Source of the DNA: a virus | Lineage: Duplodnaviria; Caudoviricetes | Strand: one strand, 5' to 3' | Virus record (IMG/VR): IMGVR_UViG_3300044695_006401 | DNA: 64,000 nucleotides | In this document: positions 1-64,000 of the stretch, one piece after another | How the letters are laid out: each line of letters opens with the position of its first letter | Position numbering within the stretch: position 1 is the first letter of the stretch | Translations under genes and position numbers: made by a program | Notes under the pieces: generated by a model | Seen by the model: only the letters and a program-made list of their open reading frames with translations | What the model was told of the DNA's origin: nothing | Databases searched by the model: none

Positions 1-330
1 AAAAATAAGAAAGTTATTACAATATATTATAATGGTAAAGATAACGGAGGTAAGGGTTATCGCACCATAGAACCCGTATGTTTAGGTTTTAGTAAAAAAA
101 ACAATTTAGTTTTAAGGGCTTGGGAAAGAGAAGGTTCTTCATACTCAGCAAACAATGAAGGTAATATTTTACCAGGATGGAGGTTGTTCAGAGTAGATAA
201 AATATTTACATTTAAGCCTACAATGGATAATTTTACTGAAGTTAGACCTTTATATAACCCTAATGGTGATAGGTCTATGATACAAGTTTTGGTTAACGCA
301 AAATTTAATAACGAAGAAAATATAGCATAG
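1..330 (+). CDS. WYL-domain protein, 5'-truncated at the window edge (not in ORF track)
   Basis: Frame 1 is open from 1 to TAG at 328-330: KNKKVITIYYNGKDNGGKGYRTIEPVCLG...LVLRAW...PGWRLFRVDKI. The R-x-x-E-P...W-R-x-F-R-x-D-x-I pattern is typical of WYL domains. Confidence 0.7.
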   Translation, partial: KNKKVITIYYNGKDNGGKGYRTIEPVCLGFSKKNNLVLRAWEREGSSYSANNEGNILPGWRLFRVDKIFTFKPTMDNFTEVRPLYNPNGDRSMIQVLVNAKFNNEENIA

Positions 331-331
331 T

Positions 332-955
332 ATGTCAGATTTAATGCAGAAATTAGCAATGTCAAAAAAAATAATGGATGCTCATAGTAATATCCAAAGG
401 GGTAACGCGACCCCATCAACCCCAATGGTAGAGAACTTCCAAACTCCACAAGCGTCTTACAATATCCCTCAAGAGTTTGCCAGTGAAATATCAACACCAC
501 AAAGGTCAAGTTTTGATCCATCACAACCTATCGAGGAGAGTAGAATTAAAAATTCAAAATTACCAGACGAAATAAAAAAATTAATGATCGAACAACCAAT
601 TGTTCAACCTAGTTCTATGAATGGTGGATCAGTAATTAGTGATGATGTCATTGAGGGAGCACAAAGGCTGATGAATTTAAACAGAAGTTCATCAGATCAA
701 CAACCTCAGTCAGTTAAGAATTTAACAACCAATCCACAACAACAACCATCACCATCTAATTTCAATATGAATGAAATGAAATCTATGATTAGGGATGTTG
801 TTAGAGATACCGTAAAAGATGTTGTCCAAGAAGAATTACGACAATCAGGTATGTTAGTTGAGTCAACAACTAACTCAAATGATACCATACAATTCAAAGT
901 AGGAAATCACCTTTTTATTGGTAGGGTCACGAAAGTTAAGAAATTAGTACAATAA
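332..955 (+). CDS. hypothetical protein (Q/S/N/P-rich, short conserved-looking C-terminus)
   Basis: 207-aa ORF co-oriented with neighbours and followed by a terminator; no recognisable motif. Confidence 0.75.
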   Translation: MSDLMQKLAMSKKIMDAHSNIQRGNATPSTPMVENFQTPQASYNIPQEFASEISTPQRSSFDPSQPIEESRIKNSKLPDEIKKLMIEQPIVQPSSMNGGSVISDDVIEGAQRLMNLNRSSSDQQPQSVKNLTTNPQQQPSPSNFNMNEMKSMIRDVVRDTVKDVVQEELRQSGMLVESTTNSNDTIQFKVGNHLFIGRVTKVKKLVQ

Positions 956-960
956 TAAAT

Positions 961-987
961 AATCCACCTCACAAGGGTGGATTTTTT
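961..987 (+). terminator. Rho-independent terminator
   Basis: AATCCACC(961-968)/GGTGGATT(976-983) stem followed by a T-run, just after the stop at 955. Confidence 0.75.
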
Positions 988-1027
988 GATTTATAATACC
1001 TACTTTTTACTTAAAATAATTTCATTT

Positions 1028-2236
1028 ATGAGTAAAATTAAGGTATTGGTATTACCATCAGATAAGACAGGTGTTGGTAAATTTAGAAGTGTGGATCCAC
1101 ATGTATGTCTACAAAATAATCATTCAGATGAATTTCATGTTGATATTGATTACGAACCTAAAGTAAATGATCTAAATTATTGGAAACAATACGATATAGT
1201 TCATTTTCATAGAACAATAGGTCACGACTATGATAATTCTGTGAACCTCATACAAAAGTTAAATTTATTGGGTATTGTTACTATTGCCGATATTGACGAT
1301 TATTGGTTACCAACAAAAGAACATCCAGTTCACCAATTAGTTATCGAAAATAAGTTGCACCAAAAAATTATGAACAACTTAAAAGTTGCTCAACATGTGA
1401 CAACAACAACTTCTGTTTTTGCCGCAGAAATTAGCAAGTTAAATAAAAATGTTTATGTGCTACCTAACGCAATTAACCCAAAAGAACCACAATTCCAACA
1501 CGAAACAAAACCTTGTGACAAACTTAGATTTGGTTGGTTAGGTGGGTCATCTCACTTACACGATTTGAAATTACTTGACGGAACTATTAGTAAACTAAAA
1601 CCTCAACAAGATAAATTTGAAATGTATCTTTGTGGGTTTGATATCAGAGGGACAGTTACAGAAATTAACCAACAAACTAAAGAACAAAAACAAAGACCTA
1701 TTAGACCTGAAGAAACTGTTTGGGCTCGGTACGAAGAAATTTTTACAAACAACTATCAGTTTGTTGACCCTACCCACAAAGACTTCCTAATGAAATTTGA
1801 AGATAAACCATATGATGAAGAATCTTTTTATCATAGAGTATGGACTAAACCTGTCACTAGTTATGCTTCTAATTACAGATTATTCGATGTATCGTTAGCA
1901 CCAATTAAAAATCACATTTTTAACAGAGTTAAATCACAATTAAAGGTAATTGAGGCGGGTTTTTACAAAAAGGCAATTATCGCATCTAACATTGGTCCTT
2001 ATAGTATTGATTTAAAACATGCATTGAAGAATGGTGAATTTACAGATGGTAATGCGTTATTGGTTGATGAAGTTAGAAATCATAGTGATTGGCAAAAATA
2101 TATGAAGAAACTAATAGATAACCCTAATTGGGCTTATGATTTAGGTCAAAAATTATATGAGACCGTAAAGGACACATACGATCTTAATAAAGTGACAAGA
2201 GACAGAGCTGAACTATATAAAACACTTGTAAAATGA
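1028..2236 (+). CDS. GT-B fold glycosyltransferase (GT4-like)
   Basis: FDVSLAPIKNHIFNRVKSQLKVIEAGFYKKAIIASN resembles the GT-B nucleotide-sugar-binding region. The track start at 977 lies inside the terminator, so ATG 1028 (MSKIKVLV) is preferred. Confidence 0.8.
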   Translation: MSKIKVLVLPSDKTGVGKFRSVDPHVCLQNNHSDEFHVDIDYEPKVNDLNYWKQYDIVHFHRTIGHDYDNSVNLIQKLNLLGIVTIADIDDYWLPTKEHPVHQLVIENKLHQKIMNNLKVAQHVTTTTSVFAAEISKLNKNVYVLPNAINPKEPQFQHETKPCDKLRFGWLGGSSHLHDLKLLDGTISKLKPQQDKFEMYLCGFDIRGTVTEINQQTKEQKQRPIRPEETVWARYEEIFTNNYQFVDPTHKDFLMKFEDKPYDEESFYHRVWTKPVTSYASNYRLFDVSLAPIKNHIFNRVKSQLKVIEAGFYKKAIIASNIGPYSIDLKHALKNGEFTDGNALLVDEVRNHSDWQKYMKKLIDNPNWAYDLGQKLYETVKDTYDLNKVTRDRAELYKTLVK

Positions 2237-2958
2237 TAAATGTACCTTTAACCAAAATTTTATTTTTAGATATTGAAACTGTTGGTGGTTGCCCTGATTA
2301 CCAATCATGTATAAAAACCAATCCTACTGTCGCACATCAGTTTGACAAATACTTTGATTGGTTTTTAAAAAGATTTCCCGAAGACAAAGAATTCGGAGAG
2401 GGTAGGACCACAGAGGAACACATGGATATAGTATTTAAAAAACGAGCGGCTCTTGTTCCTGAGTTCGCAAAAATAGTTTGTGTTTCTATGGCATTTGTTT
2501 TAGACAATGGTGAAGTAAAAAAACAAACTTTTTCAGGTGATGATGAACAGAAACTTTTATCTGAGGTTAGAAACTTGTTAAATAGAACCCACAAATTAGA
2601 TTTCTATCTTTGTGGTCATAACCTAAAGAACTTTGATATCCCAATGTTGGCAAAAAGAATGATCATAAATGGTTTGGAGCCATCTAAAATTCTTCCTTCA
2701 TACGACACTAAACCGTGGGAAGTCAAAGCAATTGATACTAAAGAAGTATGGCAATATGGTGCTTACACAGCAATTGGATCACTAGATTTAATGTGCGCGT
2801 GTTTAGATATCCCAACACCTAAAGATGGACCTGTGAATGGTGGGATGGTTCACGAGGCATATTGGAGCAATAACATGTTAAATGAAATATCAGAATATTG
2901 TGAAAAGGATGTTGATGTTTTAATTGAAGCAATAATGAAATTAAAATCTTTAAAATAA
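2233..2958 (+). CDS. stand-alone 3'-5' exonuclease related to the PolB proofreading domain
   Basis: ExoI FLDIET, ExoII GHNLKNFDIP, ExoIII YCEKDV. Confidence 0.85.
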   Translation: MINVPLTKILFLDIETVGGCPDYQSCIKTNPTVAHQFDKYFDWFLKRFPEDKEFGEGRTTEEHMDIVFKKRAALVPEFAKIVCVSMAFVLDNGEVKKQTFSGDDEQKLLSEVRNLLNRTHKLDFYLCGHNLKNFDIPMLAKRMIINGLEPSKILPSYDTKPWEVKAIDTKEVWQYGAYTAIGSLDLMCACLDIPTPKDGPVNGGMVHEAYWSNNMLNEISEYCEKDVDVLIEAIMKLKSLK

Positions 2959-2959
2959 A

Positions 2960-3562
2960 ATGTTTGATAATATTAAAAATTTAAGAGAGAGTGTTAAGAT
3001 AATGAAAGAGTTGCAAGGAAAATTCAATGGAATTGATATGAGCAGCCCTGAACAAATGTTATCATCAATGGGTGTTAGTGAAGACGATTTAAATTCGTAT
3101 TTTGAAGATTCCTTAACAAAAAAAGTTAATTTAAAATATACTAACAGTACCGACAACAAAGATCCTGAATATGCTTATGAATCTGATTCGGGATTTGATT
3201 TAAGAGCTTCTCAAGAAATTGAGATACAACCATTAGGTAGAAATCTAATACCGACGGGAATAAGATTTGACATCCCTGATGGTTACGAAATACAAGTAAG
3301 GTCTAAAAGTGGTTTAGCCCTTAATCAAGGATTAATGGTTTTAAACTCACCAGGAACTGTAGACAGTGGTTACCAAGGAGAAGTTAAGGTTATTATTTTT
3401 AACACAACAAACGAAGTGGTAAAAATAGAAAAAGGTCAAAAAGTCGCACAAGCAGTTTTCTGTCCGGTAGTAAATGGTAAGTGGGTTAATTTAACGAAAA
3501 TTTCTGAGATTGGAAAAAAAGACAGAAATGATAATGGGTTTGGGTCAACAGGTTTAAAATGA
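2960..3562 (+). CDS. dut: trimeric dUTPase with a ~55-aa N-terminal extension
   Basis: Motifs SGFDL, RSKSGLA, GTVDSGYQGE, KVAQ and C-terminal RNDNGFGSTG. Confidence 0.92.
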   Translation: MFDNIKNLRESVKIMKELQGKFNGIDMSSPEQMLSSMGVSEDDLNSYFEDSLTKKVNLKYTNSTDNKDPEYAYESDSGFDLRASQEIEIQPLGRNLIPTGIRFDIPDGYEIQVRSKSGLALNQGLMVLNSPGTVDSGYQGEVKVIIFNTTNEVVKIEKGQKVAQAVFCPVVNGKWVNLTKISEIGKKDRNDNGFGSTGLK

Positions 3563-4650
3563 TTACTATAGGATTTTCAACGAGAAAGATTAATGATGGT
3601 TTTATTGAACTATTAAAAAAATCATGTGGAGTACCAAATCCGCAGATTATACCAATTGAAAATGAAGGTAAGTATTCACTACCTGAAGCATATAATATGA
3701 TATTGGAACAATCGACAAATGATATCGTCGTATTGTGTCATGATGACATTTATTTTGATAGTAAAAATTGGGGTACAAAAATTATTAAACATTTTAAAAG
3801 AAATACTGACTATGGTATTTTAGGTCTTGCCGGGTCAACTCAACTACCCTCATCTGCTAAATGGTGGGAAGACTTTTCTAAAATGAAAGGTATTGTTAAT
3901 CACGAACACGGAGGAAAAAAATGGGAGTCAAAATACTCAGAGAGTTTAGGGAATCAAATTGAAAATGTGGTTTTGGTGGACGGACTTTTAATCGCATTAA
4001 ATAAAAAAAATATCAAAGAAAAATTTAACGAGAACATAAAAGGGTTTCACTTTTATGATGTTGATTTTTCATTTAGAAATTTCATTAGAGGTGTTAAAAT
4101 TGGAGTTATGTATGATGTAAGAGTAACTCACAAATCAATCGGAGCAACAAATGACCAATGGGAACAAAACAGAATTATTTTTGCAGAAAATAATAAAGAA
4201 AATCTTCCGTTGAAAGTTAAAATGGATTTAGATAAAAATTCAAGGTTAAAGGTTCTAATTTATACTAAAAACTATGAGTCGTCAAAACCCCTACTTGATA
4301 TTTTAAACCAAACAAAATATAATGTTAGTTTCTGTGGTATCTTGGACCAAAAAACAATTAATCATTTCAAAGGGAAATCAATTAATTTATACCCAATAAC
4401 CGAACCAAATGGTTTTAAAATCGGTGACGGTAAATGGGGGTCAAACACACCTAATGGTTTTGTTCTTGCTGAACCTAATAAGTTATATAAAATAAAAGAA
4501 ATATACTATGACATTATACATGTTTTTGACGATGTGTCTAAAAAAGAAGCCACTAACTTGTACCCGTTATGTAATGTTATGTACAGAGAGTCAAAATTTG
4601 AAAATGTTGGAGATTTAATAAATTGTTACAATAAAATAATAAATGGTTAA
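3559..4650 (+). CDS. GT2-like glycosyltransferase with a divergent C-terminal region
   Basis: AYNMILE...VVLCHDD (DxD-like), VVLVDGLLI, GFHFYDVDFSFR. Confidence 0.75.
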   Translation: MITIGFSTRKINDGFIELLKKSCGVPNPQIIPIENEGKYSLPEAYNMILEQSTNDIVVLCHDDIYFDSKNWGTKIIKHFKRNTDYGILGLAGSTQLPSSAKWWEDFSKMKGIVNHEHGGKKWESKYSESLGNQIENVVLVDGLLIALNKKNIKEKFNENIKGFHFYDVDFSFRNFIRGVKIGVMYDVRVTHKSIGATNDQWEQNRIIFAENNKENLPLKVKMDLDKNSRLKVLIYTKNYESSKPLLDILNQTKYNVSFCGILDQKTINHFKGKSINLYPITEPNGFKIGDGKWGSNTPNGFVLAEPNKLYKIKEIYYDIIHVFDDVSKKEATNLYPLCNVMYRESKFENVGDLINCYNKIING

Positions 4651-5434
4651 AATAATTTCAGGATGGAGTGACCGAGGTGGATCAACTTTCGCATTTATCA
4701 ACTTAACTAATAAACTTAATGAAAGCGGTATAGATACAACCTTTTATGGTCCACACCCTTGGCATTTAGATAAATGCAAATCAGGACTTTTAGATGAAAA
4801 ATTTAGATTATACGAAAATGATATTGTAATAACTCATTTTTTAAATTTAGGTGATAGACCAAATGTAAAAAAGATTATTTTATCATGTCACGAAAAAAAT
4901 TTATTTGAGGTTGGTAAAATTAAAAAGTATTGGGATACGGTTGTATTTGTAAATAATAAACAGAGAGAATATCATAATCAGTACAATGGTCCTTTTGAAA
5001 TAATACCAAACATAAAAGAAGTTTTGGAAAAAAAAGAAAAGGATGAATCTGTAAAAAATGTTGCGGGTATTGTGGGATCTATAGATGAGAACAAACAAAC
5101 CCATGTCTCAATCGAGAGAGCAATTGAAGATGGTATGGAGAAAATATATTTGTTTGGAAATATTAGTGACCAAAATTATTATGAAAAAAAAGTAAAACCT
5201 CTTATCGATAATGATAAGGTTGTTGAATATGGTTTTGTTTCGGATAAACAAAAAATTTACGACATGATCAATTATGCTTACCTTTCTTCAAAAAGTGAAG
5301 TTGCATCACTTGTTAAAGATGAATGCGAATCCACTGGAACAATTTTTAAAGGAAACTTCGCAACAAACAACGATTCAGAGTCAATTACTAATTCTGAAAT
5401 CATAGAAAAATGGATAAAATTATTAATGAACTAA
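4643..5434 (+). CDS. GT-B fold glycosyltransferase-like protein
   Basis: GWSDRGGST N-terminal loop, VAGIVGSIDENKQ, YLSSKSEVASLV (GT4-like acceptor/donor motifs). Confidence 0.6.
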   Translation: MVKIISGWSDRGGSTFAFINLTNKLNESGIDTTFYGPHPWHLDKCKSGLLDEKFRLYENDIVITHFLNLGDRPNVKKIILSCHEKNLFEVGKIKKYWDTVVFVNNKQREYHNQYNGPFEIIPNIKEVLEKKEKDESVKNVAGIVGSIDENKQTHVSIERAIEDGMEKIYLFGNISDQNYYEKKVKPLIDNDKVVEYGFVSDKQKIYDMINYAYLSSKSEVASLVKDECESTGTIFKGNFATNNDSESITNSEIIEKWIKLLMN

Positions 5435-5438
5435 ACTT

Positions 5439-6152
5439 ATGGTAATTGTAACTACTTTATTTAATGCTGAAAATTATATTGAAAGGTGTATTGGTTCGAT
5501 TATGGGTCAAACACATACAGATTTTAAATGTTATATAACAGATGACATCTCTACAGACAACAGTGTCTCTAAAGTTGAAAACATGATTAAAGGTGACGAT
5601 AGATTCCTTTTAATTAAAAATGAAAAAAAGATGTATCAGCCAGGAAACTACGACCAAGTAATTAGAAACAACCCAAACATTCAAGACAACGAAATAATTG
5701 TAGAAGTAGACGGAGATGATTGGTTACCTGATTCAAAAGCCTTGGAAAGAATATATAATGTTTACTCAAACCCAAATGTGTGGATAGCTAATGGAAGTTT
5801 TAAATACTCTACAGGTCAACCCGGTTTTTCTTCAAAACAAACAAATTTTGATAATCTTAGGAATGTAAGATTTACTGCATCTCATATCAGAACTTGGAGA
5901 GCTTTCCTATGGAGAAAAATTGATCAATCTGATCTGAAAGATGAGAATGGTGAATTTTGGAAAGTTACAGGTGATTTATCTTTTATGTACCCGATGCTTG
6001 AAATGTCCGGAGAAAATAGATATAGATTCATGACTGATGTAAATTATGTATATAACGAACAAAATCCCATAAATGATCATAAAGTCGATCTTAAGTTGGT
6101 AAACGAAATTGCCGATAAAATTAGAAATATGAAACCATATAAATTGTTATGA
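5439..6152 (+). CDS. GT2 glycosyltransferase
   Basis: IVTTLFNAENYIERC, ITDDISTDNS, EVDGDDWL. Confidence 0.88.
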   Translation: MVIVTTLFNAENYIERCIGSIMGQTHTDFKCYITDDISTDNSVSKVENMIKGDDRFLLIKNEKKMYQPGNYDQVIRNNPNIQDNEIIVEVDGDDWLPDSKALERIYNVYSNPNVWIANGSFKYSTGQPGFSSKQTNFDNLRNVRFTASHIRTWRAFLWRKIDQSDLKDENGEFWKVTGDLSFMYPMLEMSGENRYRFMTDVNYVYNEQNPINDHKVDLKLVNEIADKIRNMKPYKLL

Positions 6153-6844
6153 GTCCTTTATTTTCAATTTGTATACCCACATGGGAGCAAAATGGTTTTG
6201 GGGGGGTTTATTTGTCTAAATTGCTCGACACAATTAAAACTCAAACACTCCAAGACTTTGAAGTTGTGATTTCGGACCACAGTACAACTAACCTAATACA
6301 GGATGTGGTTAAAAAGTACTCTTCTGATATTAATATAGTTTATGTCACTAACCAAGAAAAAATTGGTAATAGCCCATCCAACACCAACAACTCAATCAAA
6401 CATTCAAAAGGGAAAATTATTAAGGTGATGTTCCAAGACGATTTTTTATTTAACAATAAATCATTAGAAATGATCTCTTCTAAATTCGAAGATAATGTAA
6501 TGTGGGTTGTCAATGGGTGTAATCACACAGATTCTAATAACAGTAAGTATTGGAATTACATGGTCCCAAGTTGGAATGACTCAATATATAGAGGGATAAA
6601 CACAATAAGTTCCCCGTCCGTTTTGTCTTTTAGAAAAGATTCTAACATTCTTTTTGATGATAATCTAGTGATGCTCATGGATTGTGAGATTTATTATAAT
6701 TTTTACACTAAATACGGATTACCCGCAATAATACCCGAAACTCTTATTACGAATAGATTACATGAAAATCAAATTAGTTCCAACTATAGGTTAGACATTA
6801 ATGATGAGATAAACTATGTCATAAAAAAATATAATATCATATAA
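6149..6844 (+). CDS. GT2 glycosyltransferase
   Basis: SICIPTWE, FEVVISDHS, KVMFQDD, ISSPS, MDCE. Confidence 0.85.
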   Translation: MSPLFSICIPTWEQNGFGGVYLSKLLDTIKTQTLQDFEVVISDHSTTNLIQDVVKKYSSDINIVYVTNQEKIGNSPSNTNNSIKHSKGKIIKVMFQDDFLFNNKSLEMISSKFEDNVMWVVNGCNHTDSNNSKYWNYMVPSWNDSIYRGINTISSPSVLSFRKDSNILFDDNLVMLMDCEIYYNFYTKYGLPAIIPETLITNRLHENQISSNYRLDINDEINYVIKKYNII

Positions 6845-7626
6845 TGAATATTATTAGTACAAATTTAATGGGGGGATTAGGTAACTGTCTATTTCAAATC
6901 GCAGCGGCATATGCAACATCTTTAAGGGATTCTAAAAAGTTTATCTGTCCAAAAGTTGTATCTCACGGATCACATAAACCAATAAACAATTATTTTAATA
7001 ATATTTTTAGCAGAATAGAATTTGGGTCAATACCCTCAGATATTCAGTTATACCATGAACCCCGTTTTCATTATAATGAAATACCTAATGCACATAACAA
7101 CATCATGTTATACGGATATTTCCAATCTGAAAAATATTTTAATGTTTATAGGAATGAGATTTTAAATTTGTTCTCAGCTACCAATGAAATTGAAAATAAG
7201 TTAACTACAAAATATTTCCACTTACTCCAAAAAAAAACTTGCTCAATTCACATAAGGAGGGGGGATTATGTGAGGTTGAGCGATTCCCACACGGTACAAC
7301 CAATTGACTATTATGAAAAAGCAACTAATATTATTGGTGAGGGTTGTGAGTATTTGATATTTTCAGATGATATAGAATGGTGTAAAGAAAATTTTAGTTT
7401 CCTTAAAAATACCCATTTCATAGAAGGGGACACTGATTTTGAAAATCTATATTTAATGTCAATGTGTTATCATAACATAATTGCAAATTCAACATTCAGT
7501 TGGTGGGGAGCGTGGTTAAATAAAAATGAAGATAAAAAAGTTATATGTCCATCCGATTGGTTTGGACCAATAAATAAACATTTACAAACCAAGGACATTT
7601 ATCCCACAAAATGGATTGTAATATAA
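6844..7626 (+). CDS. GT11 alpha-1,2-fucosyl/colitosyltransferase
   Basis: GGLGNCLFQ, GYFQSEKYF, SIHIRRGDY, NSTFSWWGAWL are the GT11 signature motifs. Confidence 0.92.
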   Translation: MNIISTNLMGGLGNCLFQIAAAYATSLRDSKKFICPKVVSHGSHKPINNYFNNIFSRIEFGSIPSDIQLYHEPRFHYNEIPNAHNNIMLYGYFQSEKYFNVYRNEILNLFSATNEIENKLTTKYFHLLQKKTCSIHIRRGDYVRLSDSHTVQPIDYYEKATNIIGEGCEYLIFSDDIEWCKENFSFLKNTHFIEGDTDFENLYLMSMCYHNIIANSTFSWWGAWLNKNEDKKVICPSDWFGPINKHLQTKDIYPTKWIVI

Positions 7627-7638
7627 AAATTTTTTAAA

Positions 7639-8538
7639 ATGAAAGTATGTGTAGTAGGTGGTGCAGGATTTATTGGTCACCATATCGTAAAAAAGTTTTT
7701 AAGTTTAGGTCATCAAGTATTGGTAATTGATGACTTGAGCACGGGTAAATTAGAAAATATCCCAAATAACTGTGAATTTATAAAATCCGATGTTTCAGAA
7801 ATTGATATGGAAACTTTAGTCAATTATTTGGAAGGTGTTGATTTGGTGTACCACACTGCAGCCAAAGCAAGGGTACAACCTTCGATTGTAGACCCAATTT
7901 CTTTTAATAGGGCGAATGTAGATTCAACATTGAGAATTTTAGTTGCGTCACATAGGTCAAAAGTAAAACGAGTTATTTATTCAGCATCAAGTAGTGTCTA
8001 TGGTGATACTAACATATTCCCAACACCTGAAACTGCAAACCCCAACCCAATGAGTCCTTATGGATTACAAAAATTTATTGGAGAGCAATACTGTAAACTT
8101 TTTTCCGAAGTCTACAATTTAGATACGGTATCTCTTAGATATTTCAATGTTTATGGTGAAGGTATGTTAGATGAAGGGGCTTATTGTACTGTGATTGGTA
8201 TCTTTGCTAATCAATATAAACAATCTAAACATTTAACAATAACCAACGATGGTGAGCAAAAAAGAGACTTTACATATGTTGGGGATGTTGTCGAAGCAAA
8301 TTATTTAGCCGGAGTATATGAAGAATCTTTCAACGGTGATGTATTTAATGTCGGTAACGGTGACAATTATAGTATTAACGAAATTGCAGATTTATTTGAA
8401 TCAGAAAAAGTTTACAATGAACAAAGGTTAGAACCTTATATCACTTTGGCAGACAACAGTAAAATTAAAAACAAGTTGGGGTGGATTCCTAAAGGTAATG
8501 TAATATCTTGGGTGAAAAAATATAAAAAAACTTTATGA
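7639..8538 (+). CDS. NAD-dependent nucleotide-sugar epimerase/dehydratase (extended SDR)
   Basis: GGAGFIG, SASSSVYG, YGLQK (YxxxK), LRYFNVYG, RDFTYVGDV. Confidence 0.92.
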   Translation: MKVCVVGGAGFIGHHIVKKFLSLGHQVLVIDDLSTGKLENIPNNCEFIKSDVSEIDMETLVNYLEGVDLVYHTAAKARVQPSIVDPISFNRANVDSTLRILVASHRSKVKRVIYSASSSVYGDTNIFPTPETANPNPMSPYGLQKFIGEQYCKLFSEVYNLDTVSLRYFNVYGEGMLDEGAYCTVIGIFANQYKQSKHLTITNDGEQKRDFTYVGDVVEANYLAGVYEESFNGDVFNVGNGDNYSINEIADLFESEKVYNEQRLEPYITLADNSKIKNKLGWIPKGNVISWVKKYKKTL

Positions 8539-9206
8539 AAATAGCAGTTATAACATCACATATAGGATTACCTAACCCATTGAGGGATCCTGAAATCGAG
8601 TTTGATGGGGTTGATTATTTTGCATTTGTTGACAGGCAACACGACTGCAAGATATGGAAACAAATTCCTCACATTGATTTTTCTTTAGATGAAGAATATA
8701 AGTCGAGGAGAAATGCTAAAATATATAAGGTACTGCCTAATCTTTTTTTTCCTAACTATGATTATTGGTTTTGGATGGATACCACTCACGACCTTATCAT
8801 GGATCCCTCTGAAGTTATAAAAAATTACATGGGAGATTCAGAAATAGGTCTTTGGGTCCACACATCTAGAAATTGTGCTTATCAAGAAGGAGAAGAAATA
8901 AAAAGACTTAAATATGATCATATTAATTTAGTCGACAATCAACTAAATTACTATAGATCTCAAGGGTTCCCCGAAAATTACGGATTGTTTGAATTACCTG
9001 TAAGTATTAGAAAAAATACTCATAATGTACAAAAATTAAATTTGAGATGGTGGGATCAAATTTCTAGATATTCATCAAGAGATCAGATAAGTATGCCATT
9101 TGTTATTTGGAAAACAGGTGTTGACATTAAAATTTTACCGGGGTTTTCTAATGGTGGGTTAGGAAAAAATCCGATAATGCCTCAAGTAAGAATCAAAGGT
9201 CAATAA
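8535..9206 (+). CDS. DUF616/TOD1-like putative glycosyltransferase
   Basis: RRNAKIYKVLP, FWMD, RNCAYQE, SRDQISMPFVIWK match my recollection of this family. Confidence 0.7.
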   Translation: MKIAVITSHIGLPNPLRDPEIEFDGVDYFAFVDRQHDCKIWKQIPHIDFSLDEEYKSRRNAKIYKVLPNLFFPNYDYWFWMDTTHDLIMDPSEVIKNYMGDSEIGLWVHTSRNCAYQEGEEIKRLKYDHINLVDNQLNYYRSQGFPENYGLFELPVSIRKNTHNVQKLNLRWWDQISRYSSRDQISMPFVIWKTGVDIKILPGFSNGGLGKNPIMPQVRIKGQ

Positions 9207-9208
9207 AT

Positions 9209-10534
9209 ATGTGTAGTTTTATTTTCACAAACAAAGAAATCTCAGATGTAGATTATGTTAATTTCTTTAATAAGTTTAGAGGTCCTGACAATACAAATGT
9301 TTTTGTTAAAAACGGATATTCATTTCTACACAACTTATTGAGTATAACCGGAGAATTTAAAACACAGCCATTTGTACAAGACAACATAATTTGTCTTTAT
9401 AATGGTGAAATATATAACTATAAAGAATTTGGTGATTACAATTCAGATGGGGAATGTCTAATACCTCTATACATTAAAGACGGATACAACTTCATAAAAA
9501 AACTAGATGGAGAATTTGCTATAACTTTAGTAGATTTCAATAAAAACATAGTAATAATATCAACAGATACATTTAAAACTAAACCAATTTTTTATTCTTT
9601 AACTGACGGTATCGCAACATCATCATATAGTGACCCTTTAAAAAAATTAGGATACACAAACATCTTAAAGATGGATCCAAACACAACTTTGATTGTCGAC
9701 CTAAAAACAAGGACTCCATTGGAAAAAAGATTAGTTCATAATTTTGATGTGTCGAACCAAAACAAAGATACTTTTGAGGATTGGGTTAGTGCGTTTGAGA
9801 AATCAATTAAAAAAAGAACTAACGGAATTAGAGAAAAAATATTTATAGGTCTTAGTGGTGGTTATGATAGTGGGGCTATTTGTTGTGAATTACTAAACCA
9901 AAATGTAAAATTCAAATCATATACCGTAATCGGCACAGAAAACTCAAATATTCTTAATCAGAGATTTTCATTACTAAATAATAATGAGCAACAATCTCTA
10001 ACTAAAAACACTGATGAGATCAATGTTGCATACAATTATATAAAAAATAATACAGAAACATTTAAATTTGTTACCTATTCAAACTCAAGTGATTACAACG
10101 AATATTGGTTATCTTTAATTGATGATAATGGTGCAAAACATTTATCACATGTTTGTAGTAACGCAATTAAAGATGGAAAAAAAATTCTATTGTCTGGACA
10201 AGGTGCTGATGAAATTTTTTCAGATTATGGTTTTGGTGGTATTAAGAAATATAACCACAGTAATTTTGGTGGACTTTTTCCTGAAGATTTAAAAAGCGTT
10301 TTTCCTTGGCCAAGTTTTTTTAATAGTTCGATGGAATCTTATTTGGCGAAAGAAGAGTATGTTGCTGGTTCATATGGAATTGAATCAAGGTACCCCTTTT
10401 TAGACTTAGAGGTTGTGCAAGAATTTCTTTGGTTGAAACCTGAATTAAAGAATTCACATTATAAGTCAGTTCTTTATTATTATTTAAAAAAATATAACTT
10501 TCCATTTACGGAAAATGAAAAAATAGGATTCTAA
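9209..10534 (+). CDS. asparagine synthetase-like glutamine amidotransferase (AsnB family)
   Basis: N-terminal Cys (MC), RGPD, YNGEIYN, LDGEFA, LSGGYDS, SGQGADE, ESRYPFLD. Confidence 0.88.
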   Translation: MCSFIFTNKEISDVDYVNFFNKFRGPDNTNVFVKNGYSFLHNLLSITGEFKTQPFVQDNIICLYNGEIYNYKEFGDYNSDGECLIPLYIKDGYNFIKKLDGEFAITLVDFNKNIVIISTDTFKTKPIFYSLTDGIATSSYSDPLKKLGYTNILKMDPNTTLIVDLKTRTPLEKRLVHNFDVSNQNKDTFEDWVSAFEKSIKKRTNGIREKIFIGLSGGYDSGAICCELLNQNVKFKSYTVIGTENSNILNQRFSLLNNNEQQSLTKNTDEINVAYNYIKNNTETFKFVTYSNSSDYNEYWLSLIDDNGAKHLSHVCSNAIKDGKKILLSGQGADEIFSDYGFGGIKKYNHSNFGGLFPEDLKSVFPWPSFFNSSMESYLAKEEYVAGSYGIESRYPFLDLEVVQEFLWLKPELKNSHYKSVLYYYLKKYNFPFTENEKIGF

Positions 10535-11178
10535 TGAAAATTAAAACTGTCGATATTTGCATTACAACCTACAATAGAAATGATAGGTTAATAGAGACCT
10601 TAGATATATTATCCAAACAAACCAACACGGATTTTAATCTAATAGTTAACGATGACGGAAATAAAACAATTATAAACCCCAACGACCATCCGATCATTAC
10701 AAAATATATTTGGAACAAAGATGATGGGTACCATAGAGTCGCCAGATTCAATGAATCGGTTTCTTTATGTGTTTCTCCGTTCATAATTTTATTAGACGAC
10801 GATTGTATTCCTGTGGATAGTAATTTTGTACAATCTCATGTTGATGTATTGAATACATCTGATGTTTGTAAGGGAAAAATTAGATTTCCAAATGGTGATT
10901 TAGCATCCGGATGGTTTAGTACCGCAAATTTAGGTATTAGAAAAAAGGTTATTGACGAAATCGGTCTCTTTGATAATAATTTTGATGGTCACTATGGTCA
11001 TGAAGATCAGGATTTAGGTAATAGACTCAATAAGGAGAACTATGTATCTTTTGATGGGTCAAATGGTACTATGGTTAATCATGGTACTGAGATGTACGCC
11101 AATGGGGATAGATCAGACAGTATTGTGGGACATAACACAAGATATTTTATATCAAAATGGGGGTACGACCCTAGATAG
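10534..11178 (+). CDS. GT2 glycosyltransferase
   Basis: ICITTYNR, VNDDG, LLDDDCIP, FDGHYGHEDQDLG. Confidence 0.85.
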   Translation: MKIKTVDICITTYNRNDRLIETLDILSKQTNTDFNLIVNDDGNKTIINPNDHPIITKYIWNKDDGYHRVARFNESVSLCVSPFIILLDDDCIPVDSNFVQSHVDVLNTSDVCKGKIRFPNGDLASGWFSTANLGIRKKVIDEIGLFDNNFDGHYGHEDQDLGNRLNKENYVSFDGSNGTMVNHGTEMYANGDRSDSIVGHNTRYFISKWGYDPR

Positions 11179-11187
11179 TTTTTTATA

Positions 11188-12018
11188 ATGAGTAATCTGA
11201 TATTTTATTGTTCGGGAGGTTTGGGTAATAGGTTAAGCCCGTTTTTAAACATAAAAAACATTTTTGATTATAATATTAAGTTGGTTTGGCCAAAAACCAT
11301 GAGATTAATGTGTGATTTTCAAGATATTTTTGAAAATAAAAATATCGGGTCACTTAGTTTTACCGAATTAGATAATTTAGTTGATGTTGAAAATTTTCAT
11401 GGTAGTGAGGGTGGATTAATTGCGTCAGAATATGAATTCAAAATTAACTCCATAGACTCTCTTTTGAATATGAGTAAAAGAAGTTTTCCTAAACCCGTAC
11501 ATTTATTTAATATTAATAATCTCAGTCACCAAAACACTATTGTTTTTTTTAACGATCTTATTGGTCATGTCGATAAAGAAACCGTCAAAGAAAATTTTTT
11601 TAAGTTAAAACCTAAAAAAGAAATAATTGATAAAATAAATGATTTACAAAGTTATTTAGAAATAAATAAAGACACAGTAGGAATCCACGCAAGAGGTACA
11701 GATTTCATAAATGAAAAACTTGAATCGTACTTTCCTATAATAGATGAAGAACTAAGAAATGGTAATAATATATTTTTTTGTTCCGACGACCCCGATTGGG
11801 AAAAAAATATAATTGTAAAATACCCAATGATCAAAGTGAGACCCCAAAAAAATAATGTTTACAAATCTGATATTAATTCAAACTATTCTTGTAATGTTGT
11901 AACACCTTTAGACGCTACTATTGACGCATACATAGATATGGTATTACTGTCAAAAAGTAACTTTAAACATTTCAACCCTAAAAGTTCGTTCGCAAGGTTA
12001 GTAAACATAATTCAATAA
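11188..12018 (+). CDS. fucosyltransferase-like protein (GT11/GT23/NodZ-like fold)
   Basis: GGLGNRL, VGIHARGTD, FFCSDD, DMVLLS, SSFA. Confidence 0.7.
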   Translation: MSNLIFYCSGGLGNRLSPFLNIKNIFDYNIKLVWPKTMRLMCDFQDIFENKNIGSLSFTELDNLVDVENFHGSEGGLIASEYEFKINSIDSLLNMSKRSFPKPVHLFNINNLSHQNTIVFFNDLIGHVDKETVKENFFKLKPKKEIIDKINDLQSYLEINKDTVGIHARGTDFINEKLESYFPIIDEELRNGNNIFFCSDDPDWEKNIIVKYPMIKVRPQKNNVYKSDINSNYSCNVVTPLDATIDAYIDMVLLSKSNFKHFNPKSSFARLVNIIQ

Positions 12019-12099
12019 CTCTAAGTCAAATAGATAATACTTGTGTTTATTTTATGGGGTTTATATGTTATTTTGAAATAAAAAAATATACAGTAAAAT

Positions 12100-12864
12100 A
12101 TGAAATGTTTGACAATTAGTAGAGGTGAAGACGGGTTCGGATCGCAACTATTTAGTATAATATCAGGTTTAGCATACTGCGACAAACACAAAATACCGTA
12201 TAAACACTCCCCTATTCAAAACATAAAACTACTTAGTTCAAAAAATTTTCTTAACGAAGATTTAATTAGATCTAATGAGTTTGTATTTTCTATTATTAAT
12301 AATATTGATATTTCTAAAACTGAGGATTTAGATTGTACGGTTAAACCATTCTGTCATGATTTAATTTATAATGAAGGTTCTGAAAATTATTTTACAGAAA
12401 ACTTTTTAGAAAAAATTAAATCCTCACATACCTTTAACTTTGGAGGGGACCAAACCCGTACTATATCGATACACATCAGGCGTGGTGAAGATATTTTTGA
12501 GGAAGACAAACCTTATAGATGGATAGAAAGTGAAACATATCAAAAGTTGATAGAATTTATTTTGGAAAAAGAATCTGATTGCAAAATAAAAATCTTCAGC
12601 TGGGGTGAGTCGGGAATCCAATTGAGTGACCCAAGAATTGAGTATTATACTTCTGATTCGGGTGGAAAATTTATGGGTGACTTTATAAAGATGGTGACTT
12701 CTGATATATTAATAGTGGGGTCAAGTACTTTTAGTATTTCTGCGGGATTTCTAAACAAGAACATGGTTTTATCACATACTAAATTAATGAAATTAAATAA
12801 TACCCCCATACCAAGAATATGGGAAAATAACTTCAATACATATTTTAACGGTATTGATATATAA
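12100..12864 (+). CDS. fucosyltransferase-like protein (GT11/GT23/NodZ-like fold)
   Basis: DGFGSQL, SIHIRRGED, DILIVGSSTFS. Confidence 0.7.
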   Translation: MKCLTISRGEDGFGSQLFSIISGLAYCDKHKIPYKHSPIQNIKLLSSKNFLNEDLIRSNEFVFSIINNIDISKTEDLDCTVKPFCHDLIYNEGSENYFTENFLEKIKSSHTFNFGGDQTRTISIHIRRGEDIFEEDKPYRWIESETYQKLIEFILEKESDCKIKIFSWGESGIQLSDPRIEYYTSDSGGKFMGDFIKMVTSDILIVGSSTFSISAGFLNKNMVLSHTKLMKLNNTPIPRIWENNFNTYFNGIDI

Positions 12865-12883
12865 ACTTAATAAAAAACAAAAA

Positions 12884-13810
12884 ATGGGTAGGATATTAAT
12901 TACAGGGTCTAATGGGTTAGTTGGTTCGGCATTAAGAAAACAACTAGGTGACGATCATGTGTACCATACAAAAGAAGAGGTGGATCTTTTAGACTATAAA
13001 AAAACTCATGATTATTTTTCTTATCATGTAAAACATAGTAATGTGGATACAATAATTCATTGTGCCGCAAAAGTCGGAGGTGTTCAAGCAAACCTATCCG
13101 ATAATAAAGGATTTTTTATAGATAATTTCGTAATAAACAATAATGTGATGGAGACTTCATTTAGAAATGAAGTTCCCAACTTTGTGAATTTACTTTCGAC
13201 TTGTATATTTCCTGAGAAAAACATAGAGTTTCCAATGAAACCTCAGGATGTTGACAAGGGTAAACCTCATCCATCAAACGAAGGTTATGCTTACGCTAAA
13301 AGATTAGCAGGATACGAAACAAACACTATTAAAAAGGTTCTTAAATCTAATTGGGTTTCAGTTGTACCTACGAATGTATACGGAATACACGATAACTTCA
13401 ACTTATTTGGTGGACATATGATTCCAGCTATGATCCATAGAGCGTATGAATCAAAAAAAAATAAAGAAAAAATGATAATATGGGGCGATGGTTCACAATT
13501 AAGACAAGTAATTCATTCTGATGATTTAGCAAAATTAATTTTATGGTCATTAGATAATTGGAAAAGTGACTATCCCTTTATGGCGGTAAATCCGAATGAG
13601 CACTCAGTTTTGGAAATATCTAATTTAATTTGTGAAAACTTCAATATTTCGAAAGATGATATACTGTTTGATAACACAAAACCGACGGGTCAATTGAGGA
13701 AACCTGCAATTTCGGACGCACCTTCGAATTTTGAATTTACGACATTATCGGATGGAATTAAAACAACAATAGATTGGTTTATTCAAAACTACGATAAATT
13801 AAGAAAATAA
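12884..13810 (+). CDS. fcl: GDP-L-fucose synthase family epimerase/reductase (Fcl; may act as ColC)
   Basis: TGSNGLVG, HCAAKVGG, LSTCIFP, GYAYAKR, PTNVYG, HMIPA, WGDG. ORF track start is 12854; ATG 12884 (MGRILITG) is more likely. Confidence 0.88.
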   Translation: MGRILITGSNGLVGSALRKQLGDDHVYHTKEEVDLLDYKKTHDYFSYHVKHSNVDTIIHCAAKVGGVQANLSDNKGFFIDNFVINNNVMETSFRNEVPNFVNLLSTCIFPEKNIEFPMKPQDVDKGKPHPSNEGYAYAKRLAGYETNTIKKVLKSNWVSVVPTNVYGIHDNFNLFGGHMIPAMIHRAYESKKNKEKMIIWGDGSQLRQVIHSDDLAKLILWSLDNWKSDYPFMAVNPNEHSVLEISNLICENFNISKDDILFDNTKPTGQLRKPAISDAPSNFEFTTLSDGIKTTIDWFIQNYDKLRK

Positions 13811-13816
13811 GACATT

Positions 13817-14971
13817 ATGAGTATAAAATTAGTAAGTGACACTATCAATAAAGAAGATATAAATTCTTTAATTGAGTGGTTAGGACAAGACGAGATTCCG
13901 AGACTAACAAAAGGAGATCTAACTTGGGAATTAGAATCTAAATGGGCGAAAAAAATAGGAACCAAATATTCGGTTTATCTTAATTCAGGTTCCTCCGCAA
14001 TTCTTTTAGCGTTAGCGGCTTTACAACACACCAACAAATTAAAAAATAATAAAGTAATTGTACCAGGGTTAAGTTGGGCAACCGATGTTAGTTCACCTAT
14101 GATATTAGGTATGGAACCAATTTTATGTGATTGTAATCTTGAGGATCTTTCTTGTGATTTAGATCACTTGGAAAAATTGTTTATTCAACATAACCCATCT
14201 ACATTCATTTTAGTCTCACCATTAGGTTTAGTTCCTGATATGAAAAAAGTTCTTGACCTATGTGAGAAATACAATGTGATCCTACTGGAGGATGTATGCG
14301 AGAGCATGGGATCAAAGTATAATGAAAAATACCTCGGGTCTTTTGGCTTTGCATCATTTTTTTCGATGTATTTTGGACATCATTTAAGTACAATAGAGGG
14401 TGGGTTTATTAATACGGACGACGAAGATTTTTATTATTCATTATTGATGATGAGAAGTCATGGTTGGGATAGAGACCTACCAAAAAGAATCCAAAATAAA
14501 TTACGAAACGAAAATAAAATTAGCGAATTTGATTCACTATATACATTTTATTTACCAGGATTTAATCTAAGATCAACGGATCTACAAGCGTTTATTGGGT
14601 TAAGAGCAATAGATAAATTAGATGACTATACTGAAAAAAGGAACAAAAATTTTCAATTGTATAAATCTTCAATAAATGTCAACCAACTGAATATAACAGA
14701 TAGACCAACAGACTTTATTTCTAATTTTGCATATCCCATTGTAAATAAAAATAGATTAAAAATCATCGAAAAACTTATTAAGGATAATATTGAAGTTAGG
14801 CCTTTAATTGCTGGTGATATGTCAAAAAAACCTATGTGGATTAAAAATTATGGTGAGGTTAATTTACCTAATTGTCAATTGATCAATGAGTATGGGTTTT
14901 ATATACCAAACCATCAGGATCTAACATCAGAACAAATAAATTTAATTTCAAACATAGTAAATAATGAGTAA
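13817..14971 (+). CDS. colD: GDP-4-keto-6-deoxy-D-mannose 3-dehydratase (ColD-like, DegT/DnrJ fold)
   Basis: EDVCESMG and SMYFGHHLSTIEGG, with His where aminotransferases have the Schiff-base Lys. RSHGWDRDLP lacks the Fe-S cysteines of E1/RfbH. Confidence 0.8.
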   Translation: MSIKLVSDTINKEDINSLIEWLGQDEIPRLTKGDLTWELESKWAKKIGTKYSVYLNSGSSAILLALAALQHTNKLKNNKVIVPGLSWATDVSSPMILGMEPILCDCNLEDLSCDLDHLEKLFIQHNPSTFILVSPLGLVPDMKKVLDLCEKYNVILLEDVCESMGSKYNEKYLGSFGFASFFSMYFGHHLSTIEGGFINTDDEDFYYSLLMMRSHGWDRDLPKRIQNKLRNENKISEFDSLYTFYLPGFNLRSTDLQAFIGLRAIDKLDDYTEKRNKNFQLYKSSINVNQLNITDRPTDFISNFAYPIVNKNRLKIIEKLIKDNIEVRPLIAGDMSKKPMWIKNYGEVNLPNCQLINEYGFYIPNHQDLTSEQINLISNIVNNE

Positions 14972-15944
14972 AAAGATTGCATTAATAACAGGTATAAATG
15001 GTCAGGACGGATCTTACTTATCTGAGTTATTATTAGAAAAAGGATATGAAGTGCATGGCACATTAAAAAGAAACTCTGTTTCTGAAAATCAAACTTCTCG
15101 TTTGGATAATGTATTTGACAAATTAATATTGCATTACGCAGACTTAACGGATTTATCATCACTAATAAGAGTTATTAGTGAAATTAAACCCGATGAGGTT
15201 TATAATTTAGCAGCACAATCGCATGTTAGAATTTCTTTCGATCAACCGATATACACTGCAAATGTTACGGGGTTAGGTACTCTGAATATTTTAGAAGCGG
15301 TTAAACTTGTAAATCCTGAAATTAAAATTTATCAAGCATCTTCATCCGAGATGTTCGGTAATTCAATAGATAAGGATGGACTTCAAAGAGAAACAACACC
15401 GATGAATCCAGTTTCACCTTATGGTTGTGCCAAAGTATTCTCATATAATATTTGTAGAAATTATAGAAACGCATATAACATGAAAATATGGAATGGTATT
15501 TTATTTAACCATGAGTCACCAAGAAGAGGTACAAATTTTGTAACAAATAAAGTGGTTAAGGCGGCAGTTAGAATCAGTTTAGGTCTACAAGAAAAATTAC
15601 ACATAGGTAATTTAGAAGCATCCAGAGATTGGGGTCATGCTAAAGATTATGTTGAAGCTATGTGGTTAATGTTACAATCGGACAACCCTAATGATTATGT
15701 GTGTGCGACAGGAGTTTCACACACGGTAAAAGATTTATGTGAGTATACCTTTAGTACTTTAGGTTTAGAATATAAAGATTATGTTGTTATTGACGAGAAA
15801 CACTTTAGGCCCGAAGAACTTGAAAATCTTAAGGGGGACTCTTCAAAATTAACAAATGATTTAGGTTGGAAACCAAAATACACTTTTGAATCTATGTTAG
15901 ATGAAATGATTGAGTATTGGTTAAACTACTATAAAAACAAATAA
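14964..15944 (+). CDS. gmd: GDP-mannose 4,6-dehydratase
   Basis: ALITGINGQDGSYL, YNLAAQSHV, YQASSSEMFG, SPYGCAK, GILFNHESPRRG, RDWGHAKDYV. Confidence 0.96.
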   Translation: MSKKIALITGINGQDGSYLSELLLEKGYEVHGTLKRNSVSENQTSRLDNVFDKLILHYADLTDLSSLIRVISEIKPDEVYNLAAQSHVRISFDQPIYTANVTGLGTLNILEAVKLVNPEIKIYQASSSEMFGNSIDKDGLQRETTPMNPVSPYGCAKVFSYNICRNYRNAYNMKIWNGILFNHESPRRGTNFVTNKVVKAAVRISLGLQEKLHIGNLEASRDWGHAKDYVEAMWLMLQSDNPNDYVCATGVSHTVKDLCEYTFSTLGLEYKDYVVIDEKHFRPEELENLKGDSSKLTNDLGWKPKYTFESMLDEMIEYWLNYYKNK

Positions 15945-15951
15945 TAAATAA

Positions 15952-16692
15952 ATGACAAGAAAAAGAACAATCCAAACACCTGAGGAATCATTAATTCCAA
16001 AAACTATATCAAAAAAAGATTTTATTAATTCAGTCATTAAAAGAAAACAAAAAAATAAATTTTTATCAGATAACCAAAAAGAGTATTACGATATCTTAAT
16101 TAATAACCAAATCACCATATGTTCAGGACCTGCAGGTGTTGGTAAAAGCTATATTTCCATGAGGGCGGCAGTTGACTTACTTATGGACCCAAATAACTCT
16201 TATGAAAAGATAATCATTGTAAGACCCGCAGTTGAAGCTGAGGAAAAATTAGGTTCTCTACCTGGAAACTTAGAAGAAAAGTTAGACCCGTACATTTTTC
16301 CATCCTACTATCTACTTAATAAGATCATAGGAAAAGAGGCTAGAGAAAAATTAAAAGAATCTGAAATTATTGAGGTATTCGCTTTAGCATATATGAGGGG
16401 AATGAATATCGATAACTCGATTTTAATTTTTGAAGAGGCCCAAAACGCAACACCTAATCAAATGAAACTACTATTGACAAGAATCGGGTTTAATAGTAAA
16501 TTTTTTATATCGGGAGATTTAGAACAGACTGATAGGTATAAAGATAAAAAACAATCCGGATTGTACGACGCATTACAACGATTTCAAAATATTAACGATG
16601 TCGGCGTGTATGATTTCAGAAACGCTAAAAATGTGAGAAATCCACTTATTAGTAAAATATTAGAAAAATATGACGAAGAGAGTAGGAATTGA
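15952..16692 (+). CDS. phoH: PhoH-family ATPase
   Basis: GPAGVGKS Walker A, RPAVE, LGSLPG, AYMRG, EEAQN, LLTRIG, GDLEQ. Confidence 0.93.
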   Translation: MTRKRTIQTPEESLIPKTISKKDFINSVIKRKQKNKFLSDNQKEYYDILINNQITICSGPAGVGKSYISMRAAVDLLMDPNNSYEKIIIVRPAVEAEEKLGSLPGNLEEKLDPYIFPSYYLLNKIIGKEAREKLKESEIIEVFALAYMRGMNIDNSILIFEEAQNATPNQMKLLLTRIGFNSKFFISGDLEQTDRYKDKKQSGLYDALQRFQNINDVGVYDFRNAKNVRNPLISKILEKYDEESRN

Positions 16693-17329
16693 GGTTAACG
16701 GTGTATTAAGAGATACTTTAGGAAAGTTTACGCAACTGTATGAGAAACATTTTATAGAGGAGCAAGACTCAGAATCATTAGGTAAAACTTTTGATTTGGA
16801 CATGTCCGGTAACACTTTTGAACATAATGAAGAAAATGAATTTAAGTATGAAATATTATCAGATGTAACCAGTCTAAATTTAATGGACCATTTTAAATTT
16901 AAAAATAACGATGAACTTTATAGTTTCATGTATGAAGATTTTGTAATGCAAATATTTGGTCACGCCGGATCATCAGAAACATTTACTTTTAATGAGTTAA
17001 ATAATCTTTATCTTGACCACCGTGATTCATGTGATGTGATCATAATCTCAGATGAAATAGGGAGGTCTAAACCAGCGACATTATTTTTTTTATCAAAATT
17101 CGGGTCATTAGTTGAATCGGTAATATTCTATTCCATGTCAACCAAAAACAGATTGTGGGATAATGTCGATGTGTTACTGACATCAAATCCTGAAAATATA
17201 ACAAATGCTCCGTCAGATAAAATAGTTGTAAAATATATTACAGAATATAATAAATCAGTTAAGTGTAACTACGAGATTTCGTCTTTAGGTGAATTTGACG
17301 AATTACTAAAAAAATTAAAATTATGTTAG
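16670..17329 (+). CDS. HAD-fold 5'(3')-deoxyribonucleotidase-like protein with degenerate motif I
   Basis: VGIEVNGVLRD aligns with the IGIDxDGVL motif of NT5C-like enzymes, but both Asp residues are replaced. Confidence 0.5.
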   Translation: MTKRVGIEVNGVLRDTLGKFTQLYEKHFIEEQDSESLGKTFDLDMSGNTFEHNEENEFKYEILSDVTSLNLMDHFKFKNNDELYSFMYEDFVMQIFGHAGSSETFTFNELNNLYLDHRDSCDVIIISDEIGRSKPATLFFLSKFGSLVESVIFYSMSTKNRLWDNVDVLLTSNPENITNAPSDKIVVKYITEYNKSVKCNYEISSLGEFDELLKKLKLC

Positions 17330-17631
17330 ATTTTTTAGGAGAAAAATACTATATAGACATTGATGAATTAGAACATCAAGTTAGTATGACTAAATCCAAA
17401 ATACCTTTACCTAAAAAAGGTAAAAAAGAGACTGAAGAAAAATCAGAGGAACCTGAACAACAAATAAGTGTTACAAGATACGACACATTCAAATTTTTAA
17501 TTGAGGTCGTTTTGACTGAAAGAGAGGAAATGGATGAGAATTTAGGTATTCATAGTGCTAAAAATTTATCTTTACCATTTAAATTTGCATTTAATACATT
17601 ATTAATGAATAAAATAATAAAACATTTATAA
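17323..17631 (+). CDS. hypothetical protein
   Basis: 102-aa ORF overlapping the upstream stop, within the operon. Confidence 0.75.
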   Translation: MLDFLGEKYYIDIDELEHQVSMTKSKIPLPKKGKKETEEKSEEPEQQISVTRYDTFKFLIEVVLTEREEMDENLGIHSAKNLSLPFKFAFNTLLMNKIIKHL

Positions 17632-17634
17632 AAC

Positions 17635-18699
17635 ATGGAATTAGAAAAAATACAAAAGGTTGAGGGTTCGATTGAGAACCTTAAATCAAGAAAATCGAGA
17701 ATCTACTTTATGGTGCAAGACACCAAAGGAAATCCAAAGGCATCTGTTAGATATATTTACGACATAGCACTAACTTTATTAAAAAATGGATTCAACCCTA
17801 CAATTATTCACGAAACTACAGATTATACAGGTGTATCAGAATGGTTAGATGAAGAATACATGAAAATTCCACATCTTCCGATAGACGGTCAAAACTTAGC
17901 AATTTCACCTGAAGATTTTATTGTTATACCTGAACTATACTCACATGTGATGGAACAAATAAAAAATTTCCCATGTGCTAAAATTGTTTTGTGTCAAGCA
18001 TATGACTATATGTTAGAGACATTATCGCCAGGTACGACATGGTCCCAATACGGGTTTACTAAATGTATCACAACATCAGATTTCCAAAAAAAATACATTT
18101 CAGAAATTATGAGATCAGGTAGTTTTGATGTATTAAATGTAAATATTCCTTCAGTTTTCAAGAAAAAAGAAAGACCGTCAAAACCAATTATCGCAATCCA
18201 CACCAGAGAACCAAGAGACACTGCAAAAATAATAAAAAGTTTTTACCTTAAATATCCACAATTTAGATGGATCACATTTAGAGATATGAGAGGAATAAAA
18301 CAAGATGATTTCGCAACCTTTTTACAAGAATCGTATCTTTCCATTTGGGTTGATAATGAAAGTGGGTTTGGTACATTCCCTTTAGAGTCTATGATTTCAG
18401 GAACCCCTGTAATTGGAAAAATCCCTAATTTAAAACCTACATGGATGACTGAAGAAAACGGGTTATGGGTTAATAATTACAATGAGATTATTGATGTTGT
18501 TGCAAACTTTACTCAAAATTGGTTAGAGGATAATATATCAGAAACTCTTCATGTTAATATGTCATTAACAGGAGAAGAATACCAAGACCAAGATAAATTC
18601 GAATCATCTGTTGTTGAATTATTTGATGGGTATTTAAAAACCAGATCTCAAATCTTTGAAGAACAATTAGAAAAAATAAAAGTATCAGAAAATAATTAA
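17635..18699 (+). CDS. GT-B fold glycosyltransferase-like protein
   Basis: FIVIPE, IWVDNESGFGTFPLESMISGTPVIG (E-x-F-G-x-x-x-x-E-A-M-like GT4 motif). Confidence 0.75.
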   Translation: MELEKIQKVEGSIENLKSRKSRIYFMVQDTKGNPKASVRYIYDIALTLLKNGFNPTIIHETTDYTGVSEWLDEEYMKIPHLPIDGQNLAISPEDFIVIPELYSHVMEQIKNFPCAKIVLCQAYDYMLETLSPGTTWSQYGFTKCITTSDFQKKYISEIMRSGSFDVLNVNIPSVFKKKERPSKPIIAIHTREPRDTAKIIKSFYLKYPQFRWITFRDMRGIKQDDFATFLQESYLSIWVDNESGFGTFPLESMISGTPVIGKIPNLKPTWMTEENGLWVNNYNEIIDVVANFTQNWLEDNISETLHVNMSLTGEEYQDQDKFESSVVELFDGYLKTRSQIFEEQLEKIKVSENN

Positions 18700-18701
18700 T
18701 T

Positions 18702-19514
18702 ATGGAAAAAAATAAATTTGATGTTTCGGTAATCTTACCAGTAAATACATCTATGACAAAAGATTTTGAAGACTTATTCAGTAAGTCAGTTAAATCAGTA
18801 GAAAACCAAATTATTGGTATAACTGAATTAATCGTAGTACACTCAACCGAAGAAAAATTAAAGTCGTTTTTACAATCATATGATTTTAATGGTATTAATG
18901 TAAAATTAGTAGAGAACAATGGTTCATTTGATTTTGCATCTCAGGTAAATTTAGGAGTTAATGAATCGAACGGTGAATGGGTTTCTATTTTAGAGTTTGA
19001 TGATGAGTATTCCTCAATATGGTTTAAAAGTGTAGATAGATATGTAAAATCATATGGTAATGAGGTTGATGCGTATCTTCCGTTGGTTATTGATATTGAC
19101 GATAAAGGGGTGTTCGCAGGGTTTACTAATGAAGCAACTTTCGCAGTAAGCATGAATTCGGAAATGGGAATCCTTAGTAACGACTTATTAATGACATACC
19201 AAAACTTCCAATCAAGTGGTATGGTTATAAGAAAAAATACTTTTAATGAAAATGGTGGTTTCAAACCTTCAATTAAGTTAACTTTTGTATATGAGTTCCT
19301 TTTAAGATTGACATACAACTCAGCTAAAATAATGACAATTCCAAGAATTGGTTACAAACATATGAACATGAGAGAAGGGTCTATTTTTTGGAATTACAAA
19401 TATGGTCAACCTAGTCTGACTGAGAACGAAATTAAATTTTGGTTAGAGTCGGCAAAGAAAGAACATTTTTTCACTTCTGATAGAGAAATAAAATATGTAT
19501 CAGAAACGGTTTAA
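18702..19514 (+). CDS. GT2 glycosyltransferase
   Basis: VSVILPV, VNLGV, WVSILEFDD, YEFLLRL. Confidence 0.78.
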   Translation: MEKNKFDVSVILPVNTSMTKDFEDLFSKSVKSVENQIIGITELIVVHSTEEKLKSFLQSYDFNGINVKLVENNGSFDFASQVNLGVNESNGEWVSILEFDDEYSSIWFKSVDRYVKSYGNEVDAYLPLVIDIDDKGVFAGFTNEATFAVSMNSEMGILSNDLLMTYQNFQSSGMVIRKNTFNENGGFKPSIKLTFVYEFLLRLTYNSAKIMTIPRIGYKHMNMREGSIFWNYKYGQPSLTENEIKFWLESAKKEHFFTSDREIKYVSETV

Positions 19515-20257
19515 TGTCATTAGGTGTTGAATCAATCAATCCACAAGACGAAAAGCAAAAGACGAAAGCAAAAAATAAAAATTATTTTGATGTTCGTGAA
19601 GAAGAAGCGGTTAAAAATTATATAGTTGCCGAAACTTACGAGGAAAAAGAAAAAATATATAATACATACCTTCGTGAACCACTCGACAAAATGATCGAGT
19701 CTATTATACGAAGGTATAAATTATATAGAAAAGACATGGATTATAATGATGTACATAGTGATACTCATTCATTTTTAATGACCAAAGTGGATAAATTCAA
19801 ACCCGCTAAAAATAAAAAAGCATATTCATATTTTGGTACGATTTGTAAAAATTATCTAATGGGCCAAATTTTAAAAGACCAAAAAGAAACCAATCGTAAA
19901 ATTTCATATGAAGACATTTCCTCAACTTTAGAAAATAGACCCGATATGGTTTATTACATGGAGTTTGAAAAAATAGACGCCGAAAAAATTATAGCGATCT
20001 TTTTAAAAGACCTCAAATTATATGTATCAACAAATGTTGATAATGAGAACGAACTAAAATTAGGGTACGCTCTAATAGAGCTTTTTGATAATTATGGGAA
20101 TATTTTTATTGGTAATGATAACAATAAATTTAATAAAAATATAGTGTTGCTGTCGTTAAGAGAAATGACAAATTTGAACACAAAAGAGATTAGAATTTAC
20201 TTGAAAAAATTCAAAGTTTTATACTTAGAGACACTGAAAAAGATTCATAATGAATAA
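19514..20257 (+). CDS. phage sigma factor (T4 gp55-like, sigma region 2)
   Basis: KVDKFKPAKNKKAYSYFGTICKNYL resembles sigma region 2.2-2.4 and the gp55 A(F/Y)xYF motif. It lies directly before the structural genes. Confidence 0.6.
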   Translation: MSLGVESINPQDEKQKTKAKNKNYFDVREEEAVKNYIVAETYEEKEKIYNTYLREPLDKMIESIIRRYKLYRKDMDYNDVHSDTHSFLMTKVDKFKPAKNKKAYSYFGTICKNYLMGQILKDQKETNRKISYEDISSTLENRPDMVYYMEFEKIDAEKIIAIFLKDLKLYVSTNVDNENELKLGYALIELFDNYGNIFIGNDNNKFNKNIVLLSLREMTNLNTKEIRIYLKKFKVLYLETLKKIHNE

Positions 20258-20269
20258 TTAAGTTAATAA

Positions 20270-20276
20270 TATTTAT
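20270..20276 (+). promoter_or_regulatory. putative late promoter motif TATTTAT
   Basis: Sits 4 nt upstream of ATG 20281; the motif recurs on the sense strand before many structural genes. Confidence 0.5.
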
Positions 20277-20280
20277 TATT

Positions 20281-20646
20281 ATGAACAGACAAAGAAAAAA
20301 AGAAATACTACTCAACAAAGACTCCGTTTTGGGGTTAATGCAAGAAATCTATAACGAATTAGTTGAGCAAAGATCTACAGCGATAAGAATACAAAATAAA
20401 ATGTTAGGTCTTTTGAAAGACGCCGAAGACATGACAGTAATTGGACCGGTTATCAAAGAACAACAAAAAATAATTAATGATACCATAGAAAAGAAATTGT
20501 CTTTGTCAAAATTACAATCATCTATATGGGAAAAGTCAAACAATAGTAAAGAAGATTCATTCACATTATCAGACATGGATGAAGACACTTTACAAACTCT
20601 TATATCAAAAGATGTAAGTAAAGATTCTGATAAGTACAAACTTTAA
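20281..20646 (+). CDS. hypothetical helical protein
   Basis: 121-aa ORF with a coiled-coil-like pattern. Confidence 0.8.
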   Translation: MNRQRKKEILLNKDSVLGLMQEIYNELVEQRSTAIRIQNKMLGLLKDAEDMTVIGPVIKEQQKIINDTIEKKLSLSKLQSSIWEKSNNSKEDSFTLSDMDEDTLQTLISKDVSKDSDKYKL

Positions 20647-20648
20647 TA

Positions 20649-22595
20649 ATGGGCATAGACAACAGTAAAGATAAGGAAAAGATTAATGATAAGATAAACG
20701 CTTATAAAACTGTCGCTGCCGAAAAAAAAAGAAAAAGGGATCAAAAGAGATTAGCCAATATCAAAGAAAGGGAAGACAAGAAGACTAAAAGAACTCAGGC
20801 AGTAAACGAAGCAAAAGATAAAGTTAAAGATACTGTCGATAATTTATCTAATGTACTTCAAGACCTATTCGAAATATTCAAAGAGGTACTACCTAGTTCT
20901 CAAAATATCAATAACAGGTTGGGGTCCTTAGGCGTTTTAGGGGAGGTTTTTTTACAGGCCGCAGAAAACACAAAATCAAGAATGGTAGAAATTCTAGTTG
21001 AAGAAATGTTATCGACTTTAGGGTGTTCTGAAAACCAAACATTTGATGCATATATTAATGTACCAATTTATATTGAGGTTAAATCTGTAGACTTATTTAA
21101 AATATTAAAAAAAGACCCTACAGACCCTATAGTAAAGTTTTCTTATGAAAAGGAAGCAACTCAAAATGGTACAATACCATATTCTATGAATTTGGAACTA
21201 TACAAAAGGTTGCAGTCCTCGACCAGCTTTCAACAAGATTATGGTAATGGGTTTATTGGATCTTCTGGACAACAACTTTTTGATATACAATATGTGACAT
21301 CTTATGTAACAAACCAGCAAACAATAACTGGAGATTTTTTCAAAATTACACTTCTACAACAAACAAATACTAAAACAGTAAGTAATTTCTTATTTGATTA
21401 TTTCACAAGTATTGAAATTTTTAATTTAGATACCTTAAGTTCAAATATATTGAACTACTTACTTGGGTGTTTCAATATCGAATCCCCTAATGAAGAAGTG
21501 ACCGACTTAGAAACATTCATTTCATTCTTGTTACGGATTATGGGAATATGTACCGACCCATCTAAAAAGATAGATGTTTCCGGTACTGCAAAAATTCCTG
21601 AATTAGATAATATAAATGAAGATTTTTTTGAAGTTAGTAATTTACAAAGAAGGAATATTGAAAATCGTGTTAATTTAATCACTTCAGGTCTTATAGAATT
21701 TGAAAGTTGTGATTCAGTTCTCTTACCTGTAAACCAACAGGCAGCCATTAACATATTAAATGATATTGTATCGTTTAATGATGTACCGGACAAAATTAAC
21801 GGGTTACTTAACGGTTTAGGTGATATTGCAAATGATAATAATTGGCAGGGGTTTAATATACCAACATTGAACATTAATGCAGAAATGCTTACAAAATTGA
21901 TTTTAAATTTACCACACATACTGTTTCAAACAATTTTATCACCAAAAGTAATGTTAGGATTTTTAATTATGGTCAAATCTATACTTTATGGTTTTGATAC
22001 TGCTGTGAATAATTTAGTTGAATTTATTAAAAAATACTCGAAATTAGTAGTTAACACAATGAGAAGAATCTTTTCAATATTTGTTGAGGAGTTATTTGCA
22101 ATTATTAAAAAAGAAATTAAAAAACTTGTTGAGTCACTTTTATTGGATATTATAAATGAAGCCAAGGACAAACAAATCGCGATGTATTCAACAATCGTTT
22201 ATGTAATATTACAACTCGCACAAGCGGTAATTGATTTCAGAAATTGTAAAAGTATTTTAGATGAAATACTTAAACTATTAAATTTAGGTTTGTCACAATT
22301 AAATTTGGGTCTACCCATGTTCGCATTAGCGGCATCCAAGTTACTTGGAGGTGTGTCCGACACACGAGCTTACGCAAATGCGATTGAGAATTTACAAAAG
22401 GCAGGTATACCCACAGACGATAATGGCGACGGAACACCAAATCTAATGAATCAAATGTTAGAGGGGTTAGTAAAAGGTATGAATAAGGAACAAACTGAGA
22501 ATGGAAAAACTGAAATTTATATTCCACCATTAACTGTAGTATCTCTAGGTGCAGGTACTACAAAACCAGCAAAAGGATATGGAAAGTCATACTAA
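20649..22595 (+). CDS. hypothetical protein, probably structural (tail/baseplate region)
   Basis: 648-aa ORF between the late-motif gene and the gp5-like gene; function not recognised. Confidence 0.75.
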   Translation: MGIDNSKDKEKINDKINAYKTVAAEKKRKRDQKRLANIKEREDKKTKRTQAVNEAKDKVKDTVDNLSNVLQDLFEIFKEVLPSSQNINNRLGSLGVLGEVFLQAAENTKSRMVEILVEEMLSTLGCSENQTFDAYINVPIYIEVKSVDLFKILKKDPTDPIVKFSYEKEATQNGTIPYSMNLELYKRLQSSTSFQQDYGNGFIGSSGQQLFDIQYVTSYVTNQQTITGDFFKITLLQQTNTKTVSNFLFDYFTSIEIFNLDTLSSNILNYLLGCFNIESPNEEVTDLETFISFLLRIMGICTDPSKKIDVSGTAKIPELDNINEDFFEVSNLQRRNIENRVNLITSGLIEFESCDSVLLPVNQQAAINILNDIVSFNDVPDKINGLLNGLGDIANDNNWQGFNIPTLNINAEMLTKLILNLPHILFQTILSPKVMLGFLIMVKSILYGFDTAVNNLVEFIKKYSKLVVNTMRRIFSIFVEELFAIIKKEIKKLVESLLLDIINEAKDKQIAMYSTIVYVILQLAQAVIDFRNCKSILDEILKLLNLGLSQLNLGLPMFALAASKLLGGVSDTRAYANAIENLQKAGIPTDDNGDGTPNLMNQMLEGLVKGMNKEQTENGKTEIYIPPLTVVSLGAGTTKPAKGYGKSY

Positions 22596-22800
22596 AAAAG
22601 ATTCTGACAAAATATTAGAAATTCTGATGGATTATAAAAATTCATCAAATAAAGATTTAGAATTTGCCTTAGATTTTATTGCAAAAGATTTTTATAAAAC
22701 AAGAGATTTAATTGTGAAACTAACAAAACATTTAGATTCTTCTGAAAACAGTTATAATAAATTAAAAGAAGAGTACAAAAAAAGAATGAATAATGTCTAA
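22579..22800 (+). CDS. small coiled-coil hypothetical protein
   Basis: ORF track start is 22549; ATG 22579 overlaps the upstream gene end and the stop overlaps the next start. Confidence 0.6.
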   Translation: MESHTKKDSDKILEILMDYKNSSNKDLEFALDFIAKDFYKTRDLIVKLTKHLDSSENSYNKLKEEYKKRMNNV

Positions 22801-24382
22801 CGAAAATTTCAAACCAACAACAGATAGTTACCAATACGAGATGACTCGTAATTTTTACTGGGGAGAAGTTTTACCTGGTGGAACAAACGACCCATTGATG
22901 TTAGGTAGAATACGAGTTTCTGCTCTCGATGAAACTTATGACCAAAGAATAAAGGCTGCGAAAAACTTTGATCCAGATGGTTTATCCGATATTAACGGTC
23001 CTTGGTCAAAAGAAGATCCTTTCATTTATTTACCGTTTTTACCATTTTTTATCAATCAAATACCACAAGAAAATGAGAGAGTTATGTTATTCTTTTTTGA
23101 TAGGAGAAGAAGGACGGGTAGAAATAAATTTTACATGGTTGCCACTTACTCATCTCCACTTACTATCGGTTATGAAAATAGTAAATCATCAAGAACTCAT
23201 TTAGATGATGGGTATGCTAATTCACAACAAAGTATTCCCCCTATTAAAAATCCTGACGGTACTTACAAAAATCCCGAACAAAATAGTGGTATTTTCGCAG
23301 AACCAATAGATATTTCAATACAGGGTAGAGACACATCAGATATTATTTTAAAAAAGAATGACTTACTTTTAAGATCCGGCAAACATTTACCATTCGAAAA
23401 AGGACAGATTCCCGCATTAAATAATAAAAGGGCTTTTATTCAAATGTCTAAGTTTGATAAAAAAATAACTTTTGGTGAAGAGCAAAGATTACAAAGAATA
23501 AATCAAAGAACCGAATATATTAAATTTATTGTTGAGTATTATTGTATAACTCCAAATGTTGCACCGAATATTGATGTATTCACTGGTGGTGTTTACATAT
23601 ACCAAATACCTGAAGACATAAAACCTTACGAACTTAAAGTGGGTGTTTTTGATGTAGGCACAAACTATACAGGAACCACTAATTTAATTTATAGTAGACA
23701 GATTATCGCACAATCCATGGATAATTTTGCACTTACTGTAAATCAAGTGGTAAAAGATTTCAAAGATAGTCCACAAACACTAACAAGTGTAAAAGATGGT
23801 GATCAGTTTGTTTTTTATTATAGACCTGATTTTGCAATACGAGAAACTGTAAGCAACTTCACGGGAAATATTGATGTTATGTCAATAACAAATATGTCAA
23901 CACTTATGTCAAAAGTTTATGCTTCTGCATCTGATGTTATTACAGGATATGGTTTAGTTATTAATAAAGATCTTGATAAAGACTTACCAACTGAGGTGAT
24001 TAACGAAAACCAAAGAGAAGTTACAGTAGAAAATATAAATTATACTACCAATCTTATAGGTGCCGATAGTTTATATTTACTTTCACACGACACAAAAATT
24101 CCAGGAAAAGACAAGGTAAATTTAGAAAATACTCTTTACGGTATAGGTCCTGAATTAGTATCTAATAACATTGACCCCAACACATCCTCCATGGTGAGGG
24201 GTGACGAGCTCATGGATTTATTACAATTAATTGTAAAGTTTTTAGTTACCCATGACCACCCATACCCAATGTTACCCCCAACACCTGTTAGTAAAGCTTC
24301 AGGTATACAAGTTAATCAAGTCTTAACTAAATTAGAAGAAGCATACGAGAAAGTTTTAAATAAAAAAATTCGAATTAATTAA
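22793..24382 (+). CDS. baseplate hub/spike protein (gp5/VgrG-like N-terminal OB fold)
   Basis: WGEV...DPLMLGRIRV...FINQIPQENERV is OB-fold-like; the C-terminal THDHPY has the H-x-H metal motif of spike tips. Confidence 0.6.
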   Translation: MSNENFKPTTDSYQYEMTRNFYWGEVLPGGTNDPLMLGRIRVSALDETYDQRIKAAKNFDPDGLSDINGPWSKEDPFIYLPFLPFFINQIPQENERVMLFFFDRRRRTGRNKFYMVATYSSPLTIGYENSKSSRTHLDDGYANSQQSIPPIKNPDGTYKNPEQNSGIFAEPIDISIQGRDTSDIILKKNDLLLRSGKHLPFEKGQIPALNNKRAFIQMSKFDKKITFGEEQRLQRINQRTEYIKFIVEYYCITPNVAPNIDVFTGGVYIYQIPEDIKPYELKVGVFDVGTNYTGTTNLIYSRQIIAQSMDNFALTVNQVVKDFKDSPQTLTSVKDGDQFVFYYRPDFAIRETVSNFTGNIDVMSITNMSTLMSKVYASASDVITGYGLVINKDLDKDLPTEVINENQREVTVENINYTTNLIGADSLYLLSHDTKIPGKDKVNLENTLYGIGPELVSNNIDPNTSSMVRGDELMDLLQLIVKFLVTHDHPYPMLPPTPVSKASGIQVNQVLTKLEEAYEKVLNKKIRIN

Positions 24383-24383
24383 G

Positions 24384-24390
24384 TATTTAT
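24384..24390 (+). promoter_or_regulatory. putative late promoter motif TATTTAT
   Basis: GTATTTATAG, 13 nt upstream of ATG 24404. Confidence 0.5.
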
Positions 24391-24403
24391 AGATAAAAGT
24401 AAA

Positions 24404-25882
24404 ATGTCTATATATAAGTCTTATTTTAGTAAATCTAATACTCTAATATATAATTCATACACCAATACGGCAAGAAATCCGATTGTTGAATTATTCTATG
24501 GTAGAGTGGATAATCTTAGTGTGCCGGTTGGTTATAGTAGATACATTTTTGATATCGATCTTACTAATTTGACTAATCATATTCAATCATCGGTAATTTC
24601 TACGGGTTGTACTTCCGCAATGACACATACATTAAAAATGACAAATACTTCATTTTTTGATAATGAGTTATTAAATAGTAAAACATCACAAGGAAGAAGA
24701 AGGGCCACATCATTTGATTTAGTTTTATTTAGAATACCTAAATATTCAGGAACTACCGGTGTTCCACAACAATGGGACAGTGGTGTTGGTTATGATTACT
24801 ATGATTTTGGGGTGACGGATTTAAATGATAGACCTTTTTCTGATAGACCGTCCAATTGGTTTCAGACAACCACACTTTCAGGATGGTCATACAATGGAAT
24901 CTATAATAATACTAATTCATTAACAGGTACAACAGGTTTAAATTTCTCAGGTCTCACTATAGTAGACAGACAACATTTTGAATTTGGAAATGAAAACATT
25001 GAGTTTGATATGACTCAAGAAATCAATGGTATTATTCATGGTACAATTACAGGCACTACAGGTTGGGGTATTGCATTTTATCCGCAATTAGAAAATATCA
25101 CAGGATTAACTGAAAACTATTCTGTTGGGTTTTTCTCCCCTCATACACAAACATTTTATGAACCATATTTAGAGACTTCTTATGATGATTTAATTATCGA
25201 CCAACGAAACCAATTCTATTCAGGTAATAATAATGATCTATTTTTATATGTTTATGAAAATGGTAACTACATTAACTTAGACCAAGACCCACTTGTAAAC
25301 ATCATAGATGGTGCTGGTGAACCTGTAAGTGGTTTCACAGGACTTTCTACCTGTTTAGTAACGAAAGGTGTTTACAAGGTAACTATTTCAGGGTTAACGG
25401 CGAATACAGTTCCGTGTGTGTTCTACGATGTGTGGAGTGGATTAAGTGTGAACAATGTTGAAATCCCTGATGTCGAAAATGAATTTATTCTTTTGAAGAA
25501 ATATGGTAATATCAAAATAGGAACTACCACTGAAACCCCTAAGTTATATGGGTTCTCTTTTGATGGGATTAAACAAAACGAAAAGGTTTTAAACACGGAT
25601 GTTAGAAAAGTAAATATAACCATCAAGAAGGCTTACACATCGAACCAACCATTAGATAACATAGAAGCATATTACAGAATATATGTAAGAGAGGGAGCAA
25701 ACACTGAGGTTCAGGTTCAAGATTGGACAAGAATAAACCAAACAACAGATGGTTACTATTTCATGTTTGATACAACCGATAAGATACCTAATGAATATTT
25801 TGTGGATATAAAAGTAAATTCTGATAGAAATATCGATACATATAAAAGGGAACTTCAGTTCCAAATTGTAAATAAAAAATAA
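24404..25882 (+). CDS. putative virion structural protein (beta-rich)
   Basis: 492 aa, T/S/G/Y-rich, with 11 [ST]-G-x-[TS] motifs and an upstream late motif. Confidence 0.7.
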   Translation: MSIYKSYFSKSNTLIYNSYTNTARNPIVELFYGRVDNLSVPVGYSRYIFDIDLTNLTNHIQSSVISTGCTSAMTHTLKMTNTSFFDNELLNSKTSQGRRRATSFDLVLFRIPKYSGTTGVPQQWDSGVGYDYYDFGVTDLNDRPFSDRPSNWFQTTTLSGWSYNGIYNNTNSLTGTTGLNFSGLTIVDRQHFEFGNENIEFDMTQEINGIIHGTITGTTGWGIAFYPQLENITGLTENYSVGFFSPHTQTFYEPYLETSYDDLIIDQRNQFYSGNNNDLFLYVYENGNYINLDQDPLVNIIDGAGEPVSGFTGLSTCLVTKGVYKVTISGLTANTVPCVFYDVWSGLSVNNVEIPDVENEFILLKKYGNIKIGTTTETPKLYGFSFDGIKQNEKVLNTDVRKVNITIKKAYTSNQPLDNIEAYYRIYVREGANTEVQVQDWTRINQTTDGYYFMFDTTDKIPNEYFVDIKVNSDRNIDTYKRELQFQIVNKK

Positions 25883-25884
25883 TT

Positions 25885-26352
25885 ATGGGCAACATAGAAA
25901 GAATAATAAGAAAAGTATTAAATGAAGATCATAGAATGAACAATTCAAGATACATGTTTTTTTCTAATTTACAACAGATGAGAAGACAATGTGATCTATT
26001 GTTAGATTTAGACCCAAACATGGTGGAGAGTATTTTAGAAAATGGTCACGATTGGGCCCAAGATCATATCGCAGAGGCTAAAAACAACATGGATCAAGTT
26101 TTTGATTTTTTGATGAATGAATCAAAAAAAGATGGTATGGAACTTTCTATGAATATCGATGACGAGGATATGATGATGATTGAGGGTAGAAAAAAAACAG
26201 GGACTAAACTTTGTGCAAGAGGTAAGTCGGCAGCTAAAGCAAAATATGATGTGTATCCTTCAGCTTATGCCAATGGGTACGCAATACAAGTATGTAAAGG
26301 AAAAATAAAAGGACTTGATGGTCAAAAAAGATGTTCAGGAACTTATTGTTAA
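25885..26352 (+). CDS. hypothetical protein with leader-like N-terminus and basic Cys-containing C-terminal module
   Basis: Starts MGNIERIIRKVLNE; ends KLCARGK...YPSAYANGYAIQVCKG...RC...C. Confidence 0.75.
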   Translation: MGNIERIIRKVLNEDHRMNNSRYMFFSNLQQMRRQCDLLLDLDPNMVESILENGHDWAQDHIAEAKNNMDQVFDFLMNESKKDGMELSMNIDDEDMMMIEGRKKTGTKLCARGKSAAKAKYDVYPSAYANGYAIQVCKGKIKGLDGQKRCSGTYC

Positions 26353-27074
26353 AGTGAACTTAAAATATTTTTAATAATTTTTTCTAAGGACTCATTTTGG
26401 GTCCTTTTGTTTTTTGGTTTGTATGATGTCATAATTGGTTTTTGACCTTTACCTGTTTGGGTGTCTTTTTTCTCGGCCTTTCTTTTTTGTTGGCAAGCGG
26501 CCTTTTTAGCCGAATCACTCATTTTACCAGCAACACCAGCTGCCCTACACTTAGGATAAGCACCTTTAGATGTGTCAGGTCTTCCACATGGTGGGTGTTT
26601 ACCATCTACTTTTCTACATATGTTAACCCATGGTCCTTTTGGTTGTTTTGATCCTTTAGGTTTTTTCTTTGTTCCAAACCAAACCGCCAAATCTTCATTT
26701 AAATTAATTTTATCTAATTCCACCCATTCTTTAATCGGTACTATATTTGTATTTTTTCCAGGAAACCGATTTATTGGGTTACCTTCGGTATCACTAAAAG
26801 TTGATTGGGGGTTATTTTTAATATAGTTATAGATTTTTTTTGCAATTTTTTCTTTCTTACCTATTTGTTTTTTACTTCTTTCCATTTTTCCATCATATGA
26901 ATCATATTCTAAATCAGGACTTTTATAGTCCGAAACATTTTCGGTAAACGGACCTAAATCTTTCTTTTTAAAATATCTAATTCCTGATTGTAAACGACCG
27001 ACATAACTTCCTCTTGACCCTGTATTTGTTGAGGTAACTTCGTTTAATAAAAAAAACTTTTCTTGTTGGTTCAT
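26349..27074 (-). CDS. hypothetical basic protein with a Cys-containing module
   Basis: 241 aa; EDLAVWFG...PWVNICRK...PCGRP...YPKCR...ACQQKR; late motif 4 nt upstream. Confidence 0.75.
   Translation of the reverse strand: MNQQEKFFLLNEVTSTNTGSRGSYVGRLQSGIRYFKKKDLGPFTENVSDYKSPDLEYDSYDGKMERSKKQIGKKEKIAKKIYNYIKNNPQSTFSDTEGNPINRFPGKNTNIVPIKEWVELDKINLNEDLAVWFGTKKKPKGSKQPKGPWVNICRKVDGKHPPCGRPDTSKGAYPKCRAAGVAGKMSDSAKKAACQQKRKAEKKDTQTGKGQKPIMTSYKPKNKRTQNESLEKIIKNILSSL
26386..26415 (+). terminator. putative terminator of the + strand structural operon, inside the convergent gene
   Basis: AAGGACTCA-TTT-TGGGTCCTT hairpin followed by TTGTTTTTT. Confidence 0.45.
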
Positions 27075-27078
27075 AACA

Positions 27079-27085
27079 ATAAATA
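27079..27085 (-). promoter_or_regulatory. putative late promoter motif TATTTAT
   Basis: ATAAATA on +, 4 nt upstream of the 27074 start. Confidence 0.5.
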
Positions 27086-27095
27086 TCTTTAAAAT

Positions 27096-27124
27096 AAAAA
27101 AGGTCAGATTTCTCTGACCTTTTT
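27096..27124 (-). terminator. Rho-independent terminator after the major capsid gene
   Basis: On the - strand AGGTCAGA-GAAA-TCTGACCT followed by TTTTT; A/T runs flank both sides. Confidence 0.85.
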
Positions 27125-27144
27125 CTTATTCATTATTTAATTGA

Positions 27145-28971
27145 TTATCTCAATTCTCTTAAGTCAAATGTTCTAACTCCATCAACTGTGATTCTACCAT
27201 AGAAACGGTTGTTAACCATTTTCTTAGCGTATCTTGTCATGATACCTTTGATTGGTGTAAAGTTGAATGGGTTATACATTGTAGGTGTTAATTGTAGAGG
27301 TACATACGGTGCGTAAACATAACCAGTGTCTAACAATGATGTTCCTTTGTGACCCAACAATACTGTGTTTGGTGGGAAGTAAGGATCACGGTAAACTTGG
27401 TAACGACCAGCTAATGTACCAACTCTTTCAATACCCATGTTGTATTGATCTTGCTCCGGTGAAGCGTTAGATACATGGAAGTATTCTAAGTCATCAAAAA
27501 TAGCTGAAATTTCAGAAGAAACTACGATCCAGTTAGCTCCACCTCTCAAAGTAGATTTGTGGATTTGTGCCGAAATTTGGTTAATCGCAGTGATTAATGT
27601 TTGGTTCCAGTCTTTTTGAGTGTACTGAGTTAATGGATTTGCAGTAGTACCTCTTTTCCATCCGTTGTAATCCCAACGAAGTGTCCAAGCTGCGCCTTTT
27701 CTCAAATCACGAAGAATTTCACGATCAATTTCTGCCGCCACTTGCTCAGATAATAAAGCTGTTAATTCAGCTTCAGCATCGATATTGTGGAATGCAGATA
27801 CATCTTGAGCTAATTCAGGAGACCATTGTGCTCTTAGTTTTCTTTCTGTAACAGATACAGTAACTGACTCAAGGTCAAAAGATACTTCACCGATCTCATC
27901 TTCGAATTCCAATTCTTTGTATCTTCTGAATGTACATGTAAACGCAGCTCCTGCAGTGGCAAGACCAGTAATTGGTAAAGTGAACCCTGAATATCCGTCA
28001 ATTGAACCTGTACCGATAGTTGCAGGAACTTGTAGATCCAACTCTAAATAGATGATACCATCTTGTGAACAAAGGTTATCATAAGAACCTCCGTTACCTG
28101 TAGATGACCAAGTTGTATTTGCTTGTGTACCATATTGTACAATACCTTTACCATATTTTTGAGTAACAACTCTGAAAAGAATATCACTAGTACCTAAACC
28201 TGAGAAACCATTAACACCCGCTTGTACAGCATTTACTTGTAAGTCAGATAAGAATGCTTCATTATCCATTTCCTGACCATCAGGTCCAATTAATTTACCA
28301 GCACCCGCATTAGAGAAACCTGATAAACCGATTAATACTTTTCTGTACTCACCTGCTGAATAACCAGAAGACACTAAATTGTAACCATTCCAAACTACAG
28401 TGCCAACAGCACTTGAAGTAATTGCCGTATAAGCTCCTTTTGAATAGTCAAATAAACCTGCAGGATCTAATCCTGGCTCATTTCCTTCATAGAATAAGTC
28501 ATACAAGTTAGTACCACCGTATGTACTAGTTGATCCGTAACCTTGTCCTTGAGTTGCAGTAGCATCACCTACTAAAGTAGCGGGTGAACCAAGTGGTGGA
28601 AAGTGTTGTATTTGGTTATTAGCTGCCGCTTGGTAACCTTGGATTTTAGGTACAAAGTAGAACAATTTACCGATAGGTAAGTTCATTGCTTGTACAGATA
28701 CTAAATCATTAGCTAACAATTTAGAGAATACGCGTCTTACGATAGGGAAAACTACAGTTTCGAATGAACCTGAGCTATCAGTTGAAGCCGCTTCGTTAAT
28801 AAGGTGAGATGCTTGGTTCTCATATAATTGAGCCATGTTCTCTTTAATGTGTCCTTTAAGACCATCTAGGAATCCTAATTTATCCCATTTGTTAATTGTA
28901 TCTTCTTTGATAACTTTAAGGTGTTTCAACCCGATGTTACCAACAAGACCTGATTCTAATAATGCTCCCAT
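27145..28971 (-). CDS. gp23: major capsid protein (T4 gp23-like) with a large internal insertion
   Basis: LVSVQAMNLPIGKLFY, RKLRAQWSPELAQDVSAFHNIDAEAELTALLSEQVAAEIDREI, YAPYVPL, GIMTRY. Confidence 0.95.
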   Translation of the reverse strand: MGALLESGLVGNIGLKHLKVIKEDTINKWDKLGFLDGLKGHIKENMAQLYENQASHLINEAASTDSSGSFETVVFPIVRRVFSKLLANDLVSVQAMNLPIGKLFYFVPKIQGYQAAANNQIQHFPPLGSPATLVGDATATQGQGYGSTSTYGGTNLYDLFYEGNEPGLDPAGLFDYSKGAYTAITSSAVGTVVWNGYNLVSSGYSAGEYRKVLIGLSGFSNAGAGKLIGPDGQEMDNEAFLSDLQVNAVQAGVNGFSGLGTSDILFRVVTQKYGKGIVQYGTQANTTWSSTGNGGSYDNLCSQDGIIYLELDLQVPATIGTGSIDGYSGFTLPITGLATAGAAFTCTFRRYKELEFEDEIGEVSFDLESVTVSVTERKLRAQWSPELAQDVSAFHNIDAEAELTALLSEQVAAEIDREILRDLRKGAAWTLRWDYNGWKRGTTANPLTQYTQKDWNQTLITAINQISAQIHKSTLRGGANWIVVSSEISAIFDDLEYFHVSNASPEQDQYNMGIERVGTLAGRYQVYRDPYFPPNTVLLGHKGTSLLDTGYVYAPYVPLQLTPTMYNPFNFTPIKGIMTRYAKKMVNNRFYGRITVDGVRTFDLRELR

Positions 28972-29002
28972 TTTATTTTTTTTTAATTTAGAGTTTATTT
29001 AT

Positions 29003-30532
29003 TTATTTAATTTTTGACATCAAATCTCTCATTCTCATGAATTGAGGATTCTCATAAGTTTTACTTTCAATTAAGTTTGTTGATGATCCGTTAGCTGGTG
29101 TTCTATTAACTTTTGTCTGAACTGACTCAGTTACCATCTCACCACCTTTACCATCTAATTCATTTTTAATTGACTTGTAAAGTGTTTTAGATTCCTTGAT
29201 AGATTCTACATTATCAAATCTTCTTAGAATATTTATTTTTTCTTGTTTTGTAGTGGAATGTTCAGTGAACAATCTTGTAGCATATGCCAAGTTTGAATTG
29301 AATACTGCAACTTCATTTAACTTAGATCTAAAGAAATTCAAAGCTTTTTTGTATTCTTCGTTTTTCTCTTTAATTAAATCAAGTTCTCTTTCTACAGATT
29401 CTTTTCTTAACTGACTTGGTGCTGCCACTCTGTCTCTTTCAGCTCTTCTTCTATATGTCATAGTTCTTGACGCTTCAGTTGTTTCAGGTTCCATCATACC
29501 TCCAGTAGCTTCAATATCTACCAAATCAACATCTTCTTCCATATCCCAACCTTCGAATGCCTCTTCAGTTTCGGTTTCAGTAACTCCATGTTTAATTTTA
29601 GGATATTTAAATTTACTTGCTTTACCCATTCCAACACCTTTTGTGCCTTGTGGTTGGTCTTCTTTGAACCCTTTGTTATTAACTGAAGTTTTAGCCATTC
29701 CTGTTCCTACTTTACCCATTCCCATTCCTACTGCTTTAAATGCTTCTACTACTGAGTGAAGATCTTCTTCATCGATTTCATAAATGGATTCTTCTTCAAC
29801 ATTTGAAAAATCATCTTGTCCGAATTGTACATTATCCAAGTCAACCATATAGTCTCCTTCTTCCATGTACATTTCTTCCATGTGATAATCACCTTCTTCA
29901 AATTCTTGTTCTTCCATGTGATAATCACCTTCTTCAAATTCTTGTTCTTCCATGTGATAATCACCTTCTTCCATTTCAATTTCGTAGATAACACTTTCTT
30001 CTAAATCCAACATTGGTTCTTCTGTATTATCGTCCATGTCTCCAGTTTGAATCAAATACTCATCTTCATCATCGATCAAGTGAATATAATCATCATCCTT
30101 CTTAACTATAATTCCATCTTCATCACCCATAGCTTTGAAAACTTTCAAAACTTCGTCAGGTGATGCCGAAGTCATGTCAAGTGGAGGCATTTCCATTTCA
30201 TTATCACCTTCTTCTTCACCATCTTCGGAATCCATACCAAAGACATATTCTGATTCAGGTTCTCCCCCCTCGTCTTCAACATCAATTACAGCCTCTTCTT
30301 CTTCGTCATCTGCAGTCGCAACTACAGGTTCTTCCATTTCAGGCTCTTCTTGTTCGTTTAGGGGTTTTTTTGTTTGTTTTGAATCTACTAAAGACTCTCT
30401 AACTAATTCGCTGATTTCTTGTTTCATTGTAGAAGCAAGTATTCCTTTTGCATTTTCACTGATAGCATTTTCAACAGCCTTAATTTGTAATAAGGTTTGT
30501 TCAACTATCGATCCTGTTTTTTCTGTACTCAT
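29003..30532 (-). CDS. prohead core scaffold protein (gp22-like), acidic
   Basis: Directly upstream of the capsid gene; very acidic; C-terminal coiled coil LNEVAVFNSNLAYATRLF. ATG 30532 preferred over TTG 30544. Confidence 0.75.
   Translation of the reverse strand: MSTEKTGSIVEQTLLQIKAVENAISENAKGILASTMKQEISELVRESLVDSKQTKKPLNEQEEPEMEEPVVATADDEEEEAVIDVEDEGGEPESEYVFGMDSEDGEEEGDNEMEMPPLDMTSASPDEVLKVFKAMGDEDGIIVKKDDDYIHLIDDEDEYLIQTGDMDDNTEEPMLDLEESVIYEIEMEEGDYHMEEQEFEEGDYHMEEQEFEEGDYHMEEMYMEEGDYMVDLDNVQFGQDDFSNVEEESIYEIDEEDLHSVVEAFKAVGMGMGKVGTGMAKTSVNNKGFKEDQPQGTKGVGMGKASKFKYPKIKHGVTETETEEAFEGWDMEEDVDLVDIEATGGMMEPETTEASRTMTYRRRAERDRVAAPSQLRKESVERELDLIKEKNEEYKKALNFFRSKLNEVAVFNSNLAYATRLFTEHSTTKQEKINILRRFDNVESIKESKTLYKSIKNELDGKGGEMVTESVQTKVNRTPANGSSTNLIESKTYENPQFMRMRDLMSKIK
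29873..29971. repeat. 36-bp coding tandem repeat (~2.75 copies; EEGDYHMEEQEF)
   Basis: TTCTTCCATGTGATAATCACCTTCTTCAAATTCTTG at 29873 and 29909, partial copy at 29945. Confidence 0.92.
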
Positions 30533-30567
30533 TATTTTAAGCAATGCGTTACGCGTTTATTTTACAG

Positions 30568-30574
30568 ATAAATA
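30568..30574 (-). promoter_or_regulatory. putative late promoter motif upstream of scaffold/capsid genes
   Basis: Sense strand GATATATTTATC. Confidence 0.5.
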
Positions 30575-30635
30575 TATCCTTATTATAAAAAAATCATTAT
30601 ATTAAGGTTTTCAGATAAAAAAAAATAGATATAAA

Positions 30636-30663
30636 TAAAAAGGGACACCTGTTGGCGTCCCTT
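30636..30663 (-). terminator. Rho-independent terminator
   Basis: On the - strand AAGGGACGCC-AACA-GGTGTCCCTT followed by TTATTT. Confidence 0.75.
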
Positions 30664-30688
30664 AAATTTTTGTAGTAATAATTAATAA

Positions 30689-30898
30689 TTATTCAATAAC
30701 TTCATCAATTTTTGATTCAACTATTGCCGTAATTCTCCAATCCATTGTATATGATTCATATACTTTAGTAACTTTTGCCTCAACATCAGTTGGTGAATAT
30801 CCTTTTACTAATTTTTCTTCTCTAATTTTTTTAATCTTTCCTGTGTTCTCATCAGGCATGTCTGTTGTAATTTTTGCAATAAAATATTTTTCTTCCAT
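30689..30898 (-). CDS. small protein resembling the Bacteroidota DUF4494 family
   Basis: KYFIAKI...ENTGKIKKIREEKLVKGYSPTDVEAKV...WRITAIVESKIDEVI resembles DUF4494 from memory. Confidence 0.5.
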   Translation of the reverse strand: MEEKYFIAKITTDMPDENTGKIKKIREEKLVKGYSPTDVEAKVTKVYESYTMDWRITAIVESKIDEVIE

Positions 30899-30909
30899 AA
30901 TGTGTTTTT

Positions 30910-31617
30910 TTATTTTAAATAATCGGTCAATCTTTTCATTAAGTCAACAGATTTCTCTAAACCACTACCTGAAAAATTACTTTTATCATGTTCGGCAAGT
31001 TTTTCTTCATACTTTGGTCGGTCTTCCTTGTTTAAGTAAAGGTAAGCTCCTGGCGTTGACGGTGAAGAAACAAGATCAAAACAAATTAATTCAAAATCAT
31101 CCTGTACTTCATTTTGCTCACCTTTTTTTACCAAAGAACCAACACCACGAGAAGATACACCCATAGTAACACCCTGTCTCATCATGTTTGCTGCAACATC
31201 TCCTTTGGATGACACTATACCTCTTTCGTGAAAACCTGGAGTGGTTAATAATTTAATCTTACCCATTAAAACATTGTTTTCCCACCATATGTCAGTAATA
31301 AGATGTGATACTCTATCTAAGTCAATTAATGAAGACTCAGGATGGTTTAATTCAGAAATCGACATCCCTTTATTAATAAGTTCTTTATACTTATCAGCCT
31401 CTCTTCTTAATATGTTTTCAGGATAAACCCTACCGTTTCTGTTAGGTACTCCGTGTTTTTGTAATGTCGCATAGAACACAAAAGGTTTTGAGTGTTCTAA
31501 CTGTCCGTAAGATTCTTTTATTATATCGGTATTTCTCTCATCATTTGGATTGATGAATCCAGCATCCCATTCTACAAGTATTCCTTTACCACTATCATTC
31601 GGTCCTAAAATTTTCAT
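30910..31617 (-). CDS. gp21: prohead core protease (T4 gp21-like, S77)
   Basis: NRNGRVYP, ELNHP (catalytic His), GVSSRGVGS (catalytic Ser), FDLVSSPSTPGAY. Confidence 0.93.
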   Translation of the reverse strand: MKILGPNDSGKGILVEWDAGFINPNDERNTDIIKESYGQLEHSKPFVFYATLQKHGVPNRNGRVYPENILRREADKYKELINKGMSISELNHPESSLIDLDRVSHLITDIWWENNVLMGKIKLLTTPGFHERGIVSSKGDVAANMMRQGVTMGVSSRGVGSLVKKGEQNEVQDDFELICFDLVSSPSTPGAYLYLNKEDRPKYEEKLAEHDKSNFSGSGLEKSVDLMKRLTDYLK

Positions 31618-31640
31618 AATCTATTTTTAATAAATAAATA

Positions 31641-32090
31641 TTAGGAAATAACCATTTCTGGATTTTTTGTTTTATTAAGTGTAAAAAACTTACAATTTTT
31701 TAAATCGTCAGTGTATATTGCAGTTAATAGTGTTTTGATTTTATTTCTTAAAATAAGTGATTTGAATTCTACAAATTTATTATGAATGAAAAGTGTAATC
31801 TCTAAATTTAAAAAACTCTTTTTACCTTTTTGTATCCCACTTGTTCTCAAGTCTAAGTCGACTATTTGTTTCTTTTCGAAGAATGTGAAGTCTAATACTT
31901 CTAATAATGTGTGTTGTATTTGTCTTTTAATATGACCTGTTATTTTTTCCCAATTATCATAATCATCTGATGGTTGGATCCATGTCTGTAGTACTATGTA
32001 TATGGATTTCATTTCTTTTGAATCTACCGTACCATAGTAACATTTAGCATCATCAAAAACATTTAATTTCGATGTTTTTCCTTTTTTCAT
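31641..32090 (-). CDS. hypothetical protein
   Basis: 149-aa ORF in the head module with its own upstream promoter-like sequence. Confidence 0.8.
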   Translation of the reverse strand: MKKGKTSKLNVFDDAKCYYGTVDSKEMKSIYIVLQTWIQPSDDYDNWEKITGHIKRQIQHTLLEVLDFTFFEKKQIVDLDLRTSGIQKGKKSFLNLEITLFIHNKFVEFKSLILRNKIKTLLTAIYTDDLKNCKFFTLNKTKNPEMVIS

Positions 32091-32121
32091 TCTTCATAAC
32101 TTAAAGTTTATTTGTTTTATA

Positions 32122-32153
32122 CAATTATAATAAAAATAAACATCGTTGTCAAA
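32122..32153 (-). promoter_or_regulatory. sigma70-type promoter (TTGACA-N17-TATAAT; also TTTG-N20-TATAATTG)
   Basis: TGTCAA at 32147-32152 and ATTATA at 32124-32129 on +, 17-nt spacer. Confidence 0.55.
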
Positions 32154-32170
32154 AATCGAAAAATCTTGTA

Positions 32171-32177
32171 TATTTAT
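32171..32177 (+). promoter_or_regulatory. putative late promoter motif upstream of bS21
   Basis: GTATATTTATATC, 20 nt before ATG 32198. Confidence 0.55.
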
Positions 32178-32181
32178 ATCA

Positions 32182-32189
32182 AAAGGAGG
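32182..32189 (+). promoter_or_regulatory. Shine-Dalgarno sequence of the bS21 gene
   Basis: AAAGGAGG, 8 nt upstream of ATG 32198. Confidence 0.85.
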
Positions 32190-32197
32190 AAAAAAAT

Positions 32198-32380
32198 ATG
32201 ATTATAGTACCAGTAAAAAACCCTAACTCTATTGAGCAAGCACTTAAACAATATAAATTTAAAGTGTATAAAACAAAACAAATCGAAAGGTTGAGGGAAT
32301 TACAGGAGTTTACGAAACCTTCAGTTTCAAAAAGAGACCAGAAGAAAAAGGCAGCTTATTTACAAAAAAAGAATAACTAG
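32198..32380 (+). CDS. rpsU: phage-encoded ribosomal protein bS21 (Bacteroidota type)
   Basis: MIIVPVK...IEQALKQYKFK...LRELQEFTKPSVSKR...KAAYLQ; 60 aa, basic; lies in the head module. Confidence 0.92.
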   Translation: MIIVPVKNPNSIEQALKQYKFKVYKTKQIERLRELQEFTKPSVSKRDQKKKAAYLQKKNN

Positions 32381-32617
32381 TTATTTGTTGTCACCTTTTT
32401 TGTGTGTAAAGAAATCGACTGAAGTCAAACCTAAACACCCAAAGGCCAACAGACCTACAGCATCCACCAAAGTTGATGATGGTTCGTATTTTCCACAACT
32501 AAACATAGATATAAATAATCCTACAATTAGGGATAATCCACAAAGAAGACCAATAAACCTTTTAGAGGAAATCCCCCCATTTGCCCCTTCCATCATTGAT
32601 TTAAAAAACCTAATCAT
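32381..32617 (-). CDS. small two-TM membrane protein (holin-like candidate)
   Basis: SSKRF followed by two hydrophobic segments and a basic C-terminus. Confidence 0.55.
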   Translation of the reverse strand: MIRFFKSMMEGANGGISSKRFIGLLCGLSLIVGLFISMFSCGKYEPSSTLVDAVGLLAFGCLGLTSVDFFTHKKGDNK

Positions 32618-33345
32618 AATCCTTGACTTAAACCCCTCAACTTATAAAGATTGAATCTATCATAAGGTGATTCATTAATTTTTTTGATTGTATTTTCTAT
32701 TGTTGATTTTAAATCAGATTCTGTCGATTCGTTCAAAGTAGATTTCAAATTAGAAATAACATTTTCTTTAAGTTGGTCCATTTCGGTTTTGATTTCTTCA
32801 TCCGACATAGATGACAACTCCTCTATAACTTTTCTTTCTGATTCTGAAATATTTTTTAATTCTAATTTAATATTTTCTTCAGCAACCTTAACCATTGTTG
32901 AAATTGGTAAGTTAACGCTTTCTATTATATCTTCTTTCTTTTCTTCTAAAATAATATTAGACTTAATTTTTCTTTTAGATTCTAAAACCGTGGATAGGTC
33001 TTTGATTGATTTCTTATATATCGTATTATCAATATCCTTGTATTCATTAGTATGTTCCAATACAATAGAATCAATCCAATTACTTACCTTTGTAATATGT
33101 TTTGAATTACCTTCAACTAAAATTTGAGAATACTCAACAGTTTCATTTATGTAATCTTCGGCGATAGATTCATTAATACCCTTGTTAGAAGATAAATCAT
33201 CGTAGATATAATATAACTCAGCAATGTCTTTGTTTTCTAAAACCATTGATTTAAATTGTTTCAAAAAAGATTTAAATTCAGGTTTTCCGTATAAACCGAT
33301 AGATGCTTTTTCTATTTTTGTTTTTATAGTGCCAAAAGTGTTCAT
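32614..33345 (-). CDS. hypothetical helical protein in the head module
   Basis: 243 aa; late motif at 33358-33364. Confidence 0.8.
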   Translation of the reverse strand: MNTFGTIKTKIEKASIGLYGKPEFKSFLKQFKSMVLENKDIAELYYIYDDLSSNKGINESIAEDYINETVEYSQILVEGNSKHITKVSNWIDSIVLEHTNEYKDIDNTIYKKSIKDLSTVLESKRKIKSNIILEEKKEDIIESVNLPISTMVKVAEENIKLELKNISESERKVIEELSSMSDEEIKTEMDQLKENVISNLKSTLNESTESDLKSTIENTIKKINESPYDRFNLYKLRGLSQGL

Positions 33346-33364
33346 AGTTTTTATTTAATAAATA

Positions 33365-35185
33365 TTACTTATTCAATAAAGATTTAACTCTTTCATCTAT
33401 TTCAATCAACGAGTTTCTTCCTTTAGATAATTCTATAACATCTGCAGAATTAAATAATGACAAATCTTCCAATATTAAATCTAATCCATCTTTATTAAAA
33501 CTTTCAGGTGTTACCCCTCCAGGTTCAGGTGATGGTGAGCCTTCAGGTGGTGGTGGGGCTCCTCCGCCTAAATCTCCACCTCCCATATCCATATCACCTC
33601 CTTCAGGTGCCGCACCTCCTTCAGGTGTTGCTTCACCATCTTTTTTACCGTAAAGTTGGTCTATAGTATCAAAAAGTCCGGTTTTAGGTATACTCTCAGC
33701 AGTTTTTACAAGTTCTGCAGCCACTGCCCTTTCTACCCTTTGTTGTTGTATATCTAATCTTATTTCTTCATCTGAGAACCCTAAGATATGTTTTTTAGCC
33801 CAAGACGCTGAAACAGGGGCTACTGTGTCTGCGATAGGTGTAACTGCATCTTTATACAGAAGTATTTTTTCCTTCCATAGTTCGATTGAAAGTAATTCAG
33901 ATTGTTTAGATGGATTGTGTAAACCTAATGTGAAGTTTGTTAATTCGTCTTCAAAACCTAATAAAAAAAGATGAATAATTGCAATTTTATTTAATTCTGC
34001 AATCATAGACTTTTGAATTCTATTGATAGTTCTCGCAAAACGAATATCTAATAATGATAAATTTTTACCATCACCTACCGCCTCTTCGAATCCTAAATAA
34101 GCCTTAGGTATTCTAAGAGCTGTAACTAATTTCTTTTGAATATACTCAATGTCTGCGATTTCAGCTAAGTTCGTACCACCTGGTAATGTTTCAATAGGGT
34201 TGGTTGCTGCCGGATCACGAACAGGAATGAAATAATCTTGGTCTACCGCCATTTGATTATACCTCATATCGACATTACCTGTTGAGTGATCAACAATTTG
34301 ATCTCTTTTAAATTTATTAGCAACTCTTTGTACATATGGGTCAACATCTTTGTCGTCCATGTTACCGACAAATACTTTAAATACTCTTCTTTCAGGTGCT
34401 CTAGATACACGATAGATTAACATCGCATCTTCAGAAAGTAATAATTGTTTCCAAATTCTACGAGCCTTTTCGAGCATCGATGTACCATACGGTAGTTTTC
34501 TATCGTCACCTAAAATTCTAAAGTGTGCTACTTCCCAAGTATTGAACTCCATGTTTTTTTCCTTCCAAGTAAACTTCAAAGCGTCGTTTTCCATTTCTTG
34601 TGAGTACTTATCAGGTTGAAACCTCATCCCTTTTTCTAATCTTTCGATTTGAATGTTTGGTAGTTGTTGACATCCAACAATACCATTTTCAGGATCTAAC
34701 TTAAGATATACAAAGTTGTCACCAAACTTACATGTGTTTCTTGTCCACATTGGTAAGTTGGTGTTAATATCCAATTTATTAACAAAAAGATCGATTAATA
34801 CTGATTTTATTCTTTTTGATTCAGAATAAACTTTTAATATAAGTCCATCTTGATCTGGTGTTGTGGATTCTTCAGAATAAATGTCTAATGCCGCAGAAAT
34901 TTCAGGTGTATATTCCATAGATTCATAATCATAGTATGACGCCATTCTTGTTGGTTCATAATATACCGCTTGTTGGTATAAATTATTTTCTACTTTTTGC
35001 CATTGTTGGCCGATATACATTGTCTGCTGAGATTGTAATTTTTCTTTTTCAAACTCAGATTTATCTGTTGTCTTTAATAGCTCCTTTTTATCAAATTTGA
35101 ATACGGGAGATTGTTGGTCAAGGGTTGCATTAGGACCAAAAGTCCTACTCAATCTTTGCCACACCGTTAATTTTTGTTCTGACAT
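33365..35185 (-). CDS. gp20: portal protein (T4 gp20-like)
   Basis: YTPEISAALDIY, PYGTSMLEKARRIWKQL, EDAMLIYRVSRAPERRVF, IETLPGG, KLVTALRIP. Confidence 0.95.
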   Translation of the reverse strand: MSEQKLTVWQRLSRTFGPNATLDQQSPVFKFDKKELLKTTDKSEFEKEKLQSQQTMYIGQQWQKVENNLYQQAVYYEPTRMASYYDYESMEYTPEISAALDIYSEESTTPDQDGLILKVYSESKRIKSVLIDLFVNKLDINTNLPMWTRNTCKFGDNFVYLKLDPENGIVGCQQLPNIQIERLEKGMRFQPDKYSQEMENDALKFTWKEKNMEFNTWEVAHFRILGDDRKLPYGTSMLEKARRIWKQLLLSEDAMLIYRVSRAPERRVFKVFVGNMDDKDVDPYVQRVANKFKRDQIVDHSTGNVDMRYNQMAVDQDYFIPVRDPAATNPIETLPGGTNLAEIADIEYIQKKLVTALRIPKAYLGFEEAVGDGKNLSLLDIRFARTINRIQKSMIAELNKIAIIHLFLLGFEDELTNFTLGLHNPSKQSELLSIELWKEKILLYKDAVTPIADTVAPVSASWAKKHILGFSDEEIRLDIQQQRVERAVAAELVKTAESIPKTGLFDTIDQLYGKKDGEATPEGGAAPEGGDMDMGGGDLGGGAPPPPEGSPSPEPGGVTPESFNKDGLDLILEDLSLFNSADVIELSKGRNSLIEIDERVKSLLNK

Positions 35186-35222
35186 AATTTTTTTCTTAAA
35201 AAATAATATGGTTAGTTATAAA

Positions 35223-36998
35223 CTAAACCCTTTTACCACTGAATAACCATAAATACTTTTCATAATCACTTTTAGTGACCGTGTTTCTCTGATATCCTGT
35301 TTGATCTCTCTGTGATACTGGTAAACTTGGATTAAAACTTGTATACTCTTTATGATAAGTATTACTTTCTACTGACCAAGAATCTAACATTGCCTTTGTT
35401 TGTTCTGTTACTTTTTCTAATTGGGCAAAAGATGTTTCAGCAACATAAATTGCTATTGCAAATGACATTATCAAGTCATCATGTTGTCCTTTTTGGTGAT
35501 CAGGTCTACCGTTTACATAAACGAATGTATTCAATTCATTAAATAACCTTTGTGATCTGACAACAAAATCATACCTTAAAGCTTCCTCAAATGATTGAAT
35601 AATTAGAACTCGTTTTGCGTTAAAATTAATACCAGGAATTTTATCATTAGCCTTTGGGTCCCACTTCCATTTATCTGCAGGGTTTACCCCATCAACATAT
35701 AAATTTTTATATCCAAGTTCTTGTAATTTTCTTGATGTTGACACTCCCATCCCTCCTGTTATATCAGTCACGATAAGGGAACCATACATAGTTCCCCACT
35801 TGAAAGCAATTTCTGCTAAAACATCGGGTGGGATTTTTCCAATATATTCTAAAACTTGTTCTCTTGAGTCAAAATCAATGATTGATATAGTACTAAAATC
35901 TTCACTATCTCCTCTTGATACATCGACACCCATAATATATTTATGACCAACAATAGGTTCTTTCCATTGCCAAAGTGCACCTCCCATAAATTTATTAACA
36001 GGTTCTTGGATGTGGTTTTCTTTTATTTTTTTCATCGTTTCAGGTGGGATAACATTGTCACCCGAACCTAAAAAATTACATTCTAATTCTTGAGAAATTT
36101 TTCTTTTGTCAAACTTTAACTTTTTGGCCATAGCCTCAAACCAAGAACTATACGGTTTGTAACCTTTATTAATTTTTTCCTTTATTTCTTCAAAGTCTCT
36201 ATTAATTACTTTGACTTCAGTATAGTCTAGTATGATTTCAGAATCATTATAATCCGCCCTATTCAACATATAGTGAACAATATCATCACACTTAATTAAT
36301 TTCAGATCCTTAGAATATCTAGGATCTCGAAACCAATACATTTCTGTTATTTTAAAGTCATTCATTCCTTTTATCGCCTGACTGTAAATTGAATAATATA
36401 TTGGATCAAATCCATTTGGTGTTGATATTACTATAACTTTACCTCCTGTAGATAGGGATGCCATACACGCTGACCAGAAATCTTCGTCCGCATTAATATA
36501 TGCTGCCTCATCAAAGATTAAGATCGTAGGTGTATACCCACGCAAAGCATCCTTAGATGTTGCAACTGCCTTTACTTCACATCCGTTAGTTAATTTAAAA
36601 TGTCTTTGTGAATTTTTTTCGTTAGAGAATGTTACACCTAACCAATTTGGCCACTGTTCAACAAAAGCTCTCACTTTATTTGCCATCTCTACAGCGGTGT
36701 CCATTTTATTTGCAATAATCAATATTTTTTCTGGTTTTGATTTTTTAGCAAATACTAACCTTTTAGATGCCCATGCGGATGTAACGGTTGAAACACCGGC
36801 TTGTCGGTATTTAAGTGCGATATTTTCTTCACACTCGTCATAATCTTTAACAAGTGTAACCTGATCATTAAAAAGTTCTAATGGAACATATTTGGACTGT
36901 GTGTTGTCGTAAGTTTGTAAATATGTTTTTAAGGCGTAAGGTGTATCATTTACACACTTAGCATACTCTAATAATATTTGTTCTTTCGATAACGACAT
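35223..36998 (-). CDS. gp17: terminase large subunit (T4 gp17-like)
   Basis: KYRQAGVST Walker A, LIFDEAA Walker B, VISTPNG, QELEC, GVDVSRG, HDDLIMSFAI. Confidence 0.95.
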   Translation of the reverse strand: MSLSKEQILLEYAKCVNDTPYALKTYLQTYDNTQSKYVPLELFNDQVTLVKDYDECEENIALKYRQAGVSTVTSAWASKRLVFAKKSKPEKILIIANKMDTAVEMANKVRAFVEQWPNWLGVTFSNEKNSQRHFKLTNGCEVKAVATSKDALRGYTPTILIFDEAAYINADEDFWSACMASLSTGGKVIVISTPNGFDPIYYSIYSQAIKGMNDFKITEMYWFRDPRYSKDLKLIKCDDIVHYMLNRADYNDSEIILDYTEVKVINRDFEEIKEKINKGYKPYSSWFEAMAKKLKFDKRKISQELECNFLGSGDNVIPPETMKKIKENHIQEPVNKFMGGALWQWKEPIVGHKYIMGVDVSRGDSEDFSTISIIDFDSREQVLEYIGKIPPDVLAEIAFKWGTMYGSLIVTDITGGMGVSTSRKLQELGYKNLYVDGVNPADKWKWDPKANDKIPGINFNAKRVLIIQSFEEALRYDFVVRSQRLFNELNTFVYVNGRPDHQKGQHDDLIMSFAIAIYVAETSFAQLEKVTEQTKAMLDSWSVESNTYHKEYTSFNPSLPVSQRDQTGYQRNTVTKSDYEKYLWLFSGKRV

Positions 36999-37004
36999 TC
37001 ATTT

Positions 37005-37523
37005 TTAATTTCTTCTACGAATTACATCGAGAAGTTCACCTTTTGTGGTATGTGGAGGTAAATGATTTTGTAATATTCTAAGAATACCCTCTTCAAGATT
37101 TTTAACTTCTTCGTCCGTTTCTTTTTTCTTGGGTAACCCTTTTCTTTTAGTCGATGCAAAGTCTTCTAATTCTTTGTAAGTCATGTCTTTAGCCATTTTC
37201 TTTACTTCTTTAGAAACTTTAGATTTTGCAGTATCTCCTTTTTTCACTGAAAGTGCCAATCCCATTATTTTTTGTTGTTGTTGGGAAACTGACTTCTCCT
37301 TTACTTCAGTCTCCTCTTCTTTAACCTCAACATCAACACCTGAGTCTGTCATTTTTTTAAGATCGACAGTCCCCAACTTATCTGAAGAAACTGTTACCTT
37401 ACCTTTTTGCTCATTTATTCTTTTAAAAAGAACATTTAACTGGTTTTCGTTTAGTTTTTCTAATGTATTCATAGAAAAACCTTCATGTAAAAGTTTAACT
37501 AATTTAGGATTCATGTGTTTCAT
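37005..37523 (-). CDS. hypothetical protein with a DUF3008-like module
   Basis: SVSQQQQKIMGLALSVKKG...MAKDMTYKELEDFASTKRKGLPKK. Confidence 0.6.
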   Translation of the reverse strand: MKHMNPKLVKLLHEGFSMNTLEKLNENQLNVLFKRINEQKGKVTVSSDKLGTVDLKKMTDSGVDVEVKEEETEVKEKSVSQQQQKIMGLALSVKKGDTAKSKVSKEVKKMAKDMTYKELEDFASTKRKGLPKKKETDEEVKNLEEGILRILQNHLPPHTTKGELLDVIRRRN

Positions 37524-37923
37524 CTTTGACTAAATTTTTTTCCCATTTTAATACGACATCTCTTTCGTAAAGTTTGTTTTCTACAGATTCGTCTGTTTCA
37601 CCAAAGTGAAAAACTAATCTTTTATACTTGTTGAATGTAACTGAGTCAGAATCAGATTTTTCCCAAGCTAACCCAATAACACCATCTACTGCATCATATA
37701 CTCCAAAATAATCAGACTGTTGTATCAGTTCTAATTCTATTTCTGAGTTTCTTAAAACCCCAACCTTTTTTATAAATTCTATTTGAGGGGGGAGTGGTTT
37801 TCCACCTGATGGTGTTGCATCCCAATCTTCACCCCACACATCATTAATATCCGAAAATATAAATTCGTAAATGTTATCACCTTTGTAATTAGGTCCTAGC
37901 TCATTTACATAAATCAAATTCAT
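37504..37923 (-). CDS. hypothetical protein
   Basis: 139-aa ORF coupled to both neighbours by overlaps. Confidence 0.8.
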   Translation of the reverse strand: MNLIYVNELGPNYKGDNIYEFIFSDINDVWGEDWDATPSGGKPLPPQIEFIKKVGVLRNSEIELELIQQSDYFGVYDAVDGVIGLAWEKSDSDSVTFNKYKRLVFHFGETDESVENKLYERDVVLKWEKNLVKDETHES

Positions 37924-39212
37924 ATAATCGATCCTGTTGGTGTTACTTTAATTTGTTTACCTTCTTTAATAAAAACTAAGTTGGACTTATTGGTTTTACC
38001 AATGAATTTGGTTCCTTTATTTTCCTCTATCAATTCCAAACTAACTTTGTATTGAGTGTTGTTTTCACTTAATTTTCTCAAATCCCTCAATGTATCTATT
38101 TTATTAATTTTAGATTTTATAAAATCTTTTTTTGATTTTTTTTCTAAACCTTTTTTTTCATCTTCATTAATAATAAAATAGTTTGATAAAACACTTTCTA
38201 CAGATTCTTTGAAAGTGTATGTTTCTACAGGTTCAGACATTTCAGGTTCCATTCCCATCGGCTCTTCGCCGTCCATCGGTTCTGGCATTTCAGGTTCCAT
38301 TCCCATATCGAAGTCTTCTTCTCCTGACAAGTCAAACTCACCCTCACCTTCAGCACCATATTCATCAGATTCGTCGAATTTAGAAAGTATATCTTCTTTA
38401 TCGTCTTCATCTAAACTATCTAAATCCATTGCAGATATTATAGAATTAATTACATACTTAATATCTTGAGAATCTAGTCCTTGATCTTTATCAAAAGCTC
38501 TAATTTTTTGACTTAATTTACCTGTTAGTCTTTGAATTGATTTCAAACCTGCTGGTCCTTGTGGTTCTTCGTCACCATCGTCTTCTCCACCCATTTCAGG
38601 TTCCATACCCATTGGCTCTTCACCATCTACGGGTTCTTCTCCACCCATTTCCGGTTCCATACCCATTGGTTCTTCTCCACCCATTTCAGGTTCCATACCC
38701 ATTGGTTCTTCTCCACCCATTTCAGATCCCATAGGAGCATCCGCTGGTGGTTCAGGTGATGGGGAAGGCATTGGTGCCGGTTCCATTGCAGGTTCCGGTG
38801 CTGGCATTTCTTCAGATTTAGGTTTAGGAGTTCTTAAAACATATTTTTTTTTTGCCTCTTGTTCACCAATAAGAGGAATTTCAAATTCGTTTCCAGTTAC
38901 CCTGTTGACTTCGGCAGCGACAAGATTAAGTTTTTTCATCGCTTCAGAATATGATCTATAATATTTCCTTTGTTTCATAGGTTCGTTATAGTCCATTTCA
39001 GACTCGTTCAAACCTTTTTTGAGGATGTATCCTGTTTTTTCTTTAACAATACCATAAGTCATACCATCAGCCAAAGTAATAGTATAGTTAGTTGTGGAAA
39101 GTGGATTAGTTTCAGTTTTAGGTGCTTCGTTATAACGAGCAATCTCCATAATTCTTCTTAATTTTTCAACACCTTCTAATTTCTCACTACCAAGAGGTCT
39201 TAAATCTCCCAT
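37920..39212 (-). CDS. acidic prohead-core-like protein with Met/Glu/Pro repeats
   Basis: 430 aa; central MEPEMGGEEPMG repeats; lies upstream of the terminase. Confidence 0.7.
   Translation of the reverse strand: MGDLRPLGSEKLEGVEKLRRIMEIARYNEAPKTETNPLSTTNYTITLADGMTYGIVKEKTGYILKKGLNESEMDYNEPMKQRKYYRSYSEAMKKLNLVAAEVNRVTGNEFEIPLIGEQEAKKKYVLRTPKPKSEEMPAPEPAMEPAPMPSPSPEPPADAPMGSEMGGEEPMGMEPEMGGEEPMGMEPEMGGEEPVDGEEPMGMEPEMGGEDDGDEEPQGPAGLKSIQRLTGKLSQKIRAFDKDQGLDSQDIKYVINSIISAMDLDSLDEDDKEDILSKFDESDEYGAEGEGEFDLSGEEDFDMGMEPEMPEPMDGEEPMGMEPEMSEPVETYTFKESVESVLSNYFIINEDEKKGLEKKSKKDFIKSKINKIDTLRDLRKLSENNTQYKVSLELIEENKGTKFIGKTNKSNLVFIKEGKQIKVTPTGSII
38581..38735. repeat. imperfect 36-bp coding repeats (EPEMGGEEPMGM)
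   Basis: TTCTCCACCCATTTC(A/C)GGTTCCATACCCATTGG recurs three times plus a partial fourth copy. Confidence 0.85.
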
Positions 39213-39226
39213 TTTTATATTTGTTT

Positions 39227-39427
39227 TTAATTGTTTAGTCCATTAAATCCGCCCAAGGCAACTCCATTACATTGTAAAGAAACAACACTCGCCTCATTTT
39301 TAACCGTATCGTTCCATACAGGTTTCGGAGTATTGAAAGTCACAATAGTACCTACTGTAGTTCCAGAAGCCGGAAGATAACCAACTACGGTAGTAGTATA
39401 ATAAGATGTACATGCAGTTGTAGACAT
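39227..39427 (-). CDS. small Thr/Gly-rich protein, probably structural
   Basis: 66 aa; late motif at 39442-39448. Confidence 0.65.
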   Translation of the reverse strand: MSTTACTSYYTTTVVGYLPASGTTVGTIVTFNTPKPVWNDTVKNEASVVSLQCNGVALGGFNGLNN

Positions 39428-39472
39428 AGTAATTTTTCTATATAAATATATTGTTAATTGGTAATTTTTACA

Positions 39473-40246
39473 TTATTCAGATTTTTCTTGCTCTAAGGAC
39501 AATTTTTTATCCGATAATGTATTTTTGAAATCTTCTAATTTGGATAAGTACCCATTTCTTCTTAGGTATTTAAACACTAAATTCTCATAAGAAAATTCAC
39601 CCTCTTTTTTAAGTCCGCAAGTTCTATACTTCCTCAACTTTTCTCGATATTTCTTCAAAAGATTCAAACCATCCTCCAAACTTTCATCTTCGGCATTTTC
39701 TATTACACCGTCAATTATTGTTTCCCATTGATCAACCTTGTCCTTTAAGACCTTTTCATCTATTGAAAATTCTTCTTTGTTGGGGTACCTTACCCACCTG
39801 TCACTTAAGATAGAGTAGGACCCCGCACTCTCTTCGGGGTCAGTAGATGCTTGGGCATAAACCTCTACTTCATATCCTTTTATTTTGATATCGTGTTTTG
39901 CGTTGAATACAGTTTTTTTAAGTCTAAAAAGTTCTTTGTATAATTCAACATCTCCATCTAATTTATCTATGTTGTAAATGATGTGTAAGTCGAAATCAGA
40001 AAATTCCGACCAATTATATCCTGTTAATGATCCGATTAAGACTACATCTTCAACATATAAATCAACATCCAAATAATCTATAAAAATATTTGCGATTTTT
40101 AATAAACGATCTCTGATTTCAGATTTAAGTTTTTCTTCTTGTCCCTCAGAATCTCCCATGTATTTTTCTTTTGGGAAATACCAAATTTTTGGGTTTAACT
40201 CATTTTGTAGGTATAAACTATCAATAATTTTTTTATCGGATGCCAT
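39473..40246 (-). CDS. Pol-beta superfamily nucleotidyltransferase
   Basis: VVLIGS(x10)SDFDLH gives the hGS...DhD signature; third acidic residue in EVEVY; late motif 4 nt upstream (40251-40257). Confidence 0.8.
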   Translation of the reverse strand: MASDKKIIDSLYLQNELNPKIWYFPKEKYMGDSEGQEEKLKSEIRDRLLKIANIFIDYLDVDLYVEDVVLIGSLTGYNWSEFSDFDLHIIYNIDKLDGDVELYKELFRLKKTVFNAKHDIKIKGYEVEVYAQASTDPEESAGSYSILSDRWVRYPNKEEFSIDEKVLKDKVDQWETIIDGVIENAEDESLEDGLNLLKKYREKLRKYRTCGLKKEGEFSYENLVFKYLRRNGYLSKLEDFKNTLSDKKLSLEQEKSE

Positions 40247-40267
40247 ACATATAAATATGATAAAAAA

Positions 40268-40516
40268 TTAATTATCTAATTTTTTATATTTGAATGTTCT
40301 TGATATTTGAGAATTGAAAAATTTTCCTTGGGATTCTGACAATCTAAATTGAGCAAAGATGTTGTGCGGAACATCTTCATATTCATATCTTAAACCGTTT
40401 TTAAATGTAGTTATTAACTTTTTTGATTCTGTATCATACTCGGTTTTTACCAAGTTAGAAGATTCGATTTCACAAACAATTCTTGTGCCTTCTATGTCAG
40501 TTCTTTTTATTGCCAT
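40268..40516 (-). CDS. KTSC-domain protein
   Basis: SSNLVKTEYD...LITTFKNGLRYEYEDVP...F..SESQGKFFNSQI. Confidence 0.88.
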   Translation of the reverse strand: MAIKRTDIEGTRIVCEIESSNLVKTEYDTESKKLITTFKNGLRYEYEDVPHNIFAQFRLSESQGKFFNSQISRTFKYKKLDN

Positions 40517-40811
40517 CTGGTTCTCTTAATGGGGTTATGTCATCTATATGACTAAGTTTATCCATAATATAATAATGAACTTCGTCTCTGTCAACATCAA
40601 AACCATAATCCTTAATTGTTTGAAAAATCTCACGCATTTTTGGTTGGAATTCGGAGTGCAATTTTAATAAGTCTTGGGGGAAGTATCTTGGACTTGCCAA
40701 CTCTTCTTGTGTCCACCCTTCTCTTTGAAATATTTTTCTCATGTCAAAATAATTCTGTTCTAAATCTTTTGTCAATTCCAAAGTATCCACGAATTTTCTC
40801 CAAGCTTTCAT
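40497..40811 (-). CDS. hypothetical protein
   Basis: 104 aa; late motif at 40816-40822, 4 nt upstream; overlaps the KTSC start. Confidence 0.7.
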   Translation of the reverse strand: MKAWRKFVDTLELTKDLEQNYFDMRKIFQREGWTQEELASPRYFPQDLLKLHSEFQPKMREIFQTIKDYGFDVDRDEVHYYIMDKLSHIDDITPLREPDGNKKN

Positions 40812-40836
40812 AACTATAAATACTACAGATTGGCAA

Positions 40837-40867
40837 TTGATTATTATTTAACTTATGTTTAATTTTG
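40837..40867 (+). promoter_or_regulatory. Bacteroidota primary-sigma promoter for clpC
   Basis: TTG(40837-40839)-N20-TAATTTTG(40860-40867). Confidence 0.6.
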
Positions 40868-40883
40868 AGTCAAATTAGAAGTT

Positions 40884-42920
40884 ATGATAGAATCCGTAGA
40901 CGAAAACGAAAAACCAAAAAACAAACCTAAAGATAGTTCCTCAAAAACCCCCGTATTAGATAATTTCTCAAGAGATCTAATTAAGGCGGCAGAAGAAGGG
41001 AAGTTGGACCCTGTGATAGGGAGAGAAAACGAGATCAATAGGATTGCTCAAATTTTATCAAGGAGAAAGAAAAACAATCCAATTATTTTAGGGGAACCGG
41101 GTTGTGGTAAAACTGCAATTGTTGAGGGACTTGCAAAAAAGATTTTTGAAGGTGATTGTCCTCAAAATTTAGCAAACAAAAGAATAGTATCGTTAGATAT
41201 GACATCAGTTGTGGCAGGGACAAAATATAGAGGTCAGTTTGAAGAGAGGATGAAGGTTATAATGGAAGAATTATATGGAAATCCCGATATTATAATTTTT
41301 ATTGATGAAATACATACTATGATTGGTGCTGGTAATTCATCAGGTTCTATGGATGCGTCAAACATATTTAAACCCGCACTTTCAAGAGGGGAACTTCAAT
41401 GTATTGGGGCGACAACTTTAGACGAATACAGAAAAAATATTGAGAAGGATGGGGCATTAGAAAGAAGATTCCAAAAAGTTATTGTTGACGCATCAACAAA
41501 AGAAGAAACATTACTAATTCTTCAACAATCCAAAGAAAGTTATGAAAATTACCACAAAGTAATTTATAGTGATGATATTATGAAACTTTGTGTGGAGTTA
41601 GCCGATAGATATATTACTGATCGTGAATTTCCAGATAAGGCATTTGATATTATTGATGAGGTTGGGGCAAGATCTCAAGTGGAAGTAAAACTTCCTGAAA
41701 TTATTGAGGACTTGAAAAAAGAAGCTTTGAAAATCAAAGAAGAAAAGTTAGATGTCATCAACAAACAAAAGTATGAGGAGGCGGCTAATTTACGAGACAA
41801 AGAAAGAAAAGTTCTTGCCGAATTAGAAAATGAGAAACAAAAATTCGAAAAGAATCGTGACATGTTTAAAAGAGAAGTGACTGAAGATGTCGTTTATGAT
41901 GTAGTTTCTTTAATGACAAAAATTCCTGTGAATAAAATATCTACAGATGAAACACAACAACTTATTTCTTTAAAAGAAAATTTGAACACAAAAGTTATTG
42001 GTCAGGATGATGCTGTAAGTAAAATAGCAAGGGCAATTCAGAGAAATAAAGTTGGTTTAAACGATCCGAAAAAACCTATTTTCAGTGGTCTGTTAATTGG
42101 TAATTCGGGAGTCGGGAAAACAGAACTCGCAAAACAATTGGCAAAACATATGTTTAACAGTGAAGACGCTTTAATCCGTTTAGACATGAGTGAGTTTTCA
42201 GATAAAATTTCAACATCCAAATTGACGGGAACATCACCAGGTTATGTGGGGTTTGAAGAGGGCTCACCATTTTTGAATAAAATCAAAAACAAGCCATACT
42301 CTGTAATTCTATTAGATGAAATAGAAAAGGCACATTCCGATATATTCAATGTTTTTTTACAGATGTTGGATGAGGGTATGTTAACAGACGGTCATGGGAG
42401 AAAAATAAATTTTAAAAATTGTATTATTCTAATGACTTCTAATGTGGGAACTAAGGTTGTACAAGATTTTGGGACGGGTGTCGGTTTTTCAACAACGGCA
42501 AAAACTGAAAGAAAAGACGATGAGATCAAAACACTTTTGGAAAAAGAGCTATTCAAAAAATTCCCGCCTGAGTTTATCAATAGATTTGATGATATAGTTT
42601 ATTTCAAAGACCTTAATAAAGAGGATTTGTTAAAAATTGTTGATTTAGAACTTAATAAATTCTACGAAAGAATTTCTAAGTTAGAGTTTTCTGTAGATGT
42701 CGATGAGACACTAAAAAAACATCTAATAGAAGTCGGAATGGATACTCGTTTTGGGGCTAGAATACTTAAAAGAACCGTACAGAAATGGATTGATGATGCA
42801 ATCACTGAAAAAATCCTTACAGATAACCCAGAAAAAGGATCAAAGTTTGTTCTTACTTATAACGAGAAGGAAAAGAAAACTGATGTTAAAATAAAAAAAC
42901 CAATTAAAAGAAAAAAATAA
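40884..42920 (+). CDS. clpC: ClpC-type AAA+ unfoldase lacking the Clp_N domain
   Basis: Two NBDs ([14 protein letters not shown]; [17 protein letters not shown]), pore loops KYRG and GYVG, short UVR-type M domain ([13 protein letters not shown]), ClpP-docking VGF loop; NBD1 begins about 20 aa after the start. Confidence 0.9.
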
Positions 42921-42921
42921 T

Positions 42922-42952
42922 TTTGCAAATGTTAAAAACTTTTGTACATTTG
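42922..42952 (+). promoter_or_regulatory. Bacteroidota primary-sigma promoter
   Basis: TTTG(42922-42925)-N19-TACATTTG(42945-42952). Confidence 0.75.
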
Positions 42953-42965
42953 TAAAAAAACAGCA

Positions 42966-44018
42966 ATGAACATAGAAAAATTTAAAGAGCTCCTTTCAGT
43001 CCCAAGCAAGACATATCAAGAAGAAGATATGGTAGAGTTTATTTGTGACGAGTTGGGGGATATGGAAGGGGTTACTTTCTATCGTGATGTAATGATGAAC
43101 ATCTACGCGACAAAAGGTGTGTTAGAGGAAGGTGAATTTTACCCTATGTTTATTGCTCACACAGATACAGTACACAGTAAGATTGAAAAAATAGTAGTTA
43201 AAGAAGAAAAACTTGCTCGACCTTACACTTTTGGTAAATCCTTTGACAACACACCAGTTGATGTATTAAAGGCTTATGACACTAACGGTAACCCAACAGG
43301 TATTGGTGGTGATGACAAGTGTGGTATTTTTATTTGTTTAGAGTTACTAAAACAATTAGACAAAGTAAAAATTGGTTTTTTTGTTTCAGAAGAAACAGGA
43401 TGTCACGGTTCATCAAAATGTGATGAAAACTTTTTACAGAATGTTGGTTATATCACTCAATATGACGCACCTGGTAATCACTTAATTACCGAGATTTGCT
43501 CGGGAGTTCGTTTGTTTGAAAGGGAGAGTGAGTTCTTTGAAAAAACATTAGAAGTTATTACGGAATCTTTTGGTAATGAAATGTTAGTTCAATCTCACCC
43601 TTACACCGACATTTCACAACTAAAAAAGAAAATCAATGTTTCTTGCATTAACATGTCTTGTGGTTATTACAATATGCACTCAGTTCAAGAGTTTGTATCC
43701 TTAGACGATGTAAAAAATGCGATTGAAGCAGGAAAGAAGATGGTTGCAGTATTGGGACTTAAAAAATACACATACGAATATGCTCCTATCAAATATACTC
43801 CTCAATTAATAATGAATTCACTTGTGGAAGATTTAGATGAAGAAGTTTTTGATTACCCTGAAGAAACTTTTCATCGTTTAGGGAGTATAGACGCATATGA
43901 AGAAAAAGATGGTATCACATTAAGTGACGCTTATGACGATGGATTTTTATTTATCCCCGATGAGGATTTAGTAAGTCTTTATGAAATTATTAAAGAAAGA
44001 TTGATTAAAAAGTATTAA
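42966..44018 (+). CDS. M28/M20-like zinc metallopeptidase
   Basis: AHTDTVH, GGDDKCG, SEETG, QYD, GYYNMH. The track start at 42942 lies in the promoter; ATG 42966 preferred. Confidence 0.82.
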   Translation: MNIEKFKELLSVPSKTYQEEDMVEFICDELGDMEGVTFYRDVMMNIYATKGVLEEGEFYPMFIAHTDTVHSKIEKIVVKEEKLARPYTFGKSFDNTPVDVLKAYDTNGNPTGIGGDDKCGIFICLELLKQLDKVKIGFFVSEETGCHGSSKCDENFLQNVGYITQYDAPGNHLITEICSGVRLFERESEFFEKTLEVITESFGNEMLVQSHPYTDISQLKKKINVSCINMSCGYYNMHSVQEFVSLDDVKNAIEAGKKMVAVLGLKKYTYEYAPIKYTPQLIMNSLVEDLDEEVFDYPEETFHRLGSIDAYEEKDGITLSDAYDDGFLFIPDEDLVSLYEIIKERLIKKY

Positions 44019-45163
44019 TCAATATAAGGAACAATCGGTGGAGTTTCCAACATATCCAAGATACGACGTAATGGGGCGGACCCTTTTTTAAATGGTTCTC
44101 CCCATGTGTTTCCTTTACGTAAACCATAATTAACCATTAAAGTGTCACTATCAACATCAAATATTCTAATTTCATATCCTCCTGGAATTTTTTTACTACG
44201 ATTAAATCCTATTTTTTCATTTAGTGTGTTTAAAATTTGAAAATATTTTTTCATTTTTTCTTCTCCACCCTCTTGAACCATATCGTCTAACTCTTCCATT
44301 AAACTTTCTAAATCTCTAATACTTCTTTTATTAAATTCTTCGTAAAATACATCTCTGTTCCAAGCTTCGTATTGAATTTCATAATATTCTGAAGCGTGGT
44401 TTGTAACTTCTTTTTCTATTGCTTTAAACATTATATCCAGCAAACAATCTTCGGGAGTTCCGTATCTTACAAATAACATAATGGCGTCACCCCAACTTAA
44501 AAAATATTTCCAATAACAATTTTTTGATTGATTTTCAATACCAATAACAGATAAAGAATTACAATATATTTCATCAATATATCTTGGCACTTCCGCATCC
44601 GTTGCTCTATCATTTGCATATGCATAAGCCTCTATTAAATCATCCTTTGTTCTGCTACTTACAGATTCAATAAAATCACATATTTTATCCGTTTCTTTAC
44701 CATCTTTCCACTTAACGTGATTATCAATAACCTCAAAAGAATTTAATAAGTGTGGTTGATATTTTTTTAATATCTCATATAAAAGTTTTAATGGATCACC
44801 GTTTATTGATTCAATTATATACCCATCATTCCAATCTTCACTTGCTCTATCCCAAGTATCCCATTCCCATTGACCTCTACGCATAGAATCAAGATATCCC
44901 GCTTCATACCAAGCATCTGAACCTTCATCACCATAAGTTTCTTTGAAAAAAAATCTTAGGTATTCTTCTAATCCATCATGGAAAGTGAAAGTTATACCAT
45001 CATAACCTACTTCATAATAGTCTGAATAATCAGTACCATCACACCCATCAAAATCAGTTTCATATGGGTCAATCTTTCTTTTATTTAAAGCAAGAATTTT
45101 TTCGTAGTCGGTTAATTCTATCTCATCTTCGTCTTGTTCAAAAATATCTAATATTTTTCGCAT
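44015..45163 (-). CDS. acidic hypothetical protein
   Basis: 382 aa, D/E/Y/W-rich; tandem TATTTAT motifs 2 and 6 nt upstream. Confidence 0.8.
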   Translation of the reverse strand: MRKILDIFEQDEDEIELTDYEKILALNKRKIDPYETDFDGCDGTDYSDYYEVGYDGITFTFHDGLEEYLRFFFKETYGDEGSDAWYEAGYLDSMRRGQWEWDTWDRASEDWNDGYIIESINGDPLKLLYEILKKYQPHLLNSFEVIDNHVKWKDGKETDKICDFIESVSSRTKDDLIEAYAYANDRATDAEVPRYIDEIYCNSLSVIGIENQSKNCYWKYFLSWGDAIMLFVRYGTPEDCLLDIMFKAIEKEVTNHASEYYEIQYEAWNRDVFYEEFNKRSIRDLESLMEELDDMVQEGGEEKMKKYFQILNTLNEKIGFNRSKKIPGGYEIRIFDVDSDTLMVNYGLRKGNTWGEPFKKGSAPLRRILDMLETPPIVPYID

Positions 45164-45252
45164 ATATAAATAAATATATTATTAACAACATATATTAAAA
45201 AAAAATATTATATTTGTATCTAATCTCAACATTCTAAAACCCCATTTTAACC

Positions 45253-45693
45253 ATGCAAAAATTTTCTATAACTCTATTAATTTTTTTATCATCTTTTTTT
45301 TCAATTTCACAAGTTATTACGGTTGAATTTGAAAAAACTAAATTTTTTATTTCTGAAGGTAGAATATCACCAAAGGATTTATTACTCGATACCTCCTCGA
45401 TGTATGCAAGTGAGCCAAGTAAGTATAAAAAAGTTTTTGATTTAGATAGTAATATTTGTAAATTTTATATTAATGATTCTCTTCAGAGTTCTTTAAGTAT
45501 AACCAAAGTCGAAAAGATTGAAGGAAGTTTAATTAAATTAACCTTTATTGAAAAAGATTTAAGAGACGGATTCCCTCTAGTTACCCATCAATTTGTAAGT
45601 GATACAATATGTTATTATTATTGGTATTGGGGAGGTCAGGATAACTTATCTAATTTAATTTTAGAAGAGGTAAGTAGTATATCTATAAAATAA
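45253..45693 (+). CDS. predicted exported protein (SPI signal peptide)
   Basis: MQKFSITLLIFLSSFFSIS|Q; upstream TATATTTG (45209-45216). Confidence 0.7.
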   Translation: MQKFSITLLIFLSSFFSISQVITVEFEKTKFFISEGRISPKDLLLDTSSMYASEPSKYKKVFDLDSNICKFYINDSLQSSLSITKVEKIEGSLIKLTFIEKDLRDGFPLVTHQFVSDTICYYYWYWGGQDNLSNLILEEVSSISIK

Positions 45694-45720
45694 AAAAAGG
45701 TGGGTATACCCACCTTTTTT
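45693..45720. terminator. bidirectional terminator
   Basis: Perfect palindrome AAAAAAGGTGGG-TATA-CCCACCTTTTTT between convergent genes. Confidence 0.88.
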
Positions 45721-45740
45721 ATTAAATTAATTTAAAGTCT

Positions 45741-46094
45741 TTAACAATCGGATTTAAGGGTCCCCTTCCAATTAGGGTGATTTAAAGTTAGTTGAGAAAC
45801 CACCATGGAAGAAATAGGTTGATTACTTTCATCCACTATCTGACCAGTTTTACATGAATAAGTATAATCTTTTCCACTTCTATCATTTATCCATCCTAAA
45901 TCTTGACTCCACTGTTTTAAATCAAACCCGACTCCGTCGGCACCATTGTTTCCAGTATTAGCAATACGCATTCCTTTTCTATTTTTTTCCGCAGCTACAG
46001 AATATTGCGCCCAATCCATCACTTCTTGTTCGTTGATTACTCTGGATACGATTCTTTTCAAGTCACTTTCAGTTAATCTTACAATTTTACTCAT
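45741..46094 (-). CDS. protein with conserved KIVRLTESDL...RVINE leader (putative internal head protein)
   Basis: N-terminus MSKIVRLTESDLKRIVSRVINEQ, shared with 47282..47755. Confidence 0.7.
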   Translation of the reverse strand: MSKIVRLTESDLKRIVSRVINEQEVMDWAQYSVAAEKNRKGMRIANTGNNGADGVGFDLKQWSQDLGWINDRSGKDYTYSCKTGQIVDESNQPISSMVVSQLTLNHPNWKGTLKSDC

Positions 46095-46166
46095 AATTAA
46101 TATTTTAATATAATTTTATTTACTATATTCTATAAGTATATTGTTTTAAGTAAAAAAATTAATTAA

Positions 46167-46198
46167 TTTGATTTTTTAGGATATAATATTTATATTTG
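46167..46198 (+). promoter_or_regulatory. Bacteroidota primary-sigma promoter for the tmRNA
   Basis: TTTG(46167-46170)-N20-TATATTTG(46191-46198). Confidence 0.75.
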
Positions 46199-46234
46199 TA
46201 TTATTATTCTTTGAAGTAGTCAATTAAGATATAT

Positions 46235-46652
46235 GGGCCTATATTGGATTTGACGGGCGTTGGTTGAATAAAAGAAGCATGTCGGGACTGAATTAATCTC
46301 GTTAAAAACTGATTCGAACAACAACTGGCAATGTGCTAAACAACCTTGAGACTTTGGGACTTATCTCAACTCAAGAAGTTACTGTAGCTTAATTTAAGTA
46401 CGGAAACGGGGGGTCGGTGGATACATAACCTAGCAACAGAAATCCTTAAGGTGTGGTTTCTACCCAAAAAGAAACAAACGGTCTCGTTCAGAGGTCTACC
46501 GTAACAAAAGTGAACTCGACACAGTTTTTGGTAACGATGTTAAAATAGGAACCAAATATTTTGGAAGGTATGAAAAACCTTATCCTAAACATGTAGTTGT
46601 CTCTTAGACAAGACGAGCCGGACGAGGGAGTCGGAGCCCTCTAGGTCCACCA
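46235..46652 (+). ncRNA. ssrA: tmRNA (SsrA), 418 nt
   Basis: 5' GGGCCTATATTGGATTTGAC; acceptor stem GGGCCTA/TAGGTCC with a G3.U wobble, discriminator A and encoded CCA; helix-2 GCATGT/ACATGT; T-stem GAGGG/CCCTC after GGAC; tag ORF at 46327-46392 after ACAACT. Confidence 0.92.
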
Positions 46653-46656
46653 ATTA

Positions 46657-46691
46657 ATCCCATCATTTAATTATGGTGGGATATTTTTTTT
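46657..46691 (+). terminator. Rho-independent terminator after the tmRNA
   Basis: ATCCCATCAT/ATGGTGGGAT stem followed by ATTTTTTTT. Confidence 0.8.
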
Positions 46692-46710
46692 AAAATATTT
46701 TTAAAAGTGT

Positions 46711-46740
46711 TTTGCAAATCAAAAAAAGGTCTTATCTTTG
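46711..46740 (+). promoter_or_regulatory. Bacteroidota primary-sigma promoter
   Basis: TTTG(46711-46714)-N18-TATCTTTG(46733-46740). Confidence 0.65.
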
Positions 46741-46777
46741 TAGTGTAATCATTCATAAACCCTTTAAACCAAATAAC

Positions 46778-47221
46778 ATGAAAAATTTATTGACCTTAGT
46801 TTTCGCATTATTCTCAACAATTACTGTTTTCTCTCAAGCAAATTTGAACTTCCATACTTTGGGTGGTTTTGATTATTTTGACATTACAAATAAAAATATC
46901 AATCCTGAGGATCTTTTAAAGGGTAAGACTGTGGGTCAAGTTCTACAATCAGATGGATTTAATCTTTACGAGATCAACTTAGATAAAAAAACATTGACCC
47001 ACAATTATATTACTTTGGAATCGGGATCAAAAGACCGTAAAGAAGTGGTATACAAGATTACAAATTTGGAAGATGAGACATACTTTACAAAATTTGATGT
47101 TGTGACTGAAGATTTTGGTACGATGACTTTTGTAATTAATAAAATGAAATCAACAAACAAAGATTTGATTGTAGTCTTCAAAGATAATAACCGTACTTAC
47201 GCGGCAGTAGTAAATATGTAA
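46778..47221 (+). CDS. predicted exported protein (SPI signal peptide)
   Basis: MKNLLTLVFALFSTITVFS|Q; the track start at 46712 lies in the promoter. Confidence 0.72.
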   Translation: MKNLLTLVFALFSTITVFSQANLNFHTLGGFDYFDITNKNINPEDLLKGKTVGQVLQSDGFNLYEINLDKKTLTHNYITLESGSKDRKEVVYKITNLEDETYFTKFDVVTEDFGTMTFVINKMKSTNKDLIVVFKDNNRTYAAVVNM

Positions 47222-47231
47222 TATTACCCAA

Positions 47232-47266
47232 AACAAAAAAACCCTCTTTTCGGAGGGTTTTTTGTT
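47232..47266. terminator. bidirectional terminator
   Basis: AACAAAAAAACCCTC-TTTTCG-GAGGGTTTTTTGTT between convergent genes. Confidence 0.85.
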
Positions 47267-47281
47267 CAATTAGTTTTTTAA

Positions 47282-47755
47282 TTATTTTGACATTGATAAT
47301 GCTTTTTTAGCATCTCCAATGTAATTTACAGCATTTCCTGCAGTTGGTGAACTAGGTTGACCTTTAGATTGACAAAAATTTCTAACCATTTTATCTACTA
47401 CACTACCTCTTCCAAAAACATAAGTACTACCACCTTCGAAAACATCCGCAGAACTTCTTGGACTTAATGCCCCTGGATTGGCGCTAGGACCACATGCGGC
47501 ATAAAGAACAATGTTTCCTTTTGTTACAGGAGATCCATTATCTTTGATTCTAACTCCGTTGAATTTAACCTGAGCAGTCACTGTTCCCTTGTAACCTGAA
47601 CCACCAGCGATAGTTGGTTGAGAAAGTACAATAGCGTAATCTTGCATATCACGACTATATCCAGCATCAATAACAGCTGGTGTAGTTTGTTCCTCGATTA
47701 CTCTTTTTACGATATTAACTAAATCGGATTCAGTTAGTCTAACAATTTTTTTCAT
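47282..47755 (-). CDS. protein with conserved KIVRLTESDL...RVIEE leader (putative internal head protein)
   Basis: N-terminus MKKIVRLTESDLVNIVKRVIEEQ; late motif at 47797-47803. Confidence 0.72.
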   Translation of the reverse strand: MKKIVRLTESDLVNIVKRVIEEQTTPAVIDAGYSRDMQDYAIVLSQPTIAGGSGYKGTVTAQVKFNGVRIKDNGSPVTKGNIVLYAACGPSANPGALSPRSSADVFEGGSTYVFGRGSVVDKMVRNFCQSKGQPSSPTAGNAVNYIGDAKKALSMSK

Positions 47756-47830
47756 AATTTTTTTTTATTCTAAGTTAATTTTATTATCTTTACCATATAA
47801 ATATATCACTTTTTCAAAAAAATTAATTTT

Positions 47831-48322
47831 ATGCAAACTTTTCTTCCATATACTGATTTCAGAAAGTCTTTAGAGTCTTTAGACAACAAGCGCTTAGGAA
47901 AACAAAGAGTAGAAGCATATCAAATAATTTCAGCAATAACAGGTCGCACTAGAAAAGATGGTAAACCATATAAGGGTTGGTTAAATCACCCATGTTCTGT
48001 TATGTGGAAAGATTATGTAAACGCGTTAAAACAATACTATAATGATAGTATTGATGTATGGGTTTCTCGTGGATTTAAAAACACAATGGAACACGAACAA
48101 ATTGAAGGTGAGTTTGTTTTACCTCATTGGTTGGGTATGGAAGAATTTCACACTTCACATAGATCAAATCTATTAAGAAAAGATTCTGAGTATTATTCTA
48201 AACATGGGTGGACTGAGGACCCTAACGATCCATATGTATGGATGGATTCTAATGGTGAATGGTACAAACAAATGGTAGGTTCAAAAGAACGAGTATATTT
48301 TAGTGTTGGTGTTCTTGTATAG
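47831..48322 (+). CDS. pyrimidine dimer DNA glycosylase-like protein (DenV/MSMEG_6728-like)
   Basis: MQTFLPY...LDNKRLGKQRVEAYQI...HP...W...SHRSNLLRKD. Confidence 0.8.
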   Translation: MQTFLPYTDFRKSLESLDNKRLGKQRVEAYQIISAITGRTRKDGKPYKGWLNHPCSVMWKDYVNALKQYYNDSIDVWVSRGFKNTMEHEQIEGEFVLPHWLGMEEFHTSHRSNLLRKDSEYYSKHGWTEDPNDPYVWMDSNGEWYKQMVGSKERVYFSVGVLV

Positions 48323-48434
48323 TATATTCTATAATATTACCATAATCCTCTATCCATTGTAAACATTCCTCCTGAGTCTTATCCGAGAGGACAATGTTTT
48401 CTGTTTCTATTTCTATTACATCGTAAGTAATCAT
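48300..48434 (-). CDS. 44-aa acidic protein coupled to the upstream fibre gene (not in ORF track)
   Basis: MITYDVIEIETENIVLSDKTQEECLQWIEDYGNIIEYTIQEHQH*; ATG is 2 nt after the 48437 stop. Confidence 0.55.
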   Translation of the reverse strand: MITYDVIEIETENIVLSDKTQEECLQWIEDYGNIIEYTIQEHQH

Positions 48435-48436
48435 AT

Positions 48437-49318
48437 CTAACTAAATGTTAAAGTTATTGTTTGAGATGGTGCCCCTACCGTACTTTGATTAGTCCCTCCC
48501 CAGTTAGCATTATTAATCATAGGTCTAAGAGCATATGTACTACCCGCGTTACAACTAGCAATGTTTGAGAACTCAACGGCAACCCCACCAATTTTAGGTG
48601 TACCACATCCCGTACCAACTCTCCAAGACACACTATTAATAGTTACTGAAGTTATTGTGGCGGTTCTTAACCCATTCGCTAAGGTCTGTACTAAGGTTGG
48701 ATCTGAAACCGTTATTGAATTTCCATTTGTACTTGACCATACAAATTGGGTGTATGTAGTACCAGTTAATTGACTTCTAAATGTATTCCAAGCAGTTTCT
48801 ATTGCGGATGATGGTGCAGTCGCCCCTGTGAATGCTTGTGAGAATGTAACACCACTTTCAGGTATAGGATTAGTTGTTGGGGTTGGAGTTGGTGTTGCAG
48901 TAGGAGTAGCTGTTGGTGGTATTGGTGTTGCCGTTGGTGTAGGTGTTGCTGTAGGGGCAACAAAATTCCAAGAACTCCAATACCCATTACCACTTAACCA
49001 TAGATATGCTTCGTTTCCTGTGTTAAATGTTTGTCCTGAAGAAATAAGTTCCGACAACTCAATAAAGTCATTTTCTAAAAAACCATCAGTTCTAAAAAAA
49101 CCAACTGAAGCAGTTTGACCCGATACATTAGTAGGTTGGCTGTTATCAGGTACTGATTGGGCAACAACATAACCAAGATCTTCATCAGGTCCATTCCACC
49201 AAACTGGTGGACCTGAAAACCCCGAAAATGGGGTACCAACGCATAGATCACCAATTTGTGTTGTTCCTGAAATAGAAACTCTTGATGGGTTATATGCAAA
49301 TGGTCTTAGTGTTGGCAT
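48437..49318 (-). CDS. putative fibre/virion protein with a Pro-Thr linker
   Basis: The start MPTLRPFAYN at 49318 overlaps the upstream TAA (TAATG); PTATPTPT linker; seven [ST]GxT/S motifs. Confidence 0.7.
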   Translation of the reverse strand: MPTLRPFAYNPSRVSISGTTQIGDLCVGTPFSGFSGPPVWWNGPDEDLGYVVAQSVPDNSQPTNVSGQTASVGFFRTDGFLENDFIELSELISSGQTFNTGNEAYLWLSGNGYWSSWNFVAPTATPTPTATPIPPTATPTATPTPTPTTNPIPESGVTFSQAFTGATAPSSAIETAWNTFRSQLTGTTYTQFVWSSTNGNSITVSDPTLVQTLANGLRTATITSVTINSVSWRVGTGCGTPKIGGVAVEFSNIASCNAGSTYALRPMINNANWGGTNQSTVGAPSQTITLTFS

Positions 49319-49584
49319 TAGATAGTTGGCATCGGTGATGTCCATTCAGGAGTTGATAGAATCACCAAAATTTCATCATATGTGTATGGACCTTCTTTTG
49401 TTGTTAAGTTGTTAACACAAGATGGTATCGTACCGTCCCATTTAACAAATGTTTTTGTTTCATTGACTGATTTTCTCACAGTTTCTGCAGATGTTTCTAA
49501 TACGGTTGAGAAGTCGATTTGACCTAACTCACTCACATTAAAAATCATAAATCTTCTGTTGTCGTATTCTTCTAAAGTTGCCAT
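49318..49584 (-). CDS. small protein of the type found beside phage lectin/fibre genes
   Basis: IFNVSEL..IDFS.VLETSAETVRKS..ETKTFVKW...EGPYTYDEIL..L.TPEW. Confidence 0.7.
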   Translation of the reverse strand: MATLEEYDNRRFMIFNVSELGQIDFSTVLETSAETVRKSVNETKTFVKWDGTIPSCVNNLTTKEGPYTYDEILVILSTPEWTSPMPTI

Positions 49585-49600
49585 ATCTTTTTATTTATAA

Positions 49601-50566
49601 TTATAATCCAAATCTCGATTTTTGTGCGTTAAAGTTTTGTAATATTTCAGCATCGCTTAATACCCTATTATATACTTGAGCAATTGCAATTCTACCTCCA
49701 AAAACATTAGAACCTGTACCATAAGCACCGACAAGTATTTCACTACCACCATTAAATGTTGATGTACTACTAGAAGTTGACTCAGACGCGCCATTTACAT
49801 ATAATTTCCATCCTGTGGTTGTGTTAAAAGTAACAGCACCAAAATACCAAGTGTTTAAAGATAAAGAAGTCGTACTTACAACGGTTGACCACTGTCCGTT
49901 GTGACCGGCATGTAGTTTATTTGTACCCGCTAACCAAAAAGCATGTTGACCATTATTACCACCACTAATTATGTTATAAAGATAACTGGTTATATAGAAC
50001 CATGAGATTTTTGTATAAGTACTATATGAAAGTATATTAGCATTGGAATTAACTACAACACAATCATTAACACCATCAAATACGATACTACCTCCGTTTG
50101 AGGAGTTAAAAGTGGGCCCATTGGTTAATGTCCCATCATTAACCCCATACGACAAATCATACCATGTGGTTCCTGAAGTGGTGTATGACGGGGTAAATCC
50201 CGCATCCAAGTTCAAAATTAAACCATTAGAACTAATAGCATCATAATCTCTATTAACACAAACATAATTTGTTTGCGTTGCATACCAATTTAAACATTGC
50301 GTAGCGGTATTAAAATTTTGACCTGAAACTCCATTTGTATATGCGATAAGTGCAGCATCGTTATTTGCAGAATGAAAACTCAACCTAGATACCTGACTTG
50401 CATTATATGAATATATTGTGTAACCACCGGCAGAAGGAGTAACCCCATTATAATATGTTGTTGCACTTGAAGGTCCTTTTCCAACATCACCAACACCAAA
50501 GAATATATTACCCTTCTTTAATGAGAGTGTATCACCTGTGGTTGAATATTTAATTGCGTTTGGCAT
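49601..50566 (-). CDS. ConA/LamG-like lectin-domain virion protein
   Basis: LNLDAG...SGTTWYDLS...GTLTNGPTF...FDGVND...WYFGAVTF...LYVNG...G.IAIAQVYNRVLSDAEILQNFNA; late motif at 50582-50588. Confidence 0.85.
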   Translation of the reverse strand: MPNAIKYSTTGDTLSLKKGNIFFGVGDVGKGPSSATTYYNGVTPSAGGYTIYSYNASQVSRLSFHSANNDAALIAYTNGVSGQNFNTATQCLNWYATQTNYVCVNRDYDAISSNGLILNLDAGFTPSYTTSGTTWYDLSYGVNDGTLTNGPTFNSSNGGSIVFDGVNDCVVVNSNANILSYSTYTKISWFYITSYLYNIISGGNNGQHAFWLAGTNKLHAGHNGQWSTVVSTTSLSLNTWYFGAVTFNTTTGWKLYVNGASESTSSSTSTFNGGSEILVGAYGTGSNVFGGRIAIAQVYNRVLSDAEILQNFNAQKSRFGL

Positions 50567-50592
50567 CTAATCTTTTATTAGATAAATACCAA

Positions 50593-51522
50593 CTAAATCA
50601 ATTCTATTACCTTATTATAAACTTGAATTACCGATGGGTGACATTCAAAAGTTTCTTTTCTTTCTAAACAACCCACTAAAGATGGGACCCCTTGTATTGT
50701 ACCCCATTCTCTAACCCCGTATTTAACATCCGACGCACAATTTAATCCACAACCACCTCTAACATAATGATATTTATATTCTTGGGATCCGTGTCTGTAT
50801 GGTGATCTAAATTCAGGATTTATTGAACTTCCTAATTGTAATATTTCGCAATCTGTAGTCCCTGCCAAATGTAAAAGACCTGAATCCATTGTTACAAAAC
50901 AAGAACAGTTATTTAATAAATGCCAAGTCTGATCTAAACTTGTTTGATTCATCAAGTTATAACCAATTTTAATTGGGAAATTAAAAATAGGTTTGTCAAC
51001 ATTTGAACCACCTAATTCAGAAGAATCTTTACCTACGGAAATAACATAAATTCCTTTTTCATTTAATAACTGAGTTAACATTTGCCAATTTTTTGCAGTC
51101 CAAGTTCTCGAATCCCAATTTTGTACAGGATGGATTAAAACATATTTTTTTGGTAAATCAGGGAGGATAACATCTCTTGGGAAATAATCTAAAGTCATTT
51201 CATCTTTATTTAACATAAACCCTAAAGAGATCGCATGAAACTGTCTTATATCCATGGCATTATGTTTATTACATATACCATCAGATTTATATGAAATATC
51301 AAATGTATTAATTACATGGTACATTTCTTTTAATTGATCCTGATTTGTAGAACCATCAAAAATATTTTCCACATATGGATTTGATTGAAATAACTCAGGT
51401 ATGTTAGTTATTATAGATATTTTTTTACCATAAGAATTATATAGTTTTTTAATTGTTGGTGTCGAGCATAGTGTGTCCCCTAATGCTCTACAACCAGTTA
51501 TATCTAAACATATTTCTTTCAC
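50593..51522 (-). CDS. GT9-like (heptosyltransferase-fold) glycosyltransferase
   Basis: RALGDTL, YVLIHP, FVTMDSGLLHLAG, C-terminal Cys cluster. Confidence 0.78.
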   Translation of the reverse strand: MKEICLDITGCRALGDTLCSTPTIKKLYNSYGKKISIITNIPELFQSNPYVENIFDGSTNQDQLKEMYHVINTFDISYKSDGICNKHNAMDIRQFHAISLGFMLNKDEMTLDYFPRDVILPDLPKKYVLIHPVQNWDSRTWTAKNWQMLTQLLNEKGIYVISVGKDSSELGGSNVDKPIFNFPIKIGYNLMNQTSLDQTWHLLNNCSCFVTMDSGLLHLAGTTDCEILQLGSSINPEFRSPYRHGSQEYKYHYVRGGCGLNCASDVKYGVREWGTIQGVPSLVGCLERKETFECHPSVIQVYNKVIELI

Positions 51523-51574
51523 ATTATAAGAATAAGATACTTCACAATTAAAATCTATATTTTATTTTTTTACT

Positions 51575-54511
51575 ATGGAAAAAATTACACTTCTTTATTT
51601 AACTCCCCACCTTTCAACAGGAGGGATGCCACAGTTTGTACTCAAAAGAATCGAGTCTCTTAAAAAACATTCAGATAAAATTGAAATAGTAGTTGTTGAA
51701 TATTCACAATTTAGTGACACATATGTTGTACAAAGAAACAAAATCATAAATCTAATTGGTCAACACAACTTTTATAGTTTAGGTGATACTACAGATACAC
51801 AAAAAAAGTATGATTTAATAAAAATCATAAAAGATAGAAATATTGATATTGTTCACGCAGAAGAGATACCTGAGGCGTTCGAAAGTTTTAATAGGATACC
51901 TATAGATCTTTTGAATAAACTTTATGATAATTTTAGAACTTGGAAAATTGTTGAGACATGTCACAATGTTTGGTTTGATGCAAATAACAAAAAGAAACTA
52001 CATCCTGATTATTATTGTTTAGTTACGCCGTATCATGAAAAAGTATCGTTTAATCAAACGATATCACCAAAAAAACTTTTAATGTTCCCATACGAAGATA
52101 AAGTAAAACCAATTTTAGAGGAACTTGAAATATATTATGAAGATCACAGAATTCCACTATTAAAAAAAATGACCGAAAGAACTAATTTGGGAATCGACCC
52201 AACGAAGACACATATTTTAAATGTTGGTCTTTGGACGGAAGGTAAAAATCAAAAAGAGGGTATTGAGGTGGCAAGACTTTTACAGGATTCACACCCAAAC
52301 TTACATTTCCATTTTGTTGGAAATCAAGCACCTAACTTCGAAAACTATTGGGGTCCTATCATGAATAATTTACCCAAAAATGTTACAGTTTGGGGAGAAA
52401 GAAATGATGTGGACTCATTTATGATGTCTTGTGATGTTCTCATGTTTAATTCGACATGGGAATGTAATCCACTTGTAGTAAGAGAAGCGGTCAACTATGG
52501 AATGAAAATTTTAACAAGAAATTTACCACAATACATGGGAATGTTTGATAACTACATTACTAGTATTGCAAATGAAGACACATTTGAAAGTATTTCCGAA
52601 AAATTAGTTTCAGTCATTAATTCAGAAAGTTCTTATAAAATTGAAAGTGGTTATGATTTTGGTGATGAGTTAATGTCATTTTATACTGAAGTTAAAAACA
52701 CACCACATATGGGGAATCAACCAATAAAAAATGATTATACGGTTAACCAACATTTTGTTGTAAATCCATACATTGAAATTTTAGGTGATTCAACAAATGA
52801 CATGGAAATATCGGTTTATGATAATCAAAATAATGAGTTGGTGTACACAAACAAATTACCAATAAAACATTGGGTAAAATTAAATCGTGAATATTTCACA
52901 GAATGGAGAACCGAAATAAAAGAAAATGGTGAAACATTTTATTTTGATATTTTGAGTTTAAAAAATAGAAGAGTTTATATTTCATTTGGGTCCAAATCTT
53001 TGGGTGACACAATGGCTTGGATCCCTTATTGCGAAGAGTTCAGAAAAAAACATAATTGCCATTTGATTGCATCAACATTTATGAATGAGCTATTTGTTGA
53101 TCAGTATTCCGAAATAGAATTTGTAAAACCTGGTGATTCAGTTAATAACATCTATGCACAATATAGATTAGGTTGGTTCTATAATGAAGATGGGACCTTC
53201 AATTCAAATGTACATAAAAATGATATTCGAAGACAGCCACTTCAAAAAACAGCAACAGATATATTGGGGTTAGATTATATTGAAATCAGACCAAACCTTA
53301 ATCTACCAAAAGTTGAAAAAAGAAAAAAGGTTGGTATAGGATTTCATTCCACGGCACAATCAAAGTATTGGAACAACCCGAATGGATGGCAAGAAGTTGT
53401 AGATTATTTAAATAATTTGGGGTATGAGTGTATGATATACTCAAGAGAAGGTGATGGTTACATGGGTAATAATTACCCAAAAGGCGTAACAATCTATAAA
53501 GGTGGAAACTTACAAGAAGTGATTAATGATTTATCTACATGTGAGTTTTTTATAGGTTTAGGTTCAGGATTAAGTTGGTTGGCTTGGGCTTGTGAATTAC
53601 CTGTGGTTTTAATCTCAGGGTTTAGTGAAAAATGGGCGGAAACAACTTTAGATACTTACAGAGTTATTAACGAAAATGTTTGTCATGGATGTTTTAATTC
53701 AGAAAGATTAGATGCGGGTGATTGGAACTGGTGTCCGTTACATAAAAATACAGACAGAATGTTTGAGTGTACCAAAAGAATAAGCTCCGATATGGTAGTA
53801 AAAGAAATAAATAAAATAATAAATAAAGAAGTGGTTGAAGAAAGAAAAAATAAATTAGAAGGATTTGATTGGGGTGGAAAAGATAATTGGTATGTTGACG
53901 CAACAATTGAAGAAATGGGTTATGGTAATATGTACGATAGATTTTTTACGGTTGAGGAAAATGATGTTGTTGTAGACTTAGGGGGGTCTTTAGGTCCGTT
54001 CACATATTCAATTCTCCCTAATAACCCAAAACAGTGTTATGTTGTTGAACCCCTAAATTCTCAAGTTGAGGTTATCAAAAAAAATCTTAATAAACCTAAT
54101 GTAAAAATTATTAGAGGTGCAATTACAGATAAAAAACATCTAACAATCACTTGGGACGATGTTTCTGAAAATGTACCAACATTTACATTTAAAGAGTTCT
54201 TAGAGGAAAATAATATAAACCATATTGATTTCTTAAAATGTGATTGTGAGGGAGGGGAATACGATGTATTTCAACCAAGTAATATTGAGTTTTTAAAAAC
54301 CATACCAAAAATTGTAACTGAATTCCATATGAGGGTTAATGAGAATTTTCATAACTGTAAGTTCAGATGGTTTAGAGATAATATACTACCACAATTTAAT
54401 AACTATCAAGTTTTTTCTGTTGATGGTGTTGATATTAAATGGGATTTATGGAATGACCATTTCTTGGATTGGTATTGTGAAGTAATAATTTATATAGACA
54501 ATAGAAACTAA
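51575..54511 (+). CDS. tri-domain protein: GT4-like, Aah/TibC-like protein O-heptosyltransferase, FkbM-like methyltransferase
   Basis: N-terminal STGGMPQ...STWECNPLVVREA; middle SKSLGDTMAW...GLGSGLSWLAWA...VCHGCFN...WCPLH...FEC; C-terminal VVDLGG...IDFLKCDCEGGE. Confidence 0.8.
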   Translation: MEKITLLYLTPHLSTGGMPQFVLKRIESLKKHSDKIEIVVVEYSQFSDTYVVQRNKIINLIGQHNFYSLGDTTDTQKKYDLIKIIKDRNIDIVHAEEIPEAFESFNRIPIDLLNKLYDNFRTWKIVETCHNVWFDANNKKKLHPDYYCLVTPYHEKVSFNQTISPKKLLMFPYEDKVKPILEELEIYYEDHRIPLLKKMTERTNLGIDPTKTHILNVGLWTEGKNQKEGIEVARLLQDSHPNLHFHFVGNQAPNFENYWGPIMNNLPKNVTVWGERNDVDSFMMSCDVLMFNSTWECNPLVVREAVNYGMKILTRNLPQYMGMFDNYITSIANEDTFESISEKLVSVINSESSYKIESGYDFGDELMSFYTEVKNTPHMGNQPIKNDYTVNQHFVVNPYIEILGDSTNDMEISVYDNQNNELVYTNKLPIKHWVKLNREYFTEWRTEIKENGETFYFDILSLKNRRVYISFGSKSLGDTMAWIPYCEEFRKKHNCHLIASTFMNELFVDQYSEIEFVKPGDSVNNIYAQYRLGWFYNEDGTFNSNVHKNDIRRQPLQKTATDILGLDYIEIRPNLNLPKVEKRKKVGIGFHSTAQSKYWNNPNGWQEVVDYLNNLGYECMIYSREGDGYMGNNYPKGVTIYKGGNLQEVINDLSTCEFFIGLGSGLSWLAWACELPVVLISGFSEKWAETTLDTYRVINENVCHGCFNSERLDAGDWNWCPLHKNTDRMFECTKRISSDMVVKEINKIINKEVVEERKNKLEGFDWGGKDNWYVDATIEEMGYGNMYDRFFTVEENDVVVDLGGSLGPFTYSILPNNPKQCYVVEPLNSQVEVIKKNLNKPNVKIIRGAITDKKHLTITWDDVSENVPTFTFKEFLEENNINHIDFLKCDCEGGEYDVFQPSNIEFLKTIPKIVTEFHMRVNENFHNCKFRWFRDNILPQFNNYQVFSVDGVDIKWDLWNDHFLDWYCEVIIYIDNRN

Positions 54512-55098
54512 TGGAATTTAAGGAAAACAAAATAGACCCGCAAAATTATTATTGGTATCAAAATGGGTTTAGTAAGGAAGAATTAATCAAAGTACATGAA
54601 GGTGTTTCTAATTTACCATTCAGTGAAGCCACTGTTTTTGGAAATGATAATCCTGAGATAATTAAAAAAATTAGAAGTTCGTCCGTTAAGTGGATACCAA
54701 AAACAGATGAGTGGATGTGGTTATATGAAAAACTACTCGACATGGCGAGCACCGCAAACAGAGAGGTTTGGAAGTTTAATCTGATATCAGCTCCCGAGTT
54801 AATTCAGTATACCGAATATTATGACACCGCAGGTGGTCATTATGATTGGCATCAAGATATTGGGCCCGGTATCGGATCAAGTAGAAAGGTTTCTTTGACC
54901 GTTCAACTTTCAGATCCAAGTGAGTATGATGGTGGAGATTTACAGTTATGGAGAGGTGGTGACGATGTTGTTAACGCCGAAAAAGGTGCTGGAGTTGTTT
55001 TTATTTTTCCAAGTTACATGATGCATAGAGTAACCCAAGTGACCAAAGGTACTAGAAGAAGTTTTGTGTTATGGGTTGGTGGTGACCACTATAGATAA
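54511..55098 (+). CDS. 2OG-Fe(II) oxygenase (prolyl-4-hydroxylase/PKHD-like)
   Basis: HYDWHQD (HxD), RKVSLTVQL, YDGGDL, HRVTQVTKGTRRS. Confidence 0.88.
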   Translation: MEFKENKIDPQNYYWYQNGFSKEELIKVHEGVSNLPFSEATVFGNDNPEIIKKIRSSSVKWIPKTDEWMWLYEKLLDMASTANREVWKFNLISAPELIQYTEYYDTAGGHYDWHQDIGPGIGSSRKVSLTVQLSDPSEYDGGDLQLWRGGDDVVNAEKGAGVVFIFPSYMMHRVTQVTKGTRRSFVLWVGGDHYR

Positions 55099-56291
55099 GA
55101 TGAAATTTCTTTTGATTTAAGTATATTGTCCTCTATTGAACAATATGTCCACTCACCGTACCTACCTATTGAAAATATATTTTTTGGGTTGTGTTTTTCA
55201 CACCATCGATTGTAAGTATTTTTTGAGTCATTAGTTATATGCACATATGCGGGGTTCATGATTAGAAATTGGTGGTCGACAAGTTTATGATCGGATATGA
55301 CATTTGTCTTCCTTAAATCATTAAGTACGGTGTCAAGTAAATCAATCTCGTCAACTAAATCATCTTTTTCCAAACCAATCTCAACATACAAACTCAATTT
55401 TTCCTGACCTAAAATATTGTTATAGAAACCAACCCTATAAAAAACCTCTTCATTTGGGTAATATCTCCAATGAGTTTTTATGTCAGAACCTTTATCAAAA
55501 CCTAAATTAAAAACCGCAACTTTATTGGCCGATAAATTATATCTTTGTTTTGTTAAATCTAATAATTTATTTAATGGTAGAGTACTAACTAATTTGTTGA
55601 ATCTTATGTCTCCGATATTTGTTCTAACAATTTTATTAGATAAGTCTATATCTATAACATTAGTATTTAATTGTATTTTACTTTGATCAACCCTCTTTAA
55701 TATAGATTTGATGTATTCATAACTACCATTTATTGGATAAATAAATGTGTCATTGTAACTTATATTAATATTTTCTTGTGGTGGTTTTGGAAAAAATCTA
55801 CCCATGGAATCAAACTCGAGTTGGTTAAGATCACAAGCATATAATTTTTCATTGTAGGGTATAATAAACTTATCACAAATACCATTCCCTAAAGTTGTTC
55901 TAACATAATTCTTAAATGTAGATCTATCTTCAGGTCCACAATTTTTAAGGTCAGTTAGGCACTCGTCATATTCTTCTTTATTAAGTTGGGATATGTTGTG
56001 TTGGAAAGGAAAATTAATAATCTTACCTTGATAATCAATGTCGGTTATTTTATTAACCTCTAACAATTCACAATCAATTTCAGATAAAACATAGTTTTTA
56101 ATTTCTTCATTTCTAAAATGAAAAAAATGTCCCGAATAATCCCATACATAATCACCTCTGATTGTTGTTTTACAATAACCACCTAACTCATTATCTTTCT
56201 CTATGATTAGATAATCTTTCCCATTTAAAAAAGACGCTAAGGATAAACCAGTCACACCACCACCAATAATAAGAATATCAGTTTGTTTCAT
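55089..56291 (-). CDS. FAD-dependent oxidoreductase, UDP-galactopyranose mutase/PPOX-like
   Basis: IIGGGVTGLS, ELGGYCKT, DYSGHFFH, GRYGEWTY. Confidence 0.72.
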   Translation of the reverse strand: MKQTDILIIGGGVTGLSLASFLNGKDYLIIEKDNELGGYCKTTIRGDYVWDYSGHFFHFRNEEIKNYVLSEIDCELLEVNKITDIDYQGKIINFPFQHNISQLNKEEYDECLTDLKNCGPEDRSTFKNYVRTTLGNGICDKFIIPYNEKLYACDLNQLEFDSMGRFFPKPPQENINISYNDTFIYPINGSYEYIKSILKRVDQSKIQLNTNVIDIDLSNKIVRTNIGDIRFNKLVSTLPLNKLLDLTKQRYNLSANKVAVFNLGFDKGSDIKTHWRYYPNEEVFYRVGFYNNILGQEKLSLYVEIGLEKDDLVDEIDLLDTVLNDLRKTNVISDHKLVDHQFLIMNPAYVHITNDSKNTYNRWCEKHNPKNIFSIGRYGEWTYCSIEDNILKSKEISSYL

Positions 56292-57423
56292 TAATAGTAA
56301 TTTTTTCCATAAAGAAGTTATAGTTTGTGGTTAACCTATCTTTGTGACCCTCAAATAACGGATCGTTAATAATGTTGTTTAACAAATATAAACCTTCATC
56401 ATATCTCTGAGTCCAATAACAAGAAACCGATAACTCATCATTAACATAATTATTATACGAGGTGTCATCCACAAATAGTATATATTTCTTTTTTACATCC
56501 TCAAGGGAAAGATTTTTGGCAATTTTCAAATGTTTGTAACCCATCTCAAAGTCACCAATCTGATTAAAATATAAACCTATTTTATAGTGTGGTTCGGCTC
56601 TGTCCGAAAATATATTAATAGCCCTTAACATTTCGTTATATATTTTTTCTCGATCAAAATTTAATTTCATCATACATATTGAAATTCTCATCTGAGACTC
56701 AAACAATTCTTCCACCCAAGCGTCTTTTAAGTTGGTATATAGTTTGTTCCACTTTAACGCTTCTTCAAACATACCATAGTCCATAAAACTTTGGGCCGCG
56801 TAGAATACGGATCTATAATTCAAACCATCAGGATCGTCAATCAAAGTATCCCAAAATTGTTTTTGGAGTCTTTCAGCGTCGTAATAATATTTCTTAGGGT
56901 CAAAGGCTCTTGACCCAACACCATCCGCAATCACATAACCACGATTGGATAAATCACCAGTCGTGTAATGGTCTTTATCTAAACATTTAATTATTGTGTG
57001 TGCAACGCCACAGAATTTCCACCTTAATCTGTTGTTGTAAATTACGGTTGCCTTCCATGTTGAGGTTCCTCGTTTCATCATCATGAAATAATTGTCATAA
57101 CCAACATCATCAAACCCAAAAGAAAAGTCACCTGCTAAAATATCATCAGCATCTAAATGTAAAACATAATCAGTTTTATCAAAAACATATTCCATCATCA
57201 TGTTTTTGTTTTTATCAAAACCAAACCACTCATCACGATGAATTTCACCAGGTATACCTGTACGATCCATGAACTCTTGTACAATATCTAATGTTCTATC
57301 AGTCGATCCGTTATCGGCAACAACCAAATAATCTATATATGGTGCAACCGCATCTAATACGGTTCCGATGATGTGTTCTTCATTTTTACACATCGTAGCA
57401 AATGCTAATGTTGGTCTATTCAT
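56278..57423 (-). CDS. GT2 glycosyltransferase with a C-terminal TPR-like region
   Basis: MCKNEEHII...DNGSTDRT...LHLDADD; helical C-terminus RSVFYAAQS...RAEPHY. Confidence 0.8.
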   Translation of the reverse strand: MNRPTLAFATMCKNEEHIIGTVLDAVAPYIDYLVVADNGSTDRTLDIVQEFMDRTGIPGEIHRDEWFGFDKNKNMMMEYVFDKTDYVLHLDADDILAGDFSFGFDDVGYDNYFMMMKRGTSTWKATVIYNNRLRWKFCGVAHTIIKCLDKDHYTTGDLSNRGYVIADGVGSRAFDPKKYYYDAERLQKQFWDTLIDDPDGLNYRSVFYAAQSFMDYGMFEEALKWNKLYTNLKDAWVEELFESQMRISICMMKLNFDREKIYNEMLRAINIFSDRAEPHYKIGLYFNQIGDFEMGYKHLKIAKNLSLEDVKKKYILFVDDTSYNNYVNDELSVSCYWTQRYDEGLYLLNNIINDPLFEGHKDRLTTNYNFFMEKITINETN

Positions 57424-58666
57424 AAATTTTGTTTAATATTTCTTCTTCTTGATAATATTTTTTGGTGTAGATCATGTTCTGAAATTTCTGAGAGTGTCCT
57501 ACCGAATCATCCCAATTCCAATCTTTTTTACCTAACTCTAATATTCTATTGTGTATTTGATTATCATAAAAATCTCTAATCAGTCTTGATCTACGATTAA
57601 TATCTACTGAGTTATTATCCACAGTACTATTTCTATCGTTCCATTGTAGATATAACATCTTTTTAATGTGTACTATTTCAGTATTTAAAAATGTTCTAAC
57701 AATCAATTCATAATCATCCGCAACGGGTGTATGAGTATTGTGACCTCCGATCTTATCATACACTCCTTTTTTCCAAACCCTAACATGATTTGGCATACTA
57801 ATATTAAACCTAATTGTGAGGGGATTAATATCGGGATAATGATGATTAATATATGTTTTTCCATCGACCTCCACATAAGTGTGACCTGCATACCCAAAGT
57901 CAAAATAGTTATCGTGTCTGGCATACCAATTACCTGAATAGTCATGATCATAAGTTTTCATCTCACCATCTTCATAAAGTTCACACACATCACTATACAT
58001 AAAACCAGCATTTGGAAACTGTAAACTTGCTTTATGACATTCCTCTAAACATGTTGAAATTAATGTATCATCATGATCTAACTCAACTAACCATTCACCA
58101 TTACAAAGTGATGTCGCTCGATGTTTAACCAAACCAATATTACCGTTACTTTGGGGTAATATGCGGTGTATCTTCACTCTAAAATCTTTTTCAGATATAT
58201 CTTTTATAATATTCCAAGTCGTACCATCATTTGAATCATCAACAATAACCCATTCCCAATCATCGACGGTTTGATTTTTTATACTTTCATAAGTTCTGAT
58301 TATTTTTCTACCTGTTTGAAAAGTTGGTGTGAAGATTGAAAACTTAGGTCTAATATTTTGACAATTTCTAAATGTTGATTGGCATACAACATCATTTGCT
58401 AAAATATTGTCGGGTGGAAAACTTAAATATCTAATTATTCTATTCGAAATAATTTTATTATTTGAGGAAACTCTGTTGTCGCAACCCATGATAATATCAG
58501 GTTGGTAAACCGAAAAATCTTTAATTATATCATCGCTAAAAGGTAATGAATAAATTATAACTTCCTCTAAAAGATTTTCTTCATAATATACATCAGATGT
58601 TAGAGTGAATGTACCTAACTCCCTCCAACCATAAACGATCGCGGATGGTTTTTTTGTTTTCATCAT
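57416..58666 (-). CDS. GT2 glycosyltransferase with an extra N-terminal region
   Basis: FSIFTPTF, EWVIVDDS, VELDHDD, ADDYELIVR. Confidence 0.82.
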   Translation of the reverse strand: MMKTKKPSAIVYGWRELGTFTLTSDVYYEENLLEEVIIYSLPFSDDIIKDFSVYQPDIIMGCDNRVSSNNKIISNRIIRYLSFPPDNILANDVVCQSTFRNCQNIRPKFSIFTPTFQTGRKIIRTYESIKNQTVDDWEWVIVDDSNDGTTWNIIKDISEKDFRVKIHRILPQSNGNIGLVKHRATSLCNGEWLVELDHDDTLISTCLEECHKASLQFPNAGFMYSDVCELYEDGEMKTYDHDYSGNWYARHDNYFDFGYAGHTYVEVDGKTYINHHYPDINPLTIRFNISMPNHVRVWKKGVYDKIGGHNTHTPVADDYELIVRTFLNTEIVHIKKMLYLQWNDRNSTVDNNSVDINRRSRLIRDFYDNQIHNRILELGKKDWNWDDSVGHSQKFQNMIYTKKYYQEEEILNKIYE

Positions 58667-59247
58667 TTTTCAGTATCAAAAAAGAATGTTTGAAATAAAC
58701 GGCCATCATAAATGTCTTGACCAAAATAATCCAAGGAAATGTGAAAATGATCACCCCTATAAAGAACCAAACGATTATAAACATTTCCAATTCTATCAAC
58801 TAATTCCCATTTAGTCATGTCTTGTGAATCTTTATATATTTGATTTAATATATCCATATTATAGGATCCGTCCTCATTTTTAGGTGCCATTGTTAGACCT
58901 GTTGGTTTATGTTTAAATAAACCAGTGCCTGAACTTAGTGGAGCATCTGGGGTTAAATAACATACTCCAGCCCATTTAGTTGTTTGATCTGCGTGGATCC
59001 AACTACGATCTTTAGATGTTGTAAATTGGTATGACCCTGTATATTGTTCTTCAGACCAATAAGTTACTTTTCCATAATATGGGAATACAACAGATTCTAT
59101 AACATCTTTCATAGAATCGTTTAAAAAAGATTTGGTTCTCCTACCTGGATAATTACCACTTACAGGGTAATCTTGCTGTAGTGCGAACTTTCTAACTTCA
59201 TCAACATCTGAGTAAAAGTCATCAATAATATAAGTGGATATTTGCAT
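58663..59247 (-). CDS. DUF6445-like 2OG-Fe(II) oxygenase-fold protein
   Basis: IIDDFYSD...GNYPGRRT...WIHAD...WAGVCYL...SGT...YNRLVLY...FH. Confidence 0.68.
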   Translation of the reverse strand: MQISTYIIDDFYSDVDEVRKFALQQDYPVSGNYPGRRTKSFLNDSMKDVIESVVFPYYGKVTYWSEEQYTGSYQFTTSKDRSWIHADQTTKWAGVCYLTPDAPLSSGTGLFKHKPTGLTMAPKNEDGSYNMDILNQIYKDSQDMTKWELVDRIGNVYNRLVLYRGDHFHISLDYFGQDIYDGRLFQTFFFDTEK

Positions 59248-59293
59248 ATTTTTATTGTAAAAATATGAAATGTTTAAGTTAAATAAATAGAAG

Positions 59294-59746
59294 TTAACAA
59301 GGACCTTGATAAACTAAAGTAGATCCATTCCATTGGTAACAATCGTTCCCATCTGAATAAAATCCACTTGGTGCTGGAGTAGTACATTGATCCTCATCAA
59401 ATATTCCAGTGGCAAATGCTAATAAACATGGGTCATCCTGACAAGTTCGTTTCAAATAAACACTTCTTATATCATTACACTCACAAGACTTTCTACAATC
59501 ATCTCTGTCAAAACATAAGTTAGCAGGACAACAGTCAGGTACACATGTAGGTGTTGGAGTAGGTGTTGGTCTTGGAGTAGGTGTTGGTCCTCCAGGTGTT
59601 GGTGTTGGTGTTGGTGTTGGGGTAGGTGTTGGACAAAATGGGTTGTCATCCCAAAATTTTATATCTCCACCAGCACCCGCTAATAAATTATTAACCGCAT
59701 TTATATTACCACATAATACATCATTAAGTTTAGTTATATTACCCAT
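59294..59746 (-). CDS. Cys-rich protein with a Pro-Thr linker
   Basis: 150 aa; PTPTPT run, then CVPDCCPANLC...C..SCEC...C...C...C...C...C. Confidence 0.7.
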   Translation of the reverse strand: MGNITKLNDVLCGNINAVNNLLAGAGGDIKFWDDNPFCPTPTPTPTPTPTPGGPTPTPRPTPTPTPTCVPDCCPANLCFDRDDCRKSCECNDIRSVYLKRTCQDDPCLLAFATGIFDEDQCTTPAPSGFYSDGNDCYQWNGSTLVYQGPC

Positions 59747-59753
59747 ATTAACA

Positions 59754-62700
59754 TCATACTAATTCAATCCAATCTTGTGAAGGATTAAAGTAAATTATAT
59801 CAGCTGAAATCGCATAACCAACAACTCTTACTATGTCACTAGTGCCCGATGGTTGAGTGGATGTTATATCTCCATCGGTAGTTGATAAATACAACACTTG
59901 ACCTGGAGTCCAGTTCCATGCCGATCTATATGCATAACCTCGTAACATCATACCCGAGTTGAATTGAACACCTATCGCCATTCCAAGTAGACCCTGAGCG
60001 GTTGCAGAACTATCAGCATCCGCAAGTGCCCATGCTGAACCACTTGTCCAATAGTATACATTATATTTAGTTGAGGTTCCGCTACCACCAAATGTTACAA
60101 GTTCGCCATAATAATCATCGATAGTCATGAGTGTGGTCGGATCAGTCGCTAATCTCCATTCACCCTCTAATAAGGTTGTTGAACTAGTATTAGCTCTAAA
60201 CAAGTTAGCACCTGTATTAATGGTAAAGGCGGCACTTGAGTTCGCTGAATTCGATGTACCGTTTGCAACTAAAATATTATTAGCAGTAGTTGGAGAAATT
60301 GATGTAAATCCTGCACCTTGGGCCCCTTGTGCCCCCTGTGGACCAGGACCTCCCGTTGCACCTTGAGCCCCTTGGGCTCCAGTTGCCCCTAATCCCGCAG
60401 GTCCAGTTGGTCCTTGTGCTCCTTGAGGTCCAGGTCCGCCTGTCGCTCCTTGTGCTCCTTGAGGTCCAGGACCGCCTGTAGCTCCTTGTGCTCCTTGAGG
60501 TCCAGGACCACCTGTTGCTCCTTGAGCTCCGGTCGCTCCTTGGGCACCTTGAGGTCCAGGTCCGCCTGTTGCTCCTTGTGCACCTTGAGGTCCAGGTCCG
60601 CCTGTTGCTCCTTGGGCACCTTGAGGTCCAGGTCCGCCTGTTGCTCCTTGAGCTCCGGTCGCTCCTTGTGCACCTTGAGGTCCAGGTCCGCCTGTTGCTC
60701 CTTGTGCTCCGGTTGCTCCTTGTGCTCCGTTAACTCCGCTAGTTCCATTTGTTCCTGAAGTACCAGCAGCACCTTGTGCTCCGGTTGCTCCTTGTGCTCC
60801 AGTTGCTCCTTGTGCTCCGGTTGCTCCTTGTGCTCCGTTAACGCCTGAAGTACCTCTCGTACCGCTAGTTCCATTTGTTCCTGAAGTACCAGCGGCCCCT
60901 TGTGCTCCGGTTGCTCCTTGTGCTCCAGTTGCTCCTTGTGCTCCGTTAACTCCGCTAGTTCCATTTGTTCCTGAAGTACCAGCGGCCCCTTGTGCTCCGG
61001 TTGCTCCTTGTGCTCCAGTTGCTCCTTGTGCTCCGTTAACTCCGCTAGTTCCATTTGTTCCTGAAGTGCCAGCGGCTCCTTGTGCTCCAGTTGCACCTTG
61101 TGCTCCAGTCGCTCCTTGTGCTCCGTTAACTCCGCTAGTTCCATTTGTTCCTGAAGTGCCAGCAGCTCCTTGTGCTCCAGTTGCACCTTGTGCTCCGGTT
61201 GCTCCTTGTGCTCCGGTTGCTCCTTGTGCTCCGTTAACTCCGCTAGTTCCATTTGTTCCTGAAGTACCAGCAGCACCTTGTGCTCCGGTTGCTCCTTGTG
61301 CTCCAGTTGCTCCTTGTGCTCCGGTTGCTCCTTGTGCTCCGTTAACGCCTGAAGTACCTCTCGTACCGCTAGTTCCATTTGTTCCTGAAGTACCAGCGGC
61401 CCCTTGTGCTCCGGTTGCTCCTTGTGCTCCAGTTGCTCCTTGTGCTCCGTTAACTCCGCTAGTTCCATTTGTTCCTGAAGTACCAGCGGCCCCTTGTGCT
61501 CCGGTTGCTCCTTGTGCTCCAGTTGCTCCTTGTGCTCCGTTAACTCCGCTAGTTCCATTTGTTCCTGAAGTGCCAGCGGCTCCTTGTGCTCCAGTTGCAC
61601 CTTGTGCTCCAGTCGCTCCTTGTGCTCCGTTAACTCCGCTAGTTCCATTTGTTCCTGAAGTACCAGCGGCTCCTTGTGCTCCAGTTGCTCCTTGTGCTCC
61701 GTTAACACCTGATGTTCCTCTCGTACCGCTAGTACCGTTTGTTCCTGAAGTCCCATTCGTTCCATTTGTACCTGACGTTCCGTTAGTCCCGTTTGTTCCA
61801 TTTGTCCCGTTAGTACCTGACGTACCATTTGTTCCGCTAGTACCGTTTGTTCCTGACGTTCCATTTGTACCGTTTGTACCTGAAGTACCATTGGTTCCAC
61901 TTGTGCCGTTAGTTCCGTTAGTACCTGAAGTTCCATTTGTACCATTTGTTCCCGAAGTTCCGTTAGTTCCTGATGTGCCATTTGTTCCTGATGTTCCATT
62001 TGTACCACTTGTGCCGTTTGTTCCTGATGTTCCATTAGTACCATTGGTACCTGATGTTCCGTTTGTACCATTCGTCCCATTAGTTCCTGACGTTCCGTTT
62101 GTGCCATTCGTTCCTGATGTACCTCTTGTACCTGACGTACCGTTTGTTCCATTCGTTCCGCTAGTACCATTTGTTCCTGAAGTTCCGTTGGTTCCATTAG
62201 TCCCCGATGTTCCATTGGTTCCGTTGGTACCTGATGTGCCATTAGTTCCATTTGTTCCTGATGTTCCGTTTGTACCATTAGTACCTGAAGTGCCGGCAGC
62301 ACCTTGAGCTCCCTGAGGTCCAGTTGGTCCTTGTGCTCCCTGAGGTCCAGTCGCGCCTTGTGCTCCAACCGCACCTTGAGCTCCCTGAGGTCCAGTTGCG
62401 CCTTGTGCTCCGTTTACTCCTGATGTACCATTAGTACCTGAAGTACCCGCAGCCCCTTGAGCTCCTTGTGGTCCAGTCGCCCCTTGAGCGCCTTGTGGTC
62501 CAGTGGCACCTTGTGCCCCATTTACTCCTGATGTTCCGTTTGTCCCCGATGTACCATTTGTACCATTAAGACCACTTACTCCCGAAGTACCATTAGTTCC
62601 TGATGTACCATTAGTTCCGTTCGTACCTGAAGTCCCATTAGTACCATTAGTTCCCGAAGTTCCGTTTGTTCCATTAGTTCCTGATGTTCCTCTTGTCCCT

Positions 62701-64000
62701 GAAGTTCCATTGGTTCCTGAAGTGCCGTTTGTTCCACTAGTACCATTTGTACCATTAGTTCCTGATGTTCCGTTTGTTCCACTAGTACCATTTGTTCCAC
62801 TAGTACCATTTGTACCTGAAGTACCATTTGTCCCATTCGTTCCGCTAGTTCCGTTAGTTCCATTAGTACCGCTAGTTCCGTTCGTTCCTGATGTACCGTT
62901 TGTACCATTAGTTCCGTTAGTTCCTGAAGTTCCATTTGTACCGTTTGTTCCACTTGTACCATTTGTCCCCGAAGTCCCGTTGGTTCCATTAGTTCCTGAT
63001 GTTCCTCGTGTCCCTGATGTTCCATTCGTTCCGCTAGTACCGTTAGTTCCCGATGTTCCATTAGTACCGTTGGTGCCACTTGAACCATTCGTTCCCGATG
63101 TTCCATTAGTACCGCTCGTACCGTTAGTACCATTCGTTCCACTAGTACCGTTAGTTCCCGAAGTACCGTTAGTACCTGAAGTCCCATTAGTTCCATTTGT
63201 TCCTGAAGTACCATTAGTACCGTTTGTACCTGAAGTACCATTAGTTCCACTTGACCCGTTTGTCCCTGAAGTACCATTTGTCCCACTAGTTCCATTTGTT
63301 CCTGATGTACCATTGGTTCCATTTGTTCCCGATGTACCGTTTGTACCTGATGTTCCATTAGTTCCTGAAGTACCATTCGTGCCTGAGGTTCCATTTGTTC
63401 CGTTAGTTCCGCTTGTACCATTAGTCCCGTTTGTGCCTGATGTTCCATTAGTTCCGCTTGTACCATTAGTCCCGTTAGTACCATTTGTACCGGATGTTCC
63501 TCTTGTGCCAGAAGTCCCGTTCGTTCCGCTAGTACCGTTTGTACCATTCGTTCCTGAAGTTCCATTTGTGCCTGATGTGCCGTTAGTTCCATTGGTTCCC
63601 GAAGTTCCATTAGTACCTGAAGTACCATTTGTCCCGTTTGTACCGCTAGTACCATTAGTTCCCGATGTTCCATTAGTACCATTCGTACCTGAGGTTCCAT
63701 TTACACCACTTGTTCCATTTGTTCCGTTTGTACCAGAAGTCCCATTAGTTCCACTTGTACCGTTGGTTCCACTTGAACCATTTGTTCCTGAAGTCCCGTT
63801 GGTACCATTTGTTCCTGAAGTCCCGTTGGTACCATTTGTTCCGTTAGTTCCTGATGTTCCATTCGTTCCGCTAGTACCGTTAGTTCCATTAGTACCTGAT
63901 GTTCCGTTAGTACCACTCGTACCATTTGTACCGTTAGTTCCTGAAGTTCCATTAGTACCGCTTGTTCCGTTAGTTCCTGAAGTACCATTCGTGCCTGAGG
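59754..64000 (-). CDS. giant Gly-X-Y (collagen-like) fibre protein, 5'-truncated, more than 1414 aa
   Basis: One frame (codon starts at 63998 ... 60203) gave no stop in my reading until 59754. [15 protein letters not shown] triplets lead into a ~185-aa globular C-terminus. The track shows only the tail (TTG 60203) and shadow frames. Confidence 0.88.
60318..63995. repeat. 9-bp-periodic coding repeat array with higher-order blocks
   Basis: 63995 to 60396 is exactly 3600 nt (400 triplets), then a 2-residue GL break and 8 more triplets. Near-identical higher-order blocks occur at 60.4-61.7 kb. Confidence 0.9.

What the first reader, a model, noticed from the sequence alone, without database searches (positions are those of the whole stretch)
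32171..32380. Phage bS21 keeps both halves of the Flavobacterium anti-SD autoregulation circuit (strong SD plus Tyr54)
Seen: AAAGGAGG lies 8 nt before the bS21 ATG. None of the other starts I inspected (capsid, portal, protease, terminase, clpC, peptidase, exported proteins, first GT) has an SD; they are A/T-rich. The protein ends KKKAAY54LQ, and a putative late motif precedes the SD. Established: Bacteroidota ribosomes hide the 16S anti-SD in a bS21/bS18/bS6 pocket that involves the bS21 C-terminal Tyr. Flavobacteriales rpsU is unusual in having a strong SD, so ribosomes lacking bS21 translate it preferentially. Phage bS21 beside head genes is already known. Inference: the phage captured the sensor as well as the protein. 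Phage bS21 would be made when bS21-deficient ribosomes accumulate late in infection, restoring ribosomes suited to SD-less phage late mRNAs.
Basis: partly seen in the sequence, partly recalled or inferred. Interest (0 to 1): 0.88.

Follow-up and report, generated by a model that had tools for sequence, protein, structure and literature searches.

The report
Phage bS21 gene with Shine-Dalgarno leader
A large lake-water phage of Bacteroidota carries a ribosomal protein bS21 gene that, unlike every other gene start in the window and about 90% of related phage bS21 genes, sits behind a Shine-Dalgarno sequence. This sequence arose recently inside one phage subclade and may tie phage bS21 synthesis to ribosomes that lack bS21, but it is weaker than the host's version and untested.

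Summary
Window 32198-32380 (+) encodes a 60-aa bS21 with Tyr54. AAAGGAGG (32182-32189) lies 8 nt before the ATG and is the only strong SD among 72 called gene starts.

- The SD occurs in one small phage clade of three sublineages.
- About 90% of related phage bS21 genes, and all 21 more distant ones sampled, have an A/T-rich leader without a strong SD.
- A rooted head-gene tree nests the SD clade inside SD-less phages. Its leader differs from the nearest sister leader by two A-to-G changes.
- The SD was therefore gained in place, not captured with the host gene.
- It gives 8 bp and -12.2 kcal/mol. Flavobacteriaceae rpsU leaders score -17.5 to -21.3 on the same metric. The published rpsU range is 9-13 bp, with a criterion of < -13.
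- A 7-nt SD reporter did respond to bS21 loss in F. johnsoniae, so occupancy-sensitive translation is plausible but unproven.

Tyr54 and the head-gene context are already published. I found no paper reporting an SD on a phage bS21 gene. I rate this a new variant of a known kind, of moderate interest.

The parts
32146..32154 (+). TTGTCAAAA, a conserved -33-like element (TTG) of the bS21 promoter
   Evidence: Conserved in nearly all phage relatives at a fixed distance from the downstream box. It lies 20 nt before the TAnnTTTA box. Its reading as a Bacteroidota sigma-A -33 element is inferred.
32169..32179 (+).
   Evidence: Conserved in all 80 IMG/VR relatives. The TATTTATA core lies 9-27 nt before several other gene starts in the window. 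The sigma-A -7 box spans -12 to -5 in F. psychrophilum (PMC9723704). That predicts +1 at about 32181-32183 and a leader of 15-17 nt. The transcription start is not mapped.
32182..32189 (+). Shine-Dalgarno sequence AAAGGAGG, giving 8 consecutive pairs with 16S CCUCCUUU
   Evidence: Unique 8-mer in the window. Scores -12.2 kcal/mol against -9.1 or weaker for all other gene starts. Invariant in three sublineages whose third codon positions are 32-40% diverged. Absent from sister and other clades.
32190..32197 (+). A-rich spacer AAAAAAAT (8 nt), with A at -3 and -6
   Evidence: Spacer length varies from 6 to 9 nt among SD-clade members. The leader is unstructured.
32198..32380 (+). bS21 (rpsU-like) gene, 60 aa, with the Tyr54 codon at 32357-32359
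   Evidence: Pfam and TIGRFAM matches above cutoff. Ungapped alignment to 7JIL chain z with Y54 aligned. Tyr54 is invariant in 21 phage variants.
30910..32090 (-). Divergent head-module neighbours: a conserved 149-aa protein (31641-32090) and a T4-type prohead protease (30910-31617)
   Evidence: Pfam Peptidase_S77 on the homologous gene of relatives. Same layout in all relatives.
32381..35185 (-). Convergent neighbours: a 78-aa hydrophobic ORF, a conserved 243-aa protein and a T4-type portal (33365-35185)
   Evidence: Portal_T4 on the homologue. The portal is 35-37% identical to those of Microcystis phage Mel-JY01 and Flavobacterium phage immuto.

Best explanation
This is the bS21 gene of a T4-like, at least 241-kb lake-water phage of Bacteroidota. 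It is transcribed on its own from a conserved -33/-7-type promoter, on the strand opposite the head genes, with a very short A-rich leader. In one phage subclade, two or three A-to-G changes turned that leader into an 8-nt Shine-Dalgarno sequence at working distance from the ATG. Bacteroidia ribosomes hide the anti-SD under bS21/bS18/bS6 and expose it only when bS21 is missing. This mRNA should therefore be read relatively better by bS21-free 30S subunits than any other phage mRNA. Its Tyr54-bearing product should then re-occupy the site and hide the anti-SD again. That would be a modest, convergently evolved copy of the host rpsU feedback. Shown: the gene identity, Tyr54, the SD and its uniqueness at gene starts, its restriction to one nested clade, and its weakness relative to host leaders. 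Inferred: the transcription start, the response to bS21 occupancy, incorporation of phage bS21 into ribosomes, and any benefit to the phage.
For: The gene is bS21 with Tyr54 aligned to F. johnsoniae bS21. It has the only strong SD among 72 gene starts. The spacer is 8 nt here and 6-9 nt in relatives. The leader is unstructured. The SD is invariant in three sublineages despite 32-40% divergence at third codon positions and changed flanks. The chance of such an SD in a leader of the relatives' bS21-leader composition is 3.5e-5. In F. johnsoniae, a 7-nt AGGAGGU placed at the same leader positions raised reporter output 1.4- to 2-fold on bS21 loss or mutation. Ribosomes from the bS21 C-terminal truncation strain, which largely lack bS21, barely initiate on SD-less mRNAs (PMC9976891). 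The head-gene tree and the leader alignment show gain in place.
Against: The helix is 8 bp and -12.2 kcal/mol, against -17.5 to -21.3 for SD-bearing Flavobacteriaceae rpsU on the same metric. It falls below the published 9-13 bp, < -13 kcal/mol signature. McNutt et al. argue that an extended SD is needed for regulation. About 90% of related phages do without it. Against the conservation level of the whole intergenic region, SD invariance is not significant (about 0.15). If the start site is 2-4 nt further downstream than predicted, part of the SD is not transcribed. The host of this subclade is unknown. No RNA 5' ends could be obtained.
Confidence: 0.45

Rival explanations
1. The SD is an incidental, functionally neutral variant of a purine-rich leader. 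G's drift in and out of the A-run, host ribosomes ignore SDs, and the SD has no regulatory consequence.
For: Relatives show a graded series of leaders: AAAAAAAGAAAAAA, AAAAAGAGAAAAAA, AAAAGGAAAAAAA, AAAAGGGAAAAAA and AAAAAGGGTAAAA. Only two transitions separate the L008 leader from the SD. 0.5% of random 20-nt windows reach the same energy, and stronger complements sit harmlessly in coding regions. Conservation within the clade is not significant against the intergenic background.
Against: The coincidence falls on the one gene for which an SD has a known meaning in this phylum. The chance is 3.5e-5 with leader composition. Allowing for roughly 10 to 39 independent lineages, that is still about 1e-3. 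McNutt et al. report that SDs are under-represented at Flavobacteriales gene starts, and that a strong SD lowered reporter output in wild-type cells, so a neutral status is doubtful. The SD is kept in three sublineages with 6-9 nt spacers.
Confidence: 0.3
2. One reading: the phage captured host rpsU together with its SD sensor, and the SD is ancestral to phage bS21.
For: The core AAAGGAGG is a sub-string of the host rpsU SD GAAAGGAGGTG. The bS21-only tree leaves the base of the phage clade unresolved.
Against: The SD clade is nested, as ((SD, 5 SD-less) 97, 3 SD-less) 98, in a protease+portal tree rooted with two cultured phages. That means one gain against at least three losses. Phage bS21 proteins form one group and are at most 60% identical to any bacterial one, so there is no sign of a fresh capture in the SD clade. 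The leader and promoter are homologous to those of SD-less phages. The host-type extensions are missing. No other phage bS21 lineage sampled has a strong SD.
Confidence: 0.05
3. A competitor or decoy reading. The SD lets phage bS21 mRNA compete with host rpsU mRNA for bS21-free 30S subunits. Ribosomes vacated during infection would then be refilled with phage rather than host bS21, blunting the host feedback that McNutt et al. proposed as a counter-defence.
For: The sequence facts are the same as for the best explanation. McNutt et al. speculate that phages may remove host bS21 and that host autoregulation would answer this. Chen et al. report late co-expression of bS21 with head genes.
Against: Per molecule, the host leader pairs about 5-9 kcal/mol better. 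There is no evidence that host bS21 is displaced or degraded. Most related phages lack the SD.
Confidence: 0.1
4. The host of this subclade, or the infected cell, uses SDs generally, and the SD is simply a strong ribosome-binding site for a highly expressed gene.
For: The SD has canonical spacing and is accessible.
Against: None of the other 71 gene starts in 64 kb has one, including the major head genes, which need far more protein. The promoter motifs and the bS21 relationships point to Bacteroidota.
Confidence: 0.05

Closest known systems
SD-dependent autoregulation of rpsU (bS21) in Flavobacterium johnsoniae and other Bacteroidota (McNutt et al. 2023, PMC9976891; structural basis in Jha et al. 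2021, PMC7797042)
   Same: Same protein family with Tyr54. It is the only SD-bearing gene start in an otherwise SD-less gene set. The gene appears monocistronic with a short leader. The SD lies at the same leader positions as the SD reporters that responded to bS21 loss.
   Different: The gene is phage-encoded. The helix is 8 bp at -12.2 kcal/mol instead of 9-13 bp at -14 to -21. It lacks the 5' G and the 3' UG(AU) extension. It arose independently by point mutation in one phage subclade. No functional data exist.
bS21-encoding T4-like myophages of freshwater Bacteroidetes (Chen et al. 2022, PMC9723584)
   Same: bS21 lies on the reverse strand inside the terminase/portal/protease/capsid block, between two conserved hypothetical genes. 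Tyr54 or another aromatic residue is kept. Genomes are large (the exact protein is seen on a 241-kb contig) and come from lake water.
   Different: That paper does not mention a ribosome-binding site, an SD or a promoter upstream of bS21. The SD subclade is a minority within this phage group.
Other phage-encoded bS21 genes (Mizuno et al. 2019, cited in PMC9976891; huge phages LR7565xx; Microcystis phage Mel-JY01)
   Same: A small bS21 homologue, often close to head genes. Mel-JY01 has RpsU two genes after its prohead protease.
   Different: None of the 21 distant IMG/VR loci nor Mel-JY01 has a strong SD. The best is TAGGAGA at -9.6.

Membership tests
Ribosomal protein bS21 (Pfam PF01165 / TIGR00030) | Sequence match above the curated cutoffs over the full length | tested here: met
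   38.2 bits against a cutoff of 27, and 31.3 against 28.95. Ungapped alignment of residues 1-57 to PDB 7JIL chain z.
Bacteroidia-type bS21 (anti-SD-sequestering) | Tyr (aromatic) at position 54, which stacks on A1534 | tested here: met
   Y54 aligns with Y54 of F. johnsoniae bS21. It is invariant in 21 phage variants. The stacking itself was not tested.
Bacteroidota rpsU SD-dependent autoregulation (McNutt 2023) | Extended SD: 9-13 consecutive pairs, with pairing energy < -13 kcal/mol | tested here: not met
   8 pairs and -12.2 kcal/mol by ViennaRNA duplexfold. 28 of 79 bacterial rpsU leaders fetched here score -17.5 to -21.3 on the same metric. The energy scales of the two programs may differ by about 1 kcal/mol, so this is a near miss.
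Bacteroidota rpsU SD-dependent autoregulation (McNutt 2023) | The bS21 gene is the clear, essentially sole SD-bearing gene start of the genome | tested here: met
   It ranks first of 72 gene starts by 3 kcal/mol, and by more than 5 kcal/mol over any canonical core. Only 64 kb of a genome of at least 241 kb could be examined.
Bacteroidota rpsU SD-dependent autoregulation (McNutt 2023) | Translation rises when bS21 is depleted or its C-terminus or Tyr54 is mutated | not testable with these tools
   This needs reporter or in vitro initiation assays. The 7-nt SD tuf reporter in the paper responded 1.4- to 2-fold.
Bacteroidota rpsU SD-dependent autoregulation (McNutt 2023) | The SD lies within the transcribed leader of a monocistronic mRNA | tested here: inconclusive
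   The conserved -33/-7-type promoter predicts +1 at 32181-32183, which would include all or most of the SD. RNA runs were held only as contigs, so no 5' ends were available.
bS21-encoding Bacteroidetes myophages (Chen 2022) | bS21 on the reverse strand within the conserved head-gene block of a T4-like phage | tested here: met
   Protease (Peptidase_S77) and portal (Portal_T4) flank it on the opposite strand. There are 172 relatives in IMG/VR with the same layout.

The most novel reading that the evidence does not exclude
A phage subclade has convergently evolved, by two or three point mutations, its own version of the host's specialised-ribosome sensor. Phage bS21 mRNA would then be preferentially read by bS21-free 30S subunits and would compete with host rpsU mRNA for them. 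Ribosomes vacated during infection would be refilled with the phage protein. The SD-plus clade and its SD-minus sister clade would form a natural experiment on this circuit.
Probability: 0.35. Interest if true: 0.8.

Novelty: new variant of a known kind. Interest (0 to 1): 0.5.

Why it matters
bS21-free ribosomes in Flavobacterium are one of the clearest cases of specialised ribosomes in bacteria, and bS21 is the ribosomal protein most often carried by phages. A phage bS21 gene wired to the same sensor would link the two observations. It would suggest that phage and host compete for vacant bS21 sites. It also offers a very cheap test: the SD-plus leader and the SD-minus sister leader differ by two bases, and the strains and reporters already exist. 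If the SD proves inert, it would show that an 8-bp SD can drift into a Bacteroidota leader without consequence, which helps define how much pairing the host circuit needs.

Tried and rejected
- No whole genome is held for this window, so SD statistics cover 64 kb only.
- The bS21-only tree (64 columns) left the base of the phage clade unresolved and could not tell gain from loss. I replaced it with a four-protein head-gene tree and a rooted protease+portal tree. The outgroup branch is very long, so the rooting is supportive rather than decisive. The midpoint root agrees.
- Laying public RNA runs gave contigs only. Two metatranscriptome runs cover the neighbouring genes at full identity but not bS21, and no 5' ends are visible.
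- Host assignment of the SD clade could not be attempted.
- I considered the conserved TATATTTATA as a T4-type late promoter (TATAAATA) on the minus strand. In same-direction gene contexts the sense orientation is TATTTATA in 4 of 5 cases, and a conserved TTG lies 20 nt upstream on the plus strand. I therefore read it as the bS21 promoter, without proof.
- I considered the strong anti-SD complements inside the portal and scaffold genes as possible internal starts. They fall in variable Gly/Glu-rich tracts and are not conserved in position, so I treat them as coding by-products.
- Literature searches for an SD or autoregulation on phage bS21 found none. The library is not complete.

Full report
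WHAT IS THERE. Window 32198-32380 (+) is a 60-codon ORF. It matches Pfam Ribosomal_S21 and TIGR00030 above their curated cutoffs. It aligns without a gap from residue 1 to bS21 of the Flavobacterium johnsoniae ribosome (PDB 7JIL chain z), with Tyr54 opposite Tyr54. So the start codon and the Tyr54 claim both hold. AAAGGAGG lies at 32182-32189, followed by the 8-nt spacer AAAAAAAT and the ATG. The gene lies on the strand opposite a T4-type head module: prohead protease, a conserved 149-aa protein, a conserved 243-aa protein and the portal. The exact protein is on record on 95 contigs, the longest 241 kb. The DNA is found in many lake-water metagenomes. This is the phage group described by Chen et al. 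2022 (PMC9723584). That paper already reports the reverse-strand position among head genes and the conserved Tyr54.

IS THE SD EXCEPTIONAL? The 8-mer occurs once on both strands of the window. I scored the 20 nt before each of 72 greedily called ORF starts against the 16S tail GAUCACCUCCUUUCU. bS21 scored -12.2 kcal/mol. The next best was -9.1, and that is a distant GGTGAT, not an SD core. All named structural genes were weaker than -5. The leader is predicted to be unstructured. There is a qualification. When every start codon is scanned, stronger complements appear inside coding regions. Examples are AAGGAGGTGAT before in-frame ATGs in the Gly/Glu-rich C-terminal tract of the portal (-19.7), and the EEGDYHM repeats of the acidic scaffold-like protein. 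Overall, 0.5% of all 20-nt windows reach -12.2. These tracts vary between relatives and look like coding by-products. With the A/T-rich composition of the relatives' SD-less bS21 leaders, the chance of -12.2 or better is 3.5e-5 per leader. The statement 'only strong SD at a gene start' therefore stands. 'Only anti-SD complement in the window' does not.

RELATIVES.
- 80 IMG/VR loci encode bS21 that is 67-88% identical and sits in the same context.
- Only L001-L007 (86-88% identity) carry AAAAGGAGG. The other 73 have leaders such as GTAAAAAAAGAAAAAATT or TTATAAAGTAAAAAAAAT, scoring -5.1 or weaker.
- Assembly loci for intermediate proteins show a third SD sublineage at 92% identity, with spacers of 6-7 nt. 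They also show an SD-less group at 81-82% identity.
- I ran a pattern scan of metagenome contigs anchored on the promoter and the first codons, and so blind to the SD. It returned 38 loci, of which 3 have the SD, all of the L001 type.
- 21 loci from about ten more distant phage bS21 lineages, and Microcystis phage Mel-JY01, have no strong SD. The best is TAGGAGA at -9.6.
- Among 39 distinct phage bS21 sequences in the first tree, 4 are SD-bearing.

GAIN OR CAPTURE? In the bS21 tree, all phage proteins form one group separated from 63 bacterial ones by a long, fully supported branch. The base of the phage group is unresolved. A tree of four flanking head proteins (1233 columns) makes the SD loci one clade (100). 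It is sister (99) to an SD-less clade containing L008, L009, L011, L039, L058, L161, L163, L167 and L168. Rooting a protease+portal tree with Flavobacterium phage immuto and Microcystis phage Mel-JY01 gives ((SD, 5 SD-less) 97, 3 SD-less) 98, inside a basal polytomy of further SD-less lineages. That means one gain against at least three losses. The outgroup branch is long, which is a caveat, but the midpoint root agrees. The leader alignment shows that the promoter blocks and the A-rich leader are homologous throughout. The L008 leader AAAAAGAGAAAAAA differs from AAAAGGAGGAAAAA by two A-to-G transitions, and L009 has AAAAAAAGAAAAAA. No bacterial bS21 is more than 60% identical to the phage protein. 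The SD therefore arose in place. It was not carried in with the gene.

COMPARISON WITH THE HOST CIRCUIT. I fetched 80 Bacteroidota rpsU loci, of which 79 had a leader that could be scored. 28 of those 79 have extended SDs: GAAAGGAGGTG in Flavobacteriaceae, and AAAAGGAGGTGAT in some rumen Bacteroidales MAGs. These score -17.5 to -21.3 on my metric. Crocinitomicaceae, Saprospiraceae and many others have none. McNutt et al. 2023 give 9-13 consecutive pairs, -14 to -21 kcal/mol and a criterion of < -13 kcal/mol for rpsU. They argue that the extended helix is needed. The phage SD, at 8 pairs and -12.2, is a near miss on that defining feature. It resembles the weaker class they describe for rpsR and other genes. 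On the other hand, their tuf reporter responded. It carried a 7-nt AGGAGGU at the same leader positions, replacing the A's at -12 and -13. Its output rose more than 2-fold with the C-terminal truncation, 1.7-fold with Y54A and 1.4- to 1.7-fold on depletion. Ribosomes from the truncation strain, which largely lack bS21, barely initiated on SD-less mRNAs. A modest occupancy-dependent effect on the phage mRNA is therefore mechanistically reasonable.

PROMOTER AND TRANSCRIPT. TTGTCAAAA (32146-32154) and TATATTTATAT (32169-32179) are conserved across all clades at fixed spacing. The sigma-A -7 box TAnnTTTG spans -12 to -5 in F. psychrophilum (PMC9723704). Reading TAtaTTTA as that box puts +1 at about 32181, and reading TATTTATA as the box puts it at about 32183. 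Either way the SD would sit at the extreme 5' end of a 15-17 nt leader, and a slightly later start would clip it. The TATTTATA core also precedes several other genes by 9-27 nt. Its reverse complement is the T4 late consensus TATAAATA, so the strand assignment is not proven. Public RNA runs were available only as contigs. Two metatranscriptomes cover the neighbouring genes at full identity but not bS21, and no ends are visible.

IS THE SD UNDER SELECTION? Within the SD clade the three sublineages differ at 32-40% of third codon positions of bS21, and at 12-17% of intergenic positions. The sequence between the box and the SD differs (TC, AT, CC) and the A-run length varies, yet AAAAGGAGG is unchanged. 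Against the synonymous rate, invariance of 8 sites is unlikely, at roughly 0.004 by a simple star-tree estimate. Against the intergenic rate it is not unlikely, at about 0.15. The evidence is suggestive only.

VERDICT. The 'captured sensor' origin is contradicted, and the feature is not a property of phage bS21 in general. I give 0.45 to a functional, convergently gained, weak occupancy-sensitive SD. I give 0.10 to the competitor variant of it, 0.30 to a neutral leader variant, 0.05 to ancestral capture and 0.05 to a plain strong ribosome-binding site. I found no paper reporting an SD upstream of a phage bS21 gene. McNutt et al. discuss phage bS21 only as a possible trigger for host autoregulation. 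The scan's own notes hold a second first-reader note on this same stretch with the same reading. That is not independent evidence.

Noticed in passing
window 33565-33620 (-), inside the portal gene 33365-35185: The strongest anti-SD complement in the window is AAGGAGGTGAT (11 nt, -19.7 kcal/mol). It lies just before two in-frame ATGs (33592, 33586) in the Gly/Glu/Pro-rich C-terminal tract of the portal. The tract is variable among relatives, so this looks like a by-product of PEGG coding.
   Followed up: partly
window 29003-30544 (-): An acidic scaffold-like protein has tandem EEGDYHMEEQEF repeats. Each repeat places GAAGGTGAT (-13.7 to -16.4 kcal/mol) before an in-frame ATG.
   Followed up: no
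window 24384, 30637(-), 39448(-), 40257(-), 40822(-), 45172(-), 47803(-): The core TATTTATA lies 9-27 nt (up to 93 nt) before several gene starts in sense orientation. It is the reverse complement of the T4 late promoter TATAAATA. In some cases it ends only 1-3 nt before the ATG, which would imply leaderless mRNAs or wrongly called starts.
   Followed up: partly
window 32381-32617 (-): A 78-aa hydrophobic ORF, probably with two membrane segments, is convergent with bS21. It is present in the SD clade (L164, L165) but absent at this position in the SD-less sister clade (L161, L167).
   Followed up: no
L122, L124, L127, L137, L141, L158, L159 (Flagellimonas/Allomuricauda, Tenacibaculum skagerrakense): A long-branch group of SD-less bS21-like genes occurs in Flavobacteriaceae genomes, with a divergent C-terminus (AQYKEKFLNEQENS). 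These may be second bS21 paralogues or prophage-borne copies.
   Followed up: no
L109, L121, L123, L125 (rumen Bacteroidales MAGs): These rpsU leaders carry AAAAGGAGGTGAT (-19.8 kcal/mol). McNutt et al. found no Bacteroidales meeting their extended-SD criterion.
   Followed up: no
L171 10749-10976 (Microcystis phage Mel-JY01): A cultured cyanophage has an annotated RpsU two genes after its prohead protease, on the same strand as the head genes. Its portal is the closest cultured match (35%) to the window's portal.
   Followed up: no
window 30928-31123, 31925-32078, 32613-32885: Contigs from two metatranscriptome runs (estuary and another metagenome) match the protease, the 149-aa gene and the 243-aa gene at 99-100% identity. 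This phage or a near-identical one may be transcribed in nature, though DNA carry-over in these libraries was not excluded. bS21 itself was not covered.
   Followed up: partly

Follow-up and report, generated by a model that had tools for sequence, protein, structure and literature searches.

Does a phage that carries an unfoldase, a peptidase and a tmRNA gene close together use them to redirect protein quality control in its host? The question is raised by a 64-kb stretch of DNA (hereafter, the window) from a freshwater T4-like jumbo phage of Bacteroidota. The lineage is large and common in lakes, and the exact stretch studied here was present in 20 lake metagenome runs. The initial annotation had proposed a ribosome-rescue and proteolysis module made of a ClpC without N-domain, an M28-like peptidase and a tmRNA, all on one strand within 6 kb. 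The three genes do lie on the + strand, within 5.8 kb:

40884..42920, + strand: ClpC-type double-ring AAA+ unfoldase without N-domain, 678 aa (Pfam, phmmer, motifs)
42966..44018, + strand: clan-MH (M20/M42-like) co-catalytic metallo-aminopeptidase, 350 aa (Pfam, PHROG, fold)
46235..46652, + strand: tmRNA with G3:U70 acceptor stem and encoded CCA (Rfam RF00023)

A ClpC-type unfoldase without the N-domain

Pfam divides the unfoldase into AAA (residues 68-187), AAA_lid_9 (206-306), AAA_2 (397-571) and ClpB_D2-small (577-654), and does not find Clp_N (PF02861) in it. In a phmmer search, residues 11-669 matched residues 149-806 of Staphylococcus aureus ClpC (6em9; E 1.6e-199) in one unbroken alignment, M-domain included, whereas ClpB and Hsp104 aligned in two pieces. 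The Walker A and B motifs of both rings fall inside the alignment with S. aureus ClpC, as do the pore loops, KYRG and, in D2, GYVG. The M-domain is a short, ClpC-type coiled coil with a UVR-like motif, located between D1 and D2, and its Tyr297 occupies the position of S. aureus F436. The ClpP-docking tripeptide VGF (residues 533-535) faces the AGF of the S. aureus ClpP loop. On the Walker motifs, pore loops, M-domain, VGF loop and lack of Clp_N, Pfam and phmmer agree with the initial annotation. Because only 72 nt of intergenic DNA precede the gene, no N-domain is hidden there; the open frame reaches only a few codons upstream. The protein misses the NCBIfam equivalog cut-offs for ClpA (667 bits vs 993) and ClpB (758 vs 1232), and the NCBIfam library returned no ClpC equivalog for it. 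Its domains and alignment place it among the ClpC-type class I Hsp100/Clp ATPases, minus the Clp_N domain.

Compared with the ClpC-ClpP systems of Firmicutes (S. aureus and B. subtilis; PMC12583610; Carroni et al. 2017, PMC5699869), the phage protein aligns collinearly all the way from the N-M linker to its C-terminus, and it shares the AAA+ rings, the pore loops, the short M-domain, an aromatic residue at F436 and the ClpP-docking loop. It differs in lacking the N-domain, to which MecA, McsB and phospho-arginine bind in Firmicutes and which keeps the resting state stable; in having Tyr for Phe at the M-domain contact, a Cys within Walker A of D1 and a C-terminal tail rich in Lys; and in being a gene of Bacteroidota phages, found mostly in genomes without clpP. 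Its start very nearly coincides with that of the laboratory deltaN-ClpC construct. The latter assembles into planar hexamers and needs no MecA to bind ClpP; recognition of the SsrA degron falls to the ClpC pore, while the N-domain serves as a barrier that gives selectivity (Jenne et al. 2025, PMC12583610). DeltaN-ClpC alone degraded no substrates; the M-domain contact F436 also had to be broken (PMC12583610). The phage protein retains an aromatic residue, Tyr, at this contact, which is a counter-point to a takeover of ClpP.

Conservation of the unfoldase and distribution of clpP and smpB

Among the matches listed, close homologues of the phage ClpC are all 678-683 aa long and without Clp_N, and searches for Clp_N came back empty on the whole records of four relatives, of which two are near-complete, and on LR745206. 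These observations support the view that loss of the N-domain is ancestral and fixed within the lineage. Walker motifs and pore loops are conserved over 91 sequences. All distinct phage sequences but one (90 of 91) retain a [VIM]-G-F tripeptide, down to ~50% identity. The sole exception, LR756501, was excluded as a ClpC match: it is ClpB-like, with N-domain and without VGF. Among cellular proteins, the closest homologue found was a ClpC of Flavobacteriales, full-length with 868 aa (55% identity), and the nearest representatives are mostly full-length. Most likely, the gene was captured from a Flavobacteriales-like host and lost the N-domain.

Genome-wide absences were judged on near-complete relatives. 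In the window itself, tblastn found no clpP (best E 2.1) and the small ORFs submitted to Pfam included no SmpB, as initially annotated. Three relatives estimated to be 99, 96 and 100% complete yielded no clpP, and four relatives, two of them near-complete, yielded no smpB. Three fragments of the sister clade carry a genuine clpP with an intact Ser-His-Asp triad. That the ClpP-docking tripeptide is invariant though near-complete genomes lack clpP supports a predicted docking on ClpP; the conserved loop and the clpP of this subclade suggest that phage ClpC and ClpP may form an active protease.

A clan-MH aminopeptidase

The reading frame of the peptidase is real, and its likely start is the ATG at 42966 rather than the TTG at 42942. 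Two Pfam families match just above their cut-offs (M42, 26.4 bits vs 23.2; M20, 25.5 vs 24.6), and phrog_4191 ('peptidase') matches with 130 bits. M28 (PF04389) did not match the phage peptidase in Pfam, and was seen only on some look-alike clusters. The M28-like label is borne out for clan MH only. Residues H65, D67, D116, E142, E143, D167 and H238 are invariant in 27 peptidase sequences, down to 49% identity; judging from motifs and spacing, the H-x-D, GDD, EE, D and H residues would be five metal ligands plus the catalytic Glu.

When an AF2 model of the peptidase (pLDDT 81) was compared with known structures by Foldseek, PepT (3gb0; E 1e-11, TM 0.57) and M42 TET enzymes (TM ~0.5) were retrieved, with probability 1.0 throughout; a sequence search of the PDB gave no match. 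The fold and the co-catalytic metal site resemble those of M42 TET enzymes and M20B peptidase T, at 14-18% identity. Differences are that the phage enzyme has only a short insert at the place of the M42 dimerisation domain, that it has no M20 lid domain, and that in this clade it carries an extra acidic C-terminal domain of ~85 aa, which the sister clade does not have. Most members of the family are viral, and it is common in small phages without ClpC or tmRNA; small podophages carry the peptidase alone.

A tmRNA with a long, non-canonical tag

The tmRNA matches RF00023 over its full length (model positions 1-374) with 71.5 bits against a gathering threshold of 47; those of relatives score 95-102 bits. 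The acceptor-stem variants GGGGGTG/CACCTCC and GGGCCTA/TAGGTCC both pair fully, a covariation in which G3:U70 is retained. ARAGORN reported no tmRNA in the window and detected 8 of the 38 tmRNAs of relatives, with a wrong, late tag start. The miss was given no weight, since Rfam, covariation and codon patterns all point to the gene. The tag is encoded as follows:

46327..46392, + strand: tag reading frame, 21 codons (GNVLNNLETLGLISTQEVTVA) plus TAA, opening with GGC at RNA nt 93

Frame, length and stop are retained in 38 distinct sequences, and invariant tag residues are encoded by 3-4 synonymous codons. These patterns support selection at the peptide level, and the tag is hence predicted to be translated. 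Shorter frames, namely a +1 frame (AMC-stop) and the ATEQVTVA given by ARAGORN (start nt 132-134), were rejected because peptide conservation begins at the GGC of nt 93, which is also the tag start in hosts.

Host tmRNAs of Bacteroidota belong to the same RNA family, with the same Ala identity elements and likewise a GGC (Gly) codon for resumption near nt 93. Their tags, which start at nt 84-103, are, however, different: all 49 sampled are 8-15 aa long and end in [LM]AA (YA[LM]AA or RLAA), while the phage tag has 21 aa and ends in VTVA, not in the canonical [LM]AA degron. BLAST of the phage tmRNA against 401 Bacteroidota genomes found no similarity, so no donor can be named.

The tmRNA family occurs in metatranscriptomes. 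Metatranscriptome contigs from four studies cover the tmRNA body only, and contigs cannot prove RNA ends. This comparison covered the tmRNA alone; no RNA sequencing run with the whole 5.8-kb stretch was listed.

Separate transcription units

Promoters were searched with the strict pattern TTTG-N17-21-TAnnTTTG. The signals and the genes found around the trio were:

40860..40867, + strand: -7 type box TAATTTTG 5' of ClpC, with no strict -33 TTTG at consensus spacing
42922..42952, + strand: Bacteroidota-type promoter TTTG-N19-TACATTTG of the peptidase, right after the ClpC stop codon
44015..45163, - strand: orphan gene (382 aa) set between the peptidase and the tmRNA; TATTTAT of late type just 5' of its ATG
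45253-45693, + strand, and 45741-46094, - strand: two small ORFs between the orphan gene and the tmRNA
45693-45720: bidirectional terminator
46167..46198, + strand: Bacteroidota-type promoter of the tmRNA (strict pattern match)
46657..46692, + strand: intrinsic terminator hairpin and T-run, 5 nt past the CCA end

The strict pattern is not enriched in the window overall (5 found vs 4.5 expected); three of the five matches are intergenic, just 5' of genes in the ClpC-tmRNA stretch. The idea that each gene stands behind a -33/-7 promoter holds for the peptidase and the tmRNA but not for ClpC, which has the -7 box only. Of 71 distinct relatives, 63 have the TAnnTTTG box of the tmRNA, 26-49 nt ahead of the mature 5' end, and both the promoter and the terminator of this gene are conserved. 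The late motif is present on both genes that flank ClpC, 40497-40811 and 44015-45163 (minus strand).

The orphan gene at 44015-45163 has no match in Pfam, PHROG or NCBIfam. With a confident model of its fold, Foldseek gave nothing convincing against the PDB and AFDB, nor did the Atlas, and a VIA-wide structure search had an unconvincing helical best match (Z 6.0). A SmpB-like or adaptor-like role was considered and rejected, as no profile or fold matched, and the gene probably stands outside the pathway. In relatives, the distance from the orphan gene to the start of the tmRNA is ~70-100 nt.

ClpC, the peptidase and the tmRNA are separate transcription units and not an operon because of their separate promoters, the convergent late gene, the terminator at 45693-45720 and the inversion of the peptidase in the sister clade.

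Synteny within and outside the lineage

The trio is syntenic across the freshwater jumbo phage lineage, deep divergence included, and among 50 loci retrieved via the tmRNA alone, 49 have ClpC 2-5 kb 5' of it. One locus (L129) was discarded as a tmRNA locus without ClpC, as the 3' end of ClpC is merely cut by the locus edge. The linkage is loose, as first described: the opposite-strand late gene and variable inserts of 1.5-7 kb part the members of the trio. What had been proposed as a module is a set of genes that stay together across the lineage and are not transcribed as a single unit. Since unrelated left-hand neighbour genes are just as conserved, synteny has no discriminating power. The cluster adjoins the module for head and packaging.

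In phages of other lineages the parts are found separately, which counts in part against the initial proposal, since it looked to co-occurrence across phages. Seven other phage genomes carry a Clp ATPase without tmRNA, among them six cultured jumbo phages with no tmRNA over the Rfam cut-off. The ClpA-like Clp ATPases of cultured jumbo phages (121Q gp581, K64-1 gp078, Serratia BF, PA5oct-like MIJ3, Atu_ph07) are double-ring enzymes like that of the window, 36-41% identical to it over residues 25-650; unlike it, they come without tmRNA, and the Rak2-like, PA5oct-like and Atu_ph07 genes are found among tail/structural genes or directly after dnaJ. Conversely, one contig (L130) has a related tmRNA with a 21-aa tag and no ClpC within 13 kb upstream, and in LR756508 a tmRNA whose long tag lacks LAA lies ~360 kb from ClpC. 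Phage-borne tmRNAs are also found in huge phages (Al-Shayeb et al. 2020, PMC7162821) and in phage G, whose tmRNA has a tag ending LQVA, not LAA, and co-occurs with ClpX and ClpP (PMC12484599). The window differs from these in its lineage-conserved 21-residue tag, in having an N-less ClpC as partner and not ClpX, in encoding no smpB and in the adjacency of the genes. Reprogramming of a host Clp protease by a phage is known from SPO1, in which an adaptor-like protein modulates ClpCP of B. subtilis (PMC6873191). SPO1 provides an adaptor for host ClpC, while the phage of the window would provide the unfoldase itself.

Alternative explanations

If the tag were a specific degron of the N-less ClpC, products of stalled ribosomes would pass to phage ClpC and ClpP, bypassing ClpXP, and the peptidase would recycle the peptides. 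The reported lengthening of the Mycoplasma tag upon its switch in specificity to Lon, which Gur and Sauer are said to have described in 2008, would be in line with such a channel. So would the difference between the phage tag and 49/49 sampled host tags, the signs of selection on the peptide, the constant position of ClpC 5' of the tmRNA, and the fact that it is the Hsp100 pore that recognises SsrA-type degrons, removal of the N-domain opening ClpC to them (PMC12583610). However, co-inheritance of linked genes is expected in any case, long non-LAA tags also exist without an adjacent ClpC (phage G, LR756508, L130), and the seven genomes with a Clp ATPase manage without tmRNA. We regard this explanation as possible but doubtful.

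The three genes could also be unrelated neighbours: ClpC a ClpP-independent chaperone or disaggregase (e.g. in virion assembly), the tmRNA devoted to rescue only, and the peptidase serving a separate role. Proximity of related ATPases to tail/structural genes or dnaJ, the border with the head and packaging module, a promoter for each gene and the independent distribution of the components elsewhere fit this possibility. We nevertheless find it improbable: the docking tripeptide, missing in ClpB-type disaggregases, is invariant to ~50% identity, one subclade acquired a genuine clpP, and ClpC has a host-type -7 box where both its flanking genes have the late motif. Far less credible, and already disfavoured, is that the tmRNA is a non-functional relic, such as a captured integration site, with a fortuitous tag frame. 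The failure of ARAGORN, the non-canonical T-loop of the copy in the window and the partial 3' duplicates in some relatives might be so explained; the full-length Rfam match, the acceptor-stem covariation that spares G3:U70, the purely synonymous variation at invariant tag residues, the conserved promoter and terminator, and the confinement of RNA-library contigs to the gene body speak against it.

A proposed takeover of host protein quality control

The explanation that we prefer, and to which we give an even chance, is that the three are auxiliary genes which, each transcribed on its own with host-type promoter signals, jointly take over protein quality control in the host. Expression of the trio would be early. 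Phage ClpC would dock via its VGF loop on ClpP, supplied by the host in most genomes and by the phage itself in one subclade. With the N-domain gate missing, a host adaptor would be unnecessary, and ClpC would feed proteins into ClpP. Deletion or drugging of the N-domain of ClpC is known to yield deregulated ClpC/ClpP that is toxic to bacteria. The clan-MH aminopeptidase would plausibly trim the peptides, down to amino acids. The tmRNA, charged by host AlaRS and presumably partnered by host SmpB, would free stalled ribosomes during infection and add a phage-specific 21-residue tag without the [LM]AA end that ClpX reads.

Hand-over of tagged proteins to phage ClpC is a plausible but tentative element of the proposal, with the chances against it, and that the trio forms one pathway is a hypothesis. 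We consider unlikely the strictest version, a private channel in which the 21-residue degron is ignored by host ClpXP and read only by the N-less ClpC on host ClpP, host proteins being converted into amino acids for the phage with help from the neighbouring aminopeptidase.

Interest in the unfoldase lies in its start almost exactly at the laboratory deletion, its conserved ClpP loop and the lack, in most genomes, of a ClpP of its own. If the proposal is true, this widespread phage ClpC would show how a virus seizes the host protease with a deregulated unfoldase. The adjoining tmRNA, whose tag has clearly departed from the host degron, would offer a test case for phage rewiring of the link between ribosome rescue and proteolysis.

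Genomic setting of the cluster

The window is AT-rich (G+C around 31%), and a T4-type head and packaging module, recognized by PHROG matches, lies directly to the left of the three genes under study. The features considered here are the following:

27145-28971, minus strand, major head protein (PHROG match)
30910-31617, minus strand, head maturation protease (PHROG match)
33365-35185, minus strand, portal (PHROG match)
35223-36998, minus strand, large terminase (PHROG match)
40884-42920, plus strand, ClpC
42966-44018, plus strand, peptidase
44015-45163, minus strand, 382-aa protein
46235-46652, plus strand, tmRNA
47831-48322, plus strand, DenV-like pyrimidine-dimer DNA glycosylase

The exact 5.8-kb stretch with the three genes is contained in 20 lake-water metagenome runs, and IMG/VR contains at least 196 relatives of ClpC, whose contigs reach up to 304 kb. 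The Bacteroidota-type promoters, the Gly resume codon of the tmRNA and the Flavobacteriales affiliation of the closest cellular ClpC homologue found agree with a freshwater T4-like jumbo phage of Bacteroidota. The DenV-like gene (Pfam Pyr_excise, 77 bits) adjoins the cluster on the right, a synteny kept in most relatives. At the far end of the window (60001-64000), G+C climbs to 0.47-0.53 from about 0.31; here the AT skew is strongly negative, and the minus strand has a very long open frame.

A ClpC without N-domain

The ORF at 40884-42920 encodes a 678-aa protein in which Pfam detects two AAA+ modules and no Clp_N domain. Alignment with residues 149-806 of Staphylococcus aureus ClpC runs in one piece (E = 1.6e-199), as does that with residues 154-800 of Bacillus subtilis ClpC; the longer M-domain of ClpB and Hsp104 splits their alignment in two. 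In the phage protein, both rings have Walker A and B, the pore loops read KYRG and GYVG, the M-domain is present, and the ClpP loop reads VGF (residues 533-535); all these elements are conserved over 91 distinct phage sequences. Pfam and the alignments thus agree with the initial annotation, which had described a ClpC with all these elements intact and Clp_N missing. Only 72 nt separate the ClpC start from the divergent gene upstream, and therefore no N-domain is hidden there.

The close homologues listed are all 678-683 aa long and devoid of Clp_N, which is also absent throughout relatives of estimated 99% and 96% completeness. The huge phages LR745206 and LR756508 have more distant ClpCs, and these are N-less too. 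Outside the lineage, most of the nearest representatives are ClpCs of full length (800-870 aa, 45-54% identity); the best species-representative match, and the closest cellular homologue found, is an 868-aa ClpC of Flavobacteriales. The likeliest history is that the gene was captured from a host and then lost its N-domain.

In several compared phage loci (L059, L060-L064, L067 and L074), the ClpC gene carries an insertion of 0.47 to 1.7 kb (for example, L060:10243-10723 and L059:8316-10001), which interrupts it precisely at the D1 Walker A codons, behind GEPG. The insertion has an intein-like opening, C-V-L-G-D-T-W, and stops or a frame change are found in the copies examined. It could be an intron or a degenerate intein, and the unusual Cys in GEPGCGKT of the uninterrupted genes might be left over from the +1 nucleophile.

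The peptidase and the gene that follows it

The peptidase starts most likely at ATG 42966. Its initial description as M28-like stands at the level of the clan; the clan-MH ligand motifs are all invariant in 27 orthologues. At the level of the family it finds no support in Pfam, where the scores for M42 and M20 are slightly above cut-off and there is no match to M28. An AlphaFold model (pLDDT 81) matches peptidase T and the M42 TET aminopeptidases with a Foldseek probability of 1.0.

The 382-aa protein encoded between peptidase and tmRNA is conserved in the lineage but fast-evolving (22-91% identity). Its AlphaFold model has a pLDDT of 91, and its fold finds no convincing match in PDB, AFDB clusters or the ESM Atlas.

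A tmRNA with a long tag

With 71.5 bits, the tmRNA is well above the Rfam gathering score of 47, and it is followed by a terminator hairpin at 46657-46682; an ARAGORN run on the window missed it. Among 38 distinct relatives, the acceptor stem comes in two versions, each fully compensated and each with G3:U70. Judged from such comparisons, we take the tmRNA to be functional. Metatranscriptome contigs from four runs of four studies, including some without any difference from the window, fall solely within 46245-46621 and never to the flanks, a hint, though not proof, that the tmRNA accumulates in nature.

The tag frame starts with GGC, the Gly resume codon, at nt 93 of the tmRNA, and comprises 21 or 22 codons in 38/38 distinct relatives, always with a stop at its end. 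The consensus is G-N-V-L-[ND]-N-L-[ES]-[TV]-[LV]-G-L-I-[SA]-T-[QE]-[EQ]-V-T-V-A. Residues V3, L4, G11, L12 and V18 are invariant and yet encoded by three or four synonymous codons each, the mark of selection on the peptide. For comparison with hosts, 50 tmRNAs were sampled from the phylum of the Flavobacteriales genome, and ARAGORN read 49 tags. All 49 have 8-15 residues and end in [LM]AA; hence, the phage tag is no copy of a host tag. Phage G also has a long tag without LAA, ending in LQVA (PMC12484599).

Other loci offer further examples of tmRNA variation. A related tmRNA lies at the end of a contig from a different phage that has no proteins in common with the window (L130:13336-13564); its 21-aa tag, GNVYKNMEIAGILATSNVAVA, follows the pattern of the window's lineage. 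In the 484-kb huge phage LR756508 (LR756508.1:92434-92880), a tmRNA frame of about 36 codons ending in PAAV is apparent when read by eye from the AACT-GGC context, while ARAGORN gives a different, short tag. Long tags lacking LAA may thus be common in phage tmRNAs. Within the alignment of 38 relatives, the tRNA-like domain is either GGGGGTG with a canonical TTCGA T-loop or GGGCCTA with an 8-nt AGTCGGAG loop, and the tag has two alleles, NNLETL..STQE and DNLSVV..ATEQ. All four combinations occur, which indicates recombination inside the tmRNA gene. In many copies of this alignment, the 3' CCA is not encoded. Part of the tmRNA 3' end is repeated (L001:15247-15372, L010:17007-17093 and L073:15054-15140) 0.5-2.3 kb downstream of the full gene, the pattern of DNA integration into a tmRNA 3' end, here within a phage genome. 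One relative (L054:16307-16519) carries an internal deletion that joins profile positions 1-130 almost directly to 334-413; the later pseudoknots are gone and the start of the tag region is kept.

Module or neighbours

The order ClpC, variable insert, peptidase, 382-aa gene, tmRNA is kept in practically all loci of sufficient extent. A second set of loci was fetched by the tmRNA pattern alone, ignoring ClpC, and counted if at least 3.5 kb upstream was available. In 49/50, both genes lie upstream of the tmRNA, ClpC at a distance of 2-5 kb and the peptidase at 1.1-2.4 kb, and this set includes a sister clade whose ClpC is only 50-66% identical and whose peptidase is inverted. The co-occurrence of ClpC with long-tag tmRNAs thus holds within the lineage; outside it, the parts occur separately.

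Several observations give this linkage little weight as a sign of joint function. Unrelated left-hand neighbours are equally syntenic. ClpC, peptidase and tmRNA are separate transcription units, with a late-type motif directly before the ATG of the 382-aa gene between them. The Bacteroidota -33/-7 promoter formerly assigned to each gene is found in its strict form upstream of peptidase and tmRNA, whereas ClpC has a -7 box only; the -7 box before the tmRNA is retained in 63/71 distinct relatives. Members of the peptidase family are common among small podophages of Klebsiella, Vibrio and Cellulophaga, which have neither ClpC nor tmRNA. The Clp ATPase, in turn, occurs without tmRNA or far from it in other phages: in six cultured jumbo phages, a homologous Clp ATPase is located among tail genes or after dnaJ, and no tmRNA exceeds the Rfam cut-off; LR745206 combines an N-less ClpC with two clpP genes and lacks a tmRNA; and in LR756508 ClpC and tmRNA are about 360 kb apart. 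Lastly, the related tmRNA of L130 follows three tRNA genes, with neither ClpC nor peptidase within 13 kb upstream.

ClpP as the probable partner

The docking tripeptide [VIM]-G-F is present in 90/91 phage sequences, the single sequence without it being a ClpB-like protein. As initially noted, the window has no clpP, nor is SmpB found among the ORFs scanned; clpP is also absent from three near-complete relatives (99, 96 and 100%). Selection on the docking loop in genomes without clpP points to host ClpP as the partner. Genuine ClpP (about 190-198 bits, with catalytic Ser, His and Asp aligned) is encoded in three sister-clade fragments. In this clade (L081:427-924 and L081:1366-2040), an HNH endonuclease gene precedes clpP, which is located next to a tRNA-rich region, about 20 kb away from the tmRNA.

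ΔN-ClpC of S. aureus assembles into planar hexamers and needs no MecA to bind ClpP; its pore reads the SsrA degron, and the N-domain of ClpC acts as a selectivity barrier (Jenne et al. 2025, PMC12583610). However, GFP-SsrA was degraded by ΔN-ClpC only when the M-domain contact F436 was also mutated (PMC12583610). The phage ClpC retains an aromatic residue, Tyr, at this position in every variant listed. The key step in passing tagged proteins to ClpC has an experimental precedent.

Altogether, the cluster of ClpC, peptidase and tmRNA is confirmed as an observation, and its initial interpretation is partly supported. Both tmRNAs and Clp ATPases have been described from phages before. Most firmly, we infer a ClpC that is an unfoldase coupled to a protease, in most genomes host ClpP, and a tmRNA that provides a tag specific to the phage. 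That tagged proteins are handed to the phage ClpC is a plausible mechanism, founded only on linkage inside one lineage, and we regard it as rather unlikely. Its appeal is that the hypothesis is directly testable with three purified components.

Follow-up and report, generated by a model that had tools for sequence, protein, structure and literature searches.

The window, that is, the whole stretch of 64,000 nucleotides of DNA analysed here, belongs to a T4-like phage with a Gp23-type capsid protein, a Gp20-type portal and a T4-type terminase, and its DNA occurs in 18 lake-water metagenome runs. It carries a full-length tmRNA gene (Table 1) that scores 71.5 bits against the Rfam covariance model RF00023, with a gathering score of 47 and an E value of 7.6e-26. 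The alignment covers model positions 1-374, so that the window tmRNA spans the whole model. Upstream on the same strand lie genes for a ClpC-like unfoldase and for a peptidase, and small genes flank the tmRNA on either side. The flanking small proteins, which carry signal peptides or form a shared-leader pair, had no match in Pfam or PHROGs, and no adaptor or SmpB-like gene was found beside the tmRNA.

Table 1. Features of the tmRNA locus and its surroundings in the window
Feature	Position	Strand	Basis or detail
ClpC-like double AAA+ unfoldase without N domain, with VGF loop	40884..42920	+	S. aureus ClpC residues 149-806, E 1.6e-199
M20/M42-like peptidase	42942..44018	+	phrog_4191, 1.9e-37
Small genes flanking the tmRNA	45253-45693, 46712-47221	+	signal-peptide-like hydrophobic leaders
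Promoter-like motif, Bacteroidota type (TTTG, 20 bases, TATATTTG)	46167..46198	+	about 37 bases 5' of the mature 5' end
tmRNA gene, one-piece type	46235..46652	+	RF00023 match, 18/46 pairs compensatory, metatranscriptome contigs
Acceptor stem, 5' strand GGGCCTA, paired with 46642-46648 (TAGGTCC)	46235..46241	+	7 pairs
Pseudoknot PK1	46283..46315	+	stem 1, 46283-46287/46297-46301; stem 2, 46290-46295/46310-46315
Invariant A, 4 bases 5' of the resume codon, counterpart of E. coli A86	46323	+	61/61 phage tmRNAs
Tag reading frame, 21 codons GNVLNNLETLGLISTQEVTVA + TAA	46327..46392	+	conserved length, coding-type change
Helix 5, 46378-46385 (codons 18-20) with 46400-46407	46378..46407	+	last codon and stop in the loop
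T arm, stem GAGGG/CCCTC, 8-base loop AGTCGGAG instead of the usual 7-base TTCGANT	46624..46641	+	Rfam alignment, relatives
Discriminator A and encoded CCA end	46649..46652	+	sequence, Rfam alignment
Terminator-like hairpin, T run directly after CCA	46657..46692	+	10-pair stem, then ATTTTTTTT

Relatives of this locus were gathered by two routes, one starting from the neighbouring peptidase and the other from the odd T arm of the tmRNA, which together gave 115 loci. A tmRNA homologue was present in 104 of them, and these provided 61 distinct full-length sequences. A pattern anchored in the PK1 core and at the close of the tag frame matched at least 118 viral contigs but not a single one of 185,579 species genomes of bacteria and archaea, indicating a tmRNA lineage that is restricted to phages. 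The window tmRNA had no blastn match among 50,697 phage records.

The tmRNA is transcribed as a unit of its own. Part of the gene was contained in 14 metatranscriptome runs, where the evidence consists of assembled contigs and hence speaks for the presence of the gene in RNA rather than for RNA ends or levels. In four of these runs, which come from four studies, contigs fell only within positions 46251-46621, and the adjoining coding sequence, about 1 kb on each side, had none. Since carried-over DNA would ignore gene borders, this confinement of the contigs to the gene indicates that the RNA is made. One metatranscriptome contig (46286-46519) covers the entire tag frame, and another matches 118 bases with zero mismatches. 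As for signals around the gene, Bacteroidota-type promoter motifs were not enriched in the whole window (5 against 4.5 expected), and with the count at chance level it is the position of the site upstream of the tmRNA that supports it as promoter-like. Terminator-like sites numbered 2 in the region against 0.3 expected.

The structure of the RNA is well conserved among the relatives. In 41 of 41 tmRNA sequences, acceptor pairs 1-3 were GC, GC and GU, so that G3:U, which corresponds to the alanine identity pair G3:U70, is invariant, and the fourth pair covaries (CG in 23, GC in 16, UA in 1). Both stems of PK1 are paired in 38-41 of the 41 sequences and display compensatory changes: pair 51-69 of stem 1 is CG in 22, AU in 13 and GC in 6, and stem 2 (paired in 38-41 of 41) shows GC/AU, AU/GC and UA/CG switches. 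In helix 5, which joins 147-154 with 170-179, pair 149-177 changes from UA to AU in five sequences while the Val codon is kept. Altogether, compensatory changes were found at 18 of 46 predicted pairs, distributed over the acceptor stem, helix 2, both PK1 stems, helix 5 and the T stem. The terminal CCA is not encoded in several of the relatives (L009, L019, L027, L029, L033 and L071), which end in CCACC, CCACT or CCACA, for example; a CCA-adding enzyme would thus be needed there.

Downstream of PK1, at a spacing of 11 bases, the tag frame resumes at GGC (46327-46329) after ACAACT, with sense codons extending to 46389 and a TAA stop at 46390-46392. The encoded peptide, GNVLNNLETLGLISTQEVTVA, ends in VTVA. 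A sequence-only reading of the window had proposed a tmRNA at this place, with a 21-codon frame from GGC after ACAACT to VTVA-stop, and its coordinates proved exact. It had named RF00023 and ARAGORN as checks of the resume codon. The covariance model places its consensus resume codon on GGC 46327, in agreement with the proposal; meanwhile, ARAGORN made no tmRNA call in the window itself but called a homologous tag of 21 residues with the same start in the relative L076. The same reading had considered that a different frame might give a canonical tag. The other two frames turned out to be unconserved stubs (such as AMC-stop and QCAKQP-stop), with no canonical tag among them.

An open frame of 21 codons is expected in AT-rich DNA with a chance of roughly 0.2, so that the open frame alone lies within chance, and it is the conservation across relatives that makes it significant. 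Comparison of tags across related phage tmRNAs, as had been suggested, gave exactly 21 codons and the same stop position in 60 of 61 distinct homologous tmRNAs (22 codons in the remaining one), represented by 26 nucleotide versions of the frame, and a 21-residue tag in 94 of 94 further viral loci. The family consensus is G-[ND]-V-L-x-[NK]-[LM]-[ES]-x-[LVI]-G-L-[ILV]-x-x-x-[EQ]-V-T-V-A, with conserved N- and C-terminal blocks and a middle part that occurs in three main variants. The T-V-A end was present in 60 of the 61 tags and in all 94 further ones (one tag has A-V-A and one an extra Y), and none ends in A-[LM]-A-A or L-A-A. With 21 residues, the encoded tag lies outside the canonical ssrA range of about 8-14. 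No reading frame of the window ends like the tag or contains its N-terminal motif, which argues that the tag is not a copy of the terminus of a phage protein.

The mode of change within the frame is that of a coding sequence. Among the 26 distinct nucleotide versions, variation was seen at 15 of 21 first, 7 of 21 second and 19 of 21 third codon positions, and several synonymous codons each are used for Val3, Leu4, Leu10, Gly11 and Leu12. For codons 1-13, pN/pS is 0.39 in the tag frame as compared with 0.66 and 2.6 in the other frames. These patterns strongly support the view that the 21-codon template evolves as a translated sequence. Position, length, mode of change and the ARAGORN call in L076 all agree, which firmly supports GGC as the start of the frame that would be used. 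Meanwhile, codons 17-21 hardly vary even in their nucleotides, and codons 18-20 lie within helix 5, suggesting that the invariance of EVTVA is in part a constraint on the RNA, with RNA and peptide constrained together. The first half of the tag is indeed rich in Leu, as the sequence-only reading held, but its supposed amphipathic character found no support: residues 2-14 have a helical hydrophobic moment of 0.26, while shuffled versions average 0.22 and attain 0.26 in 34% of cases.

The T arm of the window tmRNA is unusual in its loop. The 8-base loop, AGUCGGAG (once AGUCAGAG), defines a sub-lineage, and the sister tmRNAs have a 7-base UUCGA loop. In the set of loci collected without reference to the T arm, 7-base loops of the UUCGA type occurred in 74 loci and 8-base loops in 6. 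The stem around the 8-base loop exists in the versions GAGGG/CCCUC, GUGGG/CCCAC, GUGAG/CUCAC, GAGGA/UCCUC and CGGGG/CCCCG, and these five compensated versions suggest that the odd loop is maintained under selection. Such a loop could impair the binding of SmpB or EF-Tu.

The tmRNA is also mosaic. The stretch from helix 5 to the last pseudoknot (alignment columns of about 205-345) exists in several versions that cannot be aligned with each other, and each of the three tag variants occurs together with both T-loop types. The relative with the closest tmRNA (L062) has a peptidase of only 63% identity, and L001, with a peptidase 91% identical to that of the window, has a distant tmRNA. The mosaic structure, and a tmRNA similarity that does not go along with that of the peptidase next to it, suggest that phages frequently exchange tmRNA modules.

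The host of the phage probably belongs to the class Bacteroidia of the phylum Bacteroidota; the best cellular match of the ClpC-like gene is a contig in a Flavobacteriales genome bin. We thus compared the phage tmRNA with those of Bacteroidia. A tmRNA above the Rfam cut-off was present in 56 of the 61 Bacteroidia genomes sampled, and the scores were mostly 108-168 bits, as opposed to 71.5 bits for the phage gene. The two share the one-piece layout with the G3:U70 acceptor stem, T arm, helix 2, PK1, the A at position -4, GGC and CCA, as well as a stop codon that falls within the helix 5 loop. ARAGORN called 29 of 30 Bacteroidia tmRNAs. The tags that it predicted have 8-10 residues and follow the pattern G[END]xx[YF]A[LM]AA, with one obvious miscall. 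In 28 of these 29, the resume codon directly follows [T/C]A-N3 behind PK1, a layout identical to that of the phage. The -4 A was likewise present in 28 of 28 Bacteroidia tmRNAs whose upstream sequences were read by eye; in E. coli, A86 fixes the reading frame 4 bases downstream (PMC2481249).

What sets the phage gene apart from its Bacteroidia counterparts is the tag, along with the 8-base T loop of its sub-lineage and its location on a genome without smpB. An A[LM]AA end was found in 28 of the 29 Bacteroidia tags, so that the earlier claim of a phage tag about twice the host length and devoid of LAA stands (21 residues and VTVA against 8-10 residues and A[LM]AA). ClpX was detected in 36 of 41 Bacteroidia genomes and ClpP in all 41. 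The usual reader of LAA is therefore available in the host class, and yet the phage tag lacks LAA. None of 29 Bacteroidia tmRNAs was matched by the phage tmRNA in an nhmmer search, so that a donor lineage cannot be named.

Long tags without LAA are known from other bacteria. To our knowledge, mycoplasmas lack ClpXP. The Mycoplasma ssrA tag has 27 residues and is thought to be read by Lon, providing an accepted case of a tag paired with a protease that is not ClpXP (PMC8403727). Like the phage tag, the tags of Mycoplasma and Mesoplasma are long, rich in hydrophobic residues and without LAA. Unlike the mycoplasmas, the probable phage hosts do possess ClpX and ClpP, and the two kinds of tag are not homologous. 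Since the probable hosts keep ClpX and ClpP, loss of the usual reader is not the cause of the long phage tag.

The genes upstream of the tmRNA are retained among the relatives. Among loci found independently of these genes, all 68 that extend far enough have the peptidase upstream of the tmRNA, and all 41 with sufficient flank for the ClpC-like gene carry it there. All of these loci belong to one phage group, so the linkage of ClpC-like gene, peptidase and tmRNA may reflect shared ancestry and not shared function. In a distant branch (L176, L180, L191, L196 and L236), whose peptidases are 43-49% identical, the peptidase lies on the strand opposite to the tmRNA, and tag length (21) and tag ends are unchanged. 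The ClpC-like protein can be aligned over its full length with S. aureus ClpC, but the alignment begins at residue 149 of the latter, which means that the N domain is absent; the VGF loop of the phage protein sits where ClpC has the loop that docks on ClpP. The missing N domain is the one that binds adaptors. Among deposited phage records, the nearest relatives of the ClpC-like protein, at 55% identity, come from uncultured phages of 634-642 kb. The sequence-only reading had invoked a phage ClpC together with a phage ClpP. The ClpC-like ATPase is real, but a search of four large relatives, 219-281 kb in size and in two cases at least 93% complete, turned up neither ClpP nor SmpB.

Collectively, these observations suggest that the locus encodes a working phage tmRNA that would make use of the SmpB of its host, and whose tag would act as a sequence-specific signal, probably a degron that is read otherwise than LAA is read by ClpX. 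This is the reading towards which we lean. Given that the phage family encodes no SmpB, the RNA would have to employ host SmpB, host alanyl-tRNA synthetase and EF-Tu. The phage tmRNA would enter ribosomes that stall during infection and free them, and Ala plus the 21 residues of the tag would be added to the unfinished protein. In E. coli, the tag sequence is dispensable for ribosome release alone. The phage peptide is nevertheless under purifying selection with a fixed length, which argues that the peptide is read by something. The likeliest reader would be an energy-dependent protease that recognizes EVTVA-COOH together with the conserved V3, L4, L/M7, G11 and L12, in a mode distinct from the reading of LAA by ClpX on host tags.

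A reading in two parts is conceivable by analogy. The ssrA tag of E. coli is recognized by the SspB adaptor on its N-terminal part and by ClpX on LAA, and the phage tag resembles it in having conserved ends, a variable middle and a fixed length. It differs in that it has no LAA, and no adaptor candidate was found.

It is possible, though we would not expect it, that the tag is an ordinary degradation tag for host ClpXP, a ClpAP-like protease, FtsH or a tail-specific protease that reads a small non-polar C-terminus, in which case the extra length would be historical baggage or would help a host adaptor. The non-polar V-A end, with Val also at position -3, is consistent with such a reading, as is the fact that the probable host class has ClpX and ClpP and the phage brings no ClpP of its own. 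Engineered ssrA variants ending in LVA or AAV serve as degradation tags in E. coli (PMC9382460), so that a -VA end would be compatible with ClpXP. On the other hand, all 29 Bacteroidia tags are short and 28 have the A[LM]AA end, suggesting that the host system selects that end, whereas the phage lineage has held 21 residues and VTVA in more than 150 viral contigs with no drift towards LAA. In addition, a purely C-terminal signal would not account for the protein-level selection on codons 1-13.

We consider it improbable that the tag is not a degron, with release alone being needed and the tagged products being stable or harmless, or with the tag serving a different purpose that depends on its sequence, for example solubility or sequestration. 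The growth of E. coli phages requires ribosome release from tmRNA rather than proteolysis, which speaks for this view, and so does the lack of LAA; the breakdown of host mRNA by a T4-like phage would also raise the demand for rescue. Nevertheless, a fixed length and purifying selection are unexpected in a peptide without a reader, and no phage protein of the window has a similar end that would hint at another role.

We give very little credit to the idea that the RNA is a decoy which titrates the SmpB of the host or competes with the host's tmRNA, its template being rarely translated. There is a precedent in a mycobacteriophage that encodes little beyond a tRNA-like domain, molecules of this kind being inhibitors of tmRNA (PMC4131195), and the non-standard T loop of the window tmRNA and the failure to find a phage SmpB would fit. 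A decoy would need none of the coding-type conservation of the template, the -4 A or PK1, all of which are kept, and most family members have a standard T loop. Scarcely credible at all is a resumption elsewhere, either further downstream in frame, as in the 8-residue in-frame tag ATEQVTVA that ARAGORN called in L033, or in another frame, with a real tag as short as is usual in the host class: the Ala codon of that call is Ser or Arg in other tag variants, the base 4 before the internal codon is T and not A in the window sequence as read by eye, codons 1-13 display third-position-biased change and conservative replacements, and the covariance model, the PK1 spacing and the homology to host tmRNAs favour GGC, the other frames being unconserved.

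Phage tmRNAs as such have been recorded before, in mycobacteriophages and Bacillus phage G (PMC4131195) and in huge phages (PMC7162821). Those of Bxz1 and phage G have similarly low Rfam scores, of 73.9 and 67.6 bits, and ARAGORN predicts for them tags of 25 residues ending in AAALV and of 13 residues ending in ELQVA, respectively. In LR756508.1, a 484-kb uncultured phage, positions 92434-92880 hold a candidate frame of 36 codons with a PAAV end and a model-aligned resume codon, in this case from a single sequence. What these have in common with the window phage is a complete tmRNA on a large lytic phage genome and a tag unlike the usual ...ALAA. Bxz1 and phage G belong to another phage lineage and infect another host phylum, with no sequence relation to the window tmRNA, and the tag frame described here is, in comparison, supported by RNA data as well as by over 150 homologues. 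The window family fits the pattern of a phage tmRNA without smpB whose tag is unlike that of the host class, the kind for which Bxz1 and phage G serve as comparators. The family is thus an addition to the known phage tmRNAs with private tags, and long tags without LAA are not unique to it. Odd tags seem to be the rule among phage tmRNAs, and this is possibly a general pattern.

Within the degron reading that we favour, the leading candidate for the reader would be the phage ClpC-like unfoldase, which lacks the N domain, working on host ClpP. We regard as tentative, and on balance doubtful, the full scheme of a private degron in which the tag would deliver proteins to this unfoldase, docked on host ClpP via the VGF loop, and the M20/M42-like peptidase would finish the peptides. 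The ClpC-like gene adjoins the tmRNA in the window family, whereas Bxz1 has no ClpC-like gene and phage G only a weak AAA+ match. Moreover, the tag variant is independent of the neighbouring peptidase, since the window and L001 have peptidases that are 91% identical and differ in tag variant. A tmRNA without a ClpC-like gene in Bxz1, and a tag variant that does not track the peptidase, weaken the case for a specific match between the tag and its neighbours. If the private degron were true, the phage would run a rescue-and-recycle line independent of host ClpX, and the divergent tags of Bxz1, phage G and the huge phages might reflect a general re-routing of the products of trans-translation.

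Phage tmRNAs are listed in genome surveys, and the literature that we searched says nothing on the purpose of their tags; in a search with limited coverage of subscription journals, no article dealing with what these tags contain came up. The family described here provides a clean case, with a conserved 21-residue tag unlike that of the host, abundant and expressed freshwater phages, and an adjoining unfoldase. It makes approachable the question of whether phages re-route the products of ribosome rescue.

The behaviour of ARAGORN on this family bears on how many such genes are known. Among 14 relatives it made a call in 3, of which one (L049) was spurious, and missed 11, including L001, L003, L018, L014 and L028, with members that carry the standard T loop among those missed. 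ARAGORN was also the tool of the huge-phage survey (PMC7162821). Surveys based on it miss most members of this family, and phage tmRNAs are thus probably under-counted. In the 484-kb phage LR756508.1, a second match to the tmRNA model lies at positions 414804-414915, with 112 bases and 58 bits, above the gathering score, and it possibly encodes just the tRNA-like domain, as reported for mycobacteriophage DS6A.

Follow-up and report, generated by a model that had tools for sequence, protein, structure and literature searches.

A hidden collagen-like fibre gene of about 9 kb with a neighbouring TibC-like enzyme gene in an uncultured lake-water T4-like giant phage

In BclA, the GPT triplets number in the tens, Pro occupying X and Thr occupying Y. 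In the Bacillus anthracis/cereus exosporium and in C. difficile (BclA1-3), its Thr-rich Gly-X-Y rod bears a trimeric beta-sandwich knob at one end, and the Thr residues are heavily O-glycosylated by dedicated enzymes encoded nearby, forming a hair-like surface nap (reviewed in part in PMC8968730). The phage fibre described here is similar in its rod, knob, and nearby candidate glycosylation enzyme; however, its ~890 triplets place Thr in X and Asn or Ser in Y and almost lack Pro, its knob sits at the N-terminus with a cement-like domain at the other end, the candidate glycosyltransferase is of the TibC type, and the owner is a phage. A related system is represented by the collagen-like tail fibres of phages and prophages (P-SSM2 orf28, E. 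coli O157 prophage; 'Bacteriophage collagen', Smith et al. 1998), which are short (review PMC8968730). In contrast, the present shaft is roughly ten-fold or more longer and nearly free of Pro and charge, and the fibre is paired with a predicted protein O-glycosyltransferase and mis-annotated by automatic gene calling. In TibC-TibA and Aah-AIDA-I, a cytoplasmic enzyme is likewise encoded beside a highly repetitive Ser/Thr-rich surface fibre or adhesin, but their substrates are beta-helical autotransporter repeats, whereas the presumed substrate here is a collagen-type repeat; moreover, a GT1-type transferase and an FkbM methyltransferase flank the domain within one fused protein, and the setting is a phage. 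Mimivirus encodes collagen-like fibril proteins together with its own hydroxylating/glycosylating enzyme L230 (cited in PMC8968730), and is thus also a virus with a collagen-like surface fibre and its own modifying enzymes (candidates here). It is, however, a giant virus of eukaryotes and not a tailed phage, its enzyme families differ, and it modifies hydroxylysine, while the phage shaft is essentially without Lys.

The C-terminal domain of the phage fibre shares the trimeric cement fold of the beta-tulip decoration proteins (Z up to 9.6), although it scores below the Pfam cement model and its family occurs in tail-type contexts. By size, SPP1 gp12 is tiny. This protein is a collagen-like capsid binder, and phi29 gp8.5 joins a beta-tulip base to a long trimeric fibre (PMC7602432); in gp8.5, however, the base is N-terminal rather than C-terminal, and the shaft is a helical supercoil, not collagen. 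As in the T4 fibritin foldon, the phi29 gp12 C-terminal chaperone, and the fibrillar-collagen C-propeptide with its C-terminal GPO run, a C-terminal trimeriser adjoins the rod's most helix-prone stretch. The C-terminal fragment of phi29 gp12 also matches the C-terminal domain structurally (Z 6.2; sequence identity ~10%). No evidence of self-cleavage or ATP dependence was seen in this fibre.

The window, i.e., the whole stretch of 64,000 nt that was analysed (IMG/VR record IMGVR_UViG_3300044695_006401), contains the 3' 4.2 kb of the fibre gene, whose source is an uncultured lake-water T4-like giant phage. A first-pass annotation had proposed a real frame hidden from gene callers, with Gly at every third residue over at least 400 consecutive triplets and continuing past the window, and the present data bear this out. 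Positions 59754-63998 (-) translate into 1414 residues with no stop before the terminal TGA, and Gly recurs at every third residue through 401 consecutive triplets. Gene-strand bases 1-2357 of the window are 100% identical to metagenome contig L016:2882-5238, and metagenome contig L019 supplies the ATG start codon, a 107-aa N-terminal domain, and 882 uninterrupted triplets. The full protein comprises ~2,960-3,030 aa (gene ~8.9-9.1 kb), with conserved globular domains in frame at both ends. In-frame stops and frameshifts, named beforehand as evidence against the frame, were looked for and were absent across ~8.9 kb in the window and in all six independent contigs. The frame's absence from the default ORF list is due solely to its running past the window edge; once open ends were allowed, it was listed. 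Public gene calls on L013, L016, and L019 are shadow frames, with the true protein cut to a 124-aa C-terminal piece. The parts of the gene within the window are as follows.

63995 down to ~61630, minus strand: GTN/GTS-dominated stretch
62295-62519, minus strand: small GAQ/GAT/GPQ island within the GTN/GTS stretch
61628 to 60728, minus strand: GAQ/GAT blocks alternating with GTS/GTN/GVN spacers
60387-60728, minus strand: Pro-containing final block of the main array, on the side adjoining the globular C-terminus
60387..63995, minus strand: main Gly-X-Y array as a whole, 401 uninterrupted triplets (window-part residues 2-1204)
60309..60389, minus strand: one-residue break (Gly-Leu-Gly) with register shift, then 9 triplets forming the shaft end
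60150..60308, minus strand: neck of 53 residues between shaft and C-terminal domain
59757..60149, minus strand: 131-residue C-terminal domain, folded like trimeric capsid cement/decoration proteins (beta-tulip type)
59754-59756, minus strand: stop codon of the fibre gene

The triplet map agreed with the earlier layout of GTN/GTS upstream and GAQ/GAT/GPQ near the globular C-terminus. The triplet counts are 140 GTN, 112 GTS, 51 GAQ, 36 GAT, 14 GVN, 12 GPQ, 12 GAA, 7 GTR, and 7 GGP triplets; the GTS/GTN/GVN spacers are four triplets long (six at two places). The Gly-Leu-Gly break is also found in contigs L014, L015, and L018. The part after the shaft triplets spans 184 aa, and its neck was modelled with low confidence in the monomer but carries a motif conserved in relatives L024 and L025. 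The Pfam Collagen model PF01391 matches the repeat with E values of 4e-68 and 5e-63. The scarcity of Pro reported for the GTN/GTS part is real: the 401-triplet run has only 22 Pro and 7 Arg, with zero acidic residues and zero Lys, and the 2,770 residues read from L019 include 26 Pro, 16 Arg, 6 Asp, 3 Lys, and 1 Glu (Pro <1%, charged residues ~1%). Pro clusters in the final 38 triplets of the main array and in the 9 post-break triplets, adjoining the C-terminal domain. A collagen helix rises by ~0.29 nm per residue. At 0.286 nm per residue, the shaft of ~890 triplets would extend ~764 nm (~0.76 micrometre) if it is a collagen helix; the ~340 nm given earlier holds for the window part and is conservative for the whole.

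The N-terminal domain is a 107-aa beta-sandwich knob (model pLDDT 90), which matched trimeric spike knobs and docking domains with Z of 8.6-12.8, well above background; its modelled fold is like that of tailspike or capsid-spike knobs. The C-terminal domain (model pLDDT >90) belongs to a very large family without a Pfam model of its own and is 45% identical to the C-terminus of an annotated tail fibre protein of Flavobacterium phage immuto. In a structure search against 48,161 chains, nearly all of its top 29 matches were trimeric cement/decoration proteins, the best being Adjutor (Z 9.6), HFTV1 (9.2), and Pam3 (9.1); phi29 gp8.5 and the gp12 C-terminal fragment were lower-ranked matches.

The genes next to the fibre gene encode the following products.

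59294..59746, minus strand: small conserved partner protein of 150 aa, starting 7 nt after the fibre stop codon
58663..59247, minus strand: DUF6445 protein (PF20043), co-directional with the fibre gene
56278..58666, minus strand: two family-2 glycosyltransferases of 416 aa and 381 aa
55089..56291, minus strand: flavoenzyme resembling UDP-galactopyranose mutases (E 5e-20 to solved UGMs)
54511..55098, plus strand: 2OG-Fe(II) oxygenase of the PKHD/PiuC type (PF13640)
51575..54511, plus strand: 978-aa three-domain enzyme, candidate initiator of fibre O-glycosylation
~aa 190-380 of this enzyme: GT1/GT4-type glycosyltransferase domain
aa 409-748 of this enzyme: Aah/TibC-family protein O-heptosyltransferase domain
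aa 798-918 of this enzyme: FkbM methyltransferase domain
50593..51522, minus strand: second GT9-family (heptosyltransferase-like) enzyme, 309 aa, far under all curated family thresholds

In the partner protein, a (Thr-Pro)n linker joins a conserved N-terminal segment of 40 aa to a Cys-rich domain at the C-terminus; in L024, the fibre gene is followed by a homologue whose linker is longer. The 978-aa enzyme aligned with TibC at E 7e-66, including all four cysteines of the C-terminal cluster, and scored 270.8 bits against the NCBIfam equivalog TIGR04414 (curated cut-off 200 bits). The TibC-like enzyme of L024, located beside homologous fibre genes, is 56% identical. Gly-X-Y runs of at least 20 triplets were found within 10 kb in 49 of 80 TibC-like loci and 6 of 75 control loci, and runs of at least 50 triplets in 22 of 26 informative de-replicated phage clusters and 3 of 75 control loci; the TibC-like loci form one broad phage clade, so these counts do not represent independent co-occurrence. 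In the two TibC-like groups that are most divergent (54-57% identity), no Gly-X-Y neighbour was present. No heptose-nucleotide pathway was seen among the phage genes scanned, and no paper joining TibC-type enzymes to phage collagen-like proteins was found.

On the strength of sequence and models, the gene product is somewhat more probably than otherwise a trimeric virion fibre used for host capture, with an O-glycosylated collagen-type triple helix folded from C to N. The C-terminal trimer would set the three chains in register, and the helix would nucleate in the adjoining GGP-GPQ-GAQ block and zip toward the N-terminus over ~0.76 micrometre. The position of the most Pro-rich triplets next to the C-terminal domain fits such zipper folding and, together with the known C-terminal folding nuclei, suggests its direction. 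Host-guest peptide work places X-position Thr and Y-position Asn or Ser toward the unfavourable end for triple helices, so the unmodified helix may be unstable. Judging from the gene neighbourhood, the outward Thr and Ser hydroxyls would be O-glycosylated in the cytoplasm, the Aah/TibC-family O-heptosyltransferase domain starting the glycan and the other glycosyltransferases, the mutase-like enzyme supplying galactofuranose, and the methyltransferase domain elaborating it. The TibC-like enzyme probably sugar-coats the fibre, and the coat might stand in for hydroxyproline and charge pairs as helix stabiliser. The finished fibre would be a virion appendage capturing hosts at long range. O-glycosylation appears the likeliest modification of the Ser/Thr-rich shaft because the TibC-family threshold is passed and TibC-like enzymes are syntenic with long Gly-X-Y genes. 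The earlier suggestion that the Pro-poor part needs glycosylation has thereby gained specific but circumstantial support (Aah/TibC-family enzyme, other glycosyltransferases, and UDP-galactopyranose-mutase-like enzyme adjoining; synteny).

It is extremely improbable that the array was inflated or made chimeric by repeat misassembly or that the gene is a decaying pseudogene. Short contigs from public runs do break up inside the array, and assemblies disagree in the length of the GAQ/GAT region by 216-558 nt (558, 423, and ~216 nt) at exact repeats of at least 200 nt, so short-read collapse is possible and the block number is uncertain. However, every length difference is a multiple of 9 nt, besides the absence of stops and frameshifts over ~8.9 kb in six contigs. 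There is little exact repetition in the GTN/GTS part, where unit copies are only ~65-70% alike at the DNA level and the longest exact repeats in two sampled stretches are 39 and 83 nt. Except for the GAQ/GAT block number, samples from different projects yielded the same array: L020 and L021, which come from other samples, match L019 at 100% identity over 11,405 and 4,547 nt. This speaks against the misassembly that the first-pass annotation had named as refuting. Substitutions between haplotypes are concentrated at wobble positions (47-93% synonymous in the fibre frame vs 0-25% in the other two sense frames), and relatives carry complete genes of the same design (334 and 342 triplets). These relatives, the GAQ/GAT differences, and in-frame indels of 18 and 27 nt between assemblies in the GTN/GTS part support the proposed length variation, though the differences in block number may reflect short-read collapse. 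The shaft is unlikely to be anything other than a triple helix, whether an antiparallel polyglycine-II bundle (snow-flea antifreeze protein, phage S16 gp38) or a helix-less mucin-like glycopolymer. Two triple-helix stabilisers are known, and with Pro <1% and charged residues ~1% both are missing; dense Ser/Thr beside glycosyltransferases also resembles mucin-type regions. A disordered glycopolymer, however, would not require Gly at every third position through 882 lapse-free triplets, and in relatives the period persists although X and Y differ (GSS/GTS/GNS). In a polyglycine-II bundle, two of every three positions must hold small residues and turn segments must recur regularly, whereas here bulky Thr (X) and Asn or Ser (Y) occupy these positions, periodic turns are absent, and both terminal domains have folds known as trimers; the bundle idea of the first-pass annotation is accordingly disfavoured. 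Similarly less likely, and indeed rather improbable, is that N-glycosylation is the key modification, with a cytoplasmic N-glycosyltransferase decorating hundreds of Asn in Asn-Gly-Thr/Ser sequons. N-x-S/T sequons number 442 across the 2,770 L019 residues and 146 across the window part, but the sequon arises automatically from GTN followed by GT, and close relatives that share both end domains are built of GSS/GTS/GNS/GSA, with Asn rare and mostly outside sequons. Furthermore, the conserved neighbour enzyme is a member of an O-glycosylating family, and no HMW1C (GT41) kind of enzyme was found among the genes scanned, a weak negative covering part of the phage's genes.

For the proposed O-glycosylated triple-helical fibre, evidence on polarity conflicts, as relatives of the N-terminal domain are C-terminal elsewhere and the C-terminal domain has the fold of capsid-binding proteins. 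The fibre could be a head fibre, a counterpart of phi29 gp8.5 or the Pa223 capsid spike in which the chain runs the opposite way, but this is doubtful. Its C-terminal beta-tulip trimer would then sit on three-fold or quasi-three-fold sites of the capsid, the collagen rod would point away from the shell, and the N-terminal knob would be the distal adhesin. In favour of this, the top 29 matches of the C-terminal domain are nearly all cement/decoration proteins of capsids, herpesvirus triplex proteins, or the phi29 head-fibre base that binds the capsid, and 9 of 40 family members match Phage_cement_2 (PF09956); the window domain itself, however, lies below every Pfam cement model. In ~60 other phage proteins, sequence relatives of the N-terminal domain form the C-terminus, presumably the distal end. 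This points to a distal knob, and structurally the N-terminal domain matches the Pa223 capsid spike (distal knob) and a depolymerase (C-terminal domain). Against capsid binding, beta-tulip proteins grip the capsid mainly via an N-terminal arm (decoration-protein review PMC7602432), and the collagen rod occupies that side of the C-terminal domain. Attachment to the tail, baseplate, or neck by a docking-type N-terminal knob, with the C-terminal knob distal, is tentatively preferred. The N-terminal fold acts as an N-terminal docking domain in CBA120 TSP4 and T4 gp9/gp10, the immuto homologue is located in a tail module, and small members of the C-terminal domain family are encoded far from the capsid gene. 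The nearest viral structures to the C-terminal domain are long proteins named tail-fibre-like or Mtd-N-domain proteins. Domains of the family sometimes occur as tandem copies in a single protein, and the phi29 tail appendage gp12 has the same fold in its C-terminal fragment.

A single open frame without an internal stop was found on the minus strand at 59754-63998, where it encodes 1414 residues and runs off the window end. Glycine occupies every third residue over 401 counted Gly-X-Y triplets, which agrees with the first-pass annotation (at least 400), and the composition claimed there was reproduced (GTN, 140; GTS, 112; GAQ, 51; GAT, 36). After the array come one Gly-Leu-Gly break and 9 further triplets; a neck of 53 residues then leads to a globular domain of 131 residues (C-domain). 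The Pfam model PF01391 (Collagen) matched three segments of the array with E-values of 3.6e-68, 4.7e-63, and 2.6e-61 (cut-off 27.2 bits). The gene continues past the window, as had been supposed: gene-strand bases 1-2357 of the window are 100% identical to positions 2882-5238 of the metagenome contig L016. L016 and a second contig with the same gene, L013, extend 5.5-6.5 kb into the repeat and, read in the true frame, contain at least 659 and at least 548 uninterrupted triplets, respectively; several other contigs stop inside the repeat. The start was obtained from contig L019, in which an ATG at position 4111 opens a 107-residue globular domain (N-domain) followed by 882 uninterrupted triplets. 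By overlap arithmetic, the L019 form of the fibre has 2,961 aa, and the window form would have about 3,033 aa, provided that it shares the upstream part of L016 and L019.

The shaft comprises about 2,670 residues, mainly Gly-Thr-Asn and Gly-Thr-Ser, with Thr at X in about 73% of triplets and Asn or Ser at Y in most. The rise of a collagen helix is 0.286 nm per residue; the length of about 340 nm proposed earlier holds for the window part only, and the 891 triplets of the whole shaft would span about 764 nm if they form a collagen helix. In number of triplets, the shaft is about 2.6 times the size of type I collagen (338 triplets). Known collagen helices depend on hydroxyproline or, in bacteria, on charged and polar networks. 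In the window, the main array has only 22 Pro, all but a few of them in the final block, next to the C-terminal part, and the 2,770 residues read from L019 include 26 Pro, 16 Arg, 6 Asp, 3 Lys, and 1 Glu. The known helix stabilisers, imino acids in X/Y and many charged pairs, are thus nearly absent, a result that touches the stability of the shaft and not the repeat.

The array does not have the appearance of an assembly product in its GTN/GTS part. Copies of the unit are only about 65-70% alike in DNA, the 140 GTN triplets are written with 25 different nine-base words, and the longest exact repeats in two sampled GTN/GTS stretches are 39 and 83 nt. L019 is matched at 100% identity by L020 and L021, two contigs assembled from other samples, over 11,405 and 4,547 nt, respectively. 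Between haplotypes, the share of synonymous substitutions is 47-93% when read in the Gly-X-Y frame versus 0-25% in the other sense frames; this test does not separate the coding frame from one antisense frame with the same wobble position, and that antisense frame is broken by stops. Every length difference between assemblies is a multiple of nine bases. In the GAQ/GAT block region, where exact repeats of at least 200 nt are present, the assemblies differ by about 216-558 nt, which could be true variation or short-read collapse. Logan contigs from four public lake runs mapped on the stretch as short pieces, none spanning the array, and many of the reported joints have sides of 21-32 letters that probably come from repeats or related genes.

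The view that the gene is hidden from gene callers was borne out on L013, L016, L019, and L020, whose public calls replace the Gly-X-Y frame with spurious shadow-frame proteins (992, 605, and 527 aa, for example). These products are rich in Met, Glu, Leu, Gln, and His and have entered the protein collection. Of the true product, the public calls retain only the last 124 residues. A shadow product used as a look-up key led to L019 and L020, both reaching the gene start. A word-based protein search with the long query gave no close full-length relative (the best match, 50% identical, covered the tip only), probably because callers miss the true frame; IMG/VR gave no hit to an exact 45-mer taken from the C-domain. 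The databases therefore both miss this fibre family and contain false shadow-frame entries. Repeat-aware calling would recover many such genes; runs of up to 861 triplets were seen in 20-kb viral loci.

Related fibre genes with both end domains were identified on three further contigs. Those on L024 and L025 are complete at 1,311 and 1,335 aa (334 and 342 triplets), and that on L023 has at least 770 triplets. Their triplets are GSS/GTS/GNS/GSA, likewise without Pro. Compared at the sequence level, the conserved feature is Gly at every third position together with hydroxyl-rich X and Y, and not the Asn-Gly-Thr sequon. The next gene upstream of the fibre gene also encodes a giant collagen-like protein:

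L019, 3-4001: second collagen-like gene, beyond the window end
L024, 4754-9895: second collagen-like gene
L023, 1621-9894: second collagen-like gene

Its product has 1,713 aa in L024 and is complete in L023 at 2,757 aa, with 854 unbroken triplets. Its C-terminal domain differs from that of the fibre, and the L019 and L024 copies have a globular domain in mid-shaft.

For the last 130 residues of the fibre, a fold was predicted at a pLDDT above 90. When its structure was compared exhaustively with 48,161 chains, only 34 reached a Z of at least 2, and trimeric capsid cement/decoration proteins make up almost the whole of the top 29. The best matches were Adjutor (Z 9.6; rmsd 2.9, 112 aligned), HFTV1 (9.2), and Pam3 (9.1), with Patience, XM1, BB1, TW1, the phi29 head-fibre base, and lambda gpD also present; the remainder were herpesvirus triplex proteins and a C-terminal fragment of the phi29 appendage gp12 (Z 6.2). 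Foldseek against the PDB returned weak E-values and a list that agrees with that of the exhaustive aligner. The predicted C-domain has the beta-tulip-type fold common to solved decoration proteins. For the C-terminal part, searches of Pfam and PHROGs returned no useful match; PF09956 (Phage_cement_2) did not match the window's own C-domain and matched 9 of 40 aligned family members (best E 1.5e-5). The family includes at least 7,461 cluster representatives (E up to 0.001), has no Pfam model of its own, and is nearly always C-terminal in proteins of very different lengths. In some proteins the domain occurs two or three times, with copies at the N-terminus, inside the chain, and at the C-terminus.

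For the N-domain, too, a fold was predicted (pLDDT 90), and its structural matches stood well clear of background. The C-terminal domain of a tailspike depolymerase gave Z 12.8 and the CBA120 TSP4 docking domains 10.2; a baseplate protein from a Klebsiella phage scored 9.6, and the Pa223 capsid spike, in its distal knob, 9.2. About 60 other phage proteins carry a sequence relative of the N-domain at their very C-terminal end, and the N-terminal position occurs only in close relatives of the fibre gene. Judged by fold, the shaft would be flanked by trimerisation domains, the C-domain resembling trimeric cement proteins and the N-domain trimeric spike knobs.

These folds bear on where the fibre is attached. 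An anchor on the capsid is suggested by the cement-type fold of the C-domain and by the usually distal position of N-domain relatives; placement in a head module was not found, the fibre gene lying about 31 kb from the gp23-type capsid gene. Attachment to the tail, baseplate, or neck, with a distal C-terminal knob, is the leading candidate at somewhat under even chances. It agrees with one family member being the annotated tail fibre protein of Flavobacterium phage immuto (45% identity), which is encoded within the tail module, and with the stand-alone family member on contig L012 being encoded about 7 kb from its capsid gene. The nearest viral structures are long proteins named tail-fibre-like or Mtd-N-domain, tandem C-domain copies occur in some proteins, and the N-domain fold serves as the N-terminal docking module in TSP4 and T4 gp9/gp10, all of which point the same way. 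The papers located on immuto give no description of its fibres. We consider the capsid anchor a rather improbable, though serious, competitor and leave the rest to other arrangements.

The genes neighbouring the fibre gene are as follows:

59294-59746, minus strand: conserved small gene (150 aa), just downstream of the fibre gene and identical on many metagenome contigs
58663-59247, minus strand: DUF6445 protein matching PHROG 1644, labelled 'minor coat protein' (E 4e-31)
Downstream of the DUF6445 gene, minus strand (that of the fibre gene): two GT2 enzymes
Downstream of the GT2 genes, minus strand: UDP-galactopyranose-mutase-like flavoenzyme
Strand opposite the fibre gene: PKHD-type 2OG oxygenase
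51575-54511, plus strand: TibC-like enzyme (978 aa)
50593-51522, minus strand: second GT9-family enzyme, just beyond the TibC-like enzyme

In the 150-aa product, a conserved N-terminal stretch of 40 aa is joined by a (Thr-Pro)n linker, which varies in length, to a Cys-rich domain at the C-terminus; a homologue is encoded at L024:13920-14549. The 150-aa protein resembles a partner that is extracellular or part of the virion, and it is a likely glycosylation target. A role as a tail-fibre chaperone was rejected, since the Cys-rich, linker-bearing design looks extracellular; the gene is unrelated to that following the immuto tail fibre, and Pfam and PHROGs gave nothing useful for it. No solved structure matched the DUF6445 protein by sequence; its PHROG label may be unreliable, or the protein could be another virion component of the fibre module. 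The second GT2 enzyme (56278-57423) shows faint similarity to the SunS family of peptide S-glycosyltransferases (E 4.5e-5, far below the cut-off) and possibly a HAD-phosphatase-like C-terminal part.

The TibC-like enzyme is encoded about 5 kb from the fibre gene and has its TibC domain between a GT1-type domain and an FkbM methyltransferase. The domain (aa 409-748) matched TIGR04414, the model for Aah/TibC autotransporter O-heptosyltransferases, with 270.8 bits (E 1.7e-80; NCBIfam equivalog cut-off 200) and the TibC structures 4rap/4rb4 (E 7e-66). All residues of the four-Cys cluster of TibC (C339, C342, C358, and C370, counted on the alignment) are aligned, and they are kept in the L024 orthologue, which is 56% identical and adjoins the homologous fibre genes. 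A Gly-X-Y run of at least 20 triplets was present within 10 kb in 49 of 80 viral TibC-like loci versus 6 of 75 phage structural loci used as controls. In the de-replicated set, runs of at least 50 triplets occurred within this distance in 22 of 26 informative clusters versus 3 of the 75 controls; as the lineages are related (61-81% enzyme identity), these counts reflect conserved synteny and not independent co-occurrence. The two most distant TibC-like groups are without a Gly-X-Y neighbour. Uninterrupted runs of 400-861 triplets were found within 10 kb of the enzyme on at least 12 distinct viral contigs (among L092-L160), several ending only at the edge of the fetched locus, and genes even longer than this fibre gene probably exist. 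The part of the phage that was scanned, including a long run of sugar genes at 1-20257 (plus strand), showed no genes of a heptose pathway.

The boldest reading, which we put forward tentatively, at well below even odds, is that of a collagen-type fibre of about 0.8 µm, free of imino acids and charge pairs, which would be stabilised by dense Thr/Ser O-glycosylation through a phage TibC-type enzyme, be clade-wide in lake phages, and escape standard gene calling. In the mechanism proposed for the fibre, the C-terminal trimer would bring three chains into register, and the helix would then zip from the C-terminal end towards the N-terminus. The only Pro-bearing block directly adjoins the C-terminal part, and fibrillar collagens nucleate at their C-terminal end. 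Residues X and Y point outward in a triple helix; their Thr and Ser would be O-glycosylated by the TibC-like enzyme and subsequently elaborated. In BclA and in the cuticle collagen of vent worms, Thr that carries sugar has a stabilising effect on the helix.

Other structures and modifications accord less well with the shaft. A disordered mucin-like chain would share the hydroxyl-rich composition, but it would not maintain 882 perfect triplets. Polyglycine-II bundles, as in snow-flea antifreeze protein and phage S16 gp38, require small residues (Gly/Ala) in two positions out of every three, with regular turns between short helices, whereas X in the shaft is mostly Thr, Y is mostly Asn/Ser, and no periodic breaks occur over 882 triplets. 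N-glycosylation at the N-G-T sequons, which the GTN repeats create, was set aside because the sequon is not conserved in the relatives. Prolyl hydroxylation as the main stabiliser was likewise set aside: there are only about 26 Pro to act on, and the neighbouring oxygenase is of the PKHD/PiuC type. Should O-glycosylation of the collagen-type shaft be confirmed, the sugar coat would constitute a third, glycan-based way of stabilising collagen, and TibC/Aah protein O-heptosyltransferases would reach beyond enterobacterial autotransporters into phages, with a new substrate class. The Gly-Thr-Asn/Gly-Thr-Ser shaft would show that a sugar coat alone suffices, or else reveal another structure with Gly at every third position. 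A fibre several times the virion length would alter the physics of host encounter in dilute lake water.

Collagen-like phage fibres have long been known, as have glycosylated collagen-like surface hairs (BclA) and, from Mimivirus, virus-encoded collagen modification (PMC8968730). The unusual features of the present fibre are its scale, the near absence of both known stabilisers, the cement-type C-domain, the systematic mis-annotation, and the conserved pairing with a TibC-type enzyme; a literature search on TibC with phages and collagen-like proteins found no relevant publication.

The source is an uncultured freshwater T4-like large phage. The window encodes T4-type proteins, namely the major capsid protein (PF07068, 1e-71), portal (PF07230, 5e-77), large terminase (PF03237, 5e-12), and prohead protease (PF03420, 7e-22), and the nearest deposited capsid proteins, 42-46% identical, are those of an uncultured 484-kb phage, Microcystis phage Mel-JY01, and immuto. 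The stretch is present in 24 public runs, every one labelled lake water metagenome, and no RNA run is listed among them. The G+C content is about 31% in most of the window and 47-53% in the last 4 kb, a jump at the fibre gene caused by its Gly, Thr, Ala, and Pro codons; codon choice in the gene otherwise matches the preferences of the phage. The gp23-type major capsid protein (27145-28971, minus strand, 608 aa) is matched by its relatives and by the Pfam model in two pieces, with about half covered, which suggests a large extra segment or insertion. The run at 1-20257 (plus strand) consists of sugar-nucleotide and glycosyltransferase genes, including GDP-mannose 4,6-dehydratase, epimerases, DegT aminotransferase, asparagine-synthase-like amidotransferase, GT2, GT11, and NodZ-like enzymes, with PhoH, dUTPase, and an exonuclease gene scattered among them. 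At 40884-44018 (plus strand), a ClpB-like double AAA+ ATPase (678 aa) is followed by an M20/M42-family peptidase, an unusual cargo for a phage.
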